A stretch of DNA of 64,000 nucleotides, from contig CAVUYC010000027.1 in NCBI GenBank assembly GCA_963745605.1, forward strand, positions 9,190 to 73,189, read 5' to 3'. Each line of letters starts with the position of its first letter. Within the stretch, counting starts at the first letter, position 1. The position numbers and the translations under genes were made by a program. Origin of the DNA: an uncultured Chloroflexia bacterium (GTDB lineage: Bacteria; Chloroflexota; Dehalococcoidia; Dehalococcoidales; UBA2162). Below are positions 1-64,000 of this stretch, piece after piece. The notes under the pieces are model-generated. The model saw nothing but the letters and a program-made list of their open reading frames with translations, ran no database searches and had not been told where the DNA came from.

Positions 1-351
1 ATAGACCGGCTGACCGCATACTTTTCCAGCGATATCCCACAGCGCCAGGTCGATAGCGCTCCCCAATCCTTGCATCGAGTACTCTGTATGACGACTGGAG
101 ACAGCGGTGTAAATGGCCTTGGCCAGGCGTTCCCTGTTGAGTGGGTTTTCGCCTTTGAGGTGTGCCTCAAAGATATCCTCCATGAGTGTCTTGTAGCTCT
201 TCTGCATGCGGTAGTACACTCCCAGAGTAGCTGTCTCTCCCCAGCCGTAAACACCTTCGTCGGTATGCAGCTTGATGAAGAACCAGTAGTTGCCTCCATA
301 GCCTGGAGGAGGAACCTCCACGATGAAGGTCTCCATTTTGGTTAGTTTCAT
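1..351 (-). CDS. Enolase-superfamily enzyme (mandelate racemase/muconate lactonizing enzyme family), N-terminal part; the gene runs off the left edge
   Basis: Own translation of the minus strand from ATG at 349-351, with GGAGGGG just upstream: MKLTKMETFIVEVPPPGYGGNYWFFIKLHTDEGVYGWGE...SAIDLALWDIAGKVCGQPVY. This is the typical MR/MLE N-terminal domain signature. It is absent from the ORF track because the window edge truncates it. Confidence 0.75.
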   Translation of the reverse strand, partial: MKLTKMETFIVEVPPPGYGGNYWFFIKLHTDEGVYGWGETATLGVYYRMQKSYKTLMEDIFEAHLKGENPLNRERLAKAIYTAVSSRHTEYSMQGLGSAIDLALWDIAGKVCGQPVY

Positions 352-400
352 TTGAACCCCTCCCTCTTTCCCGCTCTGGCGCGCAGAAATTACGTCGCGT

Positions 401-430
401 ACTCTAGAATGTGGCGCTCATTTCTGTCAA
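401..430 (-). promoter_or_regulatory. Candidate sigma70-type promoter for the enolase-superfamily gene
   Basis: On the minus strand: TTGACA (425-430), an 18-nt spacer, then TAGAGT (401-406), about 45 nt upstream of the ATG at 351. Confidence 0.4.
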
Positions 431-776
431 CGCGCATTGCATCGGAATTCATCGGCAAGCGGTATTTCAATCTGCCGACTGTAGGTACGAGCAAATGTCG
501 ACAGGGGGAGACGGCCAGAACGAGCGGACCGGTGAAAGCCGGGAAGGGTCTGCGCAGAAACACCGACGCACTCAACGCGGCTTGCTAAAGCCCCGCAGGA
601 AAGACTATCCCCGCGGCTCTCCGGTTGCCAAACCTCGGTCTCAGGCCGCAGTGAGAGGTTCGATGCCCCGGCTCAATCGTTGATTTCGTTCCCCGGCGTC
701 AAGGCATGAGAGGTCGACCTGCTGCCTGACTGCCGAAAGGTCGGAGGTCCTCACATGCCTGTTAAGCGCGTAGTAA

Positions 777-795
777 GGATTCCCTGCGGGAATCC
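777..795 (-). terminator. Hairpin downstream of the GNAT gene (weak terminator candidate)
   Basis: GGATTCCC-TGC-GGGAATCC perfect 8-bp stem, 23 nt after the stop at 818. The T-tract is poor. Confidence 0.3.
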
Positions 796-817
796 AATTG
801 TCCTGACTGAGCGGAGT

Positions 818-1318
818 CTACGATTTGGAAGGTTTGTAGTAGATCACGGCATCCCACGGTTTGAATCCCAGATTTGCGTAGAATTCGGATAAGAACTGAT
901 CGTCCCGACGAACCAGCGTGTTGACCACGGCATCTCGGCTCTCACATTCCTTGCTGAATGTGTCGATCAATTGTCGGCCGATGCCTTTGTACTGCCCTTT
1001 GGGAGCAACACCTATGATCTCAATCCACCCTACCATTTGATGCCGAGTTGGGGGGACCATCTGCATATCTGCTCTTCTCAGTATGGAATTGGTCCCTTCC
1101 GTGGGCTTAATGTAGCCAGCCAGAAAACCGACAACCTCACCGTCCAGCTCAGCAACATACGCAAGTTCCGGACGATACACTGACCAGTAGGTCTCAAAGG
1201 AAAACGGCCACGTGGTGGCGCGTTTGGGGGCAATGAGAGCCTGGTCTATCTCGTTGACTTTCGCTAGATCGCTATCAACCATCTTGCGAATCTTGATGTT
1301 AAGTTCAGCATCAGCCAT
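818..1318 (-). CDS. GNAT family N-acetyltransferase
   Basis: 166-aa ORF. It has an acetyl-CoA binding motif A-like segment (IGVAPKGQYKGIGRQLID) and typical GNAT length and layout. Confidence 0.85.
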   Translation of the reverse strand: MADAELNIKIRKMVDSDLAKVNEIDQALIAPKRATTWPFSFETYWSVYRPELAYVAELDGEVVGFLAGYIKPTEGTNSILRRADMQMVPPTRHQMVGWIEIIGVAPKGQYKGIGRQLIDTFSKECESRDAVVNTLVRRDDQFLSEFYANLGFKPWDAVIYYKPSKS

Positions 1319-1600
1319 GTCTTTCCTCCTTCTAGATCGCTTGCCTAAGCTGCGGCCAATGTTACTACCTGCTTGTGTGGCGTTTCATCGTACTAATTGC
1401 CGTGTGCGTTTGAGGCCTCATTCGTTTGAGCCTCTGCCCATCTCTCAGGCTCTGCAACTCTTGTCTTAATACGCGAAGCATCGCCGAAACGAATCCCATC
1501 ATTGTCGCAGCGACACAACCTCAATGAAGGCCAGCGGCTCAAAAAGCAGTTGACGTTCCCAGAAGACGCCAACGATGCCATTGGGCAAAACCGGGAGGAG

Positions 1601-1786
1601 TCAGACCTTCTTCGACGCGTGAGTCAGGATGGTGACTCCCGCGCCGATGCATGCCATGGCAATTAGCAGGCCCACCAGCCACATTGTTTTCGGGCCGTGC
1701 AGCAGGGCCAGAGCGATAGACAGAATCAGAACGTTGCCGCCGAAGACTGCCAGCAGCCATCCCAAAACAAGTCTGAACCTGGGCAT
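1601..1786 (-). CDS. Small hydrophobic (2-TM) protein, hypothetical
   Basis: 61-aa ORF made of two hydrophobic helices (LVLGWLLAVFGGNVLILSIALALL / WLVGLLIAMACIGAGVTIL). RBS is weak. Confidence 0.3.
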   Translation of the reverse strand: MPRFRLVLGWLLAVFGGNVLILSIALALLHGPKTMWLVGLLIAMACIGAGVTILTHASKKV

Positions 1787-1965
1787 ACCCTTAGTCTACT
1801 GGATTCGACCGGTATCACGCGCCTGGACTTGCCATGCCAATCCTGGTGCCGCTCTTGATGGCTACATCCGCACGTGCATCAGATTTTACGCAGAATTTAC
1901 ACCAGCGACGTTGCTTTGGGGCAGAGGACGCCTACAATTAGAGATATACAAAGGAGGCAAACGAG

Positions 1966-2388
1966 ATGAAGAAGAGTTTAATTGCTGTTGGGGCCGCACT
2001 GGCCCTGGTCATCGTCCTCGCCATCGCTGTTCCAGCTTTTGCGGCAACTCAACAGCCCGTAGCGTCCAGCCAGACCGCTCAGCAGACTTTCAGGCCCCGG
2101 GCCCTCTGGAACCTGCTTCTCATCCAGAACGAGGCCAGGGTCGACGCCCTTATCGCCAAGGCCCAGGAATCAGGCAAGATCACTGCTGATCAGGCCGTGA
2201 AGATAAAGGCATTCTGGACCGAGCACCACAAGCAATTCGGCAAAAACGTCGTCCTCACCCGCATCATCTGGGCCAACGACGGCTCTAAAGTCCAGGCATT
2301 CCTCGACAAGGCTGTTGCCAACGGCAAGATGACCCAGGCCCAGGAGACCAAACTCCTGGAATTCTGGAACGCCGTGCACTCGAAATAA
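1966..2388 (+). CDS. Secreted protein with an internal duplicated helical motif, hypothetical
   Basis: AGGAGG-like RBS (caaaggaggcaaacgag-ATG). Signal peptide MKKSLIAVGAALALVIVLAIAVPAFA. Two related segments: GKITADQAVKIKAFWTEHHK and GKMTQAQETKLLEFWNAVHSK. Confidence 0.7.
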   Translation: MKKSLIAVGAALALVIVLAIAVPAFAATQQPVASSQTAQQTFRPRALWNLLLIQNEARVDALIAKAQESGKITADQAVKIKAFWTEHHKQFGKNVVLTRIIWANDGSKVQAFLDKAVANGKMTQAQETKLLEFWNAVHSK

Positions 2389-2414
2389 GTTCTTTCTAGA
2401 TACAAGGAAAACAA

Positions 2415-2451
2415 AGAGGGACTGGATGGCCAGCCATCCAGTCCCTCTTTT
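2415..2451 (+). terminator. Rho-independent terminator after 1966..2388
   Basis: AGAGGGACTGGATGG-CCAG-CCATCCAGTCCCTCT followed by TTTT. Confidence 0.75.
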
Positions 2452-2737
2452 CATGGTCCAAGTCGCCCTTCGGACCACTCCCCCTCGCAGTCTACCCATA
2501 CTTGATACTGGGATGGACTCGGGTGAACCATTCTGTTCCGGTCTGTTTATGTTGGGGCGTCTAGCAATTACGCTCTCGTTCATCGCCGCCGCATCCACGC
2601 GCTCAGAGTCGAGATATCCAGCCAGTGGGCACCCGAACGACCACGGAGAATCAGCTATCCAGAGTTGGGGGACGGGGAATGGAGAATACTTCCAGCCTCT
2701 TTCCTGCCCCTCCAAGGGGTAGGAGAGACGTGTGTCG

Positions 2738-3589
2738 CTACCTGGTTCGCCAGAACAACAGCCTCCGGAGAATGTCCTTGATCCAGTCTAAGAACGAGCC
2801 CTTGAGCCGCACTTTGAGGTATAGATCTCCGGCCTCGCCCCCACCCTTCCCGGCGCCACCCATCCCCTTCAACCTTATCGTTTGACCTGCCTTCGTATTT
2901 TGAGGAATCCTCACCATCAGGTCCTTGGATTTGCCCCATTTCTTGTAGGCGTATTCGATCTCCCCTCCGTATCGGGCCACGTCCGGGCTGATCAGGACCT
3001 TGTCCGTCCAGTCTCTACCTCGGTCCGGCAATTCCACACCGGTCGTCTTCTTTACCAGCAACCGCAGCAGCTTCTCGGTAAGCGTCTTGGGCCCGGCCGA
3101 GTAAGCTGCTGGCGAGGGCGTCCCGGACACATACCCTGGCTGCCCCTCTTGCCTCATTCCGCCGGCCCTGTAGATAAAGGCCCTCCCTGACATCCCCGGA
3201 CCGCGGATCACAAACGTCTGAAAATCGGACCCGTAGGCATCACGAAATACTTCCTCGAACCCTCTGAATCCGAATTGCCTTGAAAACTCCGCAAACACTT
3301 GATCGATGTCGGAGCCTCTGAAGATGTCACCTTGCGAGTGCGTTTGCCTGTATTGCTCCGGAGCCCCCGCCCCATAGTGCTGTCTGGCAAAGTCGTATTC
3401 TGTCCTCTTTGCAGGGTCCGAAAGTACCGCGTACGCCTCATTCAGCTCCATCATTTTCTCTGTGGCGGCGGGATCGTTCTTGTTTCGGTCGGGATGGTAC
3501 TTCAACGCCAGAGCACGATACGCCGCCTTAACCTGGTCTTGACCGGCGGCCTCGTCTACCCCAAGCACGCTGTAGTAGTCTTTACTCAC
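2738..3589 (-). CDS. J-domain co-chaperone (DnaJ/CbpA-like, no zinc-finger domain)
   Basis: N-terminal J domain: DYYSVLGVDEAAGQDQVKAAYRALALKYHPDRNK...LNEAYAVLSDPAKRTEYD. C-terminal DnaJ-CTD-like segment: IRLKGMGGAGKGGGEAGDLYLKVRL. Confidence 0.85.
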   Translation of the reverse strand: MSKDYYSVLGVDEAAGQDQVKAAYRALALKYHPDRNKNDPAATEKMMELNEAYAVLSDPAKRTEYDFARQHYGAGAPEQYRQTHSQGDIFRGSDIDQVFAEFSRQFGFRGFEEVFRDAYGSDFQTFVIRGPGMSGRAFIYRAGGMRQEGQPGYVSGTPSPAAYSAGPKTLTEKLLRLLVKKTTGVELPDRGRDWTDKVLISPDVARYGGEIEYAYKKWGKSKDLMVRIPQNTKAGQTIRLKGMGGAGKGGGEAGDLYLKVRLKGSFLDWIKDILRRLLFWRTR

Positions 3590-3635
3590 TCCGTCACCAT
3601 TTTAGAGCGCTCTATCTGAGTTGGGCCTTCTCTCA

Positions 3636-4481
3636 TTATGAACGATCGGGAGATCTTTGAACTTTTCCGTCCCGCTCAATGAAAAGCTTCGGGTTCCTCT
3701 GTACCGTTTGCAGGACCTGCTTCGTAGTAATTTGTTTATCGAATTGATGGGCCAGAGTTTCGACTATCTGAAGCGGAGTCATTCCTTCTGCATTCTGGTA
3801 GACCACGGTTACCATCATTTCCTTCAAGTCCATCCCGCTACTGCCTCTCTCCGGCGGACTGTCCGATGGCCTGCTTACTCTGCCATCCCGTTCGGTAAAG
3901 AGGTTGGGATTCCTTTTTACCGTTTGCAGAATCTGCCTGGTCGTGGTTTGTTTGCCGAATTTGTTAGCCAGCGCTTCGGCTATCTCAACCGGAACCATTC
4001 CTTCGACAGTCTGGTAGACAACTGATACCACCATTTCCTTCAAATCCATGACGGTGTTGCTTGTCTCCGGCGTAGTGTCAGATGGCTTGCTTACCCTGCC
4101 ATCCCTTTCGACGAAGAGATTGGGATTCCTTTGTACCGTTTGCAGGATCTGTTTCGTCGTTGTTTCTTTGCCAAATTTGTGAGCCAGCTCTTCGGCAATC
4201 TCAAGCGGACCCAGCCCTTCTTCGCTCTGGTAGACAACTGATACCACCATGTCTTTCAGGTCCATTTTCTGGGTGCGTGTCTCCAGCGAACCGTCAGACG
4301 GCCTCACTATCCTCCCGTCCGCGTCGACAAACAGGTTCGGATTCCTTTGTACCGTTTGCAGGACCTGCTTCGTGGTGATTCGCCTGCCAAATTGATCCGC
4401 CAACGCTTCGACTATCTGAAGCGGGGCCATTCCTTCTGCATTCTGGTAGATAACCGACACCATCATTTCTTTCAAGTCCAT
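3636..4481 (-). CDS. Protein made entirely of four tandem ~72-aa repeats (winged-helix / HARE-HTH-like by eye)
   Basis: 281 aa = 72+72+72+65. Each unit reads MDLK(E/D)M(M/V)V(S/T)V(I/V)YQ..EG..P..I.E.LA..F.....TT(K/R)Q(V/I)LQTV(Q/K)RNP(N/K)LF...DG(R/K)(I/V)..(P/S).D. The gene lies 46 bp upstream of the J-protein gene and is co-oriented with it. Confidence 0.8.
   Translation of the reverse strand: MDLKEMMVSVIYQNAEGMAPLQIVEALADQFGRRITTKQVLQTVQRNPNLFVDADGRIVRPSDGSLETRTQKMDLKDMVVSVVYQSEEGLGPLEIAEELAHKFGKETTTKQILQTVQRNPNLFVERDGRVSKPSDTTPETSNTVMDLKEMVVSVVYQTVEGMVPVEIAEALANKFGKQTTTRQILQTVKRNPNLFTERDGRVSRPSDSPPERGSSGMDLKEMMVTVVYQNAEGMTPLQIVETLAHQFDKQITTKQVLQTVQRNPKLFIERDGKVQRSPDRS
3636..4481 (-). 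repeat. Coding tandem repeat, period 216 bp, 4 copies (4266-4481, 4050-4265, 3834-4049, 3636-3833)
   Basis: Read directly from the sequence. The outer copies (1 and 4) share long identical stretches, e.g. CTACCAGAATGCAGAAGGAATG and ACGAAGCAGGTCCTGCAAACGGTACA. Confidence 0.85.
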
Positions 4482-4608
4482 GATCGTCCTCCCTAAGGTT
4501 GGTCAGTATCTTCGGCTCGTGTCAACGCTTCCTGGTTCTTCTCCAGTGCAAGAGCTGCGAAAAGTGGCTGGGTCATCGTGACTGAAAACAGCGCTACCTC
4601 GGCGACGG

Positions 4609-5241
4609 CTAGACACTCTGGGTCAGGCGTTTGCCCATCTCGTAGGCACGTTGACAGTCCTGAGGGAATACTTCCTGATGTCGGCGCTTTTTTGCCTCGA
4701 CGTCGAACATGTCAGCAGCATACTTCGAGTAGTCATCAAACTGCCACGTGTCCGAGGCGGTTACATACTCGCTCTCACCGATGATCCTTGACGATGTTTG
4801 CACCATGCCGTTGTAGTAGTCGGCGTAGAACTCCGCCGGTGCGTTTGTGGTGAAGACCATGCCAACTCTGATGCGTTTGGGATAGAGAAGCTTCCTTTCC
4901 TTGGTGTAAGTTATCGTAGGGAACCAGAAGCGCTCAAGAAACGAACGAAGCTCGCCCGAAACATCGTTGAAGTAAATCGGAGTTGCCAGAAGGAGCACAT
5001 CGCTGTCGACCGCCTTCCCGAGAATCGGTGTCAGATCGTCCCTCTGGGCACACCGCCCGAAACTCTTCCCTCCGAGTAGTTTGCAGGATTCGCATCCCCT
5101 GCAGCCCTTGTAGTTCAACTCGTAGAGGTGGATCAATTCCGTCTCAGCACCGGCATCCCCGGCGCCTTTCACGGCATGTTTCAACATTGTCGCCGAATTT
5201 CCACTCTTTCTGGGACTTCCGTTTATCGCCAGCACTCGCAT
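4609..5241 (-). CDS. Flavodoxin-like fold Fe-S flavoprotein / NADPH-dependent FMN reductase family
   Basis: MRVLAINGSPRKSGNS..., CRGCESC motif. I prefer the ATG at 5241 (GGAG 9 nt upstream) over the TTG at 5280 used by the ORF track. Confidence 0.8.
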   Translation of the reverse strand: MRVLAINGSPRKSGNSATMLKHAVKGAGDAGAETELIHLYELNYKGCRGCESCKLLGGKSFGRCAQRDDLTPILGKAVDSDVLLLATPIYFNDVSGELRSFLERFWFPTITYTKERKLLYPKRIRVGMVFTTNAPAEFYADYYNGMVQTSSRIIGESEYVTASDTWQFDDYSKYAADMFDVEAKKRRHQEVFPQDCQRAYEMGKRLTQSV

Positions 5242-5393
5242 TCCGTTGACTCCAAGTACATACTTGATTACCTTCCGCAACCCATGATACCAGCAACGCC
5301 CGGCAACCGCTTCTCACCGTTCTCCCAGGGACAGGTCCTCAGACGCCGGCCAGAGAGGCAACACCGCTTGACATTCGGACTGCCATCGCCGCA

Positions 5394-6605
5394 TCAGATC
5401 GCGGCTGCGCTTCTCGACTTCAGCTTCTCGTGTTCATGGGCGATGAGATAGCGGAGCGCTCCAAGAATCAGAATGTCCAGAAGCAGTCCAATCAGCGCCA
5501 GGAACTGTTGCTGGTAAAACGCGAACACCTGGGTGAAGAATATCGAGACCAGAGTGGCCAGACGGAACAGGAGGTACGCGTGCAGCCTCGACCTGGGCAG
5601 GGTCAACATGCCGGCGACTATGACGATGCCAGTCGCGCCGGGAAAGATAAATTGAGCGTATTCGGCGACTGAGAGGGGCGTCTTCTGCAGGTTGCCCAGA
5701 ACACCCCAGCCTATCGCCAGCGCAGCCAGGACGATCCCCACCGACAGAGCGATATTCAGATTTCGCACTCTGCTCCTGAATGATGAGGCCAGAACCGCCA
5801 GGATGGCAACGCCCACTCCGATCCCAAGGCCCACGCCCAGAGTCCAGTCCACAACTCCGATCAGTGCGTACAGGGAAGTCACCGCCGTGAACGCAAAAAA
5901 AGCGACCACGATTCCGCTGAACCAGGCCTTCGAGGCGACCGTAGCGTAAACCCTGTCCAGGGCGCGGTGTCCTTCCTCGACTATCCTCAGCCTCGTTGAC
6001 CGCCCCACGCTCACCGCACGCAAGATAGATTCAACAGCCTCTTTGACCGGGCCTGACGGGCTGTTCCCAAGCAGTTCCAGTGCCTCTTGCTGCTGGTCCG
6101 AATGCAGACCTGACAGGCTTCCCTGCATCGCTATTTCAAATGCGTTCGCTAGGCTCTGTTGTTGCGTCAATGCCCTGTCTCTGCCTATCGTTCTAATCAC
6201 CAGGAAGATAACCACGAAGACCACGTATATGATGGCGACAGCCGGCCTGAAGAAATAGTCGTTGTCGCTGGTGACAAATTTCCCCAGTTCGTCTATGAAA
6301 GCCCCAAAACCAACTCCTCCCAGTACAGCTGCCACCACTCGGCTCCGCTGGTTGAGCGAGGACAGAAGGACTACCAGCGCAACGAGCATGAACAGACCGC
6401 CCCAGACAAGGTGGGCGATGTGGATGTGGCCGACCGTCAATTGTGGGTAGCCTGTGACGGCAAGATAAAGCCTGATGGCGAGCACTGCTGCCACTGCCGC
6501 CACGAAGAAATCTTCCAGCAATGAATCGGCATAGAAGCTCCTGACGAACAGAGGCTTGTTCGCAAAGATACCTCTGAGCCAGGGCAGCACCCGATTCTGT
6601 CTCAT
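5394..6605 (-). CDS. Polytopic integral membrane protein, hypothetical
   Basis: 403-aa ORF with many long hydrophobic segments and a central soluble loop. No family recognised. Confidence 0.65.
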   Translation of the reverse strand: MRQNRVLPWLRGIFANKPLFVRSFYADSLLEDFFVAAVAAVLAIRLYLAVTGYPQLTVGHIHIAHLVWGGLFMLVALVVLLSSLNQRSRVVAAVLGGVGFGAFIDELGKFVTSDNDYFFRPAVAIIYVVFVVIFLVIRTIGRDRALTQQQSLANAFEIAMQGSLSGLHSDQQQEALELLGNSPSGPVKEAVESILRAVSVGRSTRLRIVEEGHRALDRVYATVASKAWFSGIVVAFFAFTAVTSLYALIGVVDWTLGVGLGIGVGVAILAVLASSFRSRVRNLNIALSVGIVLAALAIGWGVLGNLQKTPLSVAEYAQFIFPGATGIVIVAGMLTLPRSRLHAYLLFRLATLVSIFFTQVFAFYQQQFLALIGLLLDILILGALRYLIAHEHEKLKSRSAAAI

Positions 6606-6665
6606 GCTGGTTGCCTGATTCGGAAGCCATTCTCCCAGACAGTTCGCATTGCAGGGCGTCCCTCC

Positions 6666-7271
6666 CTACTTCCTGTTCGTCCCATACGCCCCGTGTCTTT
6701 CGATGAACTCCTCAGGGTACTTGAATCCCATATTGGCCAGTGCCACCATCTGTTGGCCCAGGCGGTGCGCCGCGCTCATGCACTGAGGCATGCTCTGGAG
6801 TTCGCCTGGGTTTGTTACGTACGCGGCGACCTGGTTTGCCGGAAGCATCCGCCTCTGCACGAAGAAGTAGCTATAGTCCTTCAGGGCGTCCACCAGTCCG
6901 AGACTGCCGCAGACCACCACCACCCCCGCCACCTTGTTCGTCAGGTTCCTCCCGGGCTGATTCAGGGCGATAGTGCGGTCCATGATCGTCTTCGCCTGAC
7001 CGGTCATCCCCCAGAAGTATATCGGCGTGCCGAAGATGATGCCATCGGCCGCTACCATCTTATCCGATAGTTCCAGCATATCGTCAGCGACGTGGCACGT
7101 CGCTGTGCTGGCGCAGGACCTGCACCCGTCGCACGGCTGGATCGTCTTCCCTGCCACGCTGTACAATTCCACTTCCGCCTTCGCTTCCTGAGCCCCCCGA
7201 AGCGCCTCCTCCATGATCGCCACCGTGTTTCCATGAAGGCGCGGGCTGCAAGATATTGCCAATATCTTCAT
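6666..7271 (-). CDS. Flavodoxin-like fold Fe-S flavoprotein / NADPH-dependent FMN reductase family
   Basis: MKILAISCSPRLHGNT..., CDGCRSC motif. ATG at 7271 is preceded by GAAGGAGAAAAG. Confidence 0.85.
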   Translation of the reverse strand: MKILAISCSPRLHGNTVAIMEEALRGAQEAKAEVELYSVAGKTIQPCDGCRSCASTATCHVADDMLELSDKMVAADGIIFGTPIYFWGMTGQAKTIMDRTIALNQPGRNLTNKVAGVVVVCGSLGLVDALKDYSYFFVQRRMLPANQVAAYVTNPGELQSMPQCMSAAHRLGQQMVALANMGFKYPEEFIERHGAYGTNRK

Positions 7272-7727
7272 CTTTTCTCCTTCACCCAATTGTCTGCCCT
7301 ATTAAAGCACAGAGTCTGCCGGCAGGGCGTGACCCGTCCAACAATGAAAATCGAGTGCGCGGCGTAGGGGCAGACCACCGTGTCTGCCCCGCAATTTAGC
7401 CCCCGAGCCATATTCCCTCCTCATGTCGATGTTGGTTTTGGCTAAGGCGCCAGGATTTGGGGGTGGTGCAGAGCATGGCTTTCAGCTTCCCTCTCGTCCC
7501 TTCAACGGAACAACAAGGAGGGGAGAGAGACAGGGTAATCCTTCGTGCGGCAGCCCGATTCTGGCCGCCGCCCTACGCGAGCATTGGTCCCGTATCTGTC
7601 GTAATCGGGTTTCGTGTTTTGGGTGTTGCCCAGCACTCTCTAGACTGCTCCGTCGACAGGCAGGCGGATGATGGGCGGCTACTCCGGAATGATGGGGACA
7701 TGGCAGGTGCGTCAAGACTCGGTTATC

Positions 7728-7761
7728 AAAGAGGTGGGTGGTTGGAAACGCCCACCTCTTT
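7728..7761 (-). terminator. Hairpin downstream of the M42 peptidase gene (terminator candidate)
   Basis: AAAGAGGTGGG-12 nt-CCCACCTCTTT. On the minus strand the stem ends in TTT followed by GATAA. Confidence 0.35.
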
Positions 7762-7956
7762 CCGCTGCCCAAGTCGGAGCCCAAATAGCGGAGGAGGTTT
7801 GCACAACAAGAAGTCTTGGTGATTTTCCTGGCCTTCAGCACAACCCATTAGCTTTGAACCTTTCAATCTCGACGATAAAAGCCCGATCGTGGTCCACGTT
7901 TGCTATTCCCGTGGCGAAGGCTTCAATAGAGCTTGAACTGAGTAACCGTGCCTCTA

Positions 7957-9018
7957 CTAGCTCGGTCTCCAGTCAATCTCAGAAGTAACGCGCTCGCAAA
8001 ATCCCGCTATCAGGACGGCGGCATTCTCGATATCGTCAAGGTTCATTATCTCGTTGGGAGTATGCATATACCTGAGCGGGACCGACACCAGACCCGTGGC
8101 AACGCCAGCCCGGCTGAGCTGAAGAGCGTTTGCATCCGTGCCCGTTCCACCGGGAGCCGCTTGGACCTGATAGGGAACCTTGAGCTCTTTCGCCGTCTTC
8201 ACCAGAAGATCAAACACGACTGGGTTGATGTTCGCCCCTCGTGTGATCTGGGGACCTCTGCCCAATCTCATGTCCCCCTGCTTCTTCTTGTCCCCACCCG
8301 GATAGTCCGTCGAATGCCCCACGTCTGTAGCTATCCCGATCAGAGGGTCGACGCCAAAAGCGCTTGTGTGCCCGCCCCGAATGCCTATCTCTTCCTGAAC
8401 AGTGGAAACGCCAACAACCGCCGCCTTCAACTGGCGGGTAGAGAGCAACCGCAGCGTTTCTGCCACAACAAACACACCCATCTTGTCGTCGAAGCTCCGC
8501 GCTACGCACAGGTTCCCGCGCAGGCGCTCCAGTTCATGGTCGTATGTCACAGAATCGCCTATTGCAACGATGGACTCGGCCTCCGCCCTGTCCTTCACCC
8601 CGATGTCGATCCAGAGGTCGTCGAGCTTTGGCATCTTGCTTCTCTCGTCCGCATCAAGCAGGTGGATCGCTTTGCGGCCCAGGACTCCGAGCACGGGCCC
8701 GCCCGTCGTGTGCACTGCAACCCGCTGTCCCACCGTGACAACGACATCGTGTCCGCCAATGGACCCGAAAAACAGCATCCCGTCTTCGTCGATGTAGCGG
8801 ATCTGGAAACCGATCTCGTCGGCATGCCCCGCGAGCATGATGCGGGGCGACCCGCTCGGGTTTACCGTCGCGAACACGTTCCCCAGCAGGTCCGTTCGCA
8901 CGTCGCTTGCGAATCCAGATACACGGTCTCGGAACACCCGCTGCACTCGCTGTTCATATCCCGAAGGGCTCGGAGTGTCGACAAGACGCTTGAGAAAGTC
9001 AAAGGAATCCTGTTGCAT
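7957..9018 (-). CDS. M42 family metallopeptidase (glutamyl aminopeptidase / FrvX-like)
   Basis: 353 aa. FDFLKRLVDTPSPSGYE..., MLAGHADEIGF, SFDDKMG, GTGTDA motifs typical of M42. Confidence 0.9.
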   Translation of the reverse strand: MQQDSFDFLKRLVDTPSPSGYEQRVQRVFRDRVSGFASDVRTDLLGNVFATVNPSGSPRIMLAGHADEIGFQIRYIDEDGMLFFGSIGGHDVVVTVGQRVAVHTTGGPVLGVLGRKAIHLLDADERSKMPKLDDLWIDIGVKDRAEAESIVAIGDSVTYDHELERLRGNLCVARSFDDKMGVFVVAETLRLLSTRQLKAAVVGVSTVQEEIGIRGGHTSAFGVDPLIGIATDVGHSTDYPGGDKKKQGDMRLGRGPQITRGANINPVVFDLLVKTAKELKVPYQVQAAPGGTGTDANALQLSRAGVATGLVSVPLRYMHTPNEIMNLDDIENAAVLIAGFCERVTSEIDWRPS

Positions 9019-9163
9019 TGTGCCTCCATTCGTGCCCCAAATAGCACTCTGAATCTTTGCATGGGCCTAGACTGGCCGTCAACACCTGGGGCATGCGCCC
9101 TTGTTGCGATCCAAGGGCGTACCACCGGAGTCGCGATTTCGCAGCACACTTGGACAATAGCGG

Positions 9164-9206
9164 CAAAACAACAGAAGGTGAAGCCATGATGGCTTCACCT
9201 TCTGTT
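9164..9206 (-). terminator. Rho-independent terminator after selenoprotein paralog 1
   Basis: Perfect 16-17-bp palindrome AACAGAAGGTGAAGCCAT/ATGGCTTCACCTTCTGTT (9170-9206), followed on the minus strand by GTTTTG. Confidence 0.65.
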
Positions 9207-9242
9207 CTCACACTGGTTGCAGACGCCGGAACCTACACCCGA

Positions 9243-11013
9243 CTAACGCCAGGCGTCGATGCTGAAGCCGACGCCTTTGCCGCCTCCCAGTCGGTCGCAG
9301 GCAGTCTCCTGCCCGTCGCAGACGATGACATTGTAATCCTGATTCGGATCGTCGCCGCCGGCCGGAACCATGTAGTCGTCAGGCAGTTCTTTCCAGTACT
9401 TTCCCGATCTCTTCTCTTTTCCCGTCCAGCCGTTGGTCAGGATGTCGGACCTGCCCCTCATGCGAAACTCGCTCAGCGGCTCGAAGCTCTTCTTCCACAA
9501 ATACTCGTACACCGCTTCTTTGGTCTTGAAGCCATAGTCATAGAGGTCTTGTGCCATCTGCGGAGGCAGCAGAAGCGTGAAACCGCCGTCTCGGCACGCC
9601 CACATGTCCTTGGTCAGGTAGTCCAGGTAATTGTGAGGACCAGGAATGCCCTTCACCCCGAGGAACCTGGCAATAGCGCCGTGACCGGTCCTCTGCAGAG
9701 AGCGGTATACGCCGGGCATATGCTCCTGCCCCAGACCCCAGTGGCTCGGCATGAAGGTCATCAGAACGCTCTCGTCCTTCTTGAAACCAAGCTCTTCGTT
9801 GAGTCCTTTCCAGCCTGGCGGAAGCCCTTCTGGGTACTCGGCCAGCATAAACCCGCCGTTAGTGATCGGGTTGCCGTAGCTCATACCGACTCCGATGCCC
9901 GTCACGGTCTCCTTGTACCCACCAAGGTTGCGGTTCATCAGGCTGCCAAGCCGTCCCAGATTCTTGTTCGCCGGATTTCCAGGCCCCAGCCTGCCATAGC
10001 TCACGTTCATTCCTATTTCTTTGTAGATAGGTCCACTCACGAGGAAAGCCCCTCCCCATCCACGTCCATCCCCGGTGCCTCCGCCGGACTCAGCCATCGC
10101 CAGAGCTACGGGCAACTGCTCGGGTTTGCACCCTGCCATCACCGCGTTTATAGCCACCTGCTCCACAGTCGCCGTTCGAAACGTCGGCATGAACTGGACC
10201 ACATCGCCCTTCTTCCGGGTGAAGGCATCGGCGATGTTGCCGACTCCTCGCATCTTGATGTCTCGTTGCAGGGTGATCACTTCGTCAGGCTTGTGGCTCG
10301 TCCCTTTCAGCATCGCGGCAACGCGTTCTTCGGTCGGGATGACGATGGGCATGCCATCGGTGTAAACGGCGTAAGGCACGTTGAGGATTCCGGGGATATT
10401 CTCCGTCTGCTGGTAGAACTCCTCAGCCTCTGGCAGGGTGCCTTCGAAGAGAATCCTCGGCTGTTTCGGAGCCCATGTGCCTCCCTGCTTCTCGTCATCA
10501 GTCAGGGGCCGCGTCAGCGCGTCAAGCAAAGGTTGCATCACCAGATTGGCTTCTTCCACCCCGCCAAGGGACTTCCGATCTGCCTCGATAAACCTCAGTT
10601 TGGGGACGCCGTAGACGGTCGAATCGTGCTTGATCTTCTCCGTCTCTTCCGTGTAGCTCAAGAGTACCGTGGGGATTCCACTCTGCTCGAGGTCGGCCAG
10701 ATAAGGCAACTGCCTATTAACTGCGCCGTGTCACCAGCAAATCCCCGAGGATCACCGCGTCGGTCGTCTTCCTCTCCTCGTCGGACAGTTCAAAGGGGGT
10801 GATGAAGTAGGTCTTTTTGATCGTCCAGTTGACGTTGGGATAGTCGCTCTTGAGCCTCTTCTCAAGGGGATGCCAGATATCCTGTTCTCCGCAAATGCTG
10901 AGATGGATGGTCTTTCCATCGAGCTTCTCAAGGCGGGGTGCGAGAGCGTGGAGATCGACCGGGGGCTGATTTCCTACCGGGTTAAGACACTTATATACCC
11001 TGTCTGCTGGCAC
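9243..11013 (-). pseudogene. GrdB-like Sec-module protein, paralog 1: in-frame TGA (10731-10733) plus one frame disruption in a C4/G4 run (10743-10746) as sequenced
   Basis: ORFs 10717..11013 and 9243..10709 join into ...TTDAVILG-ICW-U-HGAVNRQLPYLADLEQSGIPTVLL... if one G of GGGG is skipped and TGA is read as Sec. The result is colinear with paralogs at 47620 and 51316. GTG start at 11013 with AGGAGG 7 nt upstream. Confidence 0.6.
10694..10728 (-). other. Candidate SECIS stem-loop of paralog 1
   Basis: Begins 5 nt after UGA: CGGC(G)CAG-UUA-AU-AGGC-[AGUU]-GCCU-(U)-AU-CUGGCCG. Extended helix with a bulged U and GU in the apical loop. Confidence 0.45.
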
Positions 11014-11328
11014 TGCAATCCTCCTGTTATGTCATCTAGCTGGACACGCATTCAAATTCACGACGCCACGTTCAACTTCGCCACAAGCACGGCGTAATGC
11101 GTTTCCGTCCGCCAATGTATTATGTTGAGCACACGAGTGTCAAGGAATCCGGCCATTTCGGTCCGCCCTCAACCTGCAGACCGTTCCCGGAAGTACTTGA
11201 AACCTCCCAGCACGCGGGCTATGTCTACCTCGTCTTCTCGTTCGAACAGCGGGTCTTTGCAGCCCTGACGAGTGGCAAATGCAACGTCGGGGTTAGCAAG
11301 GGCGTTAGATTTGAACCTGGATGCTCCG

Positions 11329-11976
11329 CTAGAGGAGGTCGAGCAAACCTTCGGGTTCAGAGATGAAGCTCTTTGCACCGGCGGCTTCGAGTTCTTCACG
11401 GCCCCGGTATCCCCAGAGAGCCGCGACCGGGTACATCCCGGCCGACGTTGCCGTCCTCATGTCCACACCCGAATCTCCGAGATACAGAAAAGCCGATGGG
11501 TCGAGCCCCATTCTCTGGGCTATCGCGATCGCACCTACAGGGCTTGGCTTGACCGGGACCGCAGGCTGAGCACCAACAACCTCTTCAAAATGCCATTGAT
11601 TCAGGAGTTTCTTCACAGTGGCATCGGTAAAAGACTGTGACTTGTTGGAAAACACCGCCAGGAGTGTCTGGCGGCGGGCGAGGTTCGTCAATAACTGCGG
11701 CACGCCCGGGAATGGACGGGTACACAGGTCCCACCGGCTTGAGTACTCTTCGTGAAACCTGGCAACCAGCCGGTTCACCGCATCGACGCCCCTGTGGTCT
11801 GGCGGCAAGGCCCGCCTGGCCAGCATATCTTCGCCGTCTCCCACAAAAAGCTTGTAGGACTGCGTTGGATGGGTGGGAAAGCTTAGCGACCTCAAAGCCT
11901 GATTTGCAGACTGAGCGATGTCCTCGATTGTATCGAGAAGGGTCCCGTCGAGGTCGAACATCACAGCGCGGAACAC
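11329..11976 (-). CDS. HAD-superfamily hydrolase (phosphoglycolate phosphatase-like)
   Basis: MFRAVMFDLDGTLLDT (DxDGT motif I), SNK (motif II-like), YLGDSGVD (motif III). Confidence 0.85.
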   Translation of the reverse strand: MFRAVMFDLDGTLLDTIEDIAQSANQALRSLSFPTHPTQSYKLFVGDGEDMLARRALPPDHRGVDAVNRLVARFHEEYSSRWDLCTRPFPGVPQLLTNLARRQTLLAVFSNKSQSFTDATVKKLLNQWHFEEVVGAQPAVPVKPSPVGAIAIAQRMGLDPSAFLYLGDSGVDMRTATSAGMYPVAALWGYRGREELEAAGAKSFISEPEGLLDLL

Positions 11977-12160
11977 AGACGTATGCTAACACAACCCGCT
12001 CTTCATCATCGCATCCTGCCCGCAGCAGGCCTTGGGCCAACGCCAGTCCCCTTTTCCCTTGATCCTCATGTAGACGAAGCTCTTGGTCATTGGTTAGAAT
12101 AGGCGAACTTCTTCGAGTTGTTGGTCCTCCAAATCCAGCATCAATGTTAGGAGGCTGTGT

Positions 12161-12973
12161 ATGAAACCGAACCGATTACGGCAACTTCTCCGCGAGGGCA
12201 AACCAACCCTGGGAATGCACATGATCATTCCGTGGCCAGGGATTGTGGAAATCGTTGGCCAGACCGGTGCATTCGACTACATCGAGTACGTCGGCGAGTA
12301 CTCCACCTTCACGACTGAGCAACTTGACGGCGTCGCGCGGGCACTTGAGCTCTTCCCGAACATGTCCGGGATGATGAAGGTGGAAGAGCAGACACGGGGT
12401 TTCATCGCACAGAGGGCACTCGATTCCGGAATCCAGAACGTGCTGTTCACAGACTGTCGCTCTGCTGAGGACGTGAGAGAGTGCATCAAATTGGTACGGT
12501 CAGAGACTCCACAAGCGCGTGGCATCCATGGCTACGGGATGAGAAGGACGATGGTGTACGGCTCGGCCGGCGCTAGCTATGGCTTCGGAAGTCCGTTGGA
12601 AGAGTGGACCAAAGCGATGAGCGATGCCGTCATCGCCATCATGATCGAAAAGAAAGGCGCCATTGAGAACCTTGACGAGATCTTGTCCGTTCCTGGGGTG
12701 GACATGGTCCAGTTCGGTCCTGCCGACTACTCGATCAGCATAGGCATGCCCGGCCAATCACGGAGTCCCGAGGTCCAGGGCGCCCACCAGAGGATGATCG
12801 AAACGGCTCTGAAGAAAGGCGTCTCACCGCGAGTAGAGGTCGGAAGTTTCGAGCAGGTCAAGCCCTATCTCGAAATGGGCGTCCGCCATTTCTGCATCGG
12901 CTGGGACACTCTGGTCATATCACAGTGGTGCCGTTCGCAGTCGGAAGGAATCAAGGGGCTGAAGATCGTATGA
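12161..12973 (+). CDS. HpcH/HpaI-family aldolase (2-keto-3-deoxy-acid aldolase)
   Basis: 270 aa. N-terminus NRLRQLLREGKPTLGMHM, then DYIEYVGEY, GVDMVQFGPADYS, typical of this family. Confidence 0.8.
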   Translation: MKPNRLRQLLREGKPTLGMHMIIPWPGIVEIVGQTGAFDYIEYVGEYSTFTTEQLDGVARALELFPNMSGMMKVEEQTRGFIAQRALDSGIQNVLFTDCRSAEDVRECIKLVRSETPQARGIHGYGMRRTMVYGSAGASYGFGSPLEEWTKAMSDAVIAIMIEKKGAIENLDEILSVPGVDMVQFGPADYSISIGMPGQSRSPEVQGAHQRMIETALKKGVSPRVEVGSFEQVKPYLEMGVRHFCIGWDTLVISQWCRSQSEGIKGLKIV

Positions 12974-13981
12974 CCAGGCCACGAGTTTTCGTCTGCCGCG
13001 CCATAGCCTCGGTGGCACTCCAGGCCTTAGAACGGGCAGCTGACGTTGAGGTCTGGTCACATGAATTGCCGCCTCCTCGAGAGGTCATCGCCACCAAAGC
13101 GACCGATTCAGACGGACTGCTCACCCTGCTTACTGACAGAATAGACGAAGGGATTGTTTCGCAGGCGCCTCACCTCAAAGTAGTGAGCAACATGGCGGTG
13201 GGACACGACAACATAGACGTCGCGGCATGTACCAGGCACGGAGTACTTGTCGGCATCACACCCGGAGTCCTTACAGAAACGAGCGCCGATTTCGCCTTTG
13301 CCCTTTTGCTGTCGGCGGCCCGACGCGTCGTCGAAGCTGATAAGTACACGAGGCAGGGTCGTTGGAAGACCTGGAGTCCTATGGTCCTGCTCGGACAAGA
13401 TGTCCATGACGCGACCATCGGGATCATAGGTATGGGCCGAATCGGGACCGAGGTAGCGCGGCGGGCCAGGGGCTTCGGCATGAAGATTCTCTACAGCAAT
13501 CGAAGCCGGCGACCAGGGGTAGAGAAGGAACTGGGAGCCGAGCACGTGGCTCTGAACGACCTCCTGAAGCGTTCCGACTTTGTTACGTTGCACGCTCCAC
13601 TGACCTCGGAAACCCGGCACCTGATAGGCGCGGCACAGTTTTCCTTGATGAAACCATCAGCCATATTCGTCAACACTTCGCGAGGCGGCCTGGTTGATCA
13701 GCAGTCTCTTTATGATGCGCTGGCCGCGCGACAAGATCTTTGCCGCAGCCATGGACGTGACGGAGACCGAGCCGATATCGCCCGAAGACCCCCTCTTGGG
13801 ACTCGACAACCTTGTGATAGCGCCGCACATCGCTTCAGCCAGCGTGCCCACCAGGCGCAAGATGGCCATGATGGCTGCTGAGAACCTGCTTGCGGGACTG
13901 AGGGGTGAATTACCACCTGATTGCGTGAACCCCGAGGCCCTCTCTCATCCCAAAAAGCAAACCATGGCCAAACGGGAATAG
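12970..13981 (+). pseudogene. D-isomer-specific 2-hydroxyacid dehydrogenase (glyoxylate/hydroxypyruvate reductase-like), frame-disrupted near 13723-13732 as sequenced
   Basis: ATGA start/stop overlap with the aldolase gene. NAD-binding motif GIIGMGRIGTEVARRA. The conserved C-terminus ([37 protein letters not shown]) is in the next frame (ORF 13694..13981). The junction lies in GCCGCGCGAC. Confidence 0.75.
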
Positions 13982-14232
13982 GTACCCGCTGCGAACAACT
14001 TGACCTCGCGGATTTGTCGCCGCTCGCAGCCGTTCGACCGCCTGCCATCGAAAATTTGGCTCTCCAGCTTGCCGAGGCACATCAACTTCGGCCAGTAGCC
14101 GAGGCAAAGTCTCGAGGAACTCTAGTTGCCTGAAGGACAATTATAGTACCTCACCTGACATCACGATGGTCAGGAACGTTATGGTACTTATCGGGGATTC
14201 CGCAGAACAGCGATCTGGGCGATAATGGATGC

Positions 14233-14406
14233 ATGAGGCGAATCGTCGGAATAGTGGTTGCCTTGGTTGGGCTAGTCATTGTCGGGATGGTAGCCCTTAA
14301 GGCCTTCGATGGGACACTCACGTCAGACCTCTCCCCCTCCATCCTCCGCGCCTCGCTGGGTACGCTGCTGCTGGCATTCGGAGCCTGGTTCTTCTTCAAC
14401 AAGTAG
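14233..14406 (+). CDS. Small 2-TM membrane protein (57 aa), hypothetical
   Basis: Own translation: MRRIVGIVVALVGLVIVGMVALKAFDGTLTSDLSPSILRASLGTLLLAFGAWFFFNK. It is followed by a strong terminator and is below the ORF-track length cutoff. Confidence 0.35.
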   Translation: MRRIVGIVVALVGLVIVGMVALKAFDGTLTSDLSPSILRASLGTLLLAFGAWFFFNK

Positions 14407-14512
14407 AATTCCATAGTTCTAAAGCAGGGATCGGATTTCTTAATAACACCTTAACAATCTCAGCCTATTGTATAGATAAGCTTTCTTTTCAATCCTAATC
14501 CTCCCCCCTTTG

Positions 14513-14550
14513 AAACAGAGCCCGGGAGCGCAGCCCGGGCTCTGTTTTTT
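14513..14550. terminator. Bidirectional rho-independent terminator between convergent genes
   Basis: AAACAGAGCCCGGG-AGCGCAG-CCCGGGCTCTGTTT followed by TTT. A-rich on the other side. Confidence 0.75.
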
Positions 14551-14617
14551 GTCATGTGAGTGCGCTGGTTTGAAGTGGGTCCACTTTGAAGAGGTCGAGA
14601 ACCCGCAAGGGCGTCGT

Positions 14618-15850
14618 TCAGGCGGAGTCAGTCCTGAACCGAAATACGGCGAGGACGGCAAATACCAAAGCGAAGCCAGTGATGACGAGAATGTTGACAA
14701 TGACGTCGCCACCCGTAGCGCCAAACAGCATTAGTTTGTCGAATCCATCGTTGGCCCAGCCGTGGGGGGTCAGCCTGCCCAGGAACTGCATCCAGGGCGG
14801 AACAATGAACAGCGGCCACCAGCTTCCGCCGAGGGGTGCCAGAACCAGAGAGCAGAGTACCCCCAGAGCGCTGGCTCCCCGCTCGGACTTAGCAACGGTT
14901 GCCAGCAACAACGAAAAGGCCGCGGACATGATAACAAAGACGAGCGACAGCCCAATAACGGAGACGGGCGACACCCCGATATCGATACGGAACACGGTCA
15001 ATCCGACGATCCAGAAGATGGCCATCTGAACAAGTCCACGAAAGATGCCACCCAGGAAAAAGCCACCAAGAATTGCCTCTCGCTTTACTGAACCAGCCAG
15101 AAGTCTCTCAAGGGTATGGTTCTGCCGAGCCTGAATAATCGATATTGAACCGACTGCGGCGGCAAAAAAGACAAACATGACCAGAAATCCCGGGACGACG
15201 TAAGAGGATGACTTCAACGGCTTCACGTCCCCCCTGCTGTCGGTCACATACGAGAGCAGCGGCTTGCCTGACGTCGTTGTTCCTGGTCCGTCGATGACGG
15301 AAGCTACCGCTCGCTGAATTTCCTCCTGGCTCTTCCCCTGTTGCACCAGGAGCTGTTGAATCGCTCTGATCTCGACCGAAGTCCGCCCTATATCCGAGCT
15401 GATAGCGCTGGCGAGGCCCTGGAGGGCCATGCGCTTGTCGATGGCACCGGATTGCGTGATAACCTCGAGGCTAGCCTGGCGACCGGACATCACGTTGTTA
15501 GTGAAATCCGAGTGAAACAGCAGGAGTCCATCGAGCTTGTTAGACTGCACCAAGGCTACTGACTGAGAGTAGTCCTTGTCCCAGATAATGAGGGGATCTC
15601 CGGGCTTGAGTTTGGACTCATCTGAGGACGCCAGCGACTGAATAAGCGAAAGGCTAATGCCAGTCTGCTCTTGAGTGGCCAGGTGAAGCTCGAGACGTTT
15701 GTCCGACGAGCCTGCGTTTCCCAGCAAGATGGTGAACATGACGATAAAGAGAAAAGGAAAGAGAATGAACATGCCGAAGGCAAGGCGGTCAGTAATGAAC
15801 CCCTTGACCTCGTTAAGTGCGATGTAGTAGGCGTGTCTAATGCTGCGCAC
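14618..15850 (-). CDS. ABC-2 type transporter permease
   Basis: 410 aa. One N-terminal TM, a large extracytoplasmic loop, then 5 C-terminal TMs. Operon with the next permease and ATPase. Confidence 0.85.
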   Translation of the reverse strand: MRSIRHAYYIALNEVKGFITDRLAFGMFILFPFLFIVMFTILLGNAGSSDKRLELHLATQEQTGISLSLIQSLASSDESKLKPGDPLIIWDKDYSQSVALVQSNKLDGLLLFHSDFTNNVMSGRQASLEVITQSGAIDKRMALQGLASAISSDIGRTSVEIRAIQQLLVQQGKSQEEIQRAVASVIDGPGTTTSGKPLLSYVTDSRGDVKPLKSSSYVVPGFLVMFVFFAAAVGSISIIQARQNHTLERLLAGSVKREAILGGFFLGGIFRGLVQMAIFWIVGLTVFRIDIGVSPVSVIGLSLVFVIMSAAFSLLLATVAKSERGASALGVLCSLVLAPLGGSWWPLFIVPPWMQFLGRLTPHGWANDGFDKLMLFGATGGDVIVNILVITGFALVFAVLAVFRFRTDSA

Positions 15851-15855
15851 TGATT

Positions 15856-17037
15856 CTACTTCCCGGCCTGATTCGATTTGAACAGAATTCCGGCGATGAT
15901 GAGGCCAGCCACCATGACCCCAACCATGAGTAGGATGTCTGAACTGACGGCCGCCAGAGATTCGCCACGCGTGATGACGGCTCCAAAGGCACGGTTGGCG
16001 TAGGTATTGATCGAGAACCGGCTGAGTGTCCCCAACAGCGTGCCCTCGTTAACCGGGACGAACGTCCCCGACAGCATCACCATCAACATCGTGAAGAAGA
16101 CCGAGATCCAGGTGGCCTGCCCCTGGGTCCGGGAGAGTGAACCGATGGTTAGTCCGATGGCGCTGCAGGCCCCGGCGAAAACCAGCCCCAGAAGGAGGGC
16201 AGCCATGAAAGATAGGGGCGTGAAGAGTCGGAAGACAATATAGGCGAGAGAGAGAAGCACAGCTATCTGGAGGAGGCCCCGGGCAACGTAGGCGAGGAAC
16301 TTGCCAAAGAAGAGCTCTCTTGTCTTCAGCCGTGTAGTCAGGAGTCTGTCAAGGGTGCCCTTCCTTCGCTCATCGACGAGCGCCTGAGCCGTGAGATTCA
16401 CTGCGAAAAGGACGTACATCGTCATGATTCCCGGCAGGAACTGATTGATGGGGTCGTCCTGCTTCCCGATCTTGGTGTCGATTATCGCCACGGAGGGAGA
16501 GCTGACTTCGCTGGTATATAGCCTCTGAACGACTATCTCCGTCTGCTGGGGGGGCGTTCCGGCCAAAGAGGCGGAGGCCTTCAGTTCCGAAAGGATTTGG
16601 GCCTGCTGCACAATAGCTTGTGCAGCTCCCTGTACAAGAGAGCCCACAATCTGACCCTCGGTGCCTCCATTGCCTCTCTCCCTGAATGTGATTTGGGTCT
16701 GTTCGCCCGCGGCCAGCTTCGCCGAAAAGTCCGGCGGAATGACCACAGCCATGAGAATGGCAGAGCGGGACAGTCTAGAATCTGCGTCGGCGCTTCCGAC
16801 CAGACGCACATGCAAGCCCTTATATGATCGAAGAGTGTCAATGAGTGAGGAGGAGAACTTCCCGCCTGTATCCTGGTTGACGATGTAGGCAGTCCCGTTG
16901 AACTGAAGCTGTCCACTAAAGGCACCGTAGATCAAGGCAAAGGTCACAACCGGCAAAAGGATGCTGAAAGACAGATCACCCTTATCCTGCAGGAAATCGC
17001 GGACCTCGCGGAGCATGATGAAGAAGGCTTTCTTCAC
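15856..17037 (-). CDS. ABC-2 type transporter permease
   Basis: 393 aa with the same architecture as 14618..15850. 5-bp gap downstream and 1-bp gap to the ATPase gene. Confidence 0.85.
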   Translation of the reverse strand: MKKAFFIMLREVRDFLQDKGDLSFSILLPVVTFALIYGAFSGQLQFNGTAYIVNQDTGGKFSSSLIDTLRSYKGLHVRLVGSADADSRLSRSAILMAVVIPPDFSAKLAAGEQTQITFRERGNGGTEGQIVGSLVQGAAQAIVQQAQILSELKASASLAGTPPQQTEIVVQRLYTSEVSSPSVAIIDTKIGKQDDPINQFLPGIMTMYVLFAVNLTAQALVDERRKGTLDRLLTTRLKTRELFFGKFLAYVARGLLQIAVLLSLAYIVFRLFTPLSFMAALLLGLVFAGACSAIGLTIGSLSRTQGQATWISVFFTMLMVMLSGTFVPVNEGTLLGTLSRFSINTYANRAFGAVITRGESLAAVSSDILLMVGVMVAGLIIAGILFKSNQAGK

Positions 17038-17038
17038 T

Positions 17039-17791
17039 TCAGTCCCTGAGGCTACGTCCGGTCATTTTGAGAAAGACTTCTTCGAGGGTCACGTGATCCG
17101 GGTCGCCCAGTTTCGCCTTGAGCGCATGAGGGGTGTCCAGGGCGATGATCTTGCCGCCGTCCATAATGGCTACACGGCTGCACAAACGATCGGCCTCTTC
17201 CATGTAGTGGGTCGTATAGAGGATAGTGGTGCCCTTGTCTCTGAGGCCAAATATGACCTCGAAGATGTTATTGCGCGACTGGGGGTCTATACCGACCGTA
17301 GGCTCGTCAAGGAAGAGAAGCTTGGGATGGCCCATCAAGGCAATAGCAAGGTTTACGCGGCGTTTCATGCCGCCGGAGAACTTATCGACCTTTCCCTTCT
17401 TCGCCCTTTCGGTGAGGCCCATCAACTCAAGATTGGCGTCCGCCTGTTCACGGGCTTCGCTCGTACCCAGACCAACCATGCGACCGAAGAACATGAGGTT
17501 GTCGTAGGCACTCATATCCGGATAGAGAGCAAGCTCCTGGGGACACATGCCGATAAGAGCCCGGGCTTCGTTAGGTTCATTACGGAGGTTGTACCCCCCG
17601 ATAGTCACTTCTCCGCTATCTCCACGGATGATCGTGGAAAGGATGCGGATAGTTGTAGTCTTGCCCGCGCCGTTGGGCCCCAAAAGCCCGAAGATCTCCC
17701 CCTTCCTGATGGAGAACGAGACGCCGTCCACGGCATGATTGCCATTGAATGACTTGTGCAGATCCTTCGCGATCAAGAAATCTTGGTTCAT
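17039..17791 (-). CDS. ABC transporter ATP-binding protein
   Basis: Walker A GPNGAGKTT, signature FSGGMKRR, Walker B LLFLDEPT. I prefer the ATG at 17791 (AGGAGA 5 nt upstream) to the longer ORF-track start. Confidence 0.9.
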   Translation of the reverse strand: MNQDFLIAKDLHKSFNGNHAVDGVSFSIRKGEIFGLLGPNGAGKTTTIRILSTIIRGDSGEVTIGGYNLRNEPNEARALIGMCPQELALYPDMSAYDNLMFFGRMVGLGTSEAREQADANLELMGLTERAKKGKVDKFSGGMKRRVNLAIALMGHPKLLFLDEPTVGIDPQSRNNIFEVIFGLRDKGTTILYTTHYMEEADRLCSRVAIMDGGKIIALDTPHALKAKLGDPDHVTLEEVFLKMTGRSLRD

Positions 17792-18106
17792 CGAGTCTCC
17801 TGAAAGGCCATGGCGAGCACTCATGGCATGATCGTCAATGTTAAATCGAATGCGGTTGGAAAGCAAGCACACTTGCTCAGCAGCGGTATCAGGTTAGTCG
17901 GGCAACGCAACAGCCTCTGAGACCACGTGCTTTTGAAAACGGGACGACACAAAAGACCATGGCCAGAGCATTTAAGGGATCGGCAGCCGAAAGGGCAATT
18001 CTGACAACGCGTACAGTCTGCGGCCCATTCATCTCGAAGACAGCAAAACGCCCGCTTGGACCGAGACTACGGAGAAGCTCTAGATTGGAGGAAAGGCCCC
18101 CGGCGA

Positions 18107-18373
18107 CTAATGAGTCAGAGCCGGCATCGGCGCTGACGCCTGTGCAGGAGCGATGGGGCACACAACCATTCTGATGATCCCGTCCATCTCCTCTAGTTCC
18201 CGCCTCAACATTGCCTCGGGGTCAACCAGAGGATGTGCCTGGACCATCACCACTATGTCATACGGTCCCGCCACGCGCTCTGCACATTCGACCCACTCGT
18301 ACTTCTGCAACTCAATGGCGATTTCCCGTGATCGGCCCACCGCTGTCTCAATGAACACATACGCCCTTTTCAT
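18107..18373 (-). CDS. Lrp/AsnC ligand-binding (RAM) domain protein, stand-alone
   Basis: 88 aa. MKRAYVFIETAVGRSREIAIELQKYEWVECAERVAGPYDIVVMV matches the pattern of small AsnC-type RAM domain proteins. Confidence 0.7.
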   Translation of the reverse strand: MKRAYVFIETAVGRSREIAIELQKYEWVECAERVAGPYDIVVMVQAHPLVDPEAMLRRELEEMDGIIRMVVCPIAPAQASAPMPALTH

Positions 18374-18732
18374 ACCGCCTCCCTACGGTTCGCCTGTTGC
18401 AGCATCCGGGTCTCTGATGCCAACCCCTACCAGGGGCCTAATGTCGATTCCTCGGGACGAGAAGGATCACCAGGACGCCACGCCACACAACCTCACTACC
18501 GACTCGCTTACCAGTGTACATCCACAACAATGAAGAAGTCATAACGTGGCAAGGAAAAATATCACAAATTCGTTACATCGGCACCTGCAGTGACAGAATT
18601 AAGGTTACTGCGAGCCTATGTTATGTCACACTTTTGTAACAGCCTCAGCGCCCAGATGTGTCCTGTTTGACACTGTTTTGCTGAGACAAATACACTTGAA
18701 ACAATTGGACAACGGCGAATGCAGGAAAGGAC

Positions 18733-19155
18733 ATGAGCGAGAGCTACGAGAATCCGGGTCGGATCACCATCCTGTTGCATAGCGGATCTTATGATAAAGT
18801 CACGAACGCCATGTCCCTCGCCATCGTCGGCCTGTCGATGGGCATGGAAGTATACGTCATGCTGACGTACGAAGCGTTGCGTCGTTTCGCAAGAGGTTGC
18901 CTGGAAAGCCGATCGGAGACCGATCCGGAACTCATGGATATGATGCAACACGGGGTTGACTCAGGCAAATTTCATTCCATTGAAGAGAAGCTCGATGCCG
19001 CAAAGGATCTGGGGCTTAAGATCTTTGCCTGCACTACCGCAATGTCAACCATCGGCCTGGCGAAGGACGACCTGGTCGCACAAGTCGACGGAATAATGGG
19101 CCTGACGACGTTCGTCAGCCTGGCTAAGGACGCTTCGATCAACTGGTACATCTAA
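18733..19155 (+). CDS. DsrE/DsrF-like sulfur-relay family protein
   Basis: 140 aa. ITILLHSGSYDKV...MEVYVMLTYEAL...KIFACTTAM...TFVSLA layout typical of the DsrE/F fold. Confidence 0.7.
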   Translation: MSESYENPGRITILLHSGSYDKVTNAMSLAIVGLSMGMEVYVMLTYEALRRFARGCLESRSETDPELMDMMQHGVDSGKFHSIEEKLDAAKDLGLKIFACTTAMSTIGLAKDDLVAQVDGIMGLTTFVSLAKDASINWYI

Positions 19156-19315
19156 GGCTGGCGAGCTGAGGCACATTGACGCCCCATTCTGCTCAGCATA
19201 GTCCTGCAGGTGCTGAAATCGAAAACTCGAAAGACGCCGAAATCGGGCAAAATGAAAGGCCGGGCAGACCTGCCGACTGGGCAGTTCTCTCCGGCCTAAC
19301 GTTAGCGACGAGTAA

Positions 19316-19690
19316 TCAGTACTTTCTAACGGGATTTGTTTTGCGGTAACAGTCCGAGCAGTACACCGGTCGGTCGCTGCGAGGCTGGAAGGGGACCTGG
19401 GTGTCTTTGCCACAGGTGGCGCATTTCGCGGGGAACATTTGCCTTGGTGCGGACCTGTAGTTCGAGTTGCCGTACCCGCCACTGCTGCCTCCGCCGTAGC
19501 TGCCAGTGCCGCCACCTTCCCTCTTGGTATTGCTCGCCTCTATCTTGGCCTTCCTTGCCGCTCTGCACGTAGGACAACGTCCCGGAACATTGGTGTAGCC
19601 CTTGGCGGCAAATTCTTCCTGTTCCTTCGGGCTAAAAATAAAGGTGTTGCTGCAATCGGAACACGTCAGCGATTTGGGTTGATACTCCAT
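19316..19690 (-). CDS. Zinc-ribbon protein with two CxxC...CxxC units and a Gly-rich linker
   Basis: LTCSDCSNTFIFSPKEQEEFAAKGYTNVPGRCPTCR and AKCATCGKDTQVPFQPRSDRPVYCSDCY. ATG at 19690 is preceded by AGGAGG. Confidence 0.7.
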   Translation of the reverse strand: MEYQPKSLTCSDCSNTFIFSPKEQEEFAAKGYTNVPGRCPTCRAARKAKIEASNTKREGGGTGSYGGGSSGGYGNSNYRSAPRQMFPAKCATCGKDTQVPFQPRSDRPVYCSDCYRKTNPVRKY

Positions 19691-19990
19691 CAGATGACCT
19701 CCTGAATGCCTGGTCAGAGCTTGGTCATCCGATATTGAGGACCCAGTGGGTTGACTCGCCAAGGAGATAACTCGCGTCGAACCGGCTGAATGGATGATAC
19801 CACTGTTTGACCCCGACATTCAATTTCAGGATCGGGAAGCTAGTCTCCGGAGAGCGGATCCGGCCAGGTCCTACGTGAAAAGCAATGACGGGTTCAAATG
19901 AAAGGTGGGTTTTAATGGGCTGCGTTGGACCGCCTCGCCGCGCCCCACCGAGTGCTGAAAAGGAGGACGGCTCGAGGGCCGAGAGGAAAT

Positions 19991-20067
19991 TGGTCGGGGC
20001 GGGCAGGTTTGAACTGCCGACCTCTTGGTCCCGAACCAAGCGCGCTGCCGGACTGCGCTACGCCCCG
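19991..20067 (-). tRNA. tRNA-Pro (anticodon CGG), CCA encoded
   Basis: CGGGGCG-TA-GCGC..GCGC-G-CTTGG-TTCGGGA-CCAAG-AGGTC-GGCAG-TTCAAAC-CTGCC-CGCCCCG-A-CCA folds as a cloverleaf. Confidence 0.9.
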
Positions 20068-20193
20068 TTTCTGCGCCGCTGGACCACACCACTCCAAACA
20101 CCAGACCATCAACTACAAGCAAAAACGCCAAACCCGACAACGGACGATAAAACGAACACTCGTTGCGAGCCAAATCCAGAATAGAGAACCCGA

Positions 20194-20237
20194 AGAGAAA
20201 AGACAAGTCCCAGGTCAATGTGGACCTGGGACTTGTC
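20194..20237 (-). terminator. Rho-independent terminator of the por operon
   Basis: Perfect 15-bp stem GACAAGTCCCAGGTC/GACCTGGGACTTGTC with a 6-nt loop, followed on the minus strand by TTTTCTCTT. Confidence 0.75.
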
Positions 20238-20248
20238 CTATGTCAACT

Positions 20249-21178
20249 TCAGGCGACGACGCCGGCTTTCCTCTTTAACTCTTCGTATTGCTCGTTGATG
20301 CGGGTCTGGATCTGGCTGATAGTGTCGGGCGAAAGATGACTGAACCGACCCTGGAGCTTGAGGTAATCCTGCAATGGCTTAAGCTTGGACGGAGTTACGG
20401 TAAGCTTGTACTTACCATTCTCGATCTCGTAAAGAGGAAATACGGCGGTCTCGACGGCCAGGCGGCCAATGCTCACAGCGATGTCAGTGGCACAGCGCCA
20501 GCCCGTGGGACAAACGGAAAGAACGTGAAGGTACGCTGGCCCCTTGACCTCAACCGCTTTCTTAACCTTATCCATCAGGTCGAAGGGGTAGCTGGGGCTA
20601 GCAGTGGCCACGTAGGGAATATTGTGGGCGGCACAGATCTCGGGCATGTTCTTCTTCCACGAAAACTGGCCGATACTCTTGGCACCCGGAGGCGACGTGG
20701 TAGTTGAGGCACCGAAGGGCGTAGACGAAGAACGCTGGATGCCCGTGTTCATGTAGGCTTCGTTGTCGAAGCAGATATAGACGAAGTCGTGACCTCTCTC
20801 GAGGGCACCTGACAAAGCCTGAAGTCCGATGTCGGCCGTACCACCATCGCCAGCCATGGCGATAACGTGAGGGGTCGGCTGCGGACCCCGTCCTTTCCGA
20901 TTCAACACCTTGATGGCTGACTCGATGCCGCCAGCCACAGCAGCAGTGTTTTCAAACAGGGTATGAATCCAGGGCACGTTCCAAGCCGTGTAGGGGAACT
21001 GCGAAGAAACGACTTCCATACAGCCGGTGGCGTTGGAGATGATGACGTTCTCGCCAAGGGCCTTGCAGGCGAGCCTGACAGCCAACGCCTCGCCGCACCC
21101 CACGCACGCGCGATGACCAGGCGTGAAAAGCTCTTTGTCCGGGACCAGACGCTTGCCGAATTTGACGAATTCCGCCAT
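20249..21178 (-). CDS. porB: Pyruvate/2-oxoacid:ferredoxin oxidoreductase, beta (TPP-binding) subunit
   Basis: 309 aa. CVGCGEALAVRL, GDGGTADIGLQALS (TPP motif). Last gene of the four-gene por-type operon. Confidence 0.9.
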   Translation of the reverse strand: MAEFVKFGKRLVPDKELFTPGHRACVGCGEALAVRLACKALGENVIISNATGCMEVVSSQFPYTAWNVPWIHTLFENTAAVAGGIESAIKVLNRKGRGPQPTPHVIAMAGDGGTADIGLQALSGALERGHDFVYICFDNEAYMNTGIQRSSSTPFGASTTTSPPGAKSIGQFSWKKNMPEICAAHNIPYVATASPSYPFDLMDKVKKAVEVKGPAYLHVLSVCPTGWRCATDIAVSIGRLAVETAVFPLYEIENGKYKLTVTPSKLKPLQDYLKLQGRFSHLSPDTISQIQTRINEQYEELKRKAGVVA

Positions 21179-22362
21179 TACTCTCTCACTCCAAACATCT
21201 CGAATTCGGCAGCGCCCGGGGTGCGGGCATTCCGGATGCCGTCCTCGATGATCTTCTCAAAACTGGCGACAGTGATGTCTCGTCCGCCGAGCCCGCCAAT
21301 GATTCCAGAGATCAGCGGCCGTTTCGGCTGACCGTACAGGGCAGATCGAACCTCAGAAGCCACAGGACCGCCGGGGCCTCCAAAAGAGACCGCACGGTCG
21401 AGAACAACGAGTACGTCAACATCTTTAACGGCGTTGCGCAGGTCCTCGAAGGGGAATGGGCGCCACAGTCGAATCCTGACGAGACCCACGTCTTTGCCTG
21501 CCGCCCTCATCTGGTCGATGGCGTCCATGGCCGTCTCGGAGTAGCTGCCCATGGTCATGAGCAAAGTTTTCGGCGTCTTCGGAAGGTTGGCAGGATAGGT
21601 CTCGACGGCCCGGTAGCGACGGCCGAAACGTTTGGCAAAATCCGCCCAGACCTCGTCGATTGCCTTTCTCGACTGATCAAGGTTTTCCACCTGCGCCTTC
21701 TTGGCTTCGGTATAAATGTTAGGAACAGCCAGAACGCCCATGCTGGAAGGGTGAGCGGGGTCGAGGGGCGTGGGATAGCTGTAGGGGGGAAGGAAGGCAT
21801 CAACCTCGTCCTGGTCAGGCATAAGCATTGGCTCAATCATATGGGTCAGGTGGAAACCGTCCAGATGGACCATGACGGGCAAGAGCACCCGATTGTCACC
21901 GGAAATGCGGAAGGCACAGAGGGTATTATCGATAACCTCCTGGCCATTCTCAGTGAAGATCTGAATCCAACCGACATCTCGCGCCGCCATGGCGTCCGAG
22001 TGATCGCCCCAGATATTCAGGGGGGCGGAAAGGGCCCGATTGGCTACGGCCATGACCATGGGAAGTCTCATGCTGGAAGCGACATAGAGGACCTCGTGCA
22101 TAAGCTCCAGCCCTTGACCGGCAGTTGCGGTAAAGGTCCGGGCACCAGCCGCCGACGCGCCAAGGCAAGCGCTCATGGCCGAGTGCTCGGACTCCACAGG
22201 AATGTATTCAGCGTCGAGCTTGCCGTCGGCGACTAGTTCGGCGAGGTGTTCAACGATATGAGTTTGGGGAGTGATGGGGTAGGCAGCTACTACATCCACA
22301 TTGGCGAGTCTGACGACGTCAGCCAATGCAAGGGATACTTCAAGACCGACTCTCTTTGCCAT
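21178..22362 (-). CDS. porA: Pyruvate/2-oxoacid:ferredoxin oxidoreductase, alpha subunit
   Basis: 394 aa. AAYPITPQTHIVEHLAE motif. 1-nt overlap with porB. Confidence 0.9.
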   Translation of the reverse strand: MAKRVGLEVSLALADVVRLANVDVVAAYPITPQTHIVEHLAELVADGKLDAEYIPVESEHSAMSACLGASAAGARTFTATAGQGLELMHEVLYVASSMRLPMVMAVANRALSAPLNIWGDHSDAMAARDVGWIQIFTENGQEVIDNTLCAFRISGDNRVLLPVMVHLDGFHLTHMIEPMLMPDQDEVDAFLPPYSYPTPLDPAHPSSMGVLAVPNIYTEAKKAQVENLDQSRKAIDEVWADFAKRFGRRYRAVETYPANLPKTPKTLLMTMGSYSETAMDAIDQMRAAGKDVGLVRIRLWRPFPFEDLRNAVKDVDVLVVLDRAVSFGGPGGPVASEVRSALYGQPKRPLISGIIGGLGGRDITVASFEKIIEDGIRNARTPGAAEFEMFGVRE

Positions 22363-22653
22363 CTATTCTCCCTCGTTCTCCATTACAATGGCTTTTCTGG
22401 GGCATTCGGCTGGGCAGACGCCACAACCCTTACAGTACTTAAGGTCGGCGACAAAAAAGCCTTCTTTGTCAGCATGAATACATCCCTCGGGGCAATAGAC
22501 GAAGCAAAGGCCGCACTTGGTGCATTTTGCCTTGTCGAGAACCGGGTGCCGGGACTTCCAGTCGCCGGTCTCATATTGTCTGGCCCCGCCCGGGTCAGTG
22601 TCGAGGGTACCGGGAGCGAGTTCTCTCCACGAGACAGCTTCCTTCTTGGGCAT
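22363..22653 (-). CDS. porD: Pyruvate/2-oxoacid:ferredoxin oxidoreductase, delta subunit (2x[4Fe-4S])
   Basis: 96 aa. CTKCGLCFVYCP and CKGCGVCPAECP motifs. Confidence 0.9.
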   Translation of the reverse strand: MPKKEAVSWRELAPGTLDTDPGGARQYETGDWKSRHPVLDKAKCTKCGLCFVYCPEGCIHADKEGFFVADLKYCKGCGVCPAECPRKAIVMENEGE

Positions 22654-23225
22654 TAGCGCAACTCCTCCACAGTAGTCTCCTCGATAGCCCTCTTCATAGC
22701 ATTCACATTCCTGTCGGCGAGGCGGCCAAACCTATCACGTAGAGGCTCGATGAGGGATTCCGGCTTAACCGCCCCGGTTGCCTTCAGCAAGGCACCGAGC
22801 ATTGTCGTGTTGACGATCGGCACGCCAAGCGTCTCGCGTGCGATCTTGCTGGCATCGACAACAGCGACACGCCAGTGTCCTTTAAACGCGCCTTTAATGT
22901 CCGAGACCGGCCGGCTGGAGTTGACAATGACTGTTCCACCATCGCGAAGGCCGTCAGTCACATTGACCACTCTCAACACGGTAGCATCCAGAACGACAAC
23001 TACATGGGGCTCAGTGATACCGGCGCGAACGTGGATCGGCTTTTCAGGACTAATACGATCATAGGCAACTACAGGGGCGCCACGGCGTTCGGGACCGAAA
23101 GAGGGGAAAGCTTGAGCATACTTGCCTTCGCTTATGGCAGCCTTTGCCAGAAGCTCCGCCGAAGTCACCGCACCCTGCCCGCCTCTTCCGTGCCAACGGA
23201 TCTCGATCAGGTCACTCTTCTCCAA
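22653..23225 (-). CDS. porG: Pyruvate/2-oxoacid:ferredoxin oxidoreductase, gamma subunit
   Basis: 190 aa. IRWHGRGGQGAVTSAELLAKAA...FPSFGPERRGAPV. Confidence 0.9.
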   Translation of the reverse strand: MEKSDLIEIRWHGRGGQGAVTSAELLAKAAISEGKYAQAFPSFGPERRGAPVVAYDRISPEKPIHVRAGITEPHVVVVLDATVLRVVNVTDGLRDGGTVIVNSSRPVSDIKGAFKGHWRVAVVDASKIARETLGVPIVNTTMLGALLKATGAVKPESLIEPLRDRFGRLADRNVNAMKRAIEETTVEELR

Positions 23226-23259
23226 GCAACACTCCTAGAATAGAATTGGCCGATGCAAG

Positions 23260-23332
23260 TGCCCCTAGAGCGACTCGAACGCTCGCAACCGGCTTCGGAG
23301 GCCGATGCTCTATCCAACTGAGCTATAGGGGC
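23260..23332 (-). tRNA. tRNA-Arg (anticodon CCG), CCA not encoded
   Basis: GCCCCTA-TA-GCTC-AGTTGGATA-GAGC-A-TCGGC-CTCCGAA-GCCGG-..-GAGCG-TTCGAGT-CGCTC-TAGGGGC-A. Confidence 0.9.
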
Positions 23333-23516
23333 AAGAGGGAATAACCCACTAAGAGATATTAAAGCAAGGTTTTGGTCAATGCAACCGTGCGCGACAACCG
23401 ACCCCAAATAACATCCGATTCGACTAATAGCAGTATCGCGGCATAGCCCTAACGACCGGTGCCCTTCCTCTATATCCTAGGATTTAGACCTATACGAACT
23501 ACCGCTATATGAGTGC

Positions 23517-23545
23517 TTGCAACTAGGGCGTAGTACTGATATAAT
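23517..23545 (+). promoter_or_regulatory. Candidate sigma70-type promoter of the cytochrome gene
   Basis: TTGCAA (23517-23522), exactly 17 nt spacer, TATAAT (23540-23545). Confidence 0.5.
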
Positions 23546-23571
23546 CCCGCCCAATGCTCAGTCTAAGCCTT

Positions 23572-23607
23572 GATGAAGATGAACCGAAGGATGAAGATGA
23601 ACCGAAG
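23572..23607 (+). repeat. Perfect 18-bp tandem duplication GATGAAGATGAACCGAAG x2 in the cytochrome leader
   Basis: Read directly: 23572-23589 equals 23590-23607. Confidence 0.9.
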
Positions 23608-23660
23608 ACTGAGCTTCACTGCGCTCAAAATTGGTCTTTGACTAACGGAAGGAGGTCGCA

Positions 23661-26471
23661 TTGAGACGAAAGCTACTGCCCCATGTTGGCGCGGCATCGA
23701 TCCTGCTGGTTTTGGGATTGCTTGCCGCTTGCACACCTCAACCAGGTGCAGCGGGACCTGCGGGACCTGCGGGACCTGCGGGTCCGGCGGGAACAGCGGG
23801 TGCCGTCGGTGCCGCCGGGCCGCAAGGCGGCGCGGTTAGAATCGCCGATATCCACGGAGCCGCGGTCGTAAAGGCCGAGGACGAATTGCAGGGTGCGCCC
23901 GGCAACCCCAAGTACCTGGCGGATATCCAGGTCACCGCAGTTACTGCCGATGCTTCCGGCGTGGCGAAGGTCACCTTCACGCTCAAACACAACGGGGCCC
24001 CGGTGACGGCGATTCCAGCCGGCACTAGCGTAAGAGTCGGCATGTTCAAACTGGCGCCGAAAGCGAACGGCCAAAGCTACAATAGCTGGGTCTCCTACTA
24101 TTGGACTACGGCTACTGCCGGGACGGCCAACGCATCCAATGTGGCGTGGCCCATGCCGGCGACTTACAAGGTGAGCCAGGCCACCCGCGAGACAGTAGAC
24201 CTCGCGAAATTGGTCAACAATGGCGGGGGCAGCTACTCATATACGTTTGCCCAGAACCTTAGTACAGCGACCATGCCTTCACCGGCAATCAATCCAACAG
24301 GGACGACACCCGTCGGCTACGACCGGGCTGCAACGCACCGCGTGCTGGTCGATTTCGGAGGTCATGCCGGTCCGACGGGAGAAGCCACTCTGGACTTCGT
24401 GCCGAGTGGTTCGGCAGTCTCCCAAACACGGAATATCGTTTTAACCGACACGTGTAAGAAGTGCCACGGTCCTGAATTCGCAGGCCATGGCGGAGATCGC
24501 GTCACCGTAGAGGGTTGCGTGACCTGCCATAGTCCGAACACCACCGATCCTCAGAGCGGCAACACAGTTGAAATGTCCGTCATGATCCATAAGATTCATG
24601 CCGGCAACGAACTGCCGAGCATTCAGGGCCCCGACGGGCAGTACTACGACAATCCGAATACGCCCGTGGACGAGACCAAGGACAACGGCAAACCGTATGC
24701 CATCTGGGGCAATTCCAACTCTTACTTCTCGTGGGAGGGCGTCGCTTTCCCTGCGGTTATCGCAAATTGCGAGGCCTGTCACACCGGAGCCGCCAAAGAT
24801 GCGACCAACTGGAAGACCGTACCCTCCCGTGCGGCTTGCGGTTCCTGCCACGATAACGTGGACTTCAAGACTGGCGCCAACCATTCTCCGTCGAAGCTCG
24901 CCCAGGCAAATGACGACGCCTGCGCCGGATGCCATTCTTCTTCATCCATAGTCGATGCCCACAACTGGACGACGAAGGACGTTAGGAATATCCCGGAATA
25001 CGACGTCACGGTAACTACAGATACTCCGACTCGCGGCTACTACATCAACGGTGAAAAACCCGTGGTCACGATCGTGCTGAAGGACAAGGCCACAGGCGCC
25101 GTTATCGATCACAACACGGTGGTACAAGATCCGGTCGCTGAAGGAAGCTCCGGAAAGAGAGACGGGCTATTCACAGCCGCCAATGTCTACGTTTCAGGAC
25201 CACGGGCGGGAAAGGTCGTCAATCTGACCTATGCAGCACGGGCTGCAGTGCGGACGGCAACAGCAGGGCCCTGGAACCTGAGTGCCGGGGGAAGCCTGGC
25301 GGTGAGAGTGGACTCCGGAATGCCAATGTTGACCTACGATAATGCAAAAGAACAGGGTGGATACGGGGCTGACTTGCTGATCAGCGGCGACATCACAGTC
25401 ACGCTGCCGGCGACCGGTCCAGCCTTGAATGCTCTGTTCGCCAACCCCGCGGCAGCTACGGCCTCAGAGGTTGCAGCGTGGCTGAACGCCGACCCCAACT
25501 TCAGTGAGCGCGCCATTGCTTACATTGACGAGGCGCTGGCAGGCAACGCCAACGCTGGGAAGCTGGCGATCAGGACCCGTGGCGTAGCAAAGACAGACAA
25601 GAATGGCAACGTCACTGAGACTTATGACCAGCGCAGCATTCAGCTCGTGTCCATGCCCGTCGCAGGCATGTTCGCCGCAGCAGACACTGCACCAGCCGCG
25701 ACGTCGTTCAAGACGGCCGGTGGGGCGGATTCACTTCGCAAAATGACTGTCGCAAACGCGACGAACCCGAAGGCCGTCTTCTCAACTGGCAACATCAAAT
25801 ACACCCTGGATCCAGTGGACGACCTTGTCGCGGGAACCTACATTATCAACGTCGAATTCGCCGATGCCGGTCGAGCGCCTGCGCCTGCTAACCCGGCAGA
25901 GCCGCCGTACGTCGACTACGTAACACCATCGGTGGCAGTAGCGACCTTCCAGGTCAAGACCGCGGCCGTGGAAAAGCCGGTAGCGAGCAATTGCACCAGC
26001 TGCCACTGGAGCACCGCCGCGATCGGATTTGTGCTGGACTTCCCTCGCCACGACAAGATCTTCGATGAGAAGGCAACGGACCGGTGCGGAGGGTGCCATG
26101 ATTACCTTTCCGGCCAGAACCCGACAACGACGACCCAACTCAGCTACGCTGGAGCATTGTCGAACCGGGTACATGCGGTACACAACGGAGCGAACCTGCA
26201 GACTCCAACCCTCACGGTTAATCATGAGGAGACCTCTGCCTTCGGCCGCAATTGGGACATCAACTACCCCATGGATATCCGGAACTGCGAATCGTGCCAT
26301 CCCAAGGCAACGACCAGCGGCACATGGATGACCAATCCCAACCGCCTGGCTTGTTCGGGGTGCCATGACACCGATGCAGCCAAGGCTCACATGAAAATCA
26401 ATACCTTCGACCCAACGCCGCTGGCACCGTTTAGCGGGGATGAGGTCGAGTCCTGTAAGTCATGCCACTAA
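23661..26471 (+). CDS. Lipoprotein-type decaheme c-type cytochrome, OmcA/MtrC-like architecture, with a collagen-like Gly-X-Y linker
   Basis: GGAAGGAGG RBS and TTG start. Signal peptide plus lipobox LLAAC (Cys24). Nine G-X-Y triplets. Ten CxxCH motifs arranged 5 + ~330-aa gap + 5: CKKCH, CVTCH, CEACH, CGSCH, CAGCH / CTSCH, CGGCH, CESCH, CSGCH, CKSCH. Confidence 0.85.
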   Translation: MRRKLLPHVGAASILLVLGLLAACTPQPGAAGPAGPAGPAGPAGTAGAVGAAGPQGGAVRIADIHGAAVVKAEDELQGAPGNPKYLADIQVTAVTADASGVAKVTFTLKHNGAPVTAIPAGTSVRVGMFKLAPKANGQSYNSWVSYYWTTATAGTANASNVAWPMPATYKVSQATRETVDLAKLVNNGGGSYSYTFAQNLSTATMPSPAINPTGTTPVGYDRAATHRVLVDFGGHAGPTGEATLDFVPSGSAVSQTRNIVLTDTCKKCHGPEFAGHGGDRVTVEGCVTCHSPNTTDPQSGNTVEMSVMIHKIHAGNELPSIQGPDGQYYDNPNTPVDETKDNGKPYAIWGNSNSYFSWEGVAFPAVIANCEACHTGAAKDATNWKTVPSRAACGSCHDNVDFKTGANHSPSKLAQANDDACAGCHSSSSIVDAHNWTTKDVRNIPEYDVTVTTDTPTRGYYINGEKPVVTIVLKDKATGAVIDHNTVVQDPVAEGSSGKRDGLFTAANVYVSGPRAGKVVNLTYAARAAVRTATAGPWNLSAGGSLAVRVDSGMPMLTYDNAKEQGGYGADLLISGDITVTLPATGPALNALFANPAAATASEVAAWLNADPNFSERAIAYIDEALAGNANAGKLAIRTRGVAKTDKNGNVTETYDQRSIQLVSMPVAGMFAAADTAPAATSFKTAGGADSLRKMTVANATNPKAVFSTGNIKYTLDPVDDLVAGTYIINVEFADAGRAPAPANPAEPPYVDYVTPSVAVATFQVKTAAVEKPVASNCTSCHWSTAAIGFVLDFPRHDKIFDEKATDRCGGCHDYLSGQNPTTTTQLSYAGALSNRVHAVHNGANLQTPTLTVNHEETSAFGRNWDINYPMDIRNCESCHPKATTSGTWMTNPNRLACSGCHDTDAAKAHMKINTFDPTPLAPFSGDEVESCKSCH
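23745..23825 (+). repeat. Coding collagen-like repeat (9 consecutive Gly-X-Y codon triplets; core GGACCTGCG x3)
   Basis: GAAGPAGPAGPAGPAGTAGAVGAAGPQ, directly after the lipobox. Confidence 0.85.
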
Positions 26472-26523
26472 GGCGGGCGATCGCCGATACCAGCCACTGA
26501 ACAACAGGACTGGAGAGTACAAA

Positions 26524-26556
26524 GGAGGCGGGTCAAATGACCCGCCTCCTTCATTT
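26524..26556 (+). terminator. Rho-independent terminator of the cytochrome gene
   Basis: GGAGGCGGGTC-AAAT-GACCCGCCTCC (11-bp stem) followed by TTCATTT. Confidence 0.65.
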
Positions 26557-26719
26557 CCCCAACCCCTCGGCCCGAAGCGGCCCAGCATGTTGCTTGTCAC
26601 CTGTGCGAAAGGCCAGTACCAAACTAGACCGTCGACTCCCTGCTTCTCTACGTTCGCCTGATGTGAGCAGCCCTGAGACAGCGTTTAATTGGGGCAATGT
26701 ATGCATGGGAGGCCGCAAT

Positions 26720-27961
26720 ATGGTGGCGACGCGAGTGGAAAGACACGAAACGACCCCGATGACGATGGAAGCAACAGGGAAGAACTTCAATCCATTAAAT
26801 GGCTGCTACAAAGTACTCGTTCTCGAGGCGTTGCGGCTTGCCCTCAAGAACCCCTCGCTACCAGGCTTTCTGCTCCGCACAGTCCGGGCACAAAAGAGGG
26901 CATTTGAGCTGCGCTCAAGGCACGCTGACGAAGGCCTGTCGGTCCCTCCCGTGATGGTCTTCAGCGTGACCAACGGCTGCAACCTTCACCGCAAAGGCAG
27001 CTATAGCAGAGCGCTGAGGGACGCGTCGAAACCCGGCATGAGCACAATCGAACTCACGAGTATTATTCAAGAGGGAGCTGAATTGGGGGTCTCCCTGGTT
27101 GTTTTCGCGGGAGGAGAGCCCCTGGTGAGAAAGGACGTGTTGGAGATATCCGCCCGATTCCCCGACGTTTTGTTCATGATCTTCACCAACGGAACGCTGA
27201 TCACGGACGAGATGGTGAAAACCTTCAGGAGCCAGAAGAATGTGCTCCCCGTGTTAAGCATTGAAGGGGAAGCTCTTGAGACAGACGGGCGACGGGGAGA
27301 AGGCGTCCATCAACAGGTCGAGAGGGCGATGGCCACGATGCGGCGCAAAGGGGTCTTCTTTGGATCATCGATAACGGTGACAAGAGATAACTTCCACACT
27401 GTGGTAAACGATGCATTCGTCAGGAGACTGACCGGGCAGGGGTGCAGATTCATGCTCTACTCGGAATACACGCCGACTGAGCCAGCGACCGACGGTCTGG
27501 CAATTACCGAGACACAGAGAGAACTCCTGGGTTCCGACGTGAAAAGGTACAGGGCGAAACAACGAGCGCTGTTCTTCACCGCCCCTGGAGACGAGAGACA
27601 GTTCGGCGGATGCCTTTCAGCCGGGCGCGGATTTATCCACATCAACGCCAACGGAGACGGGGAGCCCTGTCCGTTCGTACCTGTTTCCGACACCAACCTC
27701 AGAGACCGTTCTTTGAGAGAGGCCCTGGGGTCACCATTGTTCGCAGCGATCCGCGCCGCCCGGTCGGAGGAGGGGACGGGGGGTTGCGCCCTGTGGAACA
27801 AGCGAGAGTGGCTGCAGACTCTGGCAAAGGATGCCGGCCGACCCTCCGGCGAGACCGTGTCGGAACACCGCACTTTCGTCTCGGTTGCAGGAGAACACGG
27901 AGATTACTACCGCGTTATCAGAAGAACCACTCCCGCCGCCTGCTGCGCCGCAGCCGCATAG
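26720..27961 (+). CDS. Radical SAM/SPASM-like protein with a degenerate CX3CX2C motif
   Basis: GGGAGG RBS 7 nt before the ATG at 26720; the ORF-track start at 26537 lies inside the terminator hairpin. Family motifs FAGGEPL, FTNGTLI and C-terminal GGCLSAGRGFIHINANGDGEPCPF are present. The cluster motif reads CNLHRKGSY instead of CNLxCxxCY. Confidence 0.7.
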   Translation: MVATRVERHETTPMTMEATGKNFNPLNGCYKVLVLEALRLALKNPSLPGFLLRTVRAQKRAFELRSRHADEGLSVPPVMVFSVTNGCNLHRKGSYSRALRDASKPGMSTIELTSIIQEGAELGVSLVVFAGGEPLVRKDVLEISARFPDVLFMIFTNGTLITDEMVKTFRSQKNVLPVLSIEGEALETDGRRGEGVHQQVERAMATMRRKGVFFGSSITVTRDNFHTVVNDAFVRRLTGQGCRFMLYSEYTPTEPATDGLAITETQRELLGSDVKRYRAKQRALFFTAPGDERQFGGCLSAGRGFIHINANGDGEPCPFVPVSDTNLRDRSLREALGSPLFAAIRAARSEEGTGGCALWNKREWLQTLAKDAGRPSGETVSEHRTFVSVAGEHGDYYRVIRRTTPAACCAAAA

Positions 27962-27993
27962 TCCGTTGGCCGACCCAAGCCGGGTCGGATATG

Positions 27994-28713
27994 TCAGCCC
28001 TGGACGATCAGTATGGTACCAGAGATGAGCAATGTCGCCTCGATCAAATAGGGAAAGACTCGTTCCGGTACCCTGTTCAGAAGACGCGACCCGATGTATG
28101 TGCCGAGCATCATCACTATCCCGATGGCAAGTCCTATCAACAGTGTCCGGACACCTATCAGCGAATAGCTGCCGTAGACGGCCAACTTGGTGACGTGCAT
28201 GGTAACCGCGGTCATCGCCTCGGTGCCAATGTAGGCTCCCCTCACAAGCCCATATGCCAGAAAGAATGGGGCGGCCAGTGGACCAACCGTCCCGAGCACA
28301 GCCGAGAGCACTCCCGATGCCGCTCCCAGGGGAACGAAACCACCGAGGCTGAGCCTGGCAAGTCTCCCCCATTTGGTGTGGCGAAAGACCACCATGACAA
28401 TCAAGAATGCCCCGAGTAGCCTGACCAGCGCGGTGGCAGGAGCCCTGGCGAAAATGATGCCTCCCACGACCGCAGCGGGAACGGCACCCAGAGCGAAACG
28501 CCAGACCACGGCCCATTTCAATTCATGCCGGTTGAGAGCCACTCGCGACAGATTGCCGATCAACTGGGCGACTGTGAGAATCGGTATGGCGTCTGTGACT
28601 CCTACCGCCCAGACGAGAACGGGGAGCATGATCACCGAGCCACCGAACCCGGCAACGGCGGCAAGAGATGATGCAGCCAGAGCAGCGATAGTTACCAGTA
28701 TGCCGGTGAGCAT
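27994..28713 (-). CDS. TauE/SafE family sulfite/anion exporter
   Basis: 239 aa, 7-8 TMs. N-terminal AAVAGFGGSVIMLPVL and a repeated half typical of the family. Confidence 0.8.
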   Translation of the reverse strand: MLTGILVTIAALAASSLAAVAGFGGSVIMLPVLVWAVGVTDAIPILTVAQLIGNLSRVALNRHELKWAVVWRFALGAVPAAVVGGIIFARAPATALVRLLGAFLIVMVVFRHTKWGRLARLSLGGFVPLGAASGVLSAVLGTVGPLAAPFFLAYGLVRGAYIGTEAMTAVTMHVTKLAVYGSYSLIGVRTLLIGLAIGIVMMLGTYIGSRLLNRVPERVFPYLIEATLLISGTILIVQG

Positions 28714-28999
28714 TCAGCAGGAACCTTTCAGATCCGATATCACATGCAAAGAGGCGATTCAGATAGCGGACACATTCTAGCACGGCCGCGAAGGTGCAAC
28801 GAGGCGGGCAAACTCCAACCGGCGATTTCCGGTCTGAGGTGTCTGGGATTGGCGCCGCAGAGGTCGGAGGGGCGTCGAACGCGTTGACGCCCTGTCTACC
28901 CGGTTGTAGAATCATCAAGCCCCAGCGTCCCACAGTCACACCTTGGTCAAAGCCGAAATCTGAAGCATTTCGGAAGCGGAAGAACGGGGCGGGTCCGCT

Positions 29000-29872
29000 T
29001 TGCGCAGCATGGAGCGAAACGTGCCAACCATAGACCTCAGCAGATGCACCAAATGCGGTTCGTGCGTCGATGAATGTCCGTCGCACACGCTCGCGTCAAA
29101 GGAAGACCGGATTCCCTTCGTCCAATCACCTGCAAACTGCATCGCCTGCGGCCACTGCGTTGCCGTCTGCCCGGTAGATGCCGTAACAGTGGAAAGCCTT
29201 CCACAGGAGGCTTTCACCAGACTCTCGGCGGTCGCTCCCGCCGAGGTCGTGAGGAACCTCCTTCTAGCGAGAAGGTCGACGAGGAAGTATCTGGACCGCC
29301 CCGTCCCCAGAGAACTCCTGGAGCAATTGATCGACTCAGGCGCCAGGGCAGGAACCGCGTCCAATGCCCAGACCGAGGGATTCGTTATCATCCAGGACAA
29401 AGCGATTTTGACAGACCTTGCCAACCTCGTGATCGAATCCCTATGGAACAGCCTGAAACACCTTGGCAACCCCGCCGGACGACTTGCGGTCAGAGCTGCA
29501 TACGGAGATGAAATGTCAAAGACGCTCATGGGATATTACTCGGCGTTCGCAAGGACGAGACGCAACGGCGAGGACTTCAGCATTTTTCGCGATGCGCCGG
29601 TCGTAATCGTGGCACACGGTCTCAGGAAGAATCCACTCGCTTCAACAAACTGCGCCCTGGCGATTAGAAATATGGAGACGTTCGGGCCTGCTCTGGGGCT
29701 GGCCACCTGCTGGGCAGGATTTCTGGTGACGGCAGCCCGGGGCAGAAAGATCGCCCGGTTCCTGGGGCTGACCGACGACCGCAACTTATATGGCGCAATC
29801 ATGGTGGGATATCCGAAGCACCACTACGGGAAGAGCATTCCGCCGCGGAAACGCGACATCAAATGGATGTGA
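29000..29872 (+). CDS. 2x[4Fe-4S] ferredoxin domain fused to a nitroreductase-family domain
   Basis: CTKCGSCVDECP and CIACGHCVAVCP, followed by RRSTRKYLDRPVP...AGTASNAQ (nitroreductase signature). Confidence 0.85.
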   Translation: MRSMERNVPTIDLSRCTKCGSCVDECPSHTLASKEDRIPFVQSPANCIACGHCVAVCPVDAVTVESLPQEAFTRLSAVAPAEVVRNLLLARRSTRKYLDRPVPRELLEQLIDSGARAGTASNAQTEGFVIIQDKAILTDLANLVIESLWNSLKHLGNPAGRLAVRAAYGDEMSKTLMGYYSAFARTRRNGEDFSIFRDAPVVIVAHGLRKNPLASTNCALAIRNMETFGPALGLATCWAGFLVTAARGRKIARFLGLTDDRNLYGAIMVGYPKHHYGKSIPPRKRDIKWM

Positions 29873-30044
29873 CGGCGTGTCCACCGCAATAGTGCGACGG
29901 CTCCAAGTTCCATGGTTCGGCGGGCGAGGCGATTTTGGCGCAAAGATGATAGACTTTTAGGATTGATCGACAGACCCTGGAAGCGTCCGGTGGCGCTGTC
30001 ACCGGCGCCTAGCATCGCAAACTACTTTTACGGAGGAGATGAAG

Positions 30045-31308
30045 ATGCCAACAGCCAAGTCACCTGCAGAGCTATACGCTGAGAGAGAAAAGCGACTGAG
30101 AGATGCTATTGAACTACGGGTACCAGACAGAGTTCCCATTGTCCTGACGACCAACTACTTCCCGGCGAGATACGTTGGCGGCGGGGTTGACGGTAGCTGA
30201 CTCTTACTACAAGCCTGAGGTCTGGAAGAAGGCCACACTAAAGACGATCTCGGAGCTTGAGCCTGACATCCAGGCGGCCCAGGCTGGGGGATCAGGTCCA
30301 GCTCTGGCTGCACTCGACCCGAAGCTCTTTAAATGGGCTGGGGGCGGGTTGGGACAGGATGTTATGCACCAGTACTATGAGGGCGAACCGCTCAAGGCGG
30401 ACGAATACGAAATGTTCCTGTCCGACCCGGGCGACTACACCCTCAGGGTCTATTTGCCAAGGGTGTGGAAGGAGATGGAACCGCTGGCAAAGCTTCCTTC
30501 GCTGCAGTCGCTGTGGGGAGGGTCGACGTTGCCGACAAGGGCCGCAGCGTTTAATGACCCCGATGTGAAAAAGGCTTTTGCCGCCCTGGCAAAGTCGGCT
30601 GAAGAGCAGCAGAAGCACAGCCGCGTAATGGGCACCATTGACGAGGACCTGGCTGAACTCGGATTCCCGTCGCTCGCCCAGGGTAACGCAGCAGCCCCGT
30701 TCGACGCGGTCTCCGACCATCTGCGCGGCATGGCCGGAGCGATGATGGACCTCTACCGTCACCCTGCGGAGATCGAGAAAGCCTGCGAGCTCATCCTCTC
30801 ACGGTCGATCTCCTCAGGCCTCATGGCTCTGAACGCCAAACGAGGCAACCCAAAGCGTGTGGGAAGCGCGCTTCATCGCGGTTCAGACGGTTTCATGACA
30901 CTCAAGCATTTTGAACGGTTTTACTGGGCGACGTTCAAGAAGCTGGTCATGACCACGACAAGTGCCGGCCTGGTACACGTGCCATTCTACGAAGGGAACT
31001 GGGAGCAGAGGCTGGAGTATCTTCTTGAGCTTCCCAAGGCGAAGACAATCGCAAGGTTTGCCCTCACGGATATGGCAAAAGCGAAGCAGGTACTGAAAGG
31101 GCATTCATGCATCATGGGCGGCGTCCCCCACGGGCTACTTCAGGTAGGATCACCTTCAGAAGTCGAAGAGTTGGTCAAGAACCTGATAAAGACCTGCGGA
31201 AAAGATGGGGGACTTATTGTGACGACCAGCACAGGGATCACCCACGAAGCCAAGCCCGAGAACGTTAAGGCGATGATCGACGCAGTCAAGAAATACGGCA
31301 AATATTAG
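30045..31308 (+). pseudogene. Uroporphyrinogen decarboxylase (URO-D) family protein (MtaA/methyltransferase-like), frame-disrupted at the G4 run 30183-30186 as sequenced
   Basis: ATG at 30045 with GGAGGAG 8 nt upstream gives MPTAKSPAELYAEREKRLRDAIELRVPDRVPIVLTTNYFPARYVGGG. This continues as LTVADSYYKPEVW... (ORF 30175..31308) if one G is skipped. Confidence 0.7.
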
Positions 31309-31318
31309 TCTATCATAG

Positions 31319-31352
31319 AAAAAGGGGGCATTCATCAGGACGCCCCCTTTTT
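31319..31352. terminator. Bidirectional rho-independent terminator
   Basis: AAAAAGGGGGC-12 nt-GCCCCCTTTTT. Confidence 0.7.
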
Positions 31353-31432
31353 CTATTGCCAAAATGCGAGACCGTCACTAACCAGTCGGAACAAGACCTG
31401 ATTTGACAGAGATAACCGTACAGGAATTACAG

Positions 31433-31621
31433 CTACTGCTTTCCCTGGGTTCCCCGGAACCGTTTTATTGCCGCGCCCACAATCGCTCCGAGGAAGGCAC
31501 CAACAAGGTCACCAATAATAAAACCGGCCGACCCTCCAATAGTGGACACGCCTACAAGACCGCCAAAGAGGAGACCGAAGGTGAGCCCGACCACCACATA
31601 CCAATCTGCGGGCCTTATCAT
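31433..31621 (-). CDS. Small glycine-zipper membrane protein, hypothetical
   Basis: 62 aa. GLTFGLLFGGLVG...GGSAGFIIGDLVGAFLGAIVGAAI. Confidence 0.45.
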   Translation of the reverse strand: MIRPADWYVVVGLTFGLLFGGLVGVSTIGGSAGFIIGDLVGAFLGAIVGAAIKRFRGTQGKQ

Positions 31622-32024
31622 ACGCTTTTCGTCTCAATCACGTCCGAAGTCATCAGAAGCAACCCGGGGCAGACACGAGGTCAGTGTTCGGTCACCGGGG
31701 CTGGCCACATTATAAGGCTTGCGTCAGGGAAGTCCAACCACAGCTCGCAGCCAGCTAATTGGACCCCATATCGGTGCCAATTCGGCAGTTGCCCCGTCCA
31801 GATTCCCGGGGTCCAGCGGTTTCATTCGAAAGGGTGGCTGCCGGGAATCAGTCAGATCGAGTTTGACTCACGGAAATGACGAGCTTTATAATTATCACAG
31901 TAGACAGAATATCGGATAAATACGCTCATATTTATCCTGTTTCACAGATAGCCTCGGTATTCAGCAGACCATTGATCCAAGCCAGGGTTGAGATTCCGAT
32001 CACTCTAGAGGAGGTAGGTTGACT

Positions 32025-33972
32025 ATGTTCCAAGAAGCAACCGGGCGCGGCGCCAATGCATGGCCCTATCCCGTCAACTACGGGAAGGAGAACGAATATG
32101 CGGCGGACGTGCTCATCGTTGGCGCCGGAATAGCCGGATGCCACGCAGCAATCAACGCGGCCAAGAGAGGAATGAAGGTGGCAGTGGTTGAGAAAGGCGC
32201 CACCGTTCATAGCGGCTGCAGCGGGGCCGGCGTGGACCATTGGGGAGCTGCCTATGGCAACCCATGCTGCACGTCCGACATCGAGCAGGCGGCTGAAGCC
32301 AGCGCACGCAACCGTGCTTACGTCAACGGCATGATCAGCTACATCATCATGCGGGAGTCGTATGACGCCCTCCTCGACGTGGAAAAGATGGGAATGAAAT
32401 TCCGCGATGAGGACGACGAGTTCAAGGGCGCGCCGTTTCGCGATGACAAGACCAAGATCATGTTCGCCTACGACTACACCTCGCGGACGAACATCAGGGT
32501 GCGCGAAGGTGCACACGTCAAGCCTATCCTGTACCGGGAGATGCTGCGCCTCGGCGTGAAGGTCTTCGACCGGGTCATGGCGACGAACCTGCTTACCGAA
32601 AACGGTAAACCCGGCGGAAGGGTCATCGGCGTAATGGGCGTGCACGTACGCACAGGCGAGTTCTACGTCGTGAGAGCAAAGTCAACCGTTCTCGAGCGCG
32701 GCACAATACTCCGGTATCTGGGTATTCAACACCGAGCTGGCTGGTTCGGCCGTCCACCTCGACGAACCAAACAACGTGGGTGAAGGCGCTGCTATGGCCT
32801 GGAGGGCAGGAGCAGAGCTTACTTTGATGGAAAGAAGCAAAGGACCAGTCCACGGTGCCTTCGGCTGGCCCAGATTCGGCGTTGGCAGCCCGACGAACAC
32901 GTGGTTCCCCTGTAACATCGTCGATGCCAACGGAAAGGAAGTCCCGTGGGTTGACCGCGAGGGCAACATCCTCAGGACCGTGGAAGAAAGGACCGGCCAC
33001 AAAGTCCAGGCTTCTCCCACGCCAGACATGGTAGACATGATCGCCAGAGGGGAGCTTGTTCTTCCCCTGTACGCCGATCTTCCAAGCATGCCGGAGCACG
33101 AGAGAAGGGCGATCTGGGGGTTGATGATAGCCAACGAAGGCAAGACCCGTGTTCCCGTCTACGAGGTGTACGGTGAGTACGGCTTCGACCCCAATAAGGA
33201 TATGCTGCAAACGCCTATTACAGAGCACGAAGTTGGCGGCGAGGGCATGGGTCCACCGCTGTGGCGTAGCGCATCGGCGGGCGGCGGATGGGGTAGCGGC
33301 GGTGTCGTCGTGGATTGGGATCTGGGGACCACGCTTCCCGGCCTTTACGCCGCTGGCAACTCGATCGCAGGGCAAAACGGCGGACACCCCGGTGCCGCAA
33401 CCACCGGACGGTACGCCGGACGCAAAGCGGCCTCCTTTGCTGCCCGAAACGACCTGCTTGCGCCCGACAGAAAGCAAATCGACGCTGAGAAAGCAAGGGT
33501 CTATCAGCGCGTCGGTCAGAGAGGGGACGTGGGTTGGAAGGAGTTGCATGCTGGCGTCTCAAGGGCCATGCAAATCTACTGCGGCGCCTACAAGAGCGAG
33601 AGGATGCTGCAGACCGGCCTTTGGTGGCTTGATTCCATCAAGAAGACGGAGGTGGCCAACACCTACGTACGCAACCCTCATGAGCTTGAGCGTTACCTCG
33701 AGTGCCTGACCAGGCTCACTCTAAGCGAGGTCATTATCAACGCTTCTCTGGCCCGCAAAGCCTCGAGCAACATCCTGGATTTTCACCGCGTCGACTTCCC
33801 AACCGTGGAACCGAGGGACTGGAGAAAGTACGTCACCTTGAAGCTCAAGGACGACAGCGTGACCACAGGTGATCTTCCTTTGGACTATTACATCTCGGGT
33901 CAGAACGCCTCAACCTTCAAAGAGAATTACGAGTCTCACGCCGGACTCAACGACATGAGGTCAGTTAAATGA
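32025..33972 (+). pseudogene. FAD-dependent oxidoreductase of the AprA/SdhA/FrdA flavoprotein type, frame-disrupted between 32674 and 32780 as sequenced
   Basis: DVLIVGAGIAGCHAAINAAKRGMKVAVVEK dinucleotide fold. ORF 32019..32783 ends out of frame after AKSTVL. Conserved GIWVFNTELAGSAVHLDEPNNVGEGAAMAWRAGAEL continues in ORF 32776..33972. Confidence 0.7.
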
Positions 33973-35777
33973 ACAACGAAGCCTATTTGGTCCCCAACCC
34001 AGCTGCCCCTTGCCAGCCGATAAGGATCAACCCCGAATTCTGTATTAGCTGCTATCGGTGCGCCGATCAGTGCCGCGTGGACATCATGGCACGCAACATC
34101 CCCAAAGTCGGGGGCATTTCGCGCTGCGAAGTGAGCTGCCCCGCTGGCGAGAACATCAGGTGGACCACCTATTACCTCGACAAGGGCAGGTTCGAAGATG
34201 CCCTTGAGGCAATCAAGGTCGAGAATCCGTTTCCGGGCGTTTGCGGCCGCGTGTGTTTCCATCCCTGCGAGGAGAAGTGTGCCCGCATCCCTCTGGATGA
34301 GGGCATAGGCACCAACGCGCTGGAAAGGGCGGCATTCGACTACGCAGATGTAACGAAGGTAAAACGGCCCAGGAAAAAGAGAGCCACCGGCAAGACGGTA
34401 GCCATTATTGGGGGCGGTCCTGCTGGCCTAACCGCTGCGTATTACCTGGCGCTCCTGGGACACAAAGTGACTGTCTTTGAGGCGCAACCCGTGGCGGGAG
34501 GCATTCCCAGGGTCCAAATCCCCGAATACAGACTGCCTGCCGCAGTTGTCGACCGAGAGGTGAAAGAAATTCAGGCTCTCGGCGTCGAAATCAAATTGAA
34601 CACCAAGGTTGATGCAGTTGCCTTTGCCAAAATCAAGAAAGACTACAATGCCGTCTTCGTAGCGACGGGCGCCCCTGTCTCTTCAAAGCTTGGAGTTCCC
34701 GGCGAGGAGTTGACCGGGGTAATCGGAGCACTTGAATTCTTGAGAAGGGCGAGGCTGGAGAATAGCGCCACGGTTGGCAAGAACGTAGTCATCATCGGTG
34801 GCGGGAACGTGGCTACTGACTCCGCCCGACTGGCCCGCCGATTAGGCGCCGAAGTGGTAACGATGACCTGCCTTGAGAGCAAGGACACTATGCCGGCTTA
34901 CAAGTCCGAGGTTGAGCTTGCCGAAGCCGAGGGGATACAAGTGAACGCGTGCTGGGGCGTGAAGAAGATAATCGGCCAGGACGGGAAGGTCGCCGGCGTC
35001 GAACTGAAGTCCTGCACGTCAGTTCTGGATAAAGAGGGGCGCTTCAGCCCATCTTACGACGAGGGCGTATCTTGCGTCATAGCCGCCGACACTGTCGTCG
35101 CTGCCATCGGCCAAATGACTGACCTGTCCTTCGCCGACACCGAGATCAGGGCAGGATCACGCGTAAAGATAGACAACGACTCACTGGCAACGCCATTGGC
35201 CGGCGTCTTCTCCGGAGGCGACGTGGCATCCACCATACGTTCTATCGTTCAGGCTATTGCTTCCGGGAAACGAGCCGCCGTGAGCATCGACCTCTATCTT
35301 GGGGGCGGAGATAAGAACAGATTGACCGCGGCAGGGATCGGACCCATTGCTATGCGACCCTACATGGCCGGCCGCTCTACTGCCTTCGAAAACCGCGTGC
35401 CTGAGGAAGCGCAATACGCCGAGTACGGACCTACCAAGAGGCAACAGCCTACAATGCTTCCTGCAGACACACGAATCAAAATGCTGGATGAGGTAAACAA
35501 AGGCCTGTCGAGAGAACAGTCGGTCGCCGAAGCGACGAGATGCTTCCGCTGCAGCCAGTACGAACCGCCGATTATTCTTTATCCAGACGAATGCTGGTTC
35601 TGCGGAACCTGCGTAGAGGAATGCCCGGCTAAGGGCGCCATACGGATGGAGCACCCACTGAATCAGAGGGTCGGATGGAAACGTAAGGAAAGTGGAGAAC
35701 TATTCCGCGTTGGGCAGAAGGATCCTCCGAAGCCGTACACCGTACCACCGGTCGGTGAGAAGCCTCGTTTCAGCTAA
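33969..35777 (+). CDS. GltD-like NAD(P)H-dependent Fe-S flavoprotein, with one ferredoxin CxxCxxCxxxC motif at each end
   Basis: ATGA overlap with the preceding gene. CISCYRCADQC at the N-terminus. GltD-type cysteine clusters (CEVSCPAG, VCGRVCFHPCEEKC). GGGPAGLTAAYYLA and GGGNVATD Rossmann motifs. C-terminal CWFCGTCVEECP. Confidence 0.85.
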   Translation: MNNEAYLVPNPAAPCQPIRINPEFCISCYRCADQCRVDIMARNIPKVGGISRCEVSCPAGENIRWTTYYLDKGRFEDALEAIKVENPFPGVCGRVCFHPCEEKCARIPLDEGIGTNALERAAFDYADVTKVKRPRKKRATGKTVAIIGGGPAGLTAAYYLALLGHKVTVFEAQPVAGGIPRVQIPEYRLPAAVVDREVKEIQALGVEIKLNTKVDAVAFAKIKKDYNAVFVATGAPVSSKLGVPGEELTGVIGALEFLRRARLENSATVGKNVVIIGGGNVATDSARLARRLGAEVVTMTCLESKDTMPAYKSEVELAEAEGIQVNACWGVKKIIGQDGKVAGVELKSCTSVLDKEGRFSPSYDEGVSCVIAADTVVAAIGQMTDLSFADTEIRAGSRVKIDNDSLATPLAGVFSGGDVASTIRSIVQAIASGKRAAVSIDLYLGGGDKNRLTAAGIGPIAMRPYMAGRSTAFENRVPEEAQYAEYGPTKRQQPTMLPADTRIKMLDEVNKGLSREQSVAEATRCFRCSQYEPPIILYPDECWFCGTCVEECPAKGAIRMEHPLNQRVGWKRKESGELFRVGQKDPPKPYTVPPVGEKPRFS

Positions 35778-35790
35778 GTTTAGACTACTG

Positions 35791-35845
35791 ATGTCCCCCC
35801 GGCTTTTGTCCGGAGAGGAAAGCGGGGGGACATTTCCTTCTCTTG
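35791..35845 (+). terminator. Strong hairpin/terminator after the GltD-like gene
   Basis: ATGTCCCCCCG(G)CTTT ... AAAGCGGGGGGACAT followed by TTCCTTCTCTT. Confidence 0.65.
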
Positions 35846-35872
35846 GAGATTCCACAATCGCACTGCGACTAC

Positions 35873-36118
35873 TCAGGCTCGCATCAGCCGGCAAGGCACC
35901 TCTGAACCGCAATCGTGGTAGATGTAGTTGCCTTTTTGGACGAACTTACGACTGGCGACCATCGTCGATTCCACGAACTGAAGGGTTTCTACGGTTTTGC
36001 ACCTGGGGCATTGAGCAGTAAGGTCATAGGGCACCGGCTCGAACTTGATTTTGAGGATTTCAAGCCGCCTCTTCTCGAGGAGTTCCTGCCACGGCGCACG
36101 GGAAGCAGAGATTACCAC
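35873..36118 (-). CDS. Small Cys-containing protein (possible zinc ribbon), hypothetical
   Basis: 81 aa. GTG start with GGAGGG 6 nt upstream. CPRC ... HDCGSEVPC. Confidence 0.4.
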   Translation of the reverse strand: MVISASRAPWQELLEKRRLEILKIKFEPVPYDLTAQCPRCKTVETLQFVESTMVASRKFVQKGNYIYHDCGSEVPCRLMRA

Positions 36119-36317
36119 GGGCGACCCTCCAAGTCATTTATCTTCAGCAGTATTAATCTAACTTCACCAAACCAACCTGTACATAGGCAGATCGTACCGG
36201 ATAGGCTGTTACCAGGCTGGAAAGAAGTACTGGACGGACTGGTTGTGTTGGCCAAATGAGAGACACAGGGGTATACTGATGCCTGTCTCCAGAGAACAAC
36301 GGCGAAGGACGTAAAGG

Positions 36318-36545
36318 TTGGACACGCAAAAGCAGGTCGTGCTCAAGGACGTTCACGGAATGGGGGAAGAGTTCACGCTCCTTGACGGCGTCGATGAGGA
36401 GGGCAAACTCTGGATATACGGTCAGCGAAGGTCGGACGGGAAGTGCGCCATCTGCGGGCGCGGAGTGTCCGACGGATGGTCGTGTTTCGATGACGGGTCC
36501 GTCGTATGTAACGACCACGTCACGTTGAGCGGAAAGATAAACTGA
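36318..36545 (+). CDS. Small hypothetical protein with a CAIC...C...C motif
   Basis: 75-aa ORF with TTG start and AAGGA-type RBS. No family recognised. Confidence 0.3.
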   Translation: MDTQKQVVLKDVHGMGEEFTLLDGVDEEGKLWIYGQRRSDGKCAICGRGVSDGWSCFDDGSVVCNDHVTLSGKIN

Positions 36546-36555
36546 CAGTGCGGAG

Positions 36556-36640
36556 TGGTGGGGAAGGAGGGATTTGAACCCTCACGCCTCGCGGCACTGG
36601 ATTCTAAGTCCAGGCTGTCTGCCAATTCCAGCACTTCCCC
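36556..36640 (-). tRNA. tRNA-Leu (anticodon TAG), long variable arm, CCA encoded
   Basis: GGGGAAG-TG-CTGGAATTGGCAGACAG-C-CTGGA-CTTAGAA-TCCAG-TGCCGCGAGGCGT-GAGGG-TTCAAAT-CCCTC-CTTCCCC-A-CCA. Confidence 0.9.
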
Positions 36641-36684
36641 GCAAATGAATGTTAGCAAAACGGGGAAGCACGGGCAATCCGGCG

Positions 36685-38142
36685 CTACACCTTCTTGTGC
36701 TTCCACCGACCTAGACGGAAATAGACGGTATAGATGATGGCGGCAGCCACGGTCCCCGCAACGATGCCCCATCTCACCCCATAGACGCCCAGGCCCGTCA
36801 TCTTGGGCAAGAAATAGGCGAGAGGAATCTGCATCAACCACATATTTACAACCATGACGATCATGGGCACCATCGTGTCGCCGGCGCCATTGACACACTG
36901 CTGGAAGACGTTGGTAAGACCCATGACAACCCAATTCGCGCAGGCAATTCGAAGGAACAAGGCGGCGACGATTACCAGTTCGGGGTCGTTGTCAAAGATC
37001 CTGACGATGGCCTCTGCCCAGATTAGTACTGCCACTGAAATGACCATGAAGGCGCCGGTGAGAATAGCTGCTGCGGTCCAGCCGGTCTTTTCAGCCCTTT
37101 CGGGCCGACTCGCACCAAGGTTTTGCCCGGCTAGTACACCGGCCGCCTGCCCGATACCCATGGCCGGCATCTGAAGGAACATCTCAACTCGCTGGTTAAG
37201 CGAGTGCGCCGCGACGGCGATCGTTCCAAAAGGCCCGATGATGGCGATTAGTACAAGATTTCCTAGCGTCCGTTGCATCGCCGTGATCGAAGCGGGAATG
37301 CCCACCTTCAAGAGACGCCAAATCATCGCAAAATCGATCCGGAAGCCCTTAAAATTGAGGTGCAATCGTGTACGCCCGCTGTAGAGGAACCACATGCCAA
37401 GCCCCGCACCGATGGCCTGGGAGAACACTGCGGTGGTGGCCGCACCATTGACTCCCATCTTGGGGAAGAACAGGAGACCGAAGATGAGGAGTGGACAGAC
37501 CGCTATATGCACCATCCTGAAAAACACTGCGATCCACATAGGCGTCCGGGAATCTCCCGAGGCCTGCATCATGCTTTCGGTCATATTGCGAAAGGACATC
37601 GTGACCATACCGATGAAGTTGATGGCAAGGTAAGGAGCCCCGAGGACAACGATATCTTCTCCAACCCCCATCATCCGCATGATAGGCACGGCGAGGAAGT
37701 GACCAATAGCGGCCATTGTTACAGAGTAGGCGAGGCTGATGACAACCGCCTGGCGGGCTATGTGATTGGCCATAGCACTGTCGCCGGCGCCGATGAACCG
37801 GGCAACCATGGCCCTGAGCCCCTGATAAAGCCCCATCGTTAGGGAGTTGGCGAGTTGCACTATCATCCCGGAGACGCCGACGGCGGCAATGGCCGCCGCA
37901 CCCAGCTTGCCAACCCATATCATGTCGATGGTCGGCCCCAGCATGTTGAGGCTTCCGCCGACTATCATGGGCCAGGAAAGGGAGATCAGGTTGCCGGTAA
38001 TACTCCCCTTGGTCCAATCGCGGCTCCGGAGCCGCGGCGCGTCCGCCCGAGTAGGCTGTCTTTTCCGTCGCTTTTGTCCAGTGCTTTCCGGCATGGCGAC
38101 TCGTCTGAGTCGCCAGCCAAATACTTCAACCTGGGTTAACAT
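36685..38142 (-). CDS. MATE family efflux transporter
   Basis: 485 aa, 12 TMs. RDWTKGSITGNLISLSWPMIVG N-terminus typical of MATE. Alternative start ATG at 38094. Confidence 0.85.
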   Translation of the reverse strand: MLTQVEVFGWRLRRVAMPESTGQKRRKRQPTRADAPRLRSRDWTKGSITGNLISLSWPMIVGGSLNMLGPTIDMIWVGKLGAAAIAAVGVSGMIVQLANSLTMGLYQGLRAMVARFIGAGDSAMANHIARQAVVISLAYSVTMAAIGHFLAVPIMRMMGVGEDIVVLGAPYLAINFIGMVTMSFRNMTESMMQASGDSRTPMWIAVFFRMVHIAVCPLLIFGLLFFPKMGVNGAATTAVFSQAIGAGLGMWFLYSGRTRLHLNFKGFRIDFAMIWRLLKVGIPASITAMQRTLGNLVLIAIIGPFGTIAVAAHSLNQRVEMFLQMPAMGIGQAAGVLAGQNLGASRPERAEKTGWTAAAILTGAFMVISVAVLIWAEAIVRIFDNDPELVIVAALFLRIACANWVVMGLTNVFQQCVNGAGDTMVPMIVMVVNMWLMQIPLAYFLPKMTGLGVYGVRWGIVAGTVAAAIIYTVYFRLGRWKHKKV

Positions 38143-38245
38143 TGGCCATTCTACGCCGTCGGCTGGACTGAGACAACACGAAGCGTCGCGACCAGGGCTG
38201 GTTCCGTTTTATCCCGCATTCGATGACTGATATGATGAACAGGTT

Positions 38246-39490
38246 ATGTCGTTAGCAGTCCCCCGCGCTCGACGACGAGCGCGTATCATAACCCCGGAAC
38301 TGATCGCCGTAATCGCGATCGTGGGGCTTGCCAGCATGGCCATGGCATTGCTCCAGCCCGTCTTGCCGCTGTATCTGAAATCGCTCGGGGTGAGCCCACT
38401 ACTGATAGGACTCATGGGCTCTGCCGGAATGGCGGGAATGGTGCTTGGGGAAAGCTCAGGAGGCTGGCTCGCTGACCGAGTCGGCATCAAAGCCCCGCTG
38501 ATCATCGGAACGTTTCTGTGCGTTCCGCTGGTGTTGTCTTTCGTTTTCGTGACGGACCCTTCCTTCATCTTTTTGATCTTCTTCATATGGGGGATCGTGC
38601 GAGCCGCCATCTTCGGCCCTGGACGAGGATATATTGGGACAAAGATCCCGGTGACGCAAAAAGCGACGATCATGGCCCTGTACGGCACAGCCATGGCAGG
38701 TTTCCGAGGACTGGGGACTCTCTCAAGCGGCTTCATAGTCGACAGCAAGGGATACGACTGGGTCTTCTATGCCGGCGCAGCCGTGGGAGTCATGGCCGGC
38801 TTGCTGGTAATATTTTCGCTGAAGAGCGAGAGGAAAACAGCGCGAAGGGCCTTCATCGAGCGGGATAGTGTTAAGAAACAGACGTCGCCGGCGGAGGTGC
38901 CTTTGTACCGGCACAGACCATTCGTGACGCAATCGGCGATTGCCCTCTTCTTCTTTGCTGCCTCTGGCCTGGGGGCCTTCATCTCGTTACTTGGAGTGGA
39001 GGTGGCCAGGCTGGACGCAGCAGAGGTAGGTGTCCTTTTTACCATCAGTGCCGTGGCCAGCGCCATATTACAGGTACCAATGGGACGTATGGCAGACCGA
39101 TTCAGCAAGCGAAACATGATGCTCGCGGGGCTGCTGGTTACCGGTGCCGGACAGGCGGTGGTGGGACTCTCGCACGGATTTCCGCAGATGGCGGCAGGCA
39201 TGATAATCGCGAGCGCCGGCGGAGCATGTTTTGGACCGGCCGCGGTGGCGCTGCTTTCGGATAACGTTCCGATGACCCGCCAGAATACTGCAATGGGGAT
39301 CTACGGCGGTTGTGAAGATGCAGGCGTCATTCTGGGGTCAGCCATGGGCGGAGTGGTGTGGTCCGTTTTCGGGCCGATGTGGACCTTCCTTCTCATTGGT
39401 TCCTTTTGCGCGGTCGTAGGGGCAGTAATAGCGTTCTTCGGGCTCAAACACAGACCAACGGCGGCGACACTTCAATCGAATCCGACGTAG
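38246..39490 (+). CDS. MFS transporter
   Basis: 414 aa, 12 TMs. GWLADRVGIK and GRMADRFSKR MFS loop motifs. Confidence 0.85.
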   Translation: MSLAVPRARRRARIITPELIAVIAIVGLASMAMALLQPVLPLYLKSLGVSPLLIGLMGSAGMAGMVLGESSGGWLADRVGIKAPLIIGTFLCVPLVLSFVFVTDPSFIFLIFFIWGIVRAAIFGPGRGYIGTKIPVTQKATIMALYGTAMAGFRGLGTLSSGFIVDSKGYDWVFYAGAAVGVMAGLLVIFSLKSERKTARRAFIERDSVKKQTSPAEVPLYRHRPFVTQSAIALFFFAASGLGAFISLLGVEVARLDAAEVGVLFTISAVASAILQVPMGRMADRFSKRNMMLAGLLVTGAGQAVVGLSHGFPQMAAGMIIASAGGACFGPAAVALLSDNVPMTRQNTAMGIYGGCEDAGVILGSAMGGVVWSVFGPMWTFLLIGSFCAVVGAVIAFFGLKHRPTAATLQSNPT

Positions 39491-39651
39491 CCGACAACTT
39501 GGTGGGGGCCCTTGCCGGGCAATCCTCTTGCCCATTCTCCGCAGTCTCAATCAAGTTCGATTCGCGCCAGGGACACGTTCCCAAACGCGCCACTTTGACT
39601 ACAATAGTCTTATTGGAGACTCTGGCCAAAGCATGGCTGAGGAGACCGAAA

Positions 39652-40479
39652 ATGAACGTGATCAAGCAACGATGGGCGCAGATTTTCGCCGTAGGATTGG
39701 TGATGCTGGCGGTGACTGACCTCACGCTTCGAGTGACCGGCGATCCCGCGTATTTCCCGACCGTAATGATGATCGGTGCTTTTCTCGTGCCGGTCGTCTT
39801 CGTCTCCTATTTCTACCAGCAGGAGACAATCTTCAACCGCGAAAACGGGTCTGGCAGCATCCTGCCTACTTTGCTGGCGTGTGCCCTCTTTGGGGGGTTC
39901 ATAGGAACGGTCACCGCGGGGATGCTGGAATACACAACGATGACCAGCTCTTCAACCCTGGCGGTGGCGTGGGTTGGTCCTATCGAGGAATTCGCCAAGC
40001 TGCTTGTTCCGGTCGCCCTGTACATCATCATGCGAAAAAGGTTTAGGACCGAACTTGACGGCCTCTTGCTCGGGGTCGCCGCCGGGATGGCATTCGCGGC
40101 GCTTGAGACCATGGGATACGAACTGGTCTCGCTTGTCAATTCTCAAGGCAACCTTAACGTGGTGGACGAGACGATATTGTTGAGAGGCCTTTTGTCTCCA
40201 GCCGGCCACGCGGCGTGGACCGGACTAATCACTGCGACGCTCTGGAGAGAAAGGCAGCGCACCGGGAAAGCAATCTCTCCCACTGTGTTTGCCTTTTTCC
40301 TCCTGGCCGCCGCTTTGCACAGCTTGTGGGACATCGCCAGTTCGGCTGGGAGCATGTTCATTCTAGTCCCCGCCTACATAGCCATAAGCGCAGTAAGCCT
40401 TGGCCTGCTGATCTGGAGATTAAGAGAAGCAAGACGGCAACAACCGGCGCCAGAAACGGTGCCCGTCATCTCCGGCTGA
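39652..40479 (+). CDS. PrsW family intramembrane metalloprotease
   Basis: GAGGAGA RBS before the ATG at 39652. GPIEEFAKLLVP (EExxK), SPAGHAAWTGL, LHSLWD motifs. Confidence 0.8.
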   Translation: MNVIKQRWAQIFAVGLVMLAVTDLTLRVTGDPAYFPTVMMIGAFLVPVVFVSYFYQQETIFNRENGSGSILPTLLACALFGGFIGTVTAGMLEYTTMTSSSTLAVAWVGPIEEFAKLLVPVALYIIMRKRFRTELDGLLLGVAAGMAFAALETMGYELVSLVNSQGNLNVVDETILLRGLLSPAGHAAWTGLITATLWRERQRTGKAISPTVFAFFLLAAALHSLWDIASSAGSMFILVPAYIAISAVSLGLLIWRLREARRQQPAPETVPVISG

Positions 40480-40690
40480 ACTTCTGATAGAGTTCAACGA
40501 AGGTGACGTTCAGAGCGAGCGACAAGATAGACGGTATCGCCAGTAGCCACAAATGCGCGGAGAGGTCGACGCCGAAATAAACCGCGCCAATTACCAGCGC
40601 GTAGGTGAAGATGGTCCCGAGGAAGACTGAACCTGCGGCGAGCGTGATGTATATGAAGACCGTGCCGCGCCGGCTTGACTGTTTCCTCAT
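40466..40690 (-). CDS. Small 2-TM membrane protein, hypothetical
   Basis: 74-aa ORF with two hydrophobic helices. It converges on the end of prsW and overlaps it by 14 bp. Confidence 0.35.
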   Translation of the reverse strand: MRKQSSRRGTVFIYITLAAGSVFLGTIFTYALVIGAVYFGVDLSAHLWLLAIPSILSLALNVTFVELYQKFSRR

Positions 40691-40894
40691 CCTCTCATCC
40701 CAGGAGAATTCCTAGTCTCATAGTATCGCCTTTCTCCTCGTGACGGATAATGCATGGGTCGCACTTCGCCATTCCGCCTGCTTCAACAAAACAATTCCCT
40801 CCAGGGATCCAGCCCCCTGACCCACCCATGTTTGACCCCGGCTGGCCAAAAACGATATTATGCTTTGTATACTTTATAGTTTGTATATTGGTTC

Positions 40895-41380
40895 ATGGCT
40901 GTAGAACGAGAGCAACTACTGGAAACAGTCTCGATGGACTTGCTGTCCATTCCGCCTCTTGTTTTCAGATCGCTGCGGAAGCGCGTTGCCAGGGCGCCGC
41001 TGGGCGAAGCTGAACGCAACATGACCTCCCATCATTTTGAGATCATGCGGCTTCTGGAAGAAGAAGGGTGTCTGAGCGCCTCGGAAATAGGCGATAGATT
41101 GCAGTTGGCAAAGGCACAGATGACGAAACTGATCGACCGTCTGGTGGCATCTGGCATAGCGGAAAGGACGTGTGACCCGGAGGACCGGCGAGTTTACGAG
41201 ATCAGGCTGACAGAGCAGTCCAGGGTGATTCTCGAGGAGCACAGAAAGAAAGCAATCGAGGCAATGCAGGACATCATCTGCAGACTTAGCGATCGAGAAC
41301 TGGAGAACATATCAAATTCGCTCAGGAGCCTGCGGGATCTGCTGGTCAGGAGCACTTGCGACAATCAGACAAGACTCTAA
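40895..41380 (+). CDS. MarR family transcriptional regulator
   Basis: 161 aa. Winged-helix segment SHHFEIMRLLEEEGCLSASEIGDRLQLAKAQMTKLIDRLVASGIAERTCDPEDRR. Confidence 0.85.
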   Translation: MAVEREQLLETVSMDLLSIPPLVFRSLRKRVARAPLGEAERNMTSHHFEIMRLLEEEGCLSASEIGDRLQLAKAQMTKLIDRLVASGIAERTCDPEDRRVYEIRLTEQSRVILEEHRKKAIEAMQDIICRLSDRELENISNSLRSLRDLLVRSTCDNQTRL

Positions 41381-41462
41381 CGCCGCGGCAGCCCAATTTC
41401 CACTCTCTCAGTGAGCCTCTAGAGCGCGCTTCTTTGACGTTGATTAACAGAGGAAAAGTGAT

Positions 41463-42884
41463 TTGGATAGAGCCGGAGTAGGTCCCAGCGCGAGAATGCG
41501 CAGGGACTGGACCCAGGGGAACATTTTCAGGAACCTTGTCTCGATTTCGTGGCCCATGGCAGTGACACAAACGATGATGTCACTCGGACCGACCATCGAC
41601 ATGATATGGGTGGGAAGGCTGGGAGATTCGGCGGTAGCCGCAGTGGGGGTCTCCGGGGTTGTGGTTATGCTGGCGATGGGTGTAATGATGGGTTTCAACA
41701 CCGGCATGCTCGCCCTCATCGCGCGTTCGATCGGTGCCAAAGACTTGAAAGGCGCGAACCACGTTGCCCAGCAGGCGGCGGTGGTCACCGCGGTCTATGC
41801 GATTGTGATCGCGCTGGTCGGAGAATTCTTCGGCGAGAACATCATCAGGCTGATTACCTCAGACCCGAAAATCGTGAGCATGGGAACCGCATATCTGCGC
41901 ATCGAGCTTCTTGGCGGAGCAACCATGGTTTTCAGGATGACCATGGATGTAATCATGCAGTCATCCGGCGATACGGTGAACCCGATGTGGATCGCGGCGG
42001 TGTACCGGGGGCTGCATATCCTCCTCTGTCCTTTTCTCGTTTTTGGATGGTGGATATTCCCGGAGATGGGCGTACAGGGAGCGGCGCTTACGGGCATCAT
42101 CGCTCAGGCTTTCGGAGTCATTCTAGGATTGAACGTGCTCTTCAGTTCCAGGTCTCGCCTCAGGCTGAGCTTCAAGAACTTCACGTTTGACCCCGGAGTG
42201 GTATGGAACATCGTCAAGATCGGCTTTCCCGCTTCGATATCAGGCATCCAACGCGGTCTTAGCCAGTTCTTCCTCCAGGTCTTCATAGCTCCATTTGGCG
42301 GCGCCGCTCTGGCGGCACACGTAATCACGCAAAGGATTGAAATGTTCATCTTCATGCCTGCAATGGCCTTCGGCATGGGTGCTGGAGTTCTCGTTGGTCA
42401 GAATCTGGGTGCCCAGCAGCCGAACCGAGCTGAGAGGAGTGCATGGATGGCTGTGGCGGTTGTGGAGGGCTTCATCTTGATCGCATCCGCAGTCATGTTC
42501 GCGTGGACAAGCCAGGTAGTGCATATCTTCGGCAACGATCCAGCCATGGACGCGGTGGCCATACAGTTTGTACATATCGCGATTGCTGGTTGGGCACTCA
42601 TGGGATTTATGTTTGTGTTGATGAACTGTTTGCAGAGCGCTGGAGATACTGTTCCCACCATGATTATCGGCATTGCAGCCACGTGGTTGATCACAATTCT
42701 TCCAGCATACTTGCTGCCAAAGTATACGAACCTCGGCGTGGAAGGCGTCCGCTGGGCGATGAGCGCATCGATAGTGTTCGGCGCCATAGCCAACTTCGTC
42801 TACTTCCGGACCGGGCGATGGAAGACCCGGCGTGTCGCGGTCGGACGGAACCGCCTGGCGATGGCTCCCGCGGCAGGGGAATGA
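41463..42884 (+). CDS. MATE family efflux transporter
   Basis: 473 aa, paralogous to 36685..38142 (RDWTQGNIFRNLVSISWPMAV). It sits directly downstream of marR. Confidence 0.85.
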   Translation: MDRAGVGPSARMRRDWTQGNIFRNLVSISWPMAVTQTMMSLGPTIDMIWVGRLGDSAVAAVGVSGVVVMLAMGVMMGFNTGMLALIARSIGAKDLKGANHVAQQAAVVTAVYAIVIALVGEFFGENIIRLITSDPKIVSMGTAYLRIELLGGATMVFRMTMDVIMQSSGDTVNPMWIAAVYRGLHILLCPFLVFGWWIFPEMGVQGAALTGIIAQAFGVILGLNVLFSSRSRLRLSFKNFTFDPGVVWNIVKIGFPASISGIQRGLSQFFLQVFIAPFGGAALAAHVITQRIEMFIFMPAMAFGMGAGVLVGQNLGAQQPNRAERSAWMAVAVVEGFILIASAVMFAWTSQVVHIFGNDPAMDAVAIQFVHIAIAGWALMGFMFVLMNCLQSAGDTVPTMIIGIAATWLITILPAYLLPKYTNLGVEGVRWAMSASIVFGAIANFVYFRTGRWKTRRVAVGRNRLAMAPAAGE

Positions 42885-42997
42885 ACAGATTCCCAACGTC
42901 TTACAGGCTCCAACCCCAGGTCCGGCGGAGCTTCACACCAGTTGCCTGAGGCAGCATCGATGACCGTGGTAGAATACGCAACGGCCGAACGGGCGTT

Positions 42998-43370
42998 ATG
43001 AACAAGATCGGGGTCGACGTCATTGAGATCGATCGCATAGAAGGAACACGTGGTACGATTCGGTCAACGGTTTCTGGACAGGGTTTACACCAAAGCCGAG
43101 CTGATGTTATGTAAACAAAAGGTGGAGCGACTGGCAGTGCGCTTCGCCGGCAAGGAGGCCGTGATGAAGGCCTTGGGCACGGGCGCAAGAGGGGTGGGGT
43201 GGAGAGATATCGAGATCCTGGCCAAGCCGTCAGGAGAGCCCACGGTTTCGCTTTATGGAAGGGCCGCGGCAGCAGCAGGCAAGCTGGGAATGGCCGAAAT
43301 GGCGATAAGTCTTTCTCATTCGCGCCAATATGCCGTGGCAGTAGCCGTGGCCGATGGCAAAACGAACTAG
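42998..43370 (+). pseudogene. acpS: Holo-[acyl-carrier-protein] synthase, frame-disrupted near 43044-43055 as sequenced
   Basis: ATG at 42998 gives MNKIGVDVIEIDRIEGT. The conserved continuation VRFGQRFLDRVYTKAEL...FAGKEAVMKALG...ISLSHS is in the next frame (ORF 43050..43370). Confidence 0.75.
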
Positions 43371-43969
43371 TCTCCCAGCCTGTTCCTCCTGACCCTGCCG
43401 GAAACGCTATCGAGAGACGAAGTCGATCCGTTCTTCCAGCAGCCTCTGAGGAAACGGCCGTCCATCTCAATCACTCTGTCGGCAACCTCTCGCAGGGGCC
43501 GTGAAGTCCTATCCTTGCCAAACAAAGCAACCTCGACGTTCTTGCCGTTGTCTTTGACGGACTGAAGCGCGCCCACGTAGTCAGTATCACCAGCCACTAT
43601 AACCGCCACGTCAAAATTGTTCTTGAAGCTGTGGGTTAGAAGATCGGTGGCGAGCTGGATATCCACCCCCTTCTCGTAAGGAGGGGAGTTCGGCCAGTCC
43701 TGATAGACGAGCCGGCCCAGGCGCAATTCGACGTACGGTGTGGATGTCACGCCGTTAAAGAAAGCCTGCTGCCGACGGTATCGGTCGCTCTCTTCTTTGC
43801 GGCCCACCCTCGCGTTGTAGTAGTAGACTCTGATCAGGCGACGTTTCTCGATGAGCCTGTCGGCCAGGCCTCCCATATCGATGTCGGTCCTGTTGAAAAA
43901 GCTCTTCAGAGAATGGTAAAGATTGCTGCCATCGATGAAGACCATTACTCGGTCGGTACGTTCGGGCAT
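43367..43969 (-). CDS. NYN domain (LabA/DUF88-like) protein
   Basis: VMVFIDGSNLY ... GVDIQLATDLL ... VAVIVAGDTDYVGAL. Confidence 0.8.
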   Translation of the reverse strand: MPERTDRVMVFIDGSNLYHSLKSFFNRTDIDMGGLADRLIEKRRLIRVYYYNARVGRKEESDRYRRQQAFFNGVTSTPYVELRLGRLVYQDWPNSPPYEKGVDIQLATDLLTHSFKNNFDVAVIVAGDTDYVGALQSVKDNGKNVEVALFGKDRTSRPLREVADRVIEMDGRFLRGCWKNGSTSSLDSVSGRVRRNRLGD

Positions 43970-43987
43970 ATTGCTCTTTCGTTTACC

Positions 43988-46600
43988 CTAGCACTTGGTA
44001 TAGCCGCAGCCAGGGCAGATAAAGCACCCCTCCTGGTAACGAAGCAGTCCACCGCAATCTGGGCATTGCCCGGCGACGTTCCGTATCGGGCCGGCAGACA
44101 CGGAGGTGTCTTCCTTGGATTCAAGAGCAACTTTGTTCTCTGCCGGTTCCGCGCCCTGTAATTGAGCATCGAGAACTGTGGCGATCGCGTCGGCGCACGA
44201 GAGGACCGATCTGCCTTCCTCCCACGCGATGGACGGACAGCGGATGCCACGCAGCTGCCGGACGATTTCCGCGGGGTCGACGCCTGATCGAAGGGCAAGC
44301 GAGATAAGGCGCGTGCTGGCTTCCAGTTGCGCGGAGGCACAGCCACCTGCCTTTCCGAGAGTGACAAAGACCTCGCAGATGCCCTTCTCGTCGGAGGATA
44401 CGGTCACGTACATATTGCCGCAACCAGTAGTCACCTTCTCGACGAAGGCCGTTGTCCTCTTCGGTCTTCTTCGAGGCGTCAAACGTGCGCCTGCGGACTC
44501 GACCCTCTTGTCCTTTGCTCCATCCGCAGCCTTGGTACTCATGGGCTGAGCATCGCGGCTGCCATCACGATATATGGTTATACCTTTCAGCCCGAGGTCG
44601 TGGGCCATCAGGTACACCTTGGCAACATCGGCTTCAGTCGCCTCCTCTGCAAAGTTCACCGTCTTGGACACGGCGTTGTCCGTGGACTTCTGAAAGGCAG
44701 CCTGCATACGGACGTGCCACTCCGGTGCGATCTCGTGGGCCGTCACGAACAGTCTCTTGGCAGCGTCGGGTACGCCCTCGACATCATGCAACTTAGTTCC
44801 CGTAGCGAGTTGCTTCATCAGGTCGTCTGAATAGAAACCACCTTCGCGGGCGGCTTCGGCAAATACCTGGTTTGCCTCGACCATGTTCGCTCCGTCAAGA
44901 ATGTTTCTGGTGAAGCTAAGGGCGAAAAGGGGCTCAATGCCACTGGAACAACCGGCGATGATGCTCAGCGTCCCGGTAGGGGCGATGGTCGTTCGCGAGG
45001 CGTTGCGAACCTTTGGTCCACCCGCAACGTCGTAGACACTACCCCTGAACGAGGGAAAAGTCCCGCGCTGAGCGCCAAGCTCGATAGACTCTTTTAGCGC
45101 CTCGTCATTGATGAAGCGCATCACGTCGGTCGCCACGGCGATGGCGGCGTCGGAGTCATACGGAATCCCTAGCTGCAGCAGCATGTCGGCGAAGCCCATC
45201 ACCCCAAGGCCTACCTTGCGGGTACTCCTTGTCTGGGCAGCAATCTCGGGCAGAGGGAAATTATTGACGTCGATGACGTCGTCGAGAAAACGGATGGCCG
45301 TCTTCACCGTCCGCGCCAGGCGCGCATAGTCGATCTCGAATCCTGCCAGCGGGGCTTTCTTCTTCTTCAGCATTCTGACGAGGTTTACCGATCCGAGGTT
45401 GCACGACTCATAGGGGAGAAGCGGCTGCTCTCCGCAAGGATTGGTGCTCTCGATGCGGCCGAGGTGGGGGGTGGGATTCTTTTCGTTGATGCGATCGATG
45501 AAGATAATCCCCGGGTCTCCGGTCTTCCACGCCGAAGACACGATCTTGTTGAACACTTCCCTCGCATTTAGTTTGCCGACGGCTTCGCAGGAATGAGGGT
45601 TAACCAGGTCGTAGTCCGACCCGGCCTTGACCGCCTCCATAAACTTGGCTGTTACAGCGACGGAAAGGTTGAAATTGGTGAAGACGTTGGGATCTTCCTT
45701 GGCTGTAATGAACCTCATAATGTCAGGATGGTCCACGCTCAAGATGGCCATATTGGCCCCGCGGCGCATTCCGCCCTGTTTGATCACGTCGGTAGCCGTG
45801 TCAAAGGCCCGCATGAAAGAAACCGGACCGCTCGCGACTCCACCGGTCGTACCCACCCGGTCTTTTTCCGGTCGAAGGCGGGAGAAAGAGAACCCGGTTC
45901 CACCTCCGCTCTTGTGAATGAGTGCAGTGTTCTTCACAGCGTCGAAGATGGACTCCATTGAATCCTCGACCGGAAGAACAAAGCAAGCGGAAAGCTGCCC
46001 AAGCTCACGGCCGGCGTTCATCAGAGTCGGAGAATTGGGGAGGAACTCGAGCTCCGTCATGACACGGTAGAACTCATCCTCCCAAACCTTGACGTCAGCG
46101 TTAGCGTCATTGATAATCTCGGCCGCGGCGATGGAACGGGCGACCCGATGGAACATGTCCTCGGCAGTCTCAATGACTTTGCCAGTCTTATCCTTTCGCA
46201 GGTATCTCTTCTCGAGCACCTGACGGGCATTGTCGGTCAATTCAAGTCCGTTGTTTATCTTAACCTCGGGTGTTCGAGTCTTGTGTTCGACCATGGGGGT
46301 ATCCTCCTTGTGTCGGGATTGGGCGGGATTGGCTTTCTCGTCTTCGGCGAGAATCTGCTCCACAATGGCCTGTATTTGAGCCCCGCTCGGAAGACGAGAC
46401 CGAGACCTCTTTGTCCTGGGCTTCGGCACATCGATTCCAGGTAGGGAAGTCTGTCGTTCCAGGCGTTCAATCACTCGCTGCGTGAGCCACTCGATCTTTT
46501 CGCGGTCGCGCAGCCCCATCGATTCAGCGTCGGCAACGACCGTCTTCAAGACCTCGATACGGTTTACGCCATCTTTCTTGTTCTCAGCGTCAGGGCTCAT
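43988..46600 (-). CDS. nrdJ: Adenosylcobalamin-dependent (class II) ribonucleotide reductase with a C-terminal zinc ribbon
   Basis: 870 aa. TNPCGEQPLLPYESCNLGSVNL active-site region. C-terminal CPDCGG...CFICPGCGYTKC. ATGA overlap with nrdR. Confidence 0.9.
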   Translation of the reverse strand: MSPDAENKKDGVNRIEVLKTVVADAESMGLRDREKIEWLTQRVIERLERQTSLPGIDVPKPRTKRSRSRLPSGAQIQAIVEQILAEDEKANPAQSRHKEDTPMVEHKTRTPEVKINNGLELTDNARQVLEKRYLRKDKTGKVIETAEDMFHRVARSIAAAEIINDANADVKVWEDEFYRVMTELEFLPNSPTLMNAGRELGQLSACFVLPVEDSMESIFDAVKNTALIHKSGGGTGFSFSRLRPEKDRVGTTGGVASGPVSFMRAFDTATDVIKQGGMRRGANMAILSVDHPDIMRFITAKEDPNVFTNFNLSVAVTAKFMEAVKAGSDYDLVNPHSCEAVGKLNAREVFNKIVSSAWKTGDPGIIFIDRINEKNPTPHLGRIESTNPCGEQPLLPYESCNLGSVNLVRMLKKKKAPLAGFEIDYARLARTVKTAIRFLDDVIDVNNFPLPEIAAQTRSTRKVGLGVMGFADMLLQLGIPYDSDAAIAVATDVMRFINDEALKESIELGAQRGTFPSFRGSVYDVAGGPKVRNASRTTIAPTGTLSIIAGCSSGIEPLFALSFTRNILDGANMVEANQVFAEAAREGGFYSDDLMKQLATGTKLHDVEGVPDAAKRLFVTAHEIAPEWHVRMQAAFQKSTDNAVSKTVNFAEEATEADVAKVYLMAHDLGLKGITIYRDGSRDAQPMSTKAADGAKDKRVESAGARLTPRRRPKRTTAFVEKVTTGCGNMYVTVSSDEKGICEVFVTLGKAGGCASAQLEASTRLISLALRSGVDPAEIVRQLRGIRCPSIAWEEGRSVLSCADAIATVLDAQLQGAEPAENKVALESKEDTSVSAGPIRNVAGQCPDCGGLLRYQEGCFICPGCGYTKC

Positions 46601-47131
46601 TTCTTGCCCCTCCTGCGCTTGCCAGCCGACTCGAGGTCACTTTCTGGAATGAGCGGCAACTGACTTGTAGTATCAGGGACCGTTTCCTCTCCACCAACGA
46701 GGCTGTCGATTTCATGCTTCAAGGCCGTAATGTCGGTGAACTGCCGGTAAACGCTGGCAAAACGGATGTACGCGATATAGTCTAGTCGCTTCAGTCTCTC
46801 CATGACCATGTCACCGATAGCCGAGGTGGGGACCTCGGCTTTTCCTGCAGCAAGGATTTCAGCCTCTATTTCGTCGGCCACCCTGTCAATAGTGCCCGTC
46901 GGAAGCGGACGCTTCTCGCATGCCTTATGTATTCCACTCAGCAGTTTCTCTTTATTGAATTCCTCGCGCCTCTGGTCCTTCTTGATAACGTAGAGTTCTG
47001 CAACCTGCAAGCGCTCGTAAGTGGTAAAACGCTGGCCGCATTGAAGGCATTCGCGTCGACGGCGGATGCCATCGCTGACATCGCGAATCGACAACTTTGG
47101 AATCGAGATACTGACAGTAAGGGCAATTCAT
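46597..47131 (-). pseudogene. nrdR: Transcriptional repressor NrdR, frame-disrupted near 47076-47086 as sequenced
   Basis: Own translation from ATG at 47131: MNCPYCQYLDSKVVDSR (first CxxC of the zinc ribbon). The rest, DVSDGIRRRRECLQCGQRFTTYERL plus the ATP-cone, is ORF 46597..47094 in the next frame. Confidence 0.8.
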
Positions 47132-47144
47132 TATGGAAAGAAAA

Positions 47145-47191
47145 CCACGTCCCGTAGTAGATCGAGGTCAGATTACCACAAGATGTAGTGG
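47145..47191. promoter_or_regulatory. Candidate NrdR boxes upstream of nrdR
   Basis: CCACAAGATGTAGTGG (47176-47191) fits the CAC-N8-GTG palindrome of NrdR boxes. A much weaker copy, CCACGTCCCGTAGTAG (47145-47160), has its centre 31 bp away. Confidence 0.3.
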
Positions 47192-47619
47192 GTGTCAATG
47201 GCTTTTTTGAACAATAACCCAAAAGAACTATGCTCTCGGGAAGACACATTCAACCGGCAGTTCACTCCGAGATCTTCCTGCCTCTTTGGTTTGCGGTCGA
47301 CGCAATGCACCAGGCGCCACCCCTTCCTCCATACCGTCTTCTCAGGCCAGCTTCGGTAGGTTCGTCCGTCGATCCTGCAAGTAGCCGTTAGACAACACTG
47401 CCCAAAATGATAATATGGTCGCGTAATTGGGGAGAGGATGATCAACACACGGCGATGATCCCTGATATCGCTGGGCTTGCTGCTGGATGTCTTGCATGAA
47501 CGGACGCCTACGATGCTTATCGAAATGCATGAGCAGCCGCGAAGTCTTTGTACAGCCTGCAAACGACGACGCCACACGATAGAGGGACTCTCACACTGAT
47601 TGATGGCGACGGAGGGAAC

Positions 47620-49333
47620 ATGGTTGATAAAAAGCAACTACTTACGATACTTGATCCTAGAGGCCAACCCAGCGGCATTTTCGGAATTGCACTGTCGCCG
47701 GAAAACGACATGATGGACTTGTTGGACCCGATGGGCCAGCCGGAGACTACGTTGCAGCTCAAGCATATGGCTGAGCGGCTGCCTACTCTCGACGGCAAAA
47801 CTGTCTATCTGGTAGAGACTGGCTTCGTCGGGGCCAGGGAATTCATGGAAGAGGTACAGGGCTGGTTTACCCGTAACAGGCCGAAGATCAAGACTGTATT
47901 CCGAAGCAAAGGAAATAATACCTTCGCCAATGACCCTGAACTATGGCAGGAGATTAAGAAGAACGGTGACGCCGCAATATTCGGCGTTGGATCATGAGAC
48001 GGGTGTTCGGCGAGTCTCGCCGATTTTGCTCGCAACATGGAGGACTCCGGTATCCCAACGGCTCCTGTTGCCACTGCTCACTTCGCTAACTACATGGCGA
48101 GGGATAGCCAGATACACGGTGTGCCTTTGCGTTTTAGTTTTCCACCCCACCCCACCGCCTGGGTGTCAGCGGGAAACCCACCGGCAGTATGTAGAGGGCG
48201 ACGATCCCGTATCCGGCCAGCCGTTGATGCAGGAGTTGATAGACGCCCTGACCAATCCACTGACGGAGGAGGAAAAACACCCTGTAGCGGTGAAGAGGTC
48301 CCGGAGGCCGCGGCTGTTGACGCCGGACACTGAGGATAATCTGAGACGATTGTTCGTCAAGAATGGTTGGACCGACGGGTTACCGATCATCTTGCCTACA
48401 GAAGAGCGTGTGGCTGAAATGCTTACCGGGACTGACCATGATCCTCAAGAAGTTATGGGGCATATGTCGGTCACGCCGCATGAGGAAAAGCTGGAATATA
48501 CGGTAGAGAAAGTAGCCGTTAACGCGGTCATGGCAGGTGCCCGTCCGGAACACCTTCCGGTGATACTGGCTTTGGCAGCCACGCAGCGGGCACTAATCCC
48601 TAGTTCGACTGGTTCATGGGCTCACATGATTGTTGTTAATGGTCCCATTCGGAATCAGATAGGCATGAACTGTGGCAGCAGTGCTCTGAGCCCGTTTAAC
48701 CTGGCTAACTCGGCTATAGGCAGGACCGGAACGCTCATGAGCATCAATTTTGGTGATATCAATTTTTCTGAGAACTTCACAGGAGGGGCGGGCAACAACT
48801 TCAACTACAACAACCTTTGCTGCGGTGAAAACCAGGAGCGGTCTCCATGGGAACCATTCCATGTGCAAAAAGGATTCAAAGCTGCTGACAGTACGATCAG
48901 TCTCTTTAGAGGCTGGAGCATGCAGGGCTTTAGCGTTGGGCCGGCGAAACGTATGGCAGAGCTTATGGGCAGGATGGGATTCCCAGTCACTTTTATTCTC
49001 GACCCGCTGGTAGCCAAGAACCTGAAGAAGGACGGCTTTGAAACCAAGCAGCAGTTGGGTGAATTCCTGGTCAAAGAAGCAAAAACTAACAGCCCAGCAG
49101 GACGTCCCATGGATGCTTCCGGCATCAACTTCATTGTCGTGGGCGGAGAATGGAACCCGATTTTTATGACGGCCGACTTTGTCTATCTGCAGACCGAACC
49201 CATCGATAAATGGATACCAAAGACAGGCATCAAAACAGATCTGACCTACCGGATGCCAGCCCAGGCCATCTGCAGCGAAGGGATCTGCGGTCTGGATTTG
49301 AATATACCGGATGACGTCGAGGTGAAAAAGTAG
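47620..49333 (+). pseudogene. GrdB-like Sec-module protein, paralog 2: in-frame TGA (47995-47997) plus one frame disruption at GGG 48171-48173 as sequenced
   Basis: GGAGGG RBS before the ATG at 47620. ...DAAIFGVGS-U-DGCSASLADFARNMEDSGIPTAPV...FSFPPHPTAWVS, then (skipping one G) AETHRQYVEGDDPVSGQPLMQELIDALTNPL... This is colinear with the intact paralog 3. Confidence 0.6.
48007..48023 (+). other. Candidate SECIS minihelix of paralog 2
   Basis: U-CGGCG-[AGUCU]-CGCCG-A starting at the 13th nt counted from the U of UGA. The loop contains GUC. Confidence 0.45.
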
Positions 49334-50268
49334 TGGAAAATGTTGCCGGGAAGACGGCTTTTGTCACAGGCGGTGCAAGCGGGATTGGATTGGGAATTGC
49401 CAAGGTGTTCGCCGCTAACGGAATGAAGGTGGTCATCGCCGAATCGCGCCAGAATGCAATTGATGATGCCATGGGCTATTTCAAGCCTAAGGGATTACCT
49501 GTTCACGCTATCAAGCTCGACGTCACTGACCGCCAGGCTTACGCCCGGGCCGCTGACGAAGCTGAAAAAGTGTTCGGCAAGATTCACGTTCTTGTCAACA
49601 ACGCAGGCGTTGGCACCGGTGGCCCACTGCAGACATGCACCTTTAAGGACTGGGACTATGCCATGGGCGTCAACGTGGGTGGAGTCATCAATGGAGTTGT
49701 GATTGTCCTGCCTCGCATCTTGAAACATGGAGAGGGTGGGCACATCGTATCCACTTCTTCAACCGCAGGGATCTTCGCCGTTGGCGGGAGTGGGATATAT
49801 ACCACCACTAAGTTCGCAGTGGCCGGGATGATGGAAGCGCTGGCTACGGACTTGCAGGGTACAGGAGTTGGAGCCTCGGTGCTCTTCCCTGGCCCGGTCA
49901 CGACCAACCTCGGGGTATCGACTCAAGCGAATCGCCCCGAGCATTTGAAGAACGCCGAGCCGCCACCAACCGCGCAGAGTGGTCAACGGCCCGGTTTAAG
50001 AGGAGACGTCTCCACTTTCATGGACCCTGTCGAAATGGGCGAACGCGTCCTGAGAGGAATTAGGCGTAACGACCTCTTCATCAACACCCACCCTGAATTC
50101 AAGGCTGGATACGCCATCAGAAATGAGGCGATTCTGAAGTCAGTCCCGGACGAGCCTGAGAATCAAAAACGCCACGAGACACTTAAGCTGTACGGAACAC
50201 TGCTTTACAACCCGATCTACGAAAAGCAGACAACACCCGGTTTGCTCCAAAGGACAACCAAGGAGTGA
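49333..50268 (+). CDS. Short-chain dehydrogenase/reductase (SDR) family oxidoreductase
   Basis: TGGASGIGLGIA (TGxxxGxG), NNAG, and S...YxxxK (YTTTK). Confidence 0.85.
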   Translation: MENVAGKTAFVTGGASGIGLGIAKVFAANGMKVVIAESRQNAIDDAMGYFKPKGLPVHAIKLDVTDRQAYARAADEAEKVFGKIHVLVNNAGVGTGGPLQTCTFKDWDYAMGVNVGGVINGVVIVLPRILKHGEGGHIVSTSSTAGIFAVGGSGIYTTTKFAVAGMMEALATDLQGTGVGASVLFPGPVTTNLGVSTQANRPEHLKNAEPPPTAQSGQRPGLRGDVSTFMDPVEMGERVLRGIRRNDLFINTHPEFKAGYAIRNEAILKSVPDEPENQKRHETLKLYGTLLYNPIYEKQTTPGLLQRTTKE

Positions 50269-50329
50269 GGAAACCGAGGGGTTTCCAGTCCGATAAGTCA
50301 GTCCGCCGGGCGCGGTTAAGGAGAGAAGA

Positions 50330-51292
50330 TTGAGAGACTTCAAGGGGAAGATTGCCTTCATAACTGGCGGAGGCTCAGGGGCCGGTCTGGGGCAGGCAAA
50401 ACTGTTCTCTGAGGCCGGTTGCAGAGTGGTCATTGCCGACGTACGTCAAGACCACCTGGATGAGGCTAAAGCTTATTTCCGCGAGAGAAAGGCAGAGGTC
50501 CACGCCATCAAGCTCGATATTACGGACCGCAAGGCCTATGCCGCTGCCGCTGATGAGGTGGAGAAGGTATTCGGCAGTCCGCCTCAACTTCTCTTCAACA
50601 CGGCGGGCGTGAATACCTTTGGGCCAGCCGAAGCATCGACTTTCGAAGACTTCGACTGGGTCATGGGCGTCTGTCTCGGCGGCGTAGTAAACGGGATGGT
50701 GACTTTCGTTCCCAGGATGATCAAAGCCGGGAAAGGCGGTCATATCGCCACGGTTTCCTCCTGGGGTGGCTTTATGGGTTTTGCGAACGACGCCCCTTAC
50801 GCCGCGGCAAAGGCTGCCGTGAATAACCTCATGGAGAGCTACTATCTCGCCCTCAAACCCTACGGAATAGGTGTCTCGGTCCTCTGTCCGACGAACATAA
50901 ATTCGAACATAGGCGAAGCAATATACACAAGGCCCAGACAACTTGAAAACACGGGGTACAAGGCCGACGAACAAACGGTCAATTTCTTGAGGTCGATTCA
51001 CGCCCAGGGCATGGACCCGGTGGAGCTCGCGGGCTGGCTTAAGCGAGGGATCGAGAACGATCAGCTTTATGTCCTTCCCTTCGCCAACGCCGACCAGATG
51101 TTGAAGGACAACTTCCAGAGAGTTCTCGACTTTTCCACCCCCGAAGGCAGCCGACGCCAGGACGAACTAACAAAGAAAAGAGCGGAACAGCGAGCGCGCG
51201 GTAATGATCCCTATGCCACGACGGATTCAGGATGGGGCAAAGCAAGGTCGGATTTGACATGGGTCGACCCGGCAGCACGGGCAAAGGGGTAG
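50330..51292 (+). CDS. Short-chain dehydrogenase/reductase (SDR) family oxidoreductase
   Basis: TGGGSGAGLGQA, NTAG, YAAAK. AAGGAG RBS before the TTG start. Confidence 0.85.
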   Translation: MRDFKGKIAFITGGGSGAGLGQAKLFSEAGCRVVIADVRQDHLDEAKAYFRERKAEVHAIKLDITDRKAYAAAADEVEKVFGSPPQLLFNTAGVNTFGPAEASTFEDFDWVMGVCLGGVVNGMVTFVPRMIKAGKGGHIATVSSWGGFMGFANDAPYAAAKAAVNNLMESYYLALKPYGIGVSVLCPTNINSNIGEAIYTRPRQLENTGYKADEQTVNFLRSIHAQGMDPVELAGWLKRGIENDQLYVLPFANADQMLKDNFQRVLDFSTPEGSRRQDELTKKRAEQRARGNDPYATTDSGWGKARSDLTWVDPAARAKG

Positions 51293-51315
51293 GTCGGGGC
51301 AGATGGAGGTAGATA

Positions 51316-53061
51316 GTGGCAATCACCTTGATGGATGACGTAGTTAATCCTCAGCCTCGGACATACGCTGAGAACAAGGGGACTTTTGCTTCCTCAGCCA
51401 TAGCGGTGGAGTCTCTGGCACCTCGCCTGGACACATTGGCAGGGAAGACCGTCTATCTGGTGGATATCGGCTACGGCGGCAGCTACAAATTCATGCAAGC
51501 CGTCGAGCGTTGGTTCAACAAGAATATGCCCTCGGTGACGACAGTACGCAAACGCAAGGCCGGAAGCGCGTTTCGCGATGATTCTCAGGAACTCTGGGAG
51601 GAGATCAAGGCAAAGGGCCACGCGGCCGTTATCGGAGTGGGTGGGTGAATAGGCTGTGTAACAGCGGTCGCTGATTGCAGTATCACTCTCGAGAAAAAAT
51701 ACGGAATCCCGACGGCTCCGTTCACCACCGGCGCCTTCATCTCGGTCGTGCGCGACGACCGGAGGGCTGGGTATATGCCTTTCCTTTTCACCCCCCATCC
51801 TGTGATAGGAATGTCCGACGCACAACTCGATGGATATGTCGTCGGAAACAATCCGGACACTGGCAGACCTGTGATCGAGGACTTGATTGATAACCTCACC
51901 AAACCAGTGGACCCGACGAAACTCAAGTTTCAGGCTGCTCGTGTTGATAGCAACGGAGCCGGAGGATTCCTGAAGGCAGACACAGAAGAGAATATTCAGC
52001 AACTCTTCTACGACAGGGGATGGACGGATGGATTGCCGATCGTCCTCCCCACCGAACAGCGCGTCAAGAAGATGCTCGCCGCAACTTGCGGTCAACCGGA
52101 CGAAGTAGTCGGCGAGATGATGAGGTTCAATATTCGCGGAACAGTCCAGTACACCGTTGCCGATGTGGCGGCCATCGCGGTAATGGCTGGAGCCAAACCG
52201 GAGTACTTCCCAGTCATCCTGGCCACTGCCGCAAGCAAACTGGACCCGATTCAGTCGTCATCCTCCAACTGGTCGGCGATGCTCCTCGTGAACGGCCCCA
52301 TCCGCAATGAAATAGGGATGAACTCTGGGATTGGAGCCCTGTCCCCTATCAACATGGCCAACTCGGTAATCGGGCGAGCCTGGTCACTGATGTCCATCTG
52401 CTGGCTGGACATGCGCCCGAGGGTAAACATGTGGTCATCTCTGGGAAGCAGTCTCAATTACAACAACAACTGCTGTGCCGAGAACGAGGAGGCTAGCGTC
52501 TGGGAACCTTTTCATGTTCAGAAAGGTTTTCGCAAGGACGAGAGCGTAGTGAGCATTTTCAGGGGCTGGGTGTTTGCCAACAGCGCCGGGACTGCCTCCA
52601 GGCGAACGATCGGCGAAGAAATGTGCCTCGAGATGAGCACTATTCCTCCGACCAACGCTAATGCCACCTTCGTCGTTGACCCTGCTATTGCCAGGATGCT
52701 GAAAGAGAAGGACGGGTTTGCCACTAAGCAAGATTTCAGCCGCTGGCTCTCTCAGAACATCAAGATGCCGGCTGGCAGATACTGGGGATATGACCACGTC
52801 GACTGGCTGGTCGCGCCGCAAGCCATCCAGGGAGTGGAGCCGTACTCTACCTTCATGAAAGCCAGGGCTGATGAGCTGATCGCACCATTCCATGATCCCA
52901 ACAAGATCAACATTGTGGTAGTCGGCGGAGACACCAACCCGCTTTGGAAATACTCGGAATTCGGGTATATGCGCAGCGAGTCAGTTGATAGGTGGAGGGC
53001 TGCCAGGTCAGGAGAGGAATGCGCTGACGGCACCTGTGGAATCCCCGACCCGGAAGAATAA
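51316..53061 (+). CDS. GrdB-like Sec-module protein, paralog 3 (intact; selenocysteine at TGA 51646-51648)
   Basis: ORFs 51316..51648 and 51748..53061 are one frame with no other stop: ...HAAVIGVGG-U-IGCVTAVADCSITLEKKYGIPTAPFTTGAFISVVRDDRRAGYMPFLFTPHPVIGMS... GGAGGT RBS before the GTG start. Confidence 0.7.
51658..51678 (+). other. Candidate SECIS minihelix of paralog 3
   Basis: GUAACAGC-[GGUC]-GCUG(A)UUGC starting at the 13th nt from the U of UGA. The GGUC apical loop and single bulge resemble my recollection of the E. coli fdhF minihelix. Confidence 0.5.
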
Positions 53062-53112
53062 ACCAGCCGAACAGTCATCCGGGCCGGTGCGCCCACCGCC
53101 AGCCGTTTTCTC

Positions 53113-53167
53113 CCCTTGGTGAGTCTGAGGACGTTTTGTTGTGGGGCGTCCTCAGACTCACCAAGGG
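53113..53167. terminator. Perfect 21-bp inverted repeat between convergent operons (putative bidirectional terminator)
   Basis: CCCTTGGTGAGTCTGAGGACG-13 nt-CGTCCTCAGACTCACCAAGGG. A competing helix TGGGGCGTCC/GGACGCCCCA spans 53142-53174. Confidence 0.5.
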
Positions 53168-53322
53168 ACGCCCCATTTGGTTAGACTCCGTTCTGCGAAG
53201 TCTCTGTCACGAGAAAGCAGGGAACAGGCGCCGGAGACACCATGCCACATCCCGGCGTAGGCGATGCGAATCAGGCAGGATTTGCGGAGACACAAAGGTC
53301 GGCGGGAATGAGAACGAAGCGA

Positions 53323-54129
53323 TTACCGGTCTTGGCGATCCAGAATCGCCGGATTGAACGCATTTGAGGTTGTTCTTCCTATTGCTGCAAAGCGCGGAGG
53401 GCAGACCTCAAAACAGGTCCCGCACTTGATGCACTTGCTCTGATCGATCCAGTGCTTCTGCCCCTTGCCGCCGACAACCGCCTCGGCCGGACATCTCCTC
53501 AAACAGATCATGCAAGCCCTGCATTTGTCCTGATCCACCTGATAGGAAGCCACCGATTCGAACAGGCTGGCTATCTCCTGGTCGGTGTACAGCGCGGCGT
53601 AGTCTTCGATTTTAGCTGGACGCGCCGCCAGCTTGTCCTTCTTCACAATCTTGATATAGGGAACAAGACTCGTGACTGTGTCGAGTTTCGCCTTGATATC
53701 GCTCTCGTCCAGACCCTCGCCGGCTCCGAGGGGTCCGAGCTCCTTCACCTGCCTGACGAAATCCGTGACTGTTTCAGCGAACAGAATGCCGTCTCCCGAA
53801 GACATGAACTCTATCCTGAGGCGGAGCGGATTAAGGCCGACGTACGCCATTATTCTCTTGCAGAGGTTGGCCTTGTTTAGGGCGCTGTAGTTGCCATGGG
53901 TTGTATAGTTGCACTCATCCAGTCTGCAGCCGACGATTAGTAAGCCATCGGCCCCGTCTGAGAAAGCGCGGAGGACGTGGCGCAGGTCAATTCTCCCGGT
54001 ACACATGAACCGGAGAAGTCTGATGTCAGTCGGGTATTGCAGCCTGGAAACTCCAGCGAGGTCGGCAGCGCCGTACCCTCACCAGTGGCAGACGAACCCG
54101 AGAATTTTGGGCTTAAACTCGATTGGCAT
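53323..54129 (-). CDS. mvhD: MvhD-like domain (selenocysteine at TGA 54079-54081) fused to a 2x[4Fe-4S] ferredoxin domain; BamF-like
   Basis: Own translation from ATG at 54129 (AGGAAGCGAGG RBS): MPIEFKPKILGFVCHW-U-GYGAADLAGVSRLQYPTDIRLLRFMCTGRID..., in frame with ORF 53323..54006. C-terminal CRACMICLRRCP and CIKCGTCFEVCP. Confidence 0.8.
54044..54056 (-). other. Weak SECIS candidate for the MvhD-like gene
   Basis: CUGGA-GUU-UCCAG, 22 nt after UGA. Short stem, so low confidence. Confidence 0.25.
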
Positions 54130-54162
54130 CCTCGCTTCCTTGAATTTCTTAGGGAACTAAGA

Positions 54163-57100
54163 TCACCGTGGCGACGCGAGGGCAGCATCGATTTCGCTCA
54201 ACAGCTGCTCGTCGGTAAAGTGCCTGGACATTATTGCCCCAGTGGGGCAATTTGAGGCACATAGACCATCGCCTTTACACAGCACCGGGTTTATGACCGC
54301 CTTGTTGCCCTGAGCGGTCGACTTGAGCTCAATTGCTCCGTAGGCACAACTTTTGACACAGGCTCCGCACCCCATACACTTCTTCTCAACCAAGTCACAC
54401 ACCGAACCTGACGCTGTAACCGTGTCATGAGACAACAAAGTGAGCACCCGCCCCGCCGCCCCGAATGCCTGATTGACCGTTTCAGTGATATGTTTGGGAT
54501 AGTGGGCCATGCCGCAAAGGAAAACCCCTTCGGCGGCAAAATCGACGGGCCGTAACTTCACATGAGCTTCTTTGAAGAAACCATCGGGTCCGAGGGAGAT
54601 CTTGAAAAGCTGGGCAACATCCTCGCTTCCGGCCGCCGGAACTACTGCGGCCGCCAGGGCGACAAAGTCAGCATCCAGAGCAAGCCTTTTCCCCAGAATC
54701 TGGTCGGTTACCGTTACCCTGAGTCTTCCGTTCTCCAGGGCCTCCACCACTGGTGCATCCTCGGGTTCGTAGCGGATGAAACTGACCTCTTTCTCCGCCG
54801 CCAACCTGTAGTGGTCCTCTTTGAAACCGTAGGTCCGCATGTCACGGAAGAGAATGTAGATGTCCGTGGAGGGGTTCCTCTGCTTCAGTGCCAGAGCGTT
54901 CTTGACCGAATGACTGCAGCACACACGGCTGCAGTAGTCTCGGTCCTTGTTCCTGCACCCCACACACTGAACCATGACGATGCTTCGAGCATCTGCCAGG
55001 CCCTCGTCTCTGCTGAAGATCTTTTCCTCGAGCTCCAGATTGTTCAAAACCCTATCATTCCGGCCGTACAGGTATTCGGTCGGAGAGTAGACCTGGGCGC
55101 CGGTGGCGATGACCGTCGCACCATGGCTGATTTGTTTCACGCCCCGCGTAGACTCAATGGTTGTCACGAAATTGCCCACATAGCCTGTAGCTGACGAGAT
55201 AACAGACCCTGTGTACACGTGGACCGAAGGATGCTCAAGCACCTTTTTGACGAGGTCGCGCAGATATTGCTGGACGTCCATGCCTTCCAGCGTCGACGTC
55301 AGTCTTCTTGCCACGCCTCCCAGGTCGGGCTCTCGCTCAATAAGGTGGACCTCGTGTCCTTGTGCCGCAATAGAGAGTGCGCAAGTCATGCCAGCAATCC
55401 CCCCGCCCACTACCAGCGCCGCCTTGTTCACCGGCAACTCGAATTCGCCAAGTGGCTCCAGATGGCCTGCCCGCGCCACCGACATTCGAATGATGTCTTT
55501 TGCTTTACGTGTAGAGTCTTCGCTCTCCCGGGAATGTACCCATGAGTTGTGTTCGCGGATGTTTGCCATCTCGAGATAGTACTGATTGATTCCCGCTTCC
55601 CGCACCGTGTCGCGAAATAGCGCCTCCAGCGTCCGCGGCGAACAAGCGGCGACAACTACGCGGTTCAGCCCCTTTTCCTTAATCATGTCCGTGATTTCCT
55701 GGGCGCAATTCGTGGCACAGGAAAAGAGCTGCTCCTGGGCATACGCGACATTCGGCAGGGTGAGCGCGTAATCGACAGTTGACGGCACGTCCACTACTCT
55801 TCCGATGTTAGCCCCGCAGTGGCAGACAAAGACGCCGATCCTCGGCCTCTCTTTGGATACATCCTTTTCCGGAGGGTATTCTCGATCTACACTCAGCTTA
55901 CCCCTGCGGAAATTCAGCAACTCGCCCGTTTGTGAAGCTGCGCCGCTGGCCGAGAATACCGATTCCGGTATGTCGACCGGACCCTGAAAGGCGCCGCTGA
56001 CAAACACTCCCGGCCTGGAGGTTCCGATGGGATTGTCGCCGTCGGTCTTGCAGAATCCGTGCTCGTTAATCTCGATTCCGAACTTCTGAGCCAGATCGGC
56101 AAATCCCGAGGGAGGGTTTAGACCCACCGAGAGCACCACCATCTCAAACTCTTCCTCGCGCACCCCGTCTTCGGGCGTAGAATAGCGAAGAGTGACGTTC
56201 CTGCTTCCGGGTACTTCTCGCCCCAGCGAAACGTAGCTTCTGACAAACCTCACCCCGGCCAGGTCCCTGGCCCGTTCGTAGAAGCGTTCGAAATCTTTGC
56301 CGTGGGCACGAATGTCGTTGTGGAATATCGTGCACTCCACACCGGGGTCGTGGTCTTTGGAGAGGATCACCTGCTTCTGGGCATAGGCGCAACAGACCGA
56401 TGAGCAGTAGCTATTGCCGCCGTCGATTATCTGCCTCGATCCGACGCACTGTATCCAGGCGATCTTGCGTGGGGGTCTCCCATCCGAGGGACGTCTAATC
56501 TCGCCTTCGTACGGTCCCGTGGCACACAGTATCCGCTCGAAATCCATACTCGTTACCACATTGGGCAACGTGCCATATCCGAAGTCCCCTCTTGCCTTCG
56601 GGTCGAACGGCTCGATCCCAGGCGCGAGAATAATAGCCCCGACGTTGAGCTCGATGTGCTGCGCCGTCTGAGTTAAGTCGATGGCTTTGTTCTTGCACAC
56701 CCGCTCGCAAAGCCGGCATTTCTTCTCCTTGAGATATAGACAGCTTTCGTCGATATAGGCGACCAGCGGAATCGCCTGGGCATAGTAGATGTGTACGGCC
56801 TTGTTGCCCGAGATTGACTGGTTGAACTTGTCAGGATAGGAAACTGGGCAATATTCGACGCACGTCGTGCAACCGTGGCACTTGTCTTCCCTGATATACC
56901 TCGGCTTTTTGACGAGGCTGACCTTGAAATCTCCGGCCTCGCCCTTCACCGCTTCAACATCGGTATACGAGAAGACCTCGATGTTCGTCTGCCGGCCGAC
57001 CTCGACCAGTTTCGGTGAGAGTATTCACATCGAACAATCGTTGGTAGGAAAGGTCTTGTCAAGCTGCGCCATGTGCCCGCCGATGGCGGGGAGCTTCTCG

Positions 57101-57255
57101 ACAAGGTAAACCTTGAAACCAGCCTTAGCCAGATCCAGCGAGGCTTCGATGCCGCTAATGCCTCCGCCCACAACCATAACATCCCCGAAGCGGACGTCAT
57201 CGAGGCTCTTGTAGAGTCTGCGCACTCGTTCATCTACTGAAGGTTCAAAAGTCAT
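54163..57255 (-). CDS. hdrA: Double HdrA-like Fe-S flavoprotein (selenocysteine at TGA 57025-57027); BamE-like
   Basis: ORF 57025..57309 ends ...[21 protein letters not shown] and continues in frame as [35 protein letters not shown], joining ORF 54163..56949. Two GxGxxG folds ([26 protein letters not shown]) and several CxxCxxCxxxC motifs. Confidence 0.85.
56992..57009 (-). other. Candidate SECIS hairpin of the HdrA-like gene
   Basis: CUGGUC-[GAGGUC]-GGCCGG (6 bp including 2 G-U pairs), 15 nt after UGA. The loop contains GGUC. Confidence 0.4.
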
Positions 57256-57335
57256 GGAATGCCTCGGAATGGAATGCGTCGTCGTTCGAATGATGAGATA
57301 CGCGTGCATCTATCCATTTCAGAAACCGGGGTTGC

Positions 57336-57911
57336 TTACCGGCCATCCGCGTTCTTCGCATTCTGGCTTGCCAGCCTTGCCACGGTGTCTATTACTCGCT
57401 CGAGTCCGTACTTGTTAATCAGCGCCTCCACACCCTGCTCCACCTCTACGGGCTTGACCTGGTCGTCAACTTCTTCTTCTCGTTCTTCATATATGAGGGC
57501 GTCATTGAGGCACCACTGGACACACATCGGCTTCTCCAGCGGGGGATCGCTTTCGCACATATCGCAGGTCAAGGAAAGCTCTGAGTCGGGCTCTTTGAAA
57601 AGGTCCCGTGACGGGCAGGAGGCACGGCAGAAGTCACACTCCTGGTACTCTTTGCCGCCTTCGGCGTACTTCAGCCGGCCAGTGCACTCCGCGGCAGTGT
57701 ATTCGCCGGCGAAGACTGGCAGGTAAATGTCCTTAACGGGCTGGTGAATTAGCCGGACGCGCGAGCGCGCCGGGTTGTTGATGCCGTACTTGGGCACGGC
57801 GTGAAAAGCGGAGCAGATCACTTCACAAGCCCGGCAGCCATTACACTTGTCCAGATCAACTTTGATGGTCTTGACGATCTTCTTCTTTTTCTCGTCACCA
57901 GCCACAGTCAA
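57336..57911 (-). CDS. Multi-[4Fe-4S] ferredoxin-type subunit partnering the AOR (BamC-like)
   Basis: 191 aa. CNGCRACEVICS, CDFCRASCP, CDMCESD...CVQWC motifs. Immediately downstream of the AOR gene. Confidence 0.8.
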   Translation of the reverse strand: MTVAGDEKKKKIVKTIKVDLDKCNGCRACEVICSAFHAVPKYGINNPARSRVRLIHQPVKDIYLPVFAGEYTAAECTGRLKYAEGGKEYQECDFCRASCPSRDLFKEPDSELSLTCDMCESDPPLEKPMCVQWCLNDALIYEEREEEVDDQVKPVEVEQGVEALINKYGLERVIDTVARLASQNAKNADGR

Positions 57912-58054
57912 CTCCCGTCTGGGAACCCATCTGAAACAGACTCGAAAATCGAGTGTCTAAACCATGAAGAGCACGCAGTGCGAATGCGGGCCGGTAGTCA
58001 TGGCATTTCGCCAATTCGAAATTGCTTCGCATTTCGGATTTCGTGCTTGCGGTT

Positions 58055-60013
58055 TTAGTCCCGGAGGATGTCCCTCTTCACGAAGTCGTCAGCCACGTAA
58101 TCCAGGCCGAGGCCGTGCAAAGACTCTTTCGTCGGAATTCCCTCGCCGTTCCACCCCTTGTACCTATAATAGGCGTCTAATAGCTGGGACTCCAACTCGG
58201 GATACCGCCGGCGCCAATGGTCTTCAGGCGGCTTTTCGTCCGCCCGCCTCATCCCACGCCGAATGTTCACCGACCTCACCAGTTGCCGGTTCCGCCTTGC
58301 GACCTGCGTCAGTCCAGCTTCGTCAATATCCATCCCTGTCGCCGCCGAAATCAGCGACGGGTAATTATGTATGTGATAGGGAGGCTTGAGGGGGAACGAC
58401 GACAGCCCGGCACATACCCCGAGCGAATCGTCAATGTAGTGCATTCGCTCCATCCAATCGACCGCTTCGCAACACATCTGGACTGTCGGGTAGTAGGGGT
58501 TGGAGAACTCTCCCCTCGGTTCCCAATCCAGAAAATACTGCTTAAACTTGTCGTCAGGCACCTGGATCCAGTCTTTGACGAACGCTTCTCTCTCTTCACG
58601 GGTAGGAAAAGGCTCCTGGGGGAACTGACCTTCTATCTGAGTGATATTAATCTTCTCGCCCGTGGAATACATCAGGAAATAGATGGGATTGAGCATGCCC
58701 AGCTTGAGAGGCAACTGCTCGTGCTTCTTGATGTTGTTATGGGCAAATTCTTCGGCGCCCTTGCCGATCTGCTTCGCCGCCCAGTAGGTGCCGTTGGCCA
58801 GAATATCTCCGATTCCATCCCGATGCACAATCTTGTCAAGGAGCCAGTAGAAACGTCCCTCGCTATCGGACGGCATTCCAGGCATATCTGAGGACGTCAG
58901 GATGCCGGCCTCGTATAGCTCCAGCGCAAAAGCCATTACCTGCGGCGTCGAGAATCCATCGACCCCGTACTCGGTGGCCAGCTGGGCGATCTTGAAGCCG
59001 AAATCGAGGTCCGAATAGGCCGCCATGGTGTAGGTCAGCTTTGAGTAGCACTTCATCATGTAGGTTGAGATGCCTGGTACCGAGATTGCTGCCCCGCATT
59101 TCATGGGGCAGTTATAGCAACTGAGCAAACGCGTGCGCACATTCTCCTGAGTCTCACGCCATTTCTGCTCGATCTCCGTCGTCCAGAAGTCCTTCCGGCG
59201 GGTTCGCGAATTGCCCCACATGAAGCTGGTGGTGTGCCACTTCTCGTCGAAGAGCTTCATCTCCTGGGGCGAACCCAGGCCGGCCAGAATGGGCATGACA
59301 CCCGGGATCGGGTGTTGCTCTCTCGCCCTTATGTTCTCAAGGACTTCGTTGCAGAGCTTGATGAACTCGGCAGGCCGTGCCACGCTGACATCCATGGTGC
59401 CCCTGACAGCGATGGCCTTCACACCCTTGTCCCCCATCACCGCCCCAATTCCGAGCCGGGAGGCGCTTGATCTTCCCTGTTCTATGGAGGCCATGTAGAC
59501 CCGGTTCTCTCCAGCCAGGCCAATAGACGCTACCTGGGCATACGGCTGGTCAAGTTCCTCGCGGATAAGTTCAGATGTCTCGCCGGCGCCTTTGCCCTTC
59601 AAATGAGAGGCATCACGTATTTCAACCTTGCCATTGTGTATCCAAATATATACAAGCTTAGGGGACTTGCCCCGAAGGACGATCTTGTCAAAGCCGGCGA
59701 ATTTGAGTTCTGGGGCGAAGAACCCTCCCATCATGGAGTAGGCCATGAGCCGGGTCTGGGGAGAGTAGGTGGTGACGATGGTGCGATTCGCACCGACCGC
59801 CGGCGTGCCGCAGAGAAGCCCGGTGCCGAAGATCAGTATGTTATCCGGCGAGAAGGGGTCAGTCGCAGCAGGCACCGTATCCCATAGCAGCTTGGCATTG
59901 GTACCCAACCCGCCTAGGTATAGGCCGGTCTGGGAGAGGTCGGTTACTATCCTTTCGATATTGCCGCTGGAAAGGTCGATTTCGAGGTTAAATCCTGTTT
60001 CAGCGTATCTCAT
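58055..60013 (-). CDS. Tungsten-type aldehyde:ferredoxin oxidoreductase family enzyme, BamB-like (class II benzoyl-CoA reductase catalytic subunit type)
   Basis: I prefer the start at the ATG at 60013, giving MRYAETGFNLEIDLSSGNIERI...YLGGLGTNAKLLWD (653 aa). AOR-family core. Context of Fe-S, HdrA(Sec) and MvhD(Sec) genes. Confidence 0.85.
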   Translation of the reverse strand: MRYAETGFNLEIDLSSGNIERIVTDLSQTGLYLGGLGTNAKLLWDTVPAATDPFSPDNILIFGTGLLCGTPAVGANRTIVTTYSPQTRLMAYSMMGGFFAPELKFAGFDKIVLRGKSPKLVYIWIHNGKVEIRDASHLKGKGAGETSELIREELDQPYAQVASIGLAGENRVYMASIEQGRSSASRLGIGAVMGDKGVKAIAVRGTMDVSVARPAEFIKLCNEVLENIRAREQHPIPGVMPILAGLGSPQEMKLFDEKWHTTSFMWGNSRTRRKDFWTTEIEQKWRETQENVRTRLLSCYNCPMKCGAAISVPGISTYMMKCYSKLTYTMAAYSDLDFGFKIAQLATEYGVDGFSTPQVMAFALELYEAGILTSSDMPGMPSDSEGRFYWLLDKIVHRDGIGDILANGTYWAAKQIGKGAEEFAHNNIKKHEQLPLKLGMLNPIYFLMYSTGEKINITQIEGQFPQEPFPTREEREAFVKDWIQVPDDKFKQYFLDWEPRGEFSNPYYPTVQMCCEAVDWMERMHYIDDSLGVCAGLSSFPLKPPYHIHNYPSLISAATGMDIDEAGLTQVARRNRQLVRSVNIRRGMRRADEKPPEDHWRRRYPELESQLLDAYYRYKGWNGEGIPTKESLHGLGLDYVADDFVKRDILRD

Positions 60014-60467
60014 ATCACGCGGAAAACACTCGGAATGCCACGATGATGAATTGGGTATTGCACTGTTTCTACGACAAGGCTGATCGTGACATATCAGCGT
60101 TCTAAAGTCAATGGAGGGTATCTCTCTGAGTGCATTGTTATTACATTCCGATGTTCGGATAGGATATTCGTCTGGATTCCTGACCACAACGCTTGCCGCA
60201 CGGCAGTTCGCTCAGATTACGAGGGCCAGTGGTCTGCAGCGAGGGGGGAGTTGATACCCGCGGACTTGTTAGTTCACGGTTGAGTCGACGATTGGCCGTA
60301 ATAAGCGCCCCTTCCCAAACAGCTCTCTTCGGCTATTGACCTCCAGTTGGCTTGGCAAGCATGGCAAACCGAAGACGATGGCCGCACGACGTGGATCGAA
60401 GGGATGGGACGAGGGTCTGCGAGCAATCCGCTCAGGACCTCATATTGTCGTTGGTTTCACAGACTAT

Positions 60468-60722
60468 CTACTGTCTAGACTCGACCAGCATGGAAGTGAA
60501 CACTTCGCAAGAATTGCACAACTTCCTCTTTTCGGACCATGTCTTGCGTCGTTTTCCCTGGCAATATGTGCCGTTGACTTCCCAGCAGGCAAGCCCGGCC
60601 TCATACTGAAAAGCCGCACAATTCTCTCTCCATTCCGTAGGGCACTTGCGAACTTCCCAACACACTCCCACATTCCAGTCATTCGGATCAAGGTAGCAGG
60701 CTCGCCCTTTTTCCGTACTCAT
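60468..60722 (-). CDS. Small cysteine-rich protein with two CWE motifs (two-CW-domain-like)
   Basis: From ATG at 60722: MSTEKGRACYLDPNDWNVGVCWEVRKCPTEWRENCAAFQYEAGLACWEVNGTYCQGK...CNSCEVF. Confidence 0.5.
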   Translation of the reverse strand: MSTEKGRACYLDPNDWNVGVCWEVRKCPTEWRENCAAFQYEAGLACWEVNGTYCQGKRRKTWSEKRKLCNSCEVFTSMLVESRQ

Positions 60723-61112
60723 CTCCAAGCACCCCCCGTAATGTTCGTTCGCGATGCGAAGCCGTGAACATGTCAAACCGGCTGTCTTACTTAGGTGCCA
60801 TGGTTTCGCAACGGCACGCCAATGCCTATTGTATGTGAATATAGAATAGCATGGTCATGTTAGCCGTGATTCTATCACTGCGGTTTTGGCGCAGTCAAAG
60901 CTCACGGCTTCTCCGTTCGCCGTGCATTCATGCTCACTGGAGGTACGTGGCTGCAGCCACACCACGGAGACCATGTTAGCCTTCCCTTTGCTGTTCCAAT
61001 TGAGCGGCGGAGAGATGCTTAGTCTTTCAGTTTGTTACGCCGTATTGTTCAGGTGGCCGTCTTGGACAAATCCCGAGAGTATTCGAATGCCCTCGGATGA
61101 AGCGTCCGTCCA

Positions 61113-63230
61113 TCATATCGTTAGAGCCAGCCTGTAAGGCCCATGAATGTCGGCAATGTACTGGACCTGGACAGACTTGGCGTTCCCTACGAGGTACAGC
61201 CCTTGGACTTTCCCCGCGAGCTCGCGGAAGAGATCGGCGTTGGACTCGTAGTTTGCGGTGATGATGGTATCGGCTTCGACGAATTCTTCCTTGCCGCCGC
61301 AGGTGACTGAAAGTCCGCTCTCAGTGATCTCGTTGTACCGGCATTCCTTCAGTACTTTCACCCCCAGCCTCCGCAATTCCTCAGTGGTGGTGTAGTGATG
61401 GTAGAAGACGTCTGCGATACGGTCCTGGGATGAAACGACGGTCACCTGTCTGCCCACTTGAGTAATCGACATTTTAGCTACATCATCCGGGGAGTGCTGG
61501 GGACTCCATCGAAGAATGTGCATGGCCACGTCCTCTCGAGTGCAGGCCTCCCTCGCCACGAATTGAGCGGTGAAGCTTCCAAGTGCTGCGTAGTCGTGGT
61601 CGGCATCGGCGTCGATGACCACGATTTTGCTTCCGACATCCACCCTTTCAAGCAGGACATCCTCGGCGAAGACGACGTGAGGATGCTTGTCGATCCCCCT
61701 TATGCTGGGGAGGACGGGGCGGGCACCGGTGGCTATGACCACCGCGTCCGGCGCTTCTTTTTCAATTGACCGTTGAGTCACTTCTTGCCCGCACTGGACT
61801 TCCACCCCGAGCTTTTTGAGCTGGTTGGTCAGGTATATCCTCAAGAGATCCATATCGCGGCGGAACGGCGCAAGGCTCTGGACGTAGAGCATGCGGCCCA
61901 GCTGCTTTTCTTTCTCATAGAGCTTGACGCGGTGACCTCGCCGCGACAGAGCTAGAGCCGCCTCCATGCCTGAGAGTCCTCCGCCAACCACAATAACCCT
62001 CTTTGCCTTTTCAACCTTTGTCATCTTCAGGGAGTCTGATAGCTCCTTCGGTTTGTAGAAAGGCGATTCGGGGTTGACAGCGCAGGTGAAGCTGCCCATG
62101 CACCAGACGCACCCGGTGCAGGGAATGATATCGTCCAGGCGGCCCTCCCTTATTTTGTTCGGCCAGTCCGGATCGGCGATGAGTTGCCGGCAGATGCTGA
62201 CAATGTCACAGTCACCGTTTCTCAGCAGCGAAGATGCCAGCCACGGGTTTTGCACCCGGCAAGCGTTCATTACGGTGACCCCTGCGTAGGGAGCTCTCAG
62301 AGAGACGAGGTAGCTCTTGACGGCACGAGCGTACTGCGAATACGCCCCCGGAGGTACGACCATTTGGAGTTGAGGAACCTGAGTCGAAAACCCGGCCTGC
62401 ACTACATCTATGCAATCGACCCCGGCTTTTGCGTACATCGATGCCATCAGCTTTGAGTACTCGATGTCGTAGCCGCCTTCGATATACTCAGTCCCGCTGA
62501 GGCGTATCATGACCGGGAAGTCTGAACCACAGGCTGCCTTGATCCCCCGGATACATTCGAGCGGGAACCGCAATCTCTCATCGACCCCGTCGGAATAGCC
62601 CGGCACCCCGGGGTTCCTAACCTCGGATGTCAGTATGGCTATCAAGCTTTCTCTGGCCCCGGTCAACTGGACTCCGTCAGCACCCGCTTTCTTAGCCCTC
62701 ACCGCCGCAGCCACGTAATTCTCCACCTCTTCTTTCAGGACATCGGGTGTCATGCCGACATCTTTCCAATCAGGCACGATAAGCTCTGTCTCGCCCTCGC
62801 CGCGGATTCCAGCGACCCTGGCCACCCACGGAGCGTGGGTAGAAAGCTGCGGAATAACTTTGGCGTCATATTTGTGGCATGCCTCTATAAGTGTGCTCCA
62901 CCCCGGGATCGTGTCGTCGCTCCATATCGCCTTGGGCGGCCTTCTTTCGCCAGCTGCCTTCTGTAGGGTGCCTGGCGAATCAGGAGTGACAACCACCTCG
63001 CCAACAACAATCATTCCAGCCCCCCCTCGGGCGATGGCCTCATGAAAGGCGACGTGCGTTGGGTGCATTTGGGGATACACCGTGTCAGGAGGAAGCCTTT
63101 GGATCGGGGCCAGTGCTATGCGATTCTTCAGCAACATTTTTCCGATGCGGACAGGCTGCCACAGCTTGTCTAGCATCTCGTGCTGAAACGGGTGTTCAAC
63201 ATGTTGGCTGTCTGCTGGTACTAGTTTCAC
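61113..63230 (-). CDS. Old-Yellow-Enzyme / 2,4-dienoyl-CoA reductase (FadH)-type FMN + [4Fe-4S] + FAD/NAD(P) oxidoreductase
   Basis: 705 aa. N-terminal OYE TIM barrel (LKNRIALAPI...), CTGCVWCMGSFTC cluster motif, then VIVVGGGLSGMEAALAL and VVIATGARP dinucleotide folds. Confidence 0.85.
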   Translation of the reverse strand: MKLVPADSQHVEHPFQHEMLDKLWQPVRIGKMLLKNRIALAPIQRLPPDTVYPQMHPTHVAFHEAIARGGAGMIVVGEVVVTPDSPGTLQKAAGERRPPKAIWSDDTIPGWSTLIEACHKYDAKVIPQLSTHAPWVARVAGIRGEGETELIVPDWKDVGMTPDVLKEEVENYVAAAVRAKKAGADGVQLTGARESLIAILTSEVRNPGVPGYSDGVDERLRFPLECIRGIKAACGSDFPVMIRLSGTEYIEGGYDIEYSKLMASMYAKAGVDCIDVVQAGFSTQVPQLQMVVPPGAYSQYARAVKSYLVSLRAPYAGVTVMNACRVQNPWLASSLLRNGDCDIVSICRQLIADPDWPNKIREGRLDDIIPCTGCVWCMGSFTCAVNPESPFYKPKELSDSLKMTKVEKAKRVIVVGGGLSGMEAALALSRRGHRVKLYEKEKQLGRMLYVQSLAPFRRDMDLLRIYLTNQLKKLGVEVQCGQEVTQRSIEKEAPDAVVIATGARPVLPSIRGIDKHPHVVFAEDVLLERVDVGSKIVVIDADADHDYAALGSFTAQFVAREACTREDVAMHILRWSPQHSPDDVAKMSITQVGRQVTVVSSQDRIADVFYHHYTTTEELRRLGVKVLKECRYNEITESGLSVTCGGKEEFVEADTIITANYESNADLFRELAGKVQGLYLVGNAKSVQVQYIADIHGPYRLALTI

Positions 63231-63414
63231 TCACGGGCTCCTGATTCAATTGTCAGAAAGAGGAAATGTCCGAGTTGGGCAGAAGGAGGATTGGCCGTGA
63301 CTCACAGTTCAATACACCGGATGATTTCCTGTACTCGAGTGTTTGAAACGGTTCAAGAGGTAGCATAGACCGCGACTGTTCAGCAAAACTGGCGAGCCTT
63401 CCAGGCAAAAGAAT

Positions 63415-63942
63415 CTACAAATCCTTAGGATCAGAGGGAGGAAATGGGTCAGAGAACTCTATTTTGAGTTCCTGCATCGCCCTCTTACGGATATTGACCA
63501 GCAGGTCCCACATCTGTAACTGCTCAGTTTCTGACAGCGAGGACATGACCTTTCTCGTCGACTTCCGCCTTGAAGACTCTCGGTACGCTTCAAGTCCTTT
63601 GTCTGTAAGCTCGACTCGAATCATGTTCCGTCTTCCAAGGTCGTGAGCCCTGCGAATCAGCCCCTTCTCTTCCATCGCCTTCAGTTGAACCGATGTTGTG
63701 TGAGGCTCCCAAAACAACTGCCTGGATATGTTTGCCGGCGTGGCGAGTCTCTTCAGTCTGATGGCGGTGAAGAGCACGATCGCATCATTCATCGTAAGGC
63801 CGAGCTGGCGGAGCTCCTTCTGACGCGCCTTAGCGATGAGATGATCGGTGCGGGCCAGTAGCTGCCACAGTCCGTCACCAAGGGTCATGCGGACTCTGAC
63901 TATTGGTTTCTTCTTGAGGCGATCGGATGCTGCCGTCTGCAT
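63415..63942 (-). CDS. MarR-type winged-helix transcriptional regulator
   Basis: 175 aa. LGLTMNDAIVLFTAIRLKRLATPANISRQLFWEPHTTSVQLKAMEEKGLIRRAHDLGRRN. Confidence 0.75.
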   Translation of the reverse strand: MQTAASDRLKKKPIVRVRMTLGDGLWQLLARTDHLIAKARQKELRQLGLTMNDAIVLFTAIRLKRLATPANISRQLFWEPHTTSVQLKAMEEKGLIRRAHDLGRRNMIRVELTDKGLEAYRESSRRKSTRKVMSSLSETEQLQMWDLLVNIRKRAMQELKIEFSDPFPPSDPKDL

Positions 63943-64000
63943 TTTGAGCCGATTCTAACACCGGTGACCCATAAAGTCTAGGCATGTACCCATGGCTCAG

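What the first reader, a model, noticed from the sequence alone, without database searches (positions are those of the whole stretch)
23661..26471. Decaheme OmcA/MtrC-type cytochrome made as a lipoprotein on a collagen-like stalk
Ten CxxCH motifs fall in two groups of five separated by ~330 haem-free residues, preceded by ~240 haem-free residues. This is the domain I-II-III-IV layout of the Shewanella outer-surface decahaem cytochromes. The N-terminus is a lipoprotein signal (LLAAC), followed immediately by nine uninterrupted Gly-X-Y triplets (GAAGPAGPAGPAGPAGTAGAVGAAGPQ). That could be a flexible or trimerising spacer holding the cytochrome away from the membrane. No MtrA/MtrB-like porin-cytochrome partners are adjacent. 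The gene has its own consensus promoter and terminator. This points to extracellular electron transfer with a non-Shewanella-type anchoring solution.
Basis: partly seen in the sequence, partly recalled or inferred. Interest (0 to 1): 0.65.

Follow-up and report, generated by a model that had tools for sequence, protein, structure and literature searches.

The report
Tethered decahaem surface cytochrome, OmcA/MtrC family
This gene encodes a lipid-anchored ten-haem cytochrome of the well-known OmcA/MtrC family that bacteria use to pass electrons to minerals outside the cell; it differs in its long collagen-like tether, a doubled middle domain, a lost disulphide and a probable Chloroflexota host.

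Summary

Family membership passes the tests. TIGR03507 scores 324.6 bits (cut-off 209.3). PF22113 matches twice. Foldseek finds only OmcA, UndA, MtrC and MtrF below E 1e-3.

The stalk is not special to this gene. 79 of 85 lipobox-bearing homologues carry at least 5 triplets, and some reach 50. Shewanella MtrF and MtrC have 4-5 triplets after their lipobox Cys. So the anchor is the Shewanella type, lengthened, not a different solution.

Three differences are real:
- Domain III is about twice the usual size and has no match among solved structures.
- The family's conserved domain-III Cys pair is missing.
- The flanking genes point to a Chloroflexota (Dehalococcoidia-like) anaerobe, probably without an outer membrane.

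The gene is a single-gene islet beside tRNA-Arg and is absent at that site in one relative. No MtrAB or other multihaem gene lies in the 64 kb, as at about 60 of 80 related loci.

It is most likely a tethered cell-surface electron-transfer cytochrome. Triple-helix formation is untested.

The parts
23259..23332 (-). tRNA-Arg (CCG). It marks the synteny breakpoint next to which the cytochrome gene sits.
   Evidence: ARAGORN and Rfam. The same tRNA precedes the cytochrome in L081 and L082. In L084, homology to the window ends exactly at 23332 and the cytochrome is absent.
23517..23545 (+). Sigma-70-like promoter: TTGCAA, 17-nt spacer, TG-TATAAT.
   Evidence: 10 of 12 consensus matches with an extended -10. 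This is a consensus match only; no transcription start site data are available.
23572..23607 (+). Perfect 18-nt tandem duplication (GATGAAGATGAACCGAAG x2) in the roughly 115-nt leader.
   Evidence: The leader has no significant fold (z -0.24) and no Rfam match.
23650..23663 (+). Shine-Dalgarno AGGAGG, a 5-nt spacer and the TTG start codon.
   Evidence: The arrangement is identical in L082.
23661..23732 (+). Type II (lipoprotein) signal peptide, residues 1-23, plus the lipidated Cys24 (lipobox LAAC).
   Evidence: Cys24 is invariant in alignment A1. Processing has not been tested.
23745..23834 (+). Collagen-like tether: ten uninterrupted Gly-X-Y triplets (residues 29-58).
   Evidence: The Gly columns are invariant in A1. 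pLDDT is below 50 for residues 19-55. PF01391 scores only 10 bits against a cut-off of 27.2.
23835..24428 (+). Domain I: N-terminal beta-barrel domain (residues 59-256).
   Evidence: PF22112 OmcA-like_N matches residues 99-208 at 21.9 bits, below the cut-off of 27. TIGR03507 aligns from residue 99. The model is beta-rich with pLDDT above 90.
24429..24959 (+). Domain II: pentahaem domain (residues 257-433; CxxCH at 265, 286, 370, 393, 421).
   Evidence: PF22113 covers residues 257-433 (profile positions 1-174 of 176); the family scores 117 bits for the whole protein over two matched stretches.
24966..25976 (+). Domain III: expanded haem-free beta-rich domain (residues 436-772). It is about twice the Shewanella size and lacks the conserved Cys pair.
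   Evidence: The model of this domain alone has pLDDT 93.8. No PDB match has E below 0.01. Full-length matches occur only in 850-1170 aa relatives. The Cys pair is absent.
25977..26471 (+). Domain IV: pentahaem domain (residues 773-936; CxxCH at 778, 809, 876, 898, 932). The protein ends on the His of haem motif 10; the stop codon is 26469-26471.
   Evidence: Motif positions are. One search reports two matched PF22113 stretches and lists only the first (257-433); I infer that the second covers this domain. The clade consensus also ends ...CxxCH.
26522..26551 (+). 13-bp G+C-rich hairpin, 50 nt after the stop codon; terminator-like.
   Evidence: The U-tract is weak (CAUUUCC) and the hairpin is not listed by the simple scan.

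Best explanation
The gene encodes a genuine OmcA/MtrC-family decahaem c-type cytochrome made as a lipoprotein.

Export and maturation (inferred from established knowledge of the family, not tested here). After Sec export the signal peptide is cut before Cys24, which is lipidated. Ten haems are attached to the CxxCH motifs.

Folded body (shown by HMM and model). It is the four-domain staggered-cross scaffold: barrel I, pentahaem II, enlarged barrel III, pentahaem IV.

Tether (inferred). A roughly 34-residue proline- and alanine-rich Gly-X-Y tract connects the body to the membrane lipid. It could extend up to about 9 nm. It holds the haem wire away from the membrane while keeping it attached to the cell. 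This is the same design as Shewanella MtrC, MtrF and OmcA, whose tether is only 4-5 triplets.

Host (inferred from flanking genes). The host is most likely a strictly anaerobic Chloroflexota, Dehalococcoidia-like. In such a cell the anchor would be the cytoplasmic membrane and no MtrAB porin conduit would be needed. The cytochrome would pick up electrons from a membrane quinol dehydrogenase or another cytochrome encoded elsewhere. It would then deliver them to extracellular or insoluble acceptors such as Fe(III)/Mn(IV) oxides, humics or flavins. The direction of electron flow is not established.

Origin (shown). The gene is a self-contained unit inserted beside tRNA-Arg, and its nearest named relatives are in another phylum. 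That fits acquisition by horizontal transfer followed by vertical inheritance in this lineage.

Lost Cys pair (loss shown; meaning inferred). This subclade has lost the domain-III Cys pair. In Shewanella that pair gates flavin binding in response to oxygen. Its loss is plausible in a strict anaerobe.
For: Family membership:
- TIGR03507 scores 324.6 bits against a cut-off of 209.3.
- PF22113 scores 117 bits with two matched stretches.
- phmmer against PDB finds OmcA at E 1e-23, then MtrF, UndA and MtrC. The clade profile finds OmcA at 1.6e-46.
- The AF2 model has pLDDT 85.9 and pTM 0.83. All 16 Foldseek hits below E 1e-3 are OmcA, UndA, MtrC or MtrF.

Lipobox and tether:
- The sequence shows both directly.
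- 79 of 85 lipobox-bearing homologues have at least 5 triplets; the median is 9 and the maximum 33. Myxococcales loci reach 40-50 triplets.
- Six homologues with a plain signal peptide and no Cys also lack the tract. So the tract travels with the lipid anchor.
- The Shewanella N-termini show the same motif.
- The tract is disordered in the monomer model.

Host:
- Every organism-named hit to the window's RNR and PorA is Chloroflexota or Dehalococcoidales, at 68-73% identity.
- The neighbours are POR, AOR and HdrA2/MvhD-type genes, typical of anaerobes.

Islet:
- The order por operon, tRNA-Arg, cytochrome is kept in L081 and L082.
- In L084 the cytochrome is missing exactly at the tRNA.
- There is no synteny with the Syntrophales loci.

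Orphan state is usual:
- About 60 of 80 related loci have no other multihaem ORF within 10 kb.
- mtrC lies apart from mtrAB in Desulfobacterota (PMC12133095).

Expression:
- Contigs from a sediment metatranscriptome, 93-96% identical to the window, cover 24385-26515.

Cys pair:
- It is missing in the window protein, P0002-P0005, P0009 and P0069, and present in almost all the other aligned homologues, including P0001 at 82% identity.
- Its role in Shewanella is described in PMC4486940.
Against: - No haem attachment, lipidation, localisation or activity has been measured.
- The host assignment rests on best named hits to two flanking genes. It is not a phylogeny, and the rest of the genome was not available. 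I therefore cannot exclude an outer membrane, MtrAB or other porin-cytochromes, or confirm a cytochrome maturation system or the electron donor.
- The nearest named relatives of the cytochrome itself are in diderm phyla (Syntrophales at 70%, then Deferrimicrobium, Myxococcota and Planctomycetota).
- The metatranscriptome evidence comes from related strains, from assembled contigs that may contain DNA.
- The terminator has a weak U-tract.
- Positional equivalence between the missing Cys pair and the Shewanella CX8C was not shown. The sequence profile did not align that part of domain III.
Confidence: 0.7

Rival explanations
1. The Gly-X-Y tract is a true collagen triple helix. It trimerises three decahaem units on a rigid stalk, giving a 30-haem surface assembly, rather than acting as a flexible monomeric tether.
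For: - The Gly period is strict over ten triplets, with Pro in 5 of 10 X positions.
- The Gly columns are invariant across the clade.
- Relatives have 20-50 triplets and pass Pfam Collagen PF01391 in the precomputed annotation. That is long enough for stable bacterial collagen helices (my knowledge of Scl-type proteins).
Against: - Ten triplets rich in Gly-Pro-Ala, without hydroxyproline and without a recognisable trimerisation domain, are expected to be marginally stable (my knowledge of collagen peptide stability).
- PF01391 scores 10 bits against a cut-off of 27.2 here.
- The length varies from 2 to 50 triplets among homologues. That suits a spacer better than a precise structural module.
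- The characterised Shewanella proteins, with 4-5 triplets, were crystallised as monomers or loose oligomers (my knowledge).
- No multimer prediction was possible with these tools.
Confidence: 0.2
2. The host is really a diderm, for example a Desulfobacterota relative, or a Chloroflexota lineage with an outer membrane. The protein is then an ordinary outer-surface MtrC working with MtrAB encoded elsewhere in the genome.
For: - The closest named homologues of the cytochrome are in diderm phyla.
- mtrC is often unlinked from mtrAB (PMC12133095).
- Only 64 kb of the genome was seen.
Against: - Two independent flanking genes have only Chloroflexota or Dehalococcoidales named hits.
- The por operon, tRNA-Arg, cytochrome junction is reproduced in two other independent assemblies, which argues against a chimeric contig.
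- No outer-membrane biogenesis gene was found among the window ORFs scanned.
Confidence: 0.2
3. The protein is not an extracellular electron-transfer terminal. It is a membrane-tethered redox enzyme or electron store acting on soluble substrates in the space next to the membrane, with the enlarged domain III as the substrate site.
For: - Domain III is doubled in size, highly conserved and confidently folded, yet unlike any solved structure.
- Shewanella MtrC is reported to catalyse reactions at its C-terminal domains (title and abstract of PMC12304082, listed; the paper was not read).
- No partner genes are nearby.
Against: - Every characterised family member is a surface electron-transfer cytochrome (molecule names).
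- No catalytic motif or open haem coordination site was identified. Ten or eleven conserved non-motif His residues are available for bis-His ligation of all ten haems.
Confidence: 0.1

Closest known systems
Shewanella outer-membrane multihaem cytochromes OmcA, MtrC, MtrF and UndA (TIGR03507; PDB 4LMH, 4LM8, 3PMQ, 3UCP)
   Same: - Ten CxxCH motifs in a 5+5 arrangement.
- The four-domain order: barrel, pentahaem, barrel, pentahaem.
- A lipoprotein signal peptide followed by a Gly-X-Y-type linker.
- HMM and fold matches.
   Different: - Only 15-18% identity in structural alignment.
- A tether of 10 triplets instead of 4-5.
- Domain III of about 337 residues, against roughly half that. The extra part is seen only in 850-1170 aa relatives.
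- No domain-III Cys pair.
- The protein ends on the haem-10 His.
- No mtrAB nearby, and a probable monoderm host.
The 'long' OmcA/MtrC clade annotated in MAGs of Syntrophales, Deferrimicrobium, Anaeromyxobacter, Polyangiaceae/Myxococcota, Planctomycetota and others
   Same: - 45-82% identity over the full length.
- The same enlarged domain III, the same C-terminus, and a lipobox followed by a Gly-X-Y stalk.
- Members are usually orphan genes.
   Different: - Almost all members keep the domain-III CX3-15C pair, which this subclade has deleted.
- Myxococcota members add CTVxDNGDGTxTIxC modules to the stalk.
- The named hosts are diderms, whereas this window looks Chloroflexota.
Desulfuromonas acetexigens / Desulfobacterota MtrC lineage (ISME J 2025, PMC12133095)
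   Same: It is an OmcA/MtrC-family decahaem outside the Gammaproteobacteria, with mtrC often unlinked from mtrAB.
   Different: Those genomes do carry mtrAB, and the protein was studied in a diderm. That paper does not mention a collagen-like tether (0 occurrences of 'collagen').
Geobacter sulfurreducens PgcA (PMC5732950)
   Same: It is an extracellular multihaem lipoprotein in which low-complexity proline-rich repeats tether the haem domains. It is proposed to reach from the cell to Fe(III) oxides.
   Different: It is an unrelated triheme protein. Its repeats are (PT)x tracts between haem domains, not a Gly-X-Y tract at the anchor. It is proteolytically released.
Bacterial collagen-like surface proteins (Scl1/Scl2, Bucl; Pfam PF01391)
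   Same: An uninterrupted Gly-X-Y tract, rich in Pro at X, serves as a stalk between a cell anchor and a globular head.
   Different: The tract is far shorter here and is below the Pfam threshold. The anchor is an N-terminal lipid, not LPXTG. There is no known trimerisation domain. The head is a cytochrome.

Membership tests
OmcA/MtrC family decahaem c-type cytochromes (TIGR03507; outer-membrane multihaem cytochromes) | Whole-protein score above the curated cut-off of the family HMM | tested here: met
   TIGR03507 scores 324.6 bits against a cut-off of 209.3, E 1.3e-96.
OmcA/MtrC family decahaem c-type cytochromes (TIGR03507; outer-membrane multihaem cytochromes) | Two pentahaem domains (Pfam PF22113, domains II and IV), each with five CxxCH motifs | tested here: met
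   PF22113 scores 117 bits against a cut-off of 30, with two matched stretches. Ten CxxCH motifs lie in a 5+5 arrangement.
OmcA/MtrC family decahaem c-type cytochromes (TIGR03507; outer-membrane multihaem cytochromes) | Four-domain fold with beta-barrel domains I and III flanking the haem domains | tested here: met
   The AF2 model has pLDDT 85.9. Foldseek finds OmcA at E 1.9e-25, and the only hits below 1e-3 are OmcA, UndA, MtrC and MtrF, with TM normalised to target of 0.47-0.62 for the full-length chains. Domain III is enlarged, and when searched alone it matches nothing.
OmcA/MtrC family decahaem c-type cytochromes (TIGR03507; outer-membrane multihaem cytochromes) | N-terminal lipoprotein signal peptide (lipobox Cys) | tested here: met
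   LLAAC is present, with Cys24 invariant in A1. This is sequence evidence only; actual lipidation is not testable with these tools.
OmcA/MtrC family decahaem c-type cytochromes (TIGR03507; outer-membrane multihaem cytochromes) | Conserved CX8-15C disulphide in domain III (PMC4486940) | tested here: not met
   There is no Cys outside the lipobox and the haem motifs. The loop is deleted here and in P0002-P0005, P0009 and P0069, while almost all other aligned homologues keep a CX3-15C pair. Whether this pair occupies the same position as the Shewanella one was not shown.
OmcA/MtrC family decahaem c-type cytochromes (TIGR03507; outer-membrane multihaem cytochromes) | Functional partnership with an MtrA/MtrB porin-cytochrome conduit | tested here: inconclusive
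   There is none in the 64-kb window. The rest of the genome was not available. Absence nearby is the rule in this clade.
OmcA/MtrC family decahaem c-type cytochromes (TIGR03507; outer-membrane multihaem cytochromes) | Bis-His ligation of all ten haems | tested here: inconclusive
   Besides the ten motif His, eleven non-motif His are invariant or nearly so: H65, H226, H276, H310, H313, H408, H434, H797, H838, H841 and H910. That is enough for ten distal ligands. No coordinates with haem were available to assign them.
Collagen triple-helix repeat proteins (Pfam PF01391) | Uninterrupted Gly-X-Y repeats scoring above the family threshold | tested here: not met
   Ten perfect triplets are present, but PF01391 scores 10.0 bits against a cut-off of 27.2, E 0.75. 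Longer-stalked homologues do carry PF01391 in the precomputed annotation.
Collagen triple-helix repeat proteins (Pfam PF01391) | Formation of a trimeric triple helix | not testable with these tools
   Only monomer prediction is available. The tract has pLDDT below 50 in the monomer model.

The most novel reading that the evidence does not exclude
The lipobox plus Gly-X-Y stalk is an unrecognised, family-wide, length-tunable module: 4-5 triplets in Shewanella, 10 here, and up to 50 in Myxococcales. In the longer versions it forms a collagen triple helix that displays trimeric decahaem heads at a set distance from the membrane. In this probable monoderm Chloroflexota, that stalk alone would replace the MtrAB porin conduit. 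The cell would then be wired to minerals directly from the cytoplasmic membrane, and it would do so with a head that has dispensed with the oxygen-sensing disulphide.
Probability: 0.15. Interest if true: 0.75.

Novelty: new variant of a known kind. Interest (0 to 1): 0.42.

Why it matters
OmcA/MtrC cytochromes are the textbook terminal reductases of mineral respiration. Nearly all mechanistic work comes from Shewanella, where they depend on the MtrAB outer-membrane conduit.

This locus belongs to a large, mostly uncultured clade found in soil, sediment and groundwater. In that clade the cytochrome is usually an orphan gene, has a doubled domain III of unknown role, and hangs on a collagen-like tether whose length varies tenfold.

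If the host is indeed a Chloroflexota without an outer membrane, three things would follow:
- The family would be shown to work without a porin partner.
- Iron or humic-substance respiration, or electron uptake, could be assigned to an abundant and poorly understood group of anaerobes.
- The tether-length series and the natural loss of the redox-active Cys pair would serve as ready-made variants. They could test how distance from the membrane and flavin gating control extracellular electron transfer.

Tried and rejected
1. Identifying the source genome. An exact look-up of the window's PorA found nothing on record. The single scan of the GTDB representative genomes found no near-identical cytochrome; the best was 70% identity in a Syntrophales MAG. 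Cluster look-ups gave no organism names for the closest RNR or PorA relatives. The taxon therefore rests on named hits at 68-73% identity.

2. Synteny with the Syntrophales and other genome loci. None was found.

3. A structural identity for the enlarged domain III. The model is confident, but Foldseek against PDB gave nothing below E 0.01, and MtrC ranked only 42nd.

4. Aligning the clade's domain-III Cys pair to the Shewanella CX8C by profile. The profile alignment stops short of that loop, so equivalence is only presumed.

5. A regulatory RNA in the 115-nt leader. There is no significant fold and no Rfam family.

6. Literature linking collagen-like tracts to MtrC or OmcA, or placing the family in Chloroflexota or Dehalococcoidia. 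Five full-text searches and targeted reads found nothing. This covers only the open-access library searched.

7. A Tat signal was considered because of the Arg-Arg at residues 2-3. I rejected it as unlikely, because c-type cytochromes are exported unfolded by Sec and the rest of the Tat consensus is absent (my knowledge).

8. A pseudogene or chance ORF was rejected. The frame is intact over 936 codons, it is 82% identical to relatives over the full length, and all ten haem motifs are conserved.


Full report
**1. Observation**

The ORF lies exactly at 23661-26471 on the + strand and encodes 936 residues. A script count finds ten CxxCH motifs, at residues 265, 286, 370, 393, 421 and at 778, 809, 876, 898, 932. 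Only one further cysteine exists, Cys24. It is the only ORF in the 64-kb window with two or more such motifs.

The start is TTG, five bases after AGGAGG. The N-terminus MRRKLLPHVGAASILLVLGLLAAC is a classical type II signal peptide with lipobox L-A-A-C. An independently assembled relative (L082) has the same AGGAGG-TTG start and the same signal peptide. Its gene caller had truncated the protein. This supports the start codon chosen here.

After Cys24-Thr-Pro-Gln-Pro come ten uninterrupted Gly-X-Y triplets (residues 29-58). The tract is partly encoded by a 9-nt tandem repeat.

A promoter-like TTGCAA-17-TG-TATAAT lies at 23517-23545. A 13-bp G+C-rich hairpin lies at 26522-26551. Its U-tract is weak and the simple terminator scan did not list it.

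**2. What it is**

- Pfam PF22113, MtrC/MtrF domains II/IV, scores 117 bits with two matched stretches. PF22112, the OmcA-like N-terminal domain, gives a sub-threshold match in domain I.
- By sequence, the only solved structures matched are OmcA, MtrF, UndA and MtrC. The E-value is 1e-23 with the single sequence and 1.6e-46 with a profile of 113 clade members.
- An AlphaFold2 model built on that alignment is confident (mean pLDDT 85.9, pTM 0.83). The exceptions are residues 1-55, which are the signal peptide and the stalk.
- Foldseek against the PDB returns OmcA (E 1.9e-25), then UndA, MtrC and MtrF. Nothing else falls below E 1e-3.

**3. The clade**

More than 1,200 database proteins match the query. 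The best 120 are 43-82% identical over nearly the full length. Where they are named, they are called OmcA/MtrC family decahaem cytochromes.

Genome records place them in MAGs of Syntrophales, Candidatus Deferrimicrobium, Anaeromyxobacteraceae, Polyangiaceae and other Myxococcota, Planctomycetota, Acidobacteria and some Gammaproteobacteria. One cultured strain, Anaeromyxobacter sp. PSR-1, also carries one.

All clade members are 850-1,170 residues long and share the large haem-free domain III. I searched that domain alone (residues 436-772) against 1.84 billion representative proteins.
- It found 90 matches.
- Full-length matches occurred only in proteins of this size class.
- The 700-800-residue family members matched only its first 90 residues or so.

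So roughly 200 residues of domain III are a clade-specific addition. Modelled alone, the domain is very confident (pLDDT 93.8) but resembles no solved structure (best E 0.011).

The clade also ends precisely on the histidine of the tenth haem motif.

**4. The stalk is a family trait, not a peculiarity of this gene**

- Among the 120 best homologues, 85 have a recognisable lipobox. Of those, 79 carry at least five consecutive Gly-X-Y triplets directly after it. The median is 9 and the maximum 33.
- In Myxococcales genome loci the run reaches 40-50 triplets. It is often interleaved with CTVxDNGDGTxTIxC modules.
- Several homologues already carry the Pfam Collagen domain in precomputed annotation.
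- Six homologues have an ordinary signal peptide without a cysteine, and they also lack the tract. The tract therefore goes with the lipid anchor.
- The N-termini of Shewanella MtrF (…LLSAC-GGSDGDDGSPGEPGKPP) and S. baltica MtrC (…LTGC-GGSDGNDGNPGEPGG) appear in the alignments. Each has four to five Gly-X-Y triplets after the lipobox cysteine.

The anchoring design is therefore the Shewanella one, lengthened.

I found no paper in the searchable library that connects a collagen-like tract with MtrC or OmcA.

**5. Does the tract form collagen?**

This cannot be decided here. In favour:
- The Gly period is strict.
- Pro occupies half of the X positions.
- The Gly columns are conserved.
- Relatives have very long tracts.

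Against:
- Ten Gly-Pro-Ala-type triplets without a trimerisation domain should be only marginally stable (my knowledge of collagen peptides).
- The Pfam score is 10 bits against a threshold of 27.2.
- The tenfold variation in length looks like a spacer that evolves by repeat slippage. The 9-nt DNA repeat and a backward joint inside it in a related strain's transcript contig (table 5c) fit that view.

I treat an extended, flexible tether of up to about 9 nm as the default. I give triple-helix formation by this protein about 0.2.

**6. Host and genomic setting**

The neighbours are a four-subunit pyruvate:ferredoxin oxidoreductase operon on the opposite strand, tRNA-Arg(CCG), and downstream a radical-SAM-like gene. 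Elsewhere in the window lie aldehyde:ferredoxin oxidoreductase, an HdrA2-like protein with an MvhD/FlpD-type partner, a class II ribonucleotide reductase with NrdR, and transporters. Together these are the picture of a strict anaerobe.

Among the 120 best hits listed for each of the window's RNR and PorA, every hit that carries an organism name is 'Chloroflexota', 'Chloroflexi' or 'Dehalococcoidales', at 68-73% identity. The host is therefore probably a Dehalococcoidia-like Chloroflexota. My estimate is about 0.8. That phylum is generally regarded as lacking a classical outer membrane (my knowledge).

The junction of por operon, tRNA-Arg and cytochrome is reproduced in two other assemblies, L081 and L082. 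Both are about 74% identical at the DNA level. So the contig is not chimeric and the gene is inherited within this lineage.

In a further relative, L084 (PorA 79% identical, on a 585-kb contig), homology to the window stops exactly at the end of the tRNA gene. The cytochrome is absent there, and a CitMHS transporter follows. That transporter is the gene that lies downstream of the cytochrome in L082.

The gene is thus a one-gene islet beside a tRNA gene. Its nearest named relatives are in another phylum, and it shares no synteny with them. That fits horizontal acquisition, as documented for mtr genes generally (PMC8805035 and PMC12133095, abstracts).

**7. No partners nearby**

No MtrA, MtrB or other multihaem ORF lies in the window. 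At about 60 of 80 related genome loci the decahaem gene is likewise the only multihaem ORF within 10 kb. A minority sit in multihaem clusters. These include two Gammaproteobacteria loci with a 10-haem MtrA-sized ORF upstream. In Desulfobacterota, mtrC is reported to lie apart from mtrAB (PMC12133095). Absence nearby is therefore not evidence of absence in the genome.

**8. The missing Cys pair**

The Shewanella literature states that all outer-membrane multihaem cytochromes contain a conserved CX8-15C in domain III. In MtrC this disulphide gates FMN binding, and removing it makes cells oxygen-sensitive (PMC4486940).

In the clade alignment, almost all the other aligned homologues have a CX3-15C pair early in domain III. 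The window protein and its closest subclade (P0002-P0005 and P0009, plus P0069) have a short Cys-free loop instead: AEG-SSGK-RDGLF against AEG-CIPKPGAEGTQCTVP-RDGLF in P0001, which is 82% identical.

This is a tested family feature that is not met. I could not show that the pair occupies the same position as the Shewanella one. In a strict anaerobe, loss of an oxygen-responsive switch is plausible, but that is inference.

**9. Expression**

Two soil metagenomes contain identical fragments at low depth. A sediment metatranscriptome contains contigs 93-96% identical that cover 24385-26515. Relatives of the gene are therefore probably transcribed in situ. The evidence is weak, because it comes from assembled contigs in which DNA carry-over is possible.

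**10. Mechanism proposed**

Shown:
- family membership,
- the domain layout,
- the lipobox,
- the tether sequence and its conservation,
- the islet position,
- the missing Cys pair.

Inferred:
- Sec export, lipidation of Cys24 and attachment of ten haems.
- The folded four-domain body held up to about 9 nm from the membrane by the tether.
- Electrons received from a membrane or wall-space donor encoded elsewhere, and passed along the staggered haem cross to extracellular or insoluble acceptors, or in the reverse direction.
- In a cell without an outer membrane, no porin conduit is needed.

**11. Verdict**

This is a real, intact and probably expressed OmcA/MtrC-family cytochrome. It belongs to a known family and carries that family's usual kind of anchor.

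It departs from the characterised members in four ways:
- tether length,
- a doubled domain III of unknown structure class,
- loss of the conserved Cys pair,
- a probable Chloroflexota host without adjacent partners.

I rate it a new variant of a known kind, of moderate interest. The clade-wide, length-variable collagen-like tether is the most useful general point to come out of the check.

Noticed in passing
window 26537-27961 (+): The gene just downstream of the cytochrome is a radical-SAM/SPASM-like protein. Its best, far sub-threshold, matches are haem b synthase AhbD, NirJ and a 'pseudo-SAM' family. Its CxxxCxxC cluster motif is degenerate (…TNGCNLHRKGSY…). The listed ATG at 26537 lies inside the cytochrome's terminator hairpin, so the true start is probably further downstream.
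   Followed up: partly
window 30175-31308 (+): A uroporphyrinogen-decarboxylase-family (URO-D) protein lies 3.7 kb downstream of the decahaem gene. Together with the AhbD/NirJ-like gene, this hints at a tetrapyrrole-related neighbourhood. The link is untested.
   Followed up: no
window 23572-23607 (+): There is a perfect 18-nt tandem duplication (GATGAAGATGAACCGAAG x2) in the cytochrome's 5' leader. The leader has no significant RNA fold and no Rfam match.
   Followed up: partly
L084 8278-9137 compared with window 23333-23660: In a relative with 79% identical PorA, the cytochrome is absent and homology ends exactly at tRNA-Arg. The CitMHS gene that follows the cytochrome in L082 abuts the tRNA region there. 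This is a clean single-gene presence/absence polymorphism next to a tRNA.
   Followed up: yes
L010, L016, L018, L043, L062, L065, L068, L074 (N-terminal regions of the decahaem ORFs); also P0048, P0056, P0097: Myxococcota homologues carry one to several copies of a roughly 25-residue Cys-bracketed module (CTVxDNGDGTxTIxCxDGTxVTV) interleaved with Gly-X-Y runs. This is a second kind of stalk building block.
   Followed up: no
L050, L052, L061 (decahaem ORFs): The Gly-X-Y runs reach 40-50 triplets in these Myxococcales loci. That is long enough to be genuine collagen helices. These are the best candidates for testing trimerisation.
   Followed up: no
P0092, P0094, P0098, P0103, P0110, P0117 (850-852 aa homologues): This subclade has an ordinary signal peptide, no lipobox Cys and no Gly-X-Y tract. 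The mature protein starts directly at the conserved …ITxFHG segment. It is a natural control showing that stalk and lipid anchor are coupled.
   Followed up: partly
window residue H65 (23853-23855): A nearly invariant His-Gly lies immediately after the stalk. Together with ten other conserved non-motif His residues, it gives eleven candidates for ten distal haem ligands. The first ordered segment after the tether may therefore ligate a haem.
   Followed up: no
window 53323-56949 (-) and 58055-60187 (-): These regions encode an HdrA2-like 928-aa flavoprotein (NF040770, 791.6 bits against a cut-off of 1100) next to an MvhD/FlpD-ferredoxin fusion, and an aldehyde:ferredoxin oxidoreductase. This is electron-bifurcation-type anaerobic metabolism in the same organism.
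   Followed up: no
window 23749-23800: A metatranscriptome contig from a related strain shows a backward joint (23800 to 23749) inside the 9-nt repeat that encodes the Gly-Pro-Ala triplets (table 5c). This is consistent with strain-to-strain variation in triplet number.
   Followed up: no

Follow-up and report, generated by a model that had tools for sequence, protein, structure and literature searches.

The UGSC family of selenoproteins has been known since 2007-2008 (PMC1976440, PMC2398784). Canonical members, as described by Zhang and Gladyshev, comprise about 150 aa (the models span 147-172 aa), carry selenocysteine (Sec) in a literal U-G-S-C motif, have Cys homologues and possess a bacterial SECIS hairpin. 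Points raised in the 2008 paper include a fusion of UGSC to a domain named 'Unknown_1' and a suggested redox role with a thioredoxin-like fold (PMC2398784). Reviews up to 2026 still class UGSC proteins as proteins of unknown function, and NCBI and UniRef list full-length Cys forms of the two-domain protein as 'UGSC family (seleno)protein'. The second group of interest are the GrdB/PrdB-type reductases, in which selenol attack is followed by Se-S resolution via a nearby Cys.

Here we describe a locus within a 64-kb stretch of Chloroflexia DNA (64,000 nucleotides, hereafter the window) that encodes relatives of both groups. As in the UGSC family, the proteins have Cys homologues and a bacterial SECIS hairpin. 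Gene 1 and gene 2 of the locus have Sec in a U-x-x-C motif, which reads UDGC or UIGC instead of the literal U-G-S-C. Unlike canonical members, the proteins are 570-590 aa long and carry a fused, unrelated C-terminal domain (C-domain) of about 360 aa. We refer to this two-domain type as UGSC-X.

Organization of the locus

Two UGSC-X genes enclose two genes for short-chain dehydrogenases/reductases (SDRs), and a third UGSC-X gene lies elsewhere in the window on the opposite strand (Table 1). The initial annotation regarded the module as a candidate undescribed Sec-dependent reductase. For the Sec domain 'undescribed' does not hold: the N-terminal 150-190 aa belong to the UGSC family, since all three proteins score above the gathering threshold of Pfam UGSC PF24696 (25 bits) and Cys forms have already been named. 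All three fall short of the equivalog cut-off of 125 bits of NCBIfam NF041046 (60.2, 47.1, and 20.6 bits for gene 1, gene 2, and paralogue 3), and the full-length Cys homologue P0247 reaches just 52.6 bits with this model. The U-x-x-C motif is present in 79 of 80 related loci, and the literal GS in none of them.

Table 1. Features of the UGSC-X locus and of paralogue 3, in window coordinates.
Feature	Position	Strand	Evidence or remark
Gene 1, A-type UGSC-X selenoprotein gene, ~570 aa after repair, 1-nt insertion as assembled	47620..49333	+	Pfam UGSC 82.2 bits (repaired translation)
Gene 1 in-frame TGA, read as Sec	47995..47997	+	GVGS-U-DGC
Gene 1 SECIS-like hairpin	48007..48023	+	UCGGCGA-GUC-UCGCCGA, 7-bp stem, loop 20-22 nt past U of UGA
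Extra G in gene 1, shift to +1 frame	48169	+	Sole gap in 47620-49333 in the alignment with L086
SDR1, classical SDR, 311 aa	49333..50268	+	Pfam adh_short 155.8 bits; TGGASGIG, YTTTK
SDR2, classical SDR, 320 aa	50330..51292	+	Pfam adh_short 134.2 bits; TGGGSGAG, YAAAK
Gene 2, B-type UGSC-X selenoprotein gene, intact, 581 aa incl. Sec	51316..53061	+	Pfam UGSC 62.7 bits
Gene 2 in-frame TGA, read as Sec	51646..51648	+	GVGG-U-IGC
Gene 2 SECIS-like hairpin	51653..51681	+	Inner stem CAGC-GGUC-GCUG, loop 21-24 nt past U, outer stem 6 bp
Hairpin with 25-bp stem between gene 2 and convergent MvhD-like gene	53113..53167	.	-47.5 kcal/mol
Paralogue 3, divergent UGSC-X gene, ~589 aa after repair	11013..9243	-	Pfam UGSC 27.0 bits (repaired)

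Both SDRs combine an adh_short match with the TGxxxGxG cofactor motif and the YxxxK catalytic motif of classical SDRs. The 1-nt overlap at 49333 is followed by gaps of 61 nt and 23 nt, and a ribosome-binding site precedes each start, in agreement with the SDR pair and the tight spacing initially reported. The proposed four-gene arrangement is also confirmed as a conserved one, with identical gene order in L001, L005, and L086. The four genes probably form one transcription unit, closed by the strong hairpin behind gene 2, which is probably a bidirectional terminator.

Across related loci, an SDR1-type gene lies 3' of the A-type UGSC-X gene in L001, L004, L005, L011, L015, L069, and L086, and an SDR2-type gene lies 5' of the B-type gene in L001-L005 and L086. 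Within the closest subclade the pairing of A with SDR1 and of SDR2 with B is consistent, including the divergent layout of L004. SDR linkage was found in 15 of 86 loci, all in one subclade, and is therefore hardly informative on the chemistry of the family at large. In other subclades the conserved partner is a thioredoxin-reductase-like (TrxR-like) flavoprotein; its gene adjoins UGSC-X in 22 of 80 loci and additionally in L083-L085, and none adjoins the module in the window.

Selenocysteine at the in-frame UGA codons

Each UGSC-X gene contains one UGA about 105-125 codons into the frame, followed 13-32 nt downstream by a hairpin of bacterial SECIS form with a G(G)U-containing loop. We compared the aligned codon in 80 loci from Chloroflexota, Acidobacteriota, Thermodesulfobacteriota, Actinomycetota, Proteobacteria, and others. 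It is TGA in 70 and Leu in one; Cys (TGC/TGT), which the initial annotation had suggested looking for at this position, occupies it in the remaining nine. Cys and Sec forms can have identical flanks (GVGH-C-STC vs GVGH-U-STC), and full-length Cys proteins of about 555 aa are encoded by cultured Bradyrhizobium, Roseomonas, Aquamicrobium, and Neorhizobium. Within the UDGC subclade, the codon aligned with the Sec codon of gene 1 is TGA in L010, L011, L015, L017, L022, L031, L033, and L037.

The stems after the codon measure 4-9 bp in Sec forms vs 0-4 bp in Cys forms, and the loops (GGUC, AGUU or GUN) lie 20-24 nt past the U. Covariation of the SECIS-like hairpin over 56 Sec loci was 0.368 vs 0.176 in shuffled alignments, none of 500 of which reached the observed value, and slid controls gave at most 0.183. 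In a comparison of 10 orthologues that represent several phyla, synonymous sites in the stem of gene 1 are nearly invariant, and L010 shows one double change that is compensatory. The same window encodes a Sec-type HdrA (CSM-U, 57027-57025) and a Sec-type MvhD (CHW-U, 54081-54079); selA, selB, selC, selD, and tRNA-Sec genes were not found within its 64 kb. Taken together, the aligned TGA and Cys codons, the covarying hairpin and the neighboring Sec-HdrA and Sec-MvhD bear out the original reading of TGA as Sec, which sequence comparison supports well.

Integrity of the three UGSC-X genes

Gene 2 starts with GVG at 51316, 8 nt behind a GGAGG ribosome-binding site (an alternative ATG lies at 51331), and runs in a single frame to 53061 with only one in-frame TGA. 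Its peptide reads ...AAVIGVGG-U-IGC-VTAVADCSITLEKKYGIPTAPF...TPHPVIGMS. The two open reading frames annotated here are thus one gene split by TGA, as had been proposed. Databases hold more than 5600 relatives of gene 2, the best matches of which end precisely at the TGA.

The same proposal for gene 1, which starts with ATG at 47620 behind a GGAGGG ribosome-binding site, was correct with respect to the TGA and the quoted peptide but missed an additional frameshift. The open reading frames 47548..47997 and 47930..49333 differ in frame: the frame containing GVGS-U-DGC...PPHPTAWVS ends with the stop codon at 48333, whereas the +1 frame encodes the C-terminal domain, so that joining the halves requires the removal of one base. 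The metagenomic orthologue L086, 93.4% identical to gene 1, is intact in one frame, and gene 1 orthologues read ...PVGWVSRETL... within a single frame. The extra G at 48169 is either a genuine inactivating mutation or an assembly error.

The third, more divergent paralogue noted earlier is indeed present on the minus strand, but its frame is broken by one surplus base in a GGGG run (10746-10743) and its motif is not UxxC. Around the TGA (10733-10731) it reads DAVILGICW-U-HGA, i.e., a CxU motif lacking the resolving Cys (U-H-G-A), and an AGGC-AGUU-GCCU hairpin lies 3' of the TGA. Intact relatives with at least 90% identity have AVILGVCW-U-HGAVNRQL in a single frame. With one inserted base in gene 1 and another in paralogue 3, gene 2 alone is certainly intact in this assembly.

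There is a considerable chance, somewhat short of even, that both insertions are real, in which case gene 1 and paralogue 3 would be pseudogenes in a decaying module and only gene 2 and the SDRs would be functional. Both insertions stand in the assembled sequence while close relatives of either gene are intact, and in about 30 other window genes examined with Pfam the domains are covered over their full length and no frameshift is seen. Two random errors would also be unlikely to fall both into the UGSC-X family, which accounts for about 8% of the window. Against decay, neither gene has acquired further disabling changes, and neither has lost its TGA, its SECIS hairpin or any conserved block. 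Moreover, judging from their record names, related contigs appear to be long-read metagenome assemblies, in which single-base indels are the usual error.

Domain architecture and relationship to GrdB and PrdB

The initial annotation called the proteins GrdB-like. The motif order and the profile similarity behind this comparison stand, whereas family membership does not. Using HHalign, the UGSC domain aligned with GOS PrdB/GrdB-like sequences over 71 columns at 94% probability (E = 1.4e-7), and the Sec columns were in register; the E-value rose to 0.14 with the reversed control and to 5.3e-5 when the Sec/Cys columns were masked. On the basis of these profiles, the N-terminal module is remotely homologous to the region of GrdB/PrdB that contains Sec. 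Pfam GRDB PF07355 gave no match to the proteins even at E <= 10. They are not members of the GrdB family, and the resemblance is one of remote homology of the Sec region. The C-domain aligned with the PrdB-like profile at 0.1% probability, and no open reading frame for a GrdA-like CxxU protein was found within the window.

The C-domain of about 360 aa matched nothing in Pfam, NCBIfam or the PDB, consistent with the earlier statement that it could be assigned to no family. The domain is present in 3594 or more clusters (50% identity), and it also occurs as a standalone protein of 354-363 aa and, duplicated in tandem, as one of 709 aa. To judge from this distribution, the C-domain is a separate evolutionary module. 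The conserved blocks noted earlier, WTDGLPIxLPTE, AVNAVMAGAxPE, VNGPIR..IGMN, and AENEE..WEP, are common to the whole family, but the vicinal Cys pair, present in 7 of 80 loci, and the Cx4C at the C-terminus, present in 15 of 80, are confined to a subclade. Conserved residues comprise D, T, N, N, R, E, E, and W; they include no Cys, His or metal motif.

We used an AF2 model of P0247 (pLDDT 85.7, pTM 0.85) to locate the Sec position. The model has a strand at 100-106 and a helix from 111, and the residue count of the 89%-identical L013 places Cys-x-x-Cys between them. Foldseek returned matches for the N-domain only, to flavodoxin and lumazine-synthase folds. By this model, Sec in U-x-x-C lies between a beta-strand and a helix of a flavodoxin-like alpha/beta domain.

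Proposed function

We consider it fairly likely that the locus encodes two paralogous two-domain UGSC selenoenzymes, each having a separate NAD(P)-dependent SDR as its partner, in a module ordered A-type UGSC-X, SDR1, SDR2, B-type UGSC-X. The selenol would act as the attacking nucleophile, and the Cys three residues downstream would resolve the adduct into a Se-S bond. A thioredoxin-type system may then re-reduce this bond, as suggested by the TrxR-like gene adjoining about one quarter of related loci. The C-domain would hold the substrate and provide acid/base groups, and the SDRs may act on the same small molecule, e.g., by making or removing a carbonyl beside the reduced bond. By analogy, the chemistry is probably similar to that of GrdB/PrdB. 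Counted against the proposal were the frameshift in gene 1, the missing resolving Cys of paralogue 3, the restriction of SDR linkage to one subclade, the lack of a TrxR-like gene beside the module and the lack of selA/B/C/D and tRNA-Sec genes in the window.

It is doubtful that the UGSC domain is instead a general thiol/selenol-disulfide oxidoreductase or peroxidase, with the C-domain as non-catalytic binding unit or scaffold and a coincidental SDR neighborhood. The redox role and thioredoxin-like fold proposed in 2008 would fit this, as would the narrow SDR linkage and a C-domain devoid of conserved Cys, His or metal motif. However, the C-domain is strongly conserved, has invariant polar residues of active-site type and is found standalone and duplicated, and the pairing of A with SDR1 and of SDR2 with B persists across rearranged loci.

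That the proteins are true substrate-specific B components of glycine/sarcosine/betaine or D-proline reductase is very improbable. The roughly 70 residues around Sec share with these the order strand, UxxC, helix, E..GIPT, P.G, but beyond the missing GRDB match, the unrelated C-domain and the window's lack of a GrdA-like gene, the domain order differs, with the Sec module N-terminal here, and the neighbors are SDR or TrxR-like genes rather than grdA/C/D/E or prdA. We regard as hardly credible that the TGAs are ordinary stops, giving a 110-125-aa protein and a separately initiated 430-470-aa protein: gene-caller annotation takes this form database-wide, but Cys forms unite both halves at full length, the Pfam UGSC domain extends over the TGA, conservation is unbroken across it in 80 loci, the downstream hairpin covaries and disappears in Cys forms, and the called downstream frames begin at arbitrary codons immediately past UxxC.

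The reading as paired UGSC-X selenoenzymes and SDRs can be extended, in a form we consider unlikely as a whole. UGSC-X would then be a large, widespread class of selenol/thiol-dependent reductases whose catalytic domain has no PDB, Pfam or NCBIfam relative. Its GrdB/PrdB-like U-x-x-C would cleave, pyruvoyl-free, a bond beside an SDR-made carbonyl, and the two SDR-selenoenzyme pairs would serve two stereoisomers or related substrates, as Lig beta-etherase pairs do. In the Lig pathway, an SDR forms an alpha-ketone, a thiol nucleophile displaces the adjacent substituent and a second thiol resolves the adduct. The likeness of beta-aryl-ether cleavage by LigD/L (SDR), LigE/F, and LigG is one of analogy only, with paired SDRs and paired thiol-dependent enzymes. 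Because LigE/F/G are GSTs, no kinship in sequence or fold is expected, and the Lig system serves solely as a mechanistic template for the pairing of SDR and UxxC.

Significance

Gene callers routinely split UGSC-X genes at the TGA, which has left thousands of truncated halves in databases. Genetics and biochemistry are feasible, since the culturable Bradyrhizobium, Aquamicrobium, Roseomonas, and Neorhizobium have Cys versions. In environmental data, UGSC proteins rank among the most abundant of the predicted bacterial selenoproteins, and since 2007-2008 they have carried the label 'function unknown'. Through the kinship with GrdB/PrdB, the fused C-domain and the SDR and TrxR-like partners, the locus and its relatives turn this gap into testable questions.

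Selenocysteine reading of the UGSC-X genes

Gene callers divide the UGSC-X genes (an N-terminal UGSC module followed by a C-terminal domain of about 360 residues) at the TGA database-wide. The best 120 matches to gene 2 each cover only 57-81% of it and begin just past the UxxC motif, while the N-terminal halves are deposited as proteins of their own, mostly of 106-111 aa. The initial annotation had read gene 2 as one gene across its TGA, and both this reading and the peptide that it quoted are borne out by a single frame with one in-frame TGA (see table).

For comparison, we used 80 loci from species-representative genomes, among them Dehalococcoidales and other Chloroflexota, Acidobacteriota, Thermodesulfobacteriota, Actinomycetota, Alpha-, Beta-, and Gammaproteobacteria, Verrucomicrobiota, and Latescibacterota. 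At the position of the window TGA, 70 of the 80 loci have TGA, nine have TGC or TGT, and one has a Leu codon. Both flanks of the TGA are kept, as illustrated by GVGH-U-STCAPAV in Chloroflexota versus GVGH-C-STCAPAV in Bradyrhizobium. The initial annotation had suggested looking for orthologues with Cys at the TGA, and full-length Cys proteins of ~555 aa indeed occur in the cultured strains Bradyrhizobium sp. USDA 3240, Roseomonas sp. BN140053, Aquamicrobium sp. LC103, and Neorhizobium sp. DT-125.

Directly 3' of the TGA, nearly all Sec loci carry a hairpin, which occurs in two forms. One has a 4-nt loop (GGUC, AGUU, or GACC) at nt 21-24 and is found in gene 2 as CAGC-GGUC-GCUG plus an outer stem; the other has a 3-nt GUN loop at nt 20-22 and is found in gene 1 as UCGGCGA-GUC-UCGCCGA. 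In Cys forms, the same registers allow 0-4 consecutive pairs. Across 56 Sec sequences, two-sided changes occur at all eight stem pairs (one pair, for example, is CG in 13, AU in 10, GC in 9, and UA in 4), and the covariation score is 0.368 compared to 0.176 +/- 0.018 after shuffling, with 0/500 shuffles as high, and to 0.183 or less with slid partners. Some stem changes are synonymous on both sides (CCG ACG GUC GUC GGG versus CCC ACG GUC GUG GGG). Among the phyla represented in the gene 1 subclade, synonymous sites of the stem hardly vary, and a double compensatory change is seen once (L010, a related locus).

No tRNA-Sec or sel genes were found within the 64-kb window. Immediately downstream of the four genes lie an HdrA-like gene with a TGA at the classical CSM-U position, which the mechanical ORF list gives only as the 928-aa part 3' of the TGA, and an MvhD/FlpD-like gene whose TGA was revealed by the truncated ORF, where the Pfam FlpD match starts only at profile position 34. 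HdrA-like CSM-U and MvhD/FlpD-like CHW-U proteins are textbook selenoprotein types. Because of these two neighbours, the organism almost certainly reads UGA as Sec. Together with the codon counts and the covarying hairpin, they demonstrate that UGA in the UGSC-X genes encodes Sec and is followed by a SECIS hairpin, and the Sec reading in the initial annotation was right.

Features of the UGSC-X loci (window positions unless a related locus is named)
Feature	Position	Strand	Remarks
Paralogue 3	11013..9243	-	one base must go from the GGGG run 10746-10743
Paralogue 3 TGA	10733-10731	-	after repair DAVILGICW-U-HGAVNRQLPYLADLEQSGIPT
nrdR/class II RNR genes	end at 47094	-	divergent from the four-gene block
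Four-gene block	between 47094 and 53323	+	bordered by nrdR/class II RNR and MvhD/HdrA-like genes
Gene 1 start	ATG at 47620	+	GGAGGG 5' of it
Gene 1 TGA	47995-47997	+	GVGS-U-DGC
SDR1 gene	49333..50268	+	ribosome-binding site before start
SDR2 gene	50330..51292	+	ribosome-binding site before start
Gene 2	51316..53061	+	GTG start, GGAGG eight bases 5'; single frame, one in-frame TGA
Gene 2 TGA	51646-51648	+	...AAVIGVGG-U-IGC-VTAVADCSITLEKKYGIPTAPF...TPHPVIGMS...
Hairpin, 25-bp stem	53113-53167		3' of gene 2, between convergent genes; -47.5 kcal/mol
MvhD/HdrA-like genes	from 53323	-	convergent with the four-gene block
MvhD/FlpD-like gene fused to 2x[4Fe-4S] domain	54129..53323	-	TGA 54081-54079, FVCHW-U-GYGAADLAG
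HdrA-like gene, ~1030 aa	57255..54163	-	TGA 57027-57025 at classical CSM-U position
Thioredoxin-reductase-like flavoprotein gene	L083 9695-10681; L084 9659-10636		directly beside UGSC-X

Surplus bases in gene 1 and paralogue 3

Compared to close relatives that are intact, both gene 1 and paralogue 3 have one G too many. For gene 1, the TGA and the GVGS-U-DGC stretch of the initial annotation stood, but its description as one gene interrupted by TGA did not, since the ORFs 47548..47997 and 47930..49333 differ in frame. The Sec frame ends at the stop at 48333; it is the +1 frame that encodes the C-terminal domain. L086, a JGI metagenome contig with 93.4% identity over gene 1, has the gene in a single frame, and the two differ by one indel only, the surplus G at 48169 of the window, GTGTCA[G]CGGGAAACC. 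The stretch ...PVGWVSRETL... is in one frame also in remoter gene 1 orthologues.

The proposed third, divergent paralogue does exist, though one base too long. The full related loci L087 and L088 are in a single frame, and at least six relatives from its 90%-identity cluster, to which Chloroflexi bacterium RBG_16_57_8 contributes one member, read ...AVILGVCW immediately 5' of the TGA. Because the intact relatives have this sequence, the motif of paralogue 3 is C-x-U, without a resolving Cys. In L087 (7851-10386) and L088 (2522-5072), the relatives adjoin two convergent HGD-D (2-hydroxyacyl-CoA dehydratase-like) genes, with an SBP_bac_5 binding-protein gene also upstream in L087, whereas paralogue 3 in the window has M42 peptidase and HAD hydrolase genes as neighbours.

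The one-base insertions could represent real inactivation or, alternatively, an assembly error; a search for disruptions in about 30 other window genes revealed none. Programmed +1 frameshifting is out, since close relatives are single-frame and neither site has a stop or slippery context.

UGSC family membership and relation to GrdB/PrdB

All three paralogues match Pfam PF24696 (UGSC family) over their N-terminal 150-190 residues above the gathering score, with 82.2, 62.7, and 27.0 bits for gene 1, gene 2, and paralogue 3, respectively. The NCBIfam equivalog of the small canonical UGSC protein was matched as well, yet far under its cut-off. UGSC-containing proteins were described in 2007-2008 as selenoproteins without known function (PMC1976440, PMC2398784) and, with 255 Sec and 21 Cys sequences, as one of the most abundant selenoprotein families in the environmental GOS set. 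Reviews from 2022 and 2026 still assign them no function, and we found no characterisation of a UGSC protein in the literature searched.

The likeness to GrdB/PrdB in the initial annotation holds at the profile level but not as a family match: membership in that family is out, as Pfam GRDB does not match these proteins even at E <= 10. We built a PrdB/GrdB-like profile from 22 GOS 'proline reductase/GrdB' sequences in Dataset S1 of PMC2398784, which share the motif ...VDxVLLVPx-U-PxCxxxVxxxAxxxExxGIxTV...PPRAxxxxFPxG.... HHalign aligned the UGSC domain to this profile with 94% probability (E = 1.4e-7, 71 columns), Sec column on Sec column. With columns reversed, the E-value was 0.14; with the Sec and Cys columns masked, it was 5.3e-5 in unchanged register. 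Because the match survives these controls, the Sec module is probably a distant homologue of the GrdB/PrdB Sec region. The likeness is confined to the Sec region, whereas the C-terminal domain of UGSC-X has no match to the PrdB-like profile. A scan of the window for GrdA-like motifs found none.

The C-terminal domain

The C-terminal domain matched nothing in Pfam or NCBIfam, nor did its standalone and duplicated versions, and a whole-protein family profile had no match to PDB chain sequences at E <= 10. We modelled a full-length Cys homologue with AF2 and, separately, the window's own C-terminal domain. The former model is confident (pLDDT 85.7, pTM 0.85). It has a beta-strand at 100-106 and a helix from residue 111, and the Cys-x-x-Cys falls at this strand/helix junction by residue count in the L013 protein (89% identity). 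In a Foldseek search of PDB with this model, the N-terminal domain alone found matches, to alpha/beta folds of the flavodoxin and lumazine-synthase type. The model of the window domain (pLDDT 83.2, pTM 0.85) had no significant PDB neighbour; the best hit, to 'Toblerone-fold' cyclic amide hydrolases, was not significant (E = 0.14, TM ~0.2). The earlier view that this domain belongs to no recognisable family agrees with the absence of matches in PDB, Pfam, and NCBIfam. No internal repeats were found in it.

Searching 1.84 billion cluster representatives with this domain returned 3594 proteins at E <= 1e-3, of which 1875 reach E <= 1e-10, in four architectures: post-TGA fragments (~430-475 aa), full-length Cys forms (~545-570 aa), standalone domains of 354-375 aa without UGSC domain (e.g., the homologues P0488 and P0500), and tandem duplicates of ~710-740 aa (e.g., P0411). 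One protein, P0502 (1226 aa), combines the C-terminal domain with UGSC and Cu_amine_oxidN1 domains. Among 93 diverse members, conservation of at least 85% was seen for D233, P236, P240, T241, an AVMAG..P....P block, N321-G-P, N344..IGR349, G372, E384, E386, W391, P393, and G399 (gene 2 numbering, with the ATG at 51331 as start). The domain has no conserved Cys or His. The CC pair and C-terminal Cx4C pointed out in the initial annotation are present, but they are not family features: they occur in 7/80 and 15/80 loci, respectively, and only in the UPGC, UDGC, UEGC, and UIGC subclades.

An Acidobacteriota N-terminal UGSC-X fragment (L050 11603-12034, - strand) seems to start with a signal-peptide-like hydrophobic stretch, which suggests that some members may be exported.

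Conserved gene neighbours

The predicted SDR (short-chain dehydrogenase/reductase) pair and its tight spacing were confirmed, with a 1-nt overlap followed by gaps of 61 nt and 23 nt, and the same four-gene order recurs in L001 (a 2-Mb contig), L005 (a Dehalococcoidales MAG), and L086. The recurring units in rearranged loci are A-type UGSC-X followed by an SDR1-type gene and an SDR2-type gene followed by B-type UGSC-X. L004 has both pairs, divergently arranged; L011, L015, and L069 have only the first, and L002 and L003 the second. The hairpin 3' of gene 2 resembles a bidirectional terminator. In the window (G+C 56%), an Rfam scan detected three tRNAs and nothing else. This G+C content and the RBG_16_57_8 member of the paralogue 3 cluster suggest that the window derives from a Chloroflexota genome. 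Further window genes encode a DsrE-like protein (18733..19155), an MtrC/MtrF-like multihaem cytochrome (23661..26471), an aldehyde:ferredoxin oxidoreductase (58055..60187), and an OYE/Pyr_redox_2 fusion resembling 2,4-dienoyl-CoA reductase (61113..63230).

When all flanking ORFs of 86 loci were clustered, just two kinds of genuine gene recurred, SDRs (15/86 loci) and a ~325-aa thioredoxin-reductase-like Pyr_redox_2 protein (21/86 loci). The latter gene is found directly beside UGSC-X in 22 of the 80 genome loci; it usually lies immediately 3' of UGSC-X and accompanies Sec and Cys forms alike; it is absent beside UGSC-X in the window.

Proposed function

We are highly confident in the identity of the UGSC-X locus. 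Its Sec is part of a U-x-x-C motif in a domain of the UGSC family, to which a conserved domain with no assigned fold class is fused, and the UGSC-X loci as a group have two conserved partner types. Our mechanistic outline is tentative, plausible rather than probable. The selenol would act as nucleophile and the Cys as resolver, giving a Se-S intermediate that a thioredoxin-type system could re-reduce; the C-terminal domain may provide a substrate pocket with acid/base residues, and the SDRs might work on the same small molecule. An acidic residue after beta-2 usually goes along with NAD preference in SDRs; because both have one (VVIAE, VVIAD), their sequences suggest that they prefer NAD.

The initial annotation took the module for a candidate undescribed one. 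This applies to the function of UGSC-X and to its large domain, unmodelled in every library searched, but not to the family and its two-domain architecture, which are already named; a 'UGSC/Unknown_1' fusion, which may be the same one, was noted in 2008 (PMC2398784).

Follow-up and report, generated by a model that had tools for sequence, protein, structure and literature searches.

The minus strand of the window, the whole 64-kb stretch of DNA that was analyzed, carries the genes bamB, bamC, bamE and bamF. We think it fairly probable, by analogy with the Geobacter metallireducens enzyme, that they encode the central part of a benzoyl-CoA reductase of class II (ATP-independent, W/Se), fed by ferredoxin and bifurcating at BamE, in which the BamD exit is either replaced or supplied in trans. 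The evidence lies in the gene identities, the conservation of cofactor ligands, and the architectures of the subunits and their distribution.

Organization of the gene cluster

A sequence-only reading of the window had proposed seven genes in the order marR, OYE, two-CW, AOR, polyferredoxin, double HdrA and MvhD-ferredoxin. A check of the open reading frames found all seven on the minus strand at the coordinates given for them (Table 1). The single amendment is that the AOR has 652 amino acids, not 653. The order B-C-...-E-F is the same as in G. metallireducens, a member of the Desulfobacterota, while the uncultured host of the window is of Chloroflexota type and resembles Dehalococcoidia. A convergent terminator had also been placed at the end of the cluster, and a perfect inverted repeat does lie there, in the interval bounded by the stop codons of two convergent genes, at 53061 and 53323. 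It is likely a bidirectional terminator that closes the Bam cluster.

Table 1. Features of the bam locus and its neighbors, in window coordinates.
Feature	Coordinates	Strand	Evidence or remark
marR, MarR/winged-helix regulator, 175 aa	63415..63942	-	HTH_27 above cutoff; first in conserved MarR-OYE pair
OYE/FadH-like Fe-S flavoprotein, three-domain, non-canonical subfamily, 705 aa	61113..63230	-	Oxidored_FMN + Pyr_redox_2
Two-CW domain protein, small, Cys/Trp-rich, 102 aa from TTG start	60468..60776	-	NF045718
Non-coding gap 5' of bamB, 454 nt	60014..60467	-	Direct reading of sequence
BamB, predicted tungsten-bis-metallopterin catalytic subunit, 652 aa	58055..60013	-	1134.9 bits vs 4z3w_A
BamC, polyferredoxin with three [4Fe-4S], paired with BamB, 191 aa	57336..57911	-	244 bits vs 4z3w_E
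BamE, fused double-HdrA flavo-Fe-S protein, predicted selenoprotein, 1030 aa	54163..57255	-	HdrA2 925 bits; putative Sec TGA 57025-57027
BamF, ferredoxin type, MvhD/FlpD with putative Sec + C-terminal 2x[4Fe-4S], 268 aa	53323..54129	-	FlpD 3e-42; TGA 54079-54081
Perfect 21-bp inverted repeat, 13-nt loop	53113..53167		Arms 53113-53133 / 53147-53167

A spacing of 143 nt separates bamB from bamC. The gap upstream of bamB was searched against Rfam, and no family was found at E ≤ 1. On its far side, the two-CW protein (first Met at 60722) matches the two_CW_domain model with 39.7 bits (cutoff 35) and gave no Pfam hit. In no other locus compared was such a gene found beside BamB. It may be transcribed together with bamBCEF, and a sigma-70-like site (60898–60869, consensus match only) lies upstream of it.

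The catalytic subunits BamB and BamC

The AOR, with the N-terminus MRYAETGFNLEIDL, aligns without gaps over residues 1–650 with the crystallized BamB of G. metallireducens at ~78% identity. The second-best match in the PDB is the AOR 1aor with 206 bits, and identity to AORs is 27%. The sequence-only reading had called the enzyme BamB-like and had asked for its phylogeny. In our tree it lies inside a tight BamB clade with the G. metallireducens sequence, apart from a paralog clade at 59% identity. Cys322 is present in the window protein and in all 82 members of the clade, and is Gly in the alignment of an AOR-like paralog from locus L050. This residue is the protein ligand of the tungsten in BamB and is absent from aldehyde-oxidizing AORs (PMC12096430). 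Glu251, Glu257 and His260 are also kept and are invariant in the alignment, so that the proton donors Glu251 and His260 are common to the Geobacter and window proteins; Cys299, Cys302, Cys306 and Cys534 are retained as well. The one departure is in the Zn site, where only Glu257 of the pair His255 and Glu257 remains. At position 255, where Geobacter BamB has the Zn-binding His, the window protein has Phe; this residue varies in 31 of the 82 sequences. Judged by its sequence, the window AOR is a bona fide BamB, the tungsten-dependent catalytic subunit. It does not cluster with conventional AORs, the outcome that the sequence-only reading had named as a refutation. BamC matches the BamC chain of the crystallized BamBC complex (4Z3W) with E = 7.5e-72.

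BamE and the selenocysteine sites

BamE may start at 57255 or at an alternative ATG at 57309. In either case this is 25–80 bp past the BamC stop at 57336, with no room for any gene between them. The protein is 62–75% identical to the BamE of 80 BamB loci. It is a single chain with two HdrA-like TrxR/FAD units; counted from the ATG at 57309, the FAD-binding motifs fall at residues ~43 and ~630. It ends in a Fer4 pair and scores 584–614 bits against HdrA structures. It thus resembles the HdrA of the HdrABC-MvhAGD complex of methanogens (5ODC, 8RVU), where there is likewise an MvhD-type adaptor with Cys or Sec by a [2Fe-2S] cluster. In the window, however, HdrA is duplicated and fused, and the cluster encodes no partner of HdrBC type. 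Low-potential electrons go to ferredoxin in the methanogen complex, whereas in that of the window they would go to a tungsten enzyme.

BamE contains an in-frame TGA within TNDCSM-(TGA)-ILSPK, giving the Sec motif DCSMU, and BamF contains one within FVCHW-(TGA)-GYG, giving CHWU. Among 54 sequences the column of the first holds TGA 45 times and Cys 9 times; in that of the second, 42 complete sequences have U and 8 have C. Since the homologous columns hold either TGA/U or Cys, we take both codons to be real Sec sites, which supports the earlier proposal of Sec in the HdrA- and MvhD-like proteins. Simple folding of the 63 nt on the 3' side of each TGA was no better than that of shuffled sequences. 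All 30 of the invariant Cys/Sec columns are kept in the window BamE, as is the invariant Lys of YCSxVCCxYxQK (K294), which by its offset should correspond to Lys280 of the G. metallireducens protein. The Geobacter complex shares the double HdrA, the Sec/Cys pair DCSxU, the invariant Lys by the bifurcating FAD, and the MvhD domain of BamF with Sec in CxWU.

BamF has a ferredoxin domain in loci that lack BamGHI

In G. metallireducens, the NuoEFG/HydBC-like BamGHI is the input module, confurcating NADH and ferredoxin. The C-terminal domain of BamH accepts ferredoxin electrons, and a winged helix of BamF docks BamI (preprint 10.64898/2026.04.10.717634). The absence of BamGHI from the window cluster had been noted, and was confirmed by tblastn over the 64 kb. 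Reference BamD, BamG, BamH and BamI sequences gave only generic Fe-S matches, apart from the C-terminal domain of BamH, which matched BamF. Nor did a scan of the window with Pfam reveal any protein of NuoE/NuoF type. This absence is ordinary among related clusters and no peculiarity of the window locus: of 50 related loci in which BamF is complete, 24 have BamGHI and 26, about half, lack it, in a sample that is biased toward relatives of the window and whose frequencies are not population estimates.

The FlpD domain of BamF spans residues 9–132, and a Fer4 dicluster covers residues 197–246. The C-terminus is a ferredoxin domain with two CxxCxxCxxxC motifs, not a winged helix-turn-helix. Its last ~148 residues are 39% identical to the C-terminal ferredoxin domain of BamH (E = 5e-26), and in locus L128 the corresponding identity is 60% over 84 aa. 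The type of C-terminus follows the presence of BamGHI with no exceptions. A winged helix, or a BamF-BamG fusion, is found in 24/24 loci with BamGHI adjacent; the 2x[4Fe-4S] form is found in 26/26 loci without BamGHI and in 0/24 with it. In the loci that lack BamGHI, BamF thus carries a domain resembling the part of BamH that accepts ferredoxin electrons, and the input of electrons is therefore probably built into BamF. The sequence-only reading had placed the input elsewhere or had it different; the comparison argues for a different input and not for a distant one.

BamD is absent from a small group of clusters

The claim that BamD is missing from the cluster also stood up. The gap between bamC and bamE is too small for it, and tblastn with two references for BamD, an HdrD-like protein with CCG domains, found no CCG-type match in the 64-kb window. 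BamD had been counted among the missing input modules, and here the claim must be revised. A cryo-EM preprint (10.64898/2026.04.10.717634) makes BamD the high-potential output, passing an electron to ETF. By that account, what the window cluster lacks is a way out for the second electron.

BamD is present in about 88 of about 97 BamC-BamE junctions and absent at nine, which are the window, L007, L061, L089, L092, L093, L094, L128 and L129. Clusters of the BamBCDEF type (NPH_7171-7176 of strain NaphS2, and the 26 loci compared, such as L014 and L002) share with the window the absence of adjacent BamGHI, and in the loci compared they also share the long ferredoxin-fused BamF. They retain BamD between BamC and BamE, unlike the window and the eight loci listed with it. 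G. metallireducens has both BamD and BamGHI, and its BamF ends in the winged helix. Five of the six members of the window's BamB clade lack BamD, including its two closest BamE relatives; L086, a close relative, has it. BamF is complete in three of the loci without BamD (window, L007 and L128) and is of the ferredoxin type in all three. Such clusters are a rare but recurrent variant that is apparently undescribed, and the coordinated absence in five of six clade members is more suggestive of a stable state than of an accident.

These data bear on the possibility that the window encodes part of an ordinary BamBCDEF(GHI) enzyme, the missing subunits being encoded elsewhere and the canonical complex delivering electrons through BamD to ETF. 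Split bam clusters are known, since strain NaphS2 has BamB-F and BamGHI in separate clusters (PMC2988823). In locus L061 the copy without BamD has a canonical E-F-G-H-I set directly upstream, and the source genome is seen here through 64 kb only. The BamE proteins of loci without BamD share just four conservative substitutions, and comparison with those of BamD-containing loci found no specific indel and no localized divergence. Their surface thus shows neither change nor relaxation, as expected if BamD still binds and is supplied in trans. Against a BamGHI encoded elsewhere, the window BamF has the ferredoxin-entry domain in place of the winged helix that docks BamI, and that exchange tracks the missing BamGHI throughout the 26 loci. 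Moreover, the loss of BamD from its usual position is shared within one clade, and neither the whole window nor the ±10 kb regions of L007 and L128 contain a CCG-domain gene. On balance we consider the ordinary enzyme possible but rather unlikely.

A possible path for the electrons

The preferred reading is a ferredoxin-fed reductase whose BamD is replaced or encoded elsewhere. For the BamBCEF(Fd) architecture a mechanism can be drawn only by analogy. Which way the electrons flow, that ferredoxin donates them and that they are bifurcated is inferred from the structure and assays of the G. metallireducens complex, Bam[(BC)2DEFGHI]2 (preprint 10.64898/2026.04.10.717634). Reduced ferredoxin would dock on the C-terminal 2x[4Fe-4S] domain of BamF, which stands in place of the Geobacter winged helix that docks BamI. 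Electrons would then pass through the [2Fe-2S]/Sec site of BamF to the bifurcating FAD of BamE, the roles of this B-FAD and of the E4 cluster being those given in the same preprint. The low-potential electron would travel through the clusters of BamE and BamC to the tungsten cofactor of BamB, where benzoyl-CoA or a close analog would be reduced to the 1,5-dienoyl-CoA. The high-potential electron would exit through the E4 cluster of BamE, to a BamD encoded elsewhere or to a different acceptor.

A stronger form of this scheme, which we consider distinctly doubtful, is that BamB, BamC, BamE and BamF(Fd) form a self-sufficient four-subunit minimal reductase with ferredoxin as its only input. The E4 electron would then go to some acceptor that is not BamD-ETF, perhaps the OYE or a different redox protein encoded nearby. 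Were it true, neither the confurcating BamGHI nor BamD would be essential for ring reduction beyond the potential of ferredoxin.

The MarR-OYE pair and the UGSC gene

The OYE has an FMN TIM barrel (Oxidored_FMN, 5e-38 over residues 22–366), a linker with four Cys and a FAD domain (Pyr_redox_2, 4e-17) with a GxGxxG motif at 411–420. This three-domain layout is that of NCR (6QKG) and FadH (1PS9), its best matches in the PDB (193 and 171 bits, a low similarity). The enzyme had been described as of FadH type, and so far as the layout goes this is correct. It is not a standard FadH or NCR, since it has neither a catalytic Tyr nor an NAD(P)H motif. In place of the catalytic Tyr motif SAGYLISQFLSP it has GARESLIAILTS, and the proton-donating Tyr197 of NCR (in the motif G-Y-L-I) is Ser, in the motif GARESLIA, throughout its subfamily, which comprises about 47 clusters with ≥57% identity and beyond which matches fall to 34%. 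All named members of the subfamily are Chloroflexota/Dehalococcoidales. The position of His26 in DCR and Val38 in NCR is Gln, and the linker has a shorter Cys motif, CxxCxxCx5C. In the second α/β domain, which has an insertion, the second GxGxxG is lost, with VVIDADADHD in place of V(I/L)GGGAVG. NCR likewise has no recognizable NAD(P)H site. Because the OYE has a FAD domain without the NAD(P)H Gly-rich motif, it probably needs a protein electron donor.

The MarR protein scores 23.8 bits against HTH_27 (cutoff 22.2) and is below the cutoffs of MarR_2 and MarR; a sigma-70-like site (63980–63952, consensus match only) lies 5' of its gene. Both genes had been included in the Bam set, and this assignment does not hold. 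The pair recurs in L081–L085 without Bam genes, and in L082 a MarR ortholog of 73% identity lies directly upstream of an OYE of 80% identity. No such OYE flanks the Bam clusters of L007, L128, L129 and L093, which lack BamD. MarR-OYE is a separate transcription unit and a conserved gene pair of its own.

This distribution weighs against the idea that BamD has been functionally replaced by a nearby redox protein taking the E4 electron of BamE, with an exergonic reduction by that protein driving ring reduction. The candidates are the OYE, acting on an enoyl- or dienoyl-CoA, and a UGSC-family selenoprotein. The OYE does adjoin the Bam cluster and, with a FAD domain but no NAD(P)H motif, probably needs a protein donor, and NCR genes of the OYE type lie beside BamGHI homologs in NaphS2 (PMC2988823). 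UGSC-family genes are found near all three clusters without BamD that have long flanks (window, L007 and L128). Yet the family is greatly expanded, with more than 5600 relatives, and in L082 a UGSC gene lies beside MarR-OYE in a locus without Bam genes, so the proximity may be chance. The UGSC gene of the window, whose named relatives are Chloroflexota/Dehalococcoidales, is convergent to the Bam cluster and not co-oriented with it. Replacement of BamD by either protein is accordingly improbable.

Local context and the substrate

A survey of the 64-kb window found no gene for benzoate-CoA ligase, dch/had/oah, ETF or acyl-CoA dehydrogenase. The local context therefore does not support a role in benzoyl-CoA catabolism. 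That the enzyme is instead an aldehyde-oxidizing, bifurcating tungsten oxidoreductase, for which the class IV WORs provide a precedent of AOR-family enzymes with bifurcating partners (PMC13328260), or a BamB paralog with a different substrate, such paralogs being common, would agree with the lack of local pathway genes but is most improbable in view of its far greater identity to BamB than to AORs and the presence of Cys322 together with the pair Glu251 and His260, the first of which is Phe in the paralog clade.

Identity of the gene cluster

All seven genes that a sequence-only reading had proposed on the minus strand between 53323 and 63942 were found (Table). That reading, of a set like BamB, BamC, BamE and BamF without BamD or BamGHI, was right in kind and the gene set is confirmed. 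When all PDB sequences were searched, the AOR-family protein aligned with BamB of Geobacter metallireducens (4Z3W chain A) without gaps over residues 1–650, with 1134.9 bits. The next match was P. furiosus AOR with 206 bits. The polyferredoxin matches BamC in the same crystal with 244 bits. Numbered as in Geobacter, the protein has Cys322, the tungsten ligand specific to BamB, and keeps Glu251, Glu257, His260 and Cys299/302/306/534. His255 is replaced by Phe, at a position that is variable in 31 of 82 clade members. The roles of the active-site and ligand residues have been described (PMC12096430). A tree of 85 sequences places it within a tight BamB clade (75–83%), apart from both a paralogue clade at 59% with Phe at position 251 and an AOR at 27%. 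It does not cluster with conventional AORs, and the proposal of a BamB stands. Its best relatives come from Dehalococcoidia and Chloroflexia MAGs; earlier work had already reported BamB genes from MAGs of Dehalococcoidia (PMC10570749).

Features of the Bam cluster and of neighboring regions of the window
Feature	Position	Strand	Description
Winged-helix/MarR-like regulator	63415-63942	-	175 aa; HTH_27 above cutoff
OYE/FadH-type flavoprotein	61113-63230	-	705 aa; Oxidored_FMN + Pyr_redox_2
Two-CW protein	60468-60776	-	102 aa; NF045718 39.7 bits vs cutoff 35
Non-coding gap	60014-60467	-	454 nt; separates two-CW gene from bamB
AOR-family protein (BamB)	58055-60013	-	652 aa; AFOR_N + AFOR_C
Polyferredoxin (BamC)	57336-57911	-	191 aa; Fer4-type
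Double HdrA (BamE)	54163-57255	-	1030 aa; HdrA2 model 925 bits
In-frame TGA of bamE	57025-57027	-	context DCSM-U-IL
MvhD + 2x[4Fe-4S] protein (BamF)	53323-54129	-	268 aa; FlpD 3e-42 + Fer4 dicluster
In-frame TGA of bamF	54079-54081	-	context CHW-U-GYG
Inverted repeat	53113-53167		perfect, 21 bp
UGSC-family fusion	51316-53061	+	one reading frame; in-frame TGA 51646-51648 (VIGVGG-U-IGCV)
Tandem SDR-family dehydrogenases	49333-50268, 50330-51292	+	between UGSC paralogues
UGSC-family paralogue	47930-49333	+	
GltD/NfnB-like Fe-S flavoprotein	33969-35777	+	
Split flavoprotein	32019-32783, 32776-33972	+	FAD_binding_2 (N-terminal), Succ_DH_flav_C (C-terminal); overlapping frames
Radical SAM protein	26537-27961	+	
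Multihaem cytochrome	23661-26471	+	936 aa; MtrC/MtrF-like
2-Oxoacid:ferredoxin oxidoreductase	20249-23225	-	four genes: POR gamma, delta-type ferredoxin, alpha, beta

In 80 BamB loci from GTDB genomes, the protein encoded after BamC/BamD is 62–75% identical to the double HdrA, which keeps 30 of 30 Cys/Sec columns that are invariant in a 54-sequence alignment. Also kept, as K294, is the Lys that is invariant in the motif YCSxVCCxYxQK. Judged by its offset, this would correspond to Lys280 of Geobacter BamE, which lies at N5 of the bifurcating FAD (10.64898/2026.04.10.717634). Both bamE and bamF contain an in-frame TGA. Among 54 homologues, the bamE column shows TGA 45 times and Cys nine times; among complete BamF homologues, the bamF column shows U 42 times and Cys eight times. 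Because the homologue columns carry Sec or Cys, both codons are assigned to selenocysteine. When the 63 nt downstream of each TGA were folded, no energetic signal of a SECIS element emerged (z = +0.63, −0.44 and +0.23). Three comparison loci (L022, L054 and L073) encode a 395-aa BamF-BamG fusion, and in them the Sec positions of BamE and BamF are both Cys.

The cluster is closed by the inverted repeat, between the stop codon of bamF and that of the convergent gene. Promoter-like sites, which are consensus matches only, lie upstream of marR and of the two-CW gene, suggesting that marR-OYE and twoCW-bamBCEF are transcribed as two separate units. The gap upstream of bamB could contain a regulatory leader; an Rfam scan of 52900-64000 at E ≤ 1 that included it found no family. 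The two-CW gene was considered as a conserved Bam neighbor and rejected, as it lies beside BamB in no other locus examined.

A ferredoxin-type BamF probably accounts for the absence of BamGHI

As proposed earlier, BamGHI is missing, and no NuoE/F-type protein is encoded in the window. About half of the sampled related clusters likewise do without BamGHI, together with a precise exchange of the BamF C-terminal domain. We classed 80 loci by tblastn with BamD, BamG, BamH and BamI from the canonical locus L004, the BamD type of this reference being checked with Pfam, and extracted every BamF. Twenty-six complete BamF proteins, and one truncated where its contig ends, have 257–287 aa and two terminal CxxCxxCxxxC motifs, and none has BamGHI downstream. 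A further 24 either have a winged-helix-like end (~253 aa) or are 395-aa BamF-BamG fusions. Twenty of these adjoin BamG, BamH and BamI, and the other four show BamG or BamGH, the missing genes being undetected in the short flank after BamF (570–2944 bp). Among the sampled loci the type of BamF C-terminus therefore follows the presence of BamGHI with no exceptions.

The window BamF is of the ferredoxin type, ending in the two CxxCxxCxxxC motifs, and over its last ~148 residues it shares 39% identity with the BamH C-terminal domain (E = 5e-26). In Geobacter the winged helix of BamF docks BamI, and the C-terminal ferredoxin-like domain of BamH (clusters H1/H2) takes electrons from external reduced ferredoxin (10.64898/2026.04.10.717634). 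The simplest reading of this homology is that the ferredoxin entry port would have been relocated onto BamF in clusters without BamGHI. The ferredoxin-type BamF probably explains the missing BamGHI, and such an absence is ordinary, being the more frequent state in the loci sampled. Split clusters are already known, BamB-F and BamGHI being apart in NaphS2 (PMC2988823). No shared replacement module emerged when ORFs within 4.5 kb downstream of ferredoxin-type BamF were clustered for 26 loci, no family occurring in more than five. Judged by size alone, candidates for the recurring families are ETF-like pairs, a CoA ligase and a small unknown protein.

Loss of BamD from the cluster

The absence of BamD, a rare though recurring state, was also borne out, as no CCG-type protein is encoded anywhere in the window. 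A CCG-domain protein of 383–413 aa stands between BamC and BamE in 60 of the 62 GTDB loci with sequence beyond BamC. BamC abuts BamE, as in the window, only in the other two, from a Chloroflexia MAG (L007) and a Desulfobacteraceae MAG (L061). A metagenome scan with BamC gave four more such junctions (L089, L092, L093 and L094) versus 27 with BamD. The two closest relatives of the window BamE in a collection of 5.8 billion proteins, L128 and L129, both come from clusters without BamD. L128 is a 110-kb contig with the order PaaX-BamB-BamC-BamE-BamF, the last of ferredoxin type, and the BamB of L129 is 86% identical to that of the window, the closest seen. In the BamB tree of relatives with at least 79% identity, the window groups with L086, L093, L128, L129 and L007, and five of these six lack BamD. 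L061 is unrelated to the window within the BamB tree, so the cluster has lost BamD on more than one occasion.

In L061 an E-F-G-H-I set adjoins the BamB-BamC-BamE genes (692-7744 and 10001-14794). Some genomes contain two sets of Bam genes, either adjacent or on different contigs. In the Chloroflexota MAG GCA_004297765.1 the 59% BamB paralogue, with BamC, BamD, BamE and a ferredoxin-type BamF, comes after thiolase, hydratase and SDR genes (L130, 5983-13754), and another comparison locus, L017, is present as well.

Ring reduction in Geobacter, at about −620 mV, uses two bifurcation modules in series, with BamGHI as input and BamE with a high-potential exit through BamD and ETF. The bifurcating FAD of BamE passes the high-potential electron via E4 into BamD (clusters D1–D4) and then to the electron-transferring flavoprotein, and the low-potential electron reaches the tungsten site by way of clusters in BamE and BamC (10.64898/2026.04.10.717634). 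Since BamD is the high-potential route in Geobacter, a cluster without it lacks the exit known for the exergonic branch of bifurcation. Compared with 51 sequences from BamD-containing loci, the BamE proteins from clusters without BamD have no specific indel, just four shared substitutions, all conservative, and no locally divergent segment (no 30-residue sliding window with z < −2.5). The window BamE is more divergent overall, with 75.7% identity to the consensus versus 82.6 ± 3.8% for the others. This lack of any mark of BamD loss is mild evidence that the BamD-binding surface of BamE may still be constrained, whether through a BamD gene located elsewhere or through some other partner.

The missing BamD is the real oddity, and it sets apart a variant of class II benzoyl-CoA reductase that is recurrent and found mainly in Chloroflexota. 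No description of such clusters or of the BamF domain exchange was found in the searchable literature, which was largely without subscription journals. We infer that the window enzyme would catalyze benzoyl-CoA reduction driven by ferredoxin-fed bifurcation, from very strong homology rather than local pathway context; no ETF, crotonase-family enzyme or CoA ligase is encoded in the 64-kb window. If these complexes are active as encoded, ATP-independent dearomatization needs fewer parts than the model enzyme would imply, and there must be another high-potential acceptor. With four subunits, the target would be simpler for heterologous expression, and metagenome surveys that score a 'complete' BCRII by bamB-I would misjudge such organisms.

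The MarR and OYE genes

The OYE-type reductase and MarR regulator had been included in the Bam gene set, and this did not hold. The pair occurs without Bam genes in L082, where a MarR (73% identical) precedes the OYE and no Bam genes follow. As a conserved Bam neighbor the OYE was rejected, being near BamB in no other locus examined. The pair is an independent neighboring unit with an unusual active site, and there is a low probability that the OYE is fed by the Bam module.

The OYE subfamily is sharply bounded, with ~47 sequence clusters at 57% identity or above and the next matches at 34%. Its named members are all Chloroflexota/Dehalococcoidales, as are the named relatives of the neighboring UGSC-family protein, and the subfamily appears to be restricted to Chloroflexota. 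It lacks the catalytic Tyr that is otherwise invariant in the family: the proton donor (NCR Y197) is Ser in the window OYE, within GARESLIA. The position of His26 (FadH) or Val38 (NCR) is Gln, and a shortened Cys motif reads CxxCxxCx5C. Of the Gly-rich dinucleotide motifs, the second (NAD(P)H) is lost, reading VVIDADADHD, with an added insertion. Some contexts of the subfamily are of aromatic-acid type. In L083 the OYE is followed by genes for a UbiD-type carboxylase, a molybdopterin oxidoreductase and a CoA ligase. In L081 it is followed by a conventional tungsten AOR, 27% identical to BamB, together with an Fe-S subunit and a ThiS-like gene. Nothing related flanks the OYE in L084 and L085.

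Convergent and more distant genes

The gene convergent to the cluster fuses a UGSC-family (seleno)protein domain to a ~430-aa domain. This C-terminal domain has no Pfam, NCBIfam or PDB sequence match, and an AF2 model (pLDDT 75) gave no credible Foldseek match (best TM 0.18). It has more than 5600 relatives, mostly from Dehalococcoidales, nearly all gene-called as 'hypothetical proteins' of 420–476 aa beginning just past the TGA. In L007 a member of the UGSC family comes after BamF, in L128 one lies 7 kb from BamF, and in L082 one is next to MarR-OYE. The tandem SDR genes are also convergent to the Bam cluster, and their best NCBIfam matches are uncharacterized SDR models, all below cutoff.

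The 2-oxoacid:ferredoxin oxidoreductase genes lie 30 kb from the Bam cluster, and their product is a possible source of reduced ferredoxin. The multihaem cytochrome, next to the radical SAM protein, is unexpected for a Dehalococcoidia-like genome. The two overlapping frames at 32019-33972 are a fumarate-reductase/AprA-like flavoprotein split by a frameshift or sequencing error, and are followed by the GltD/NfnB-like protein.
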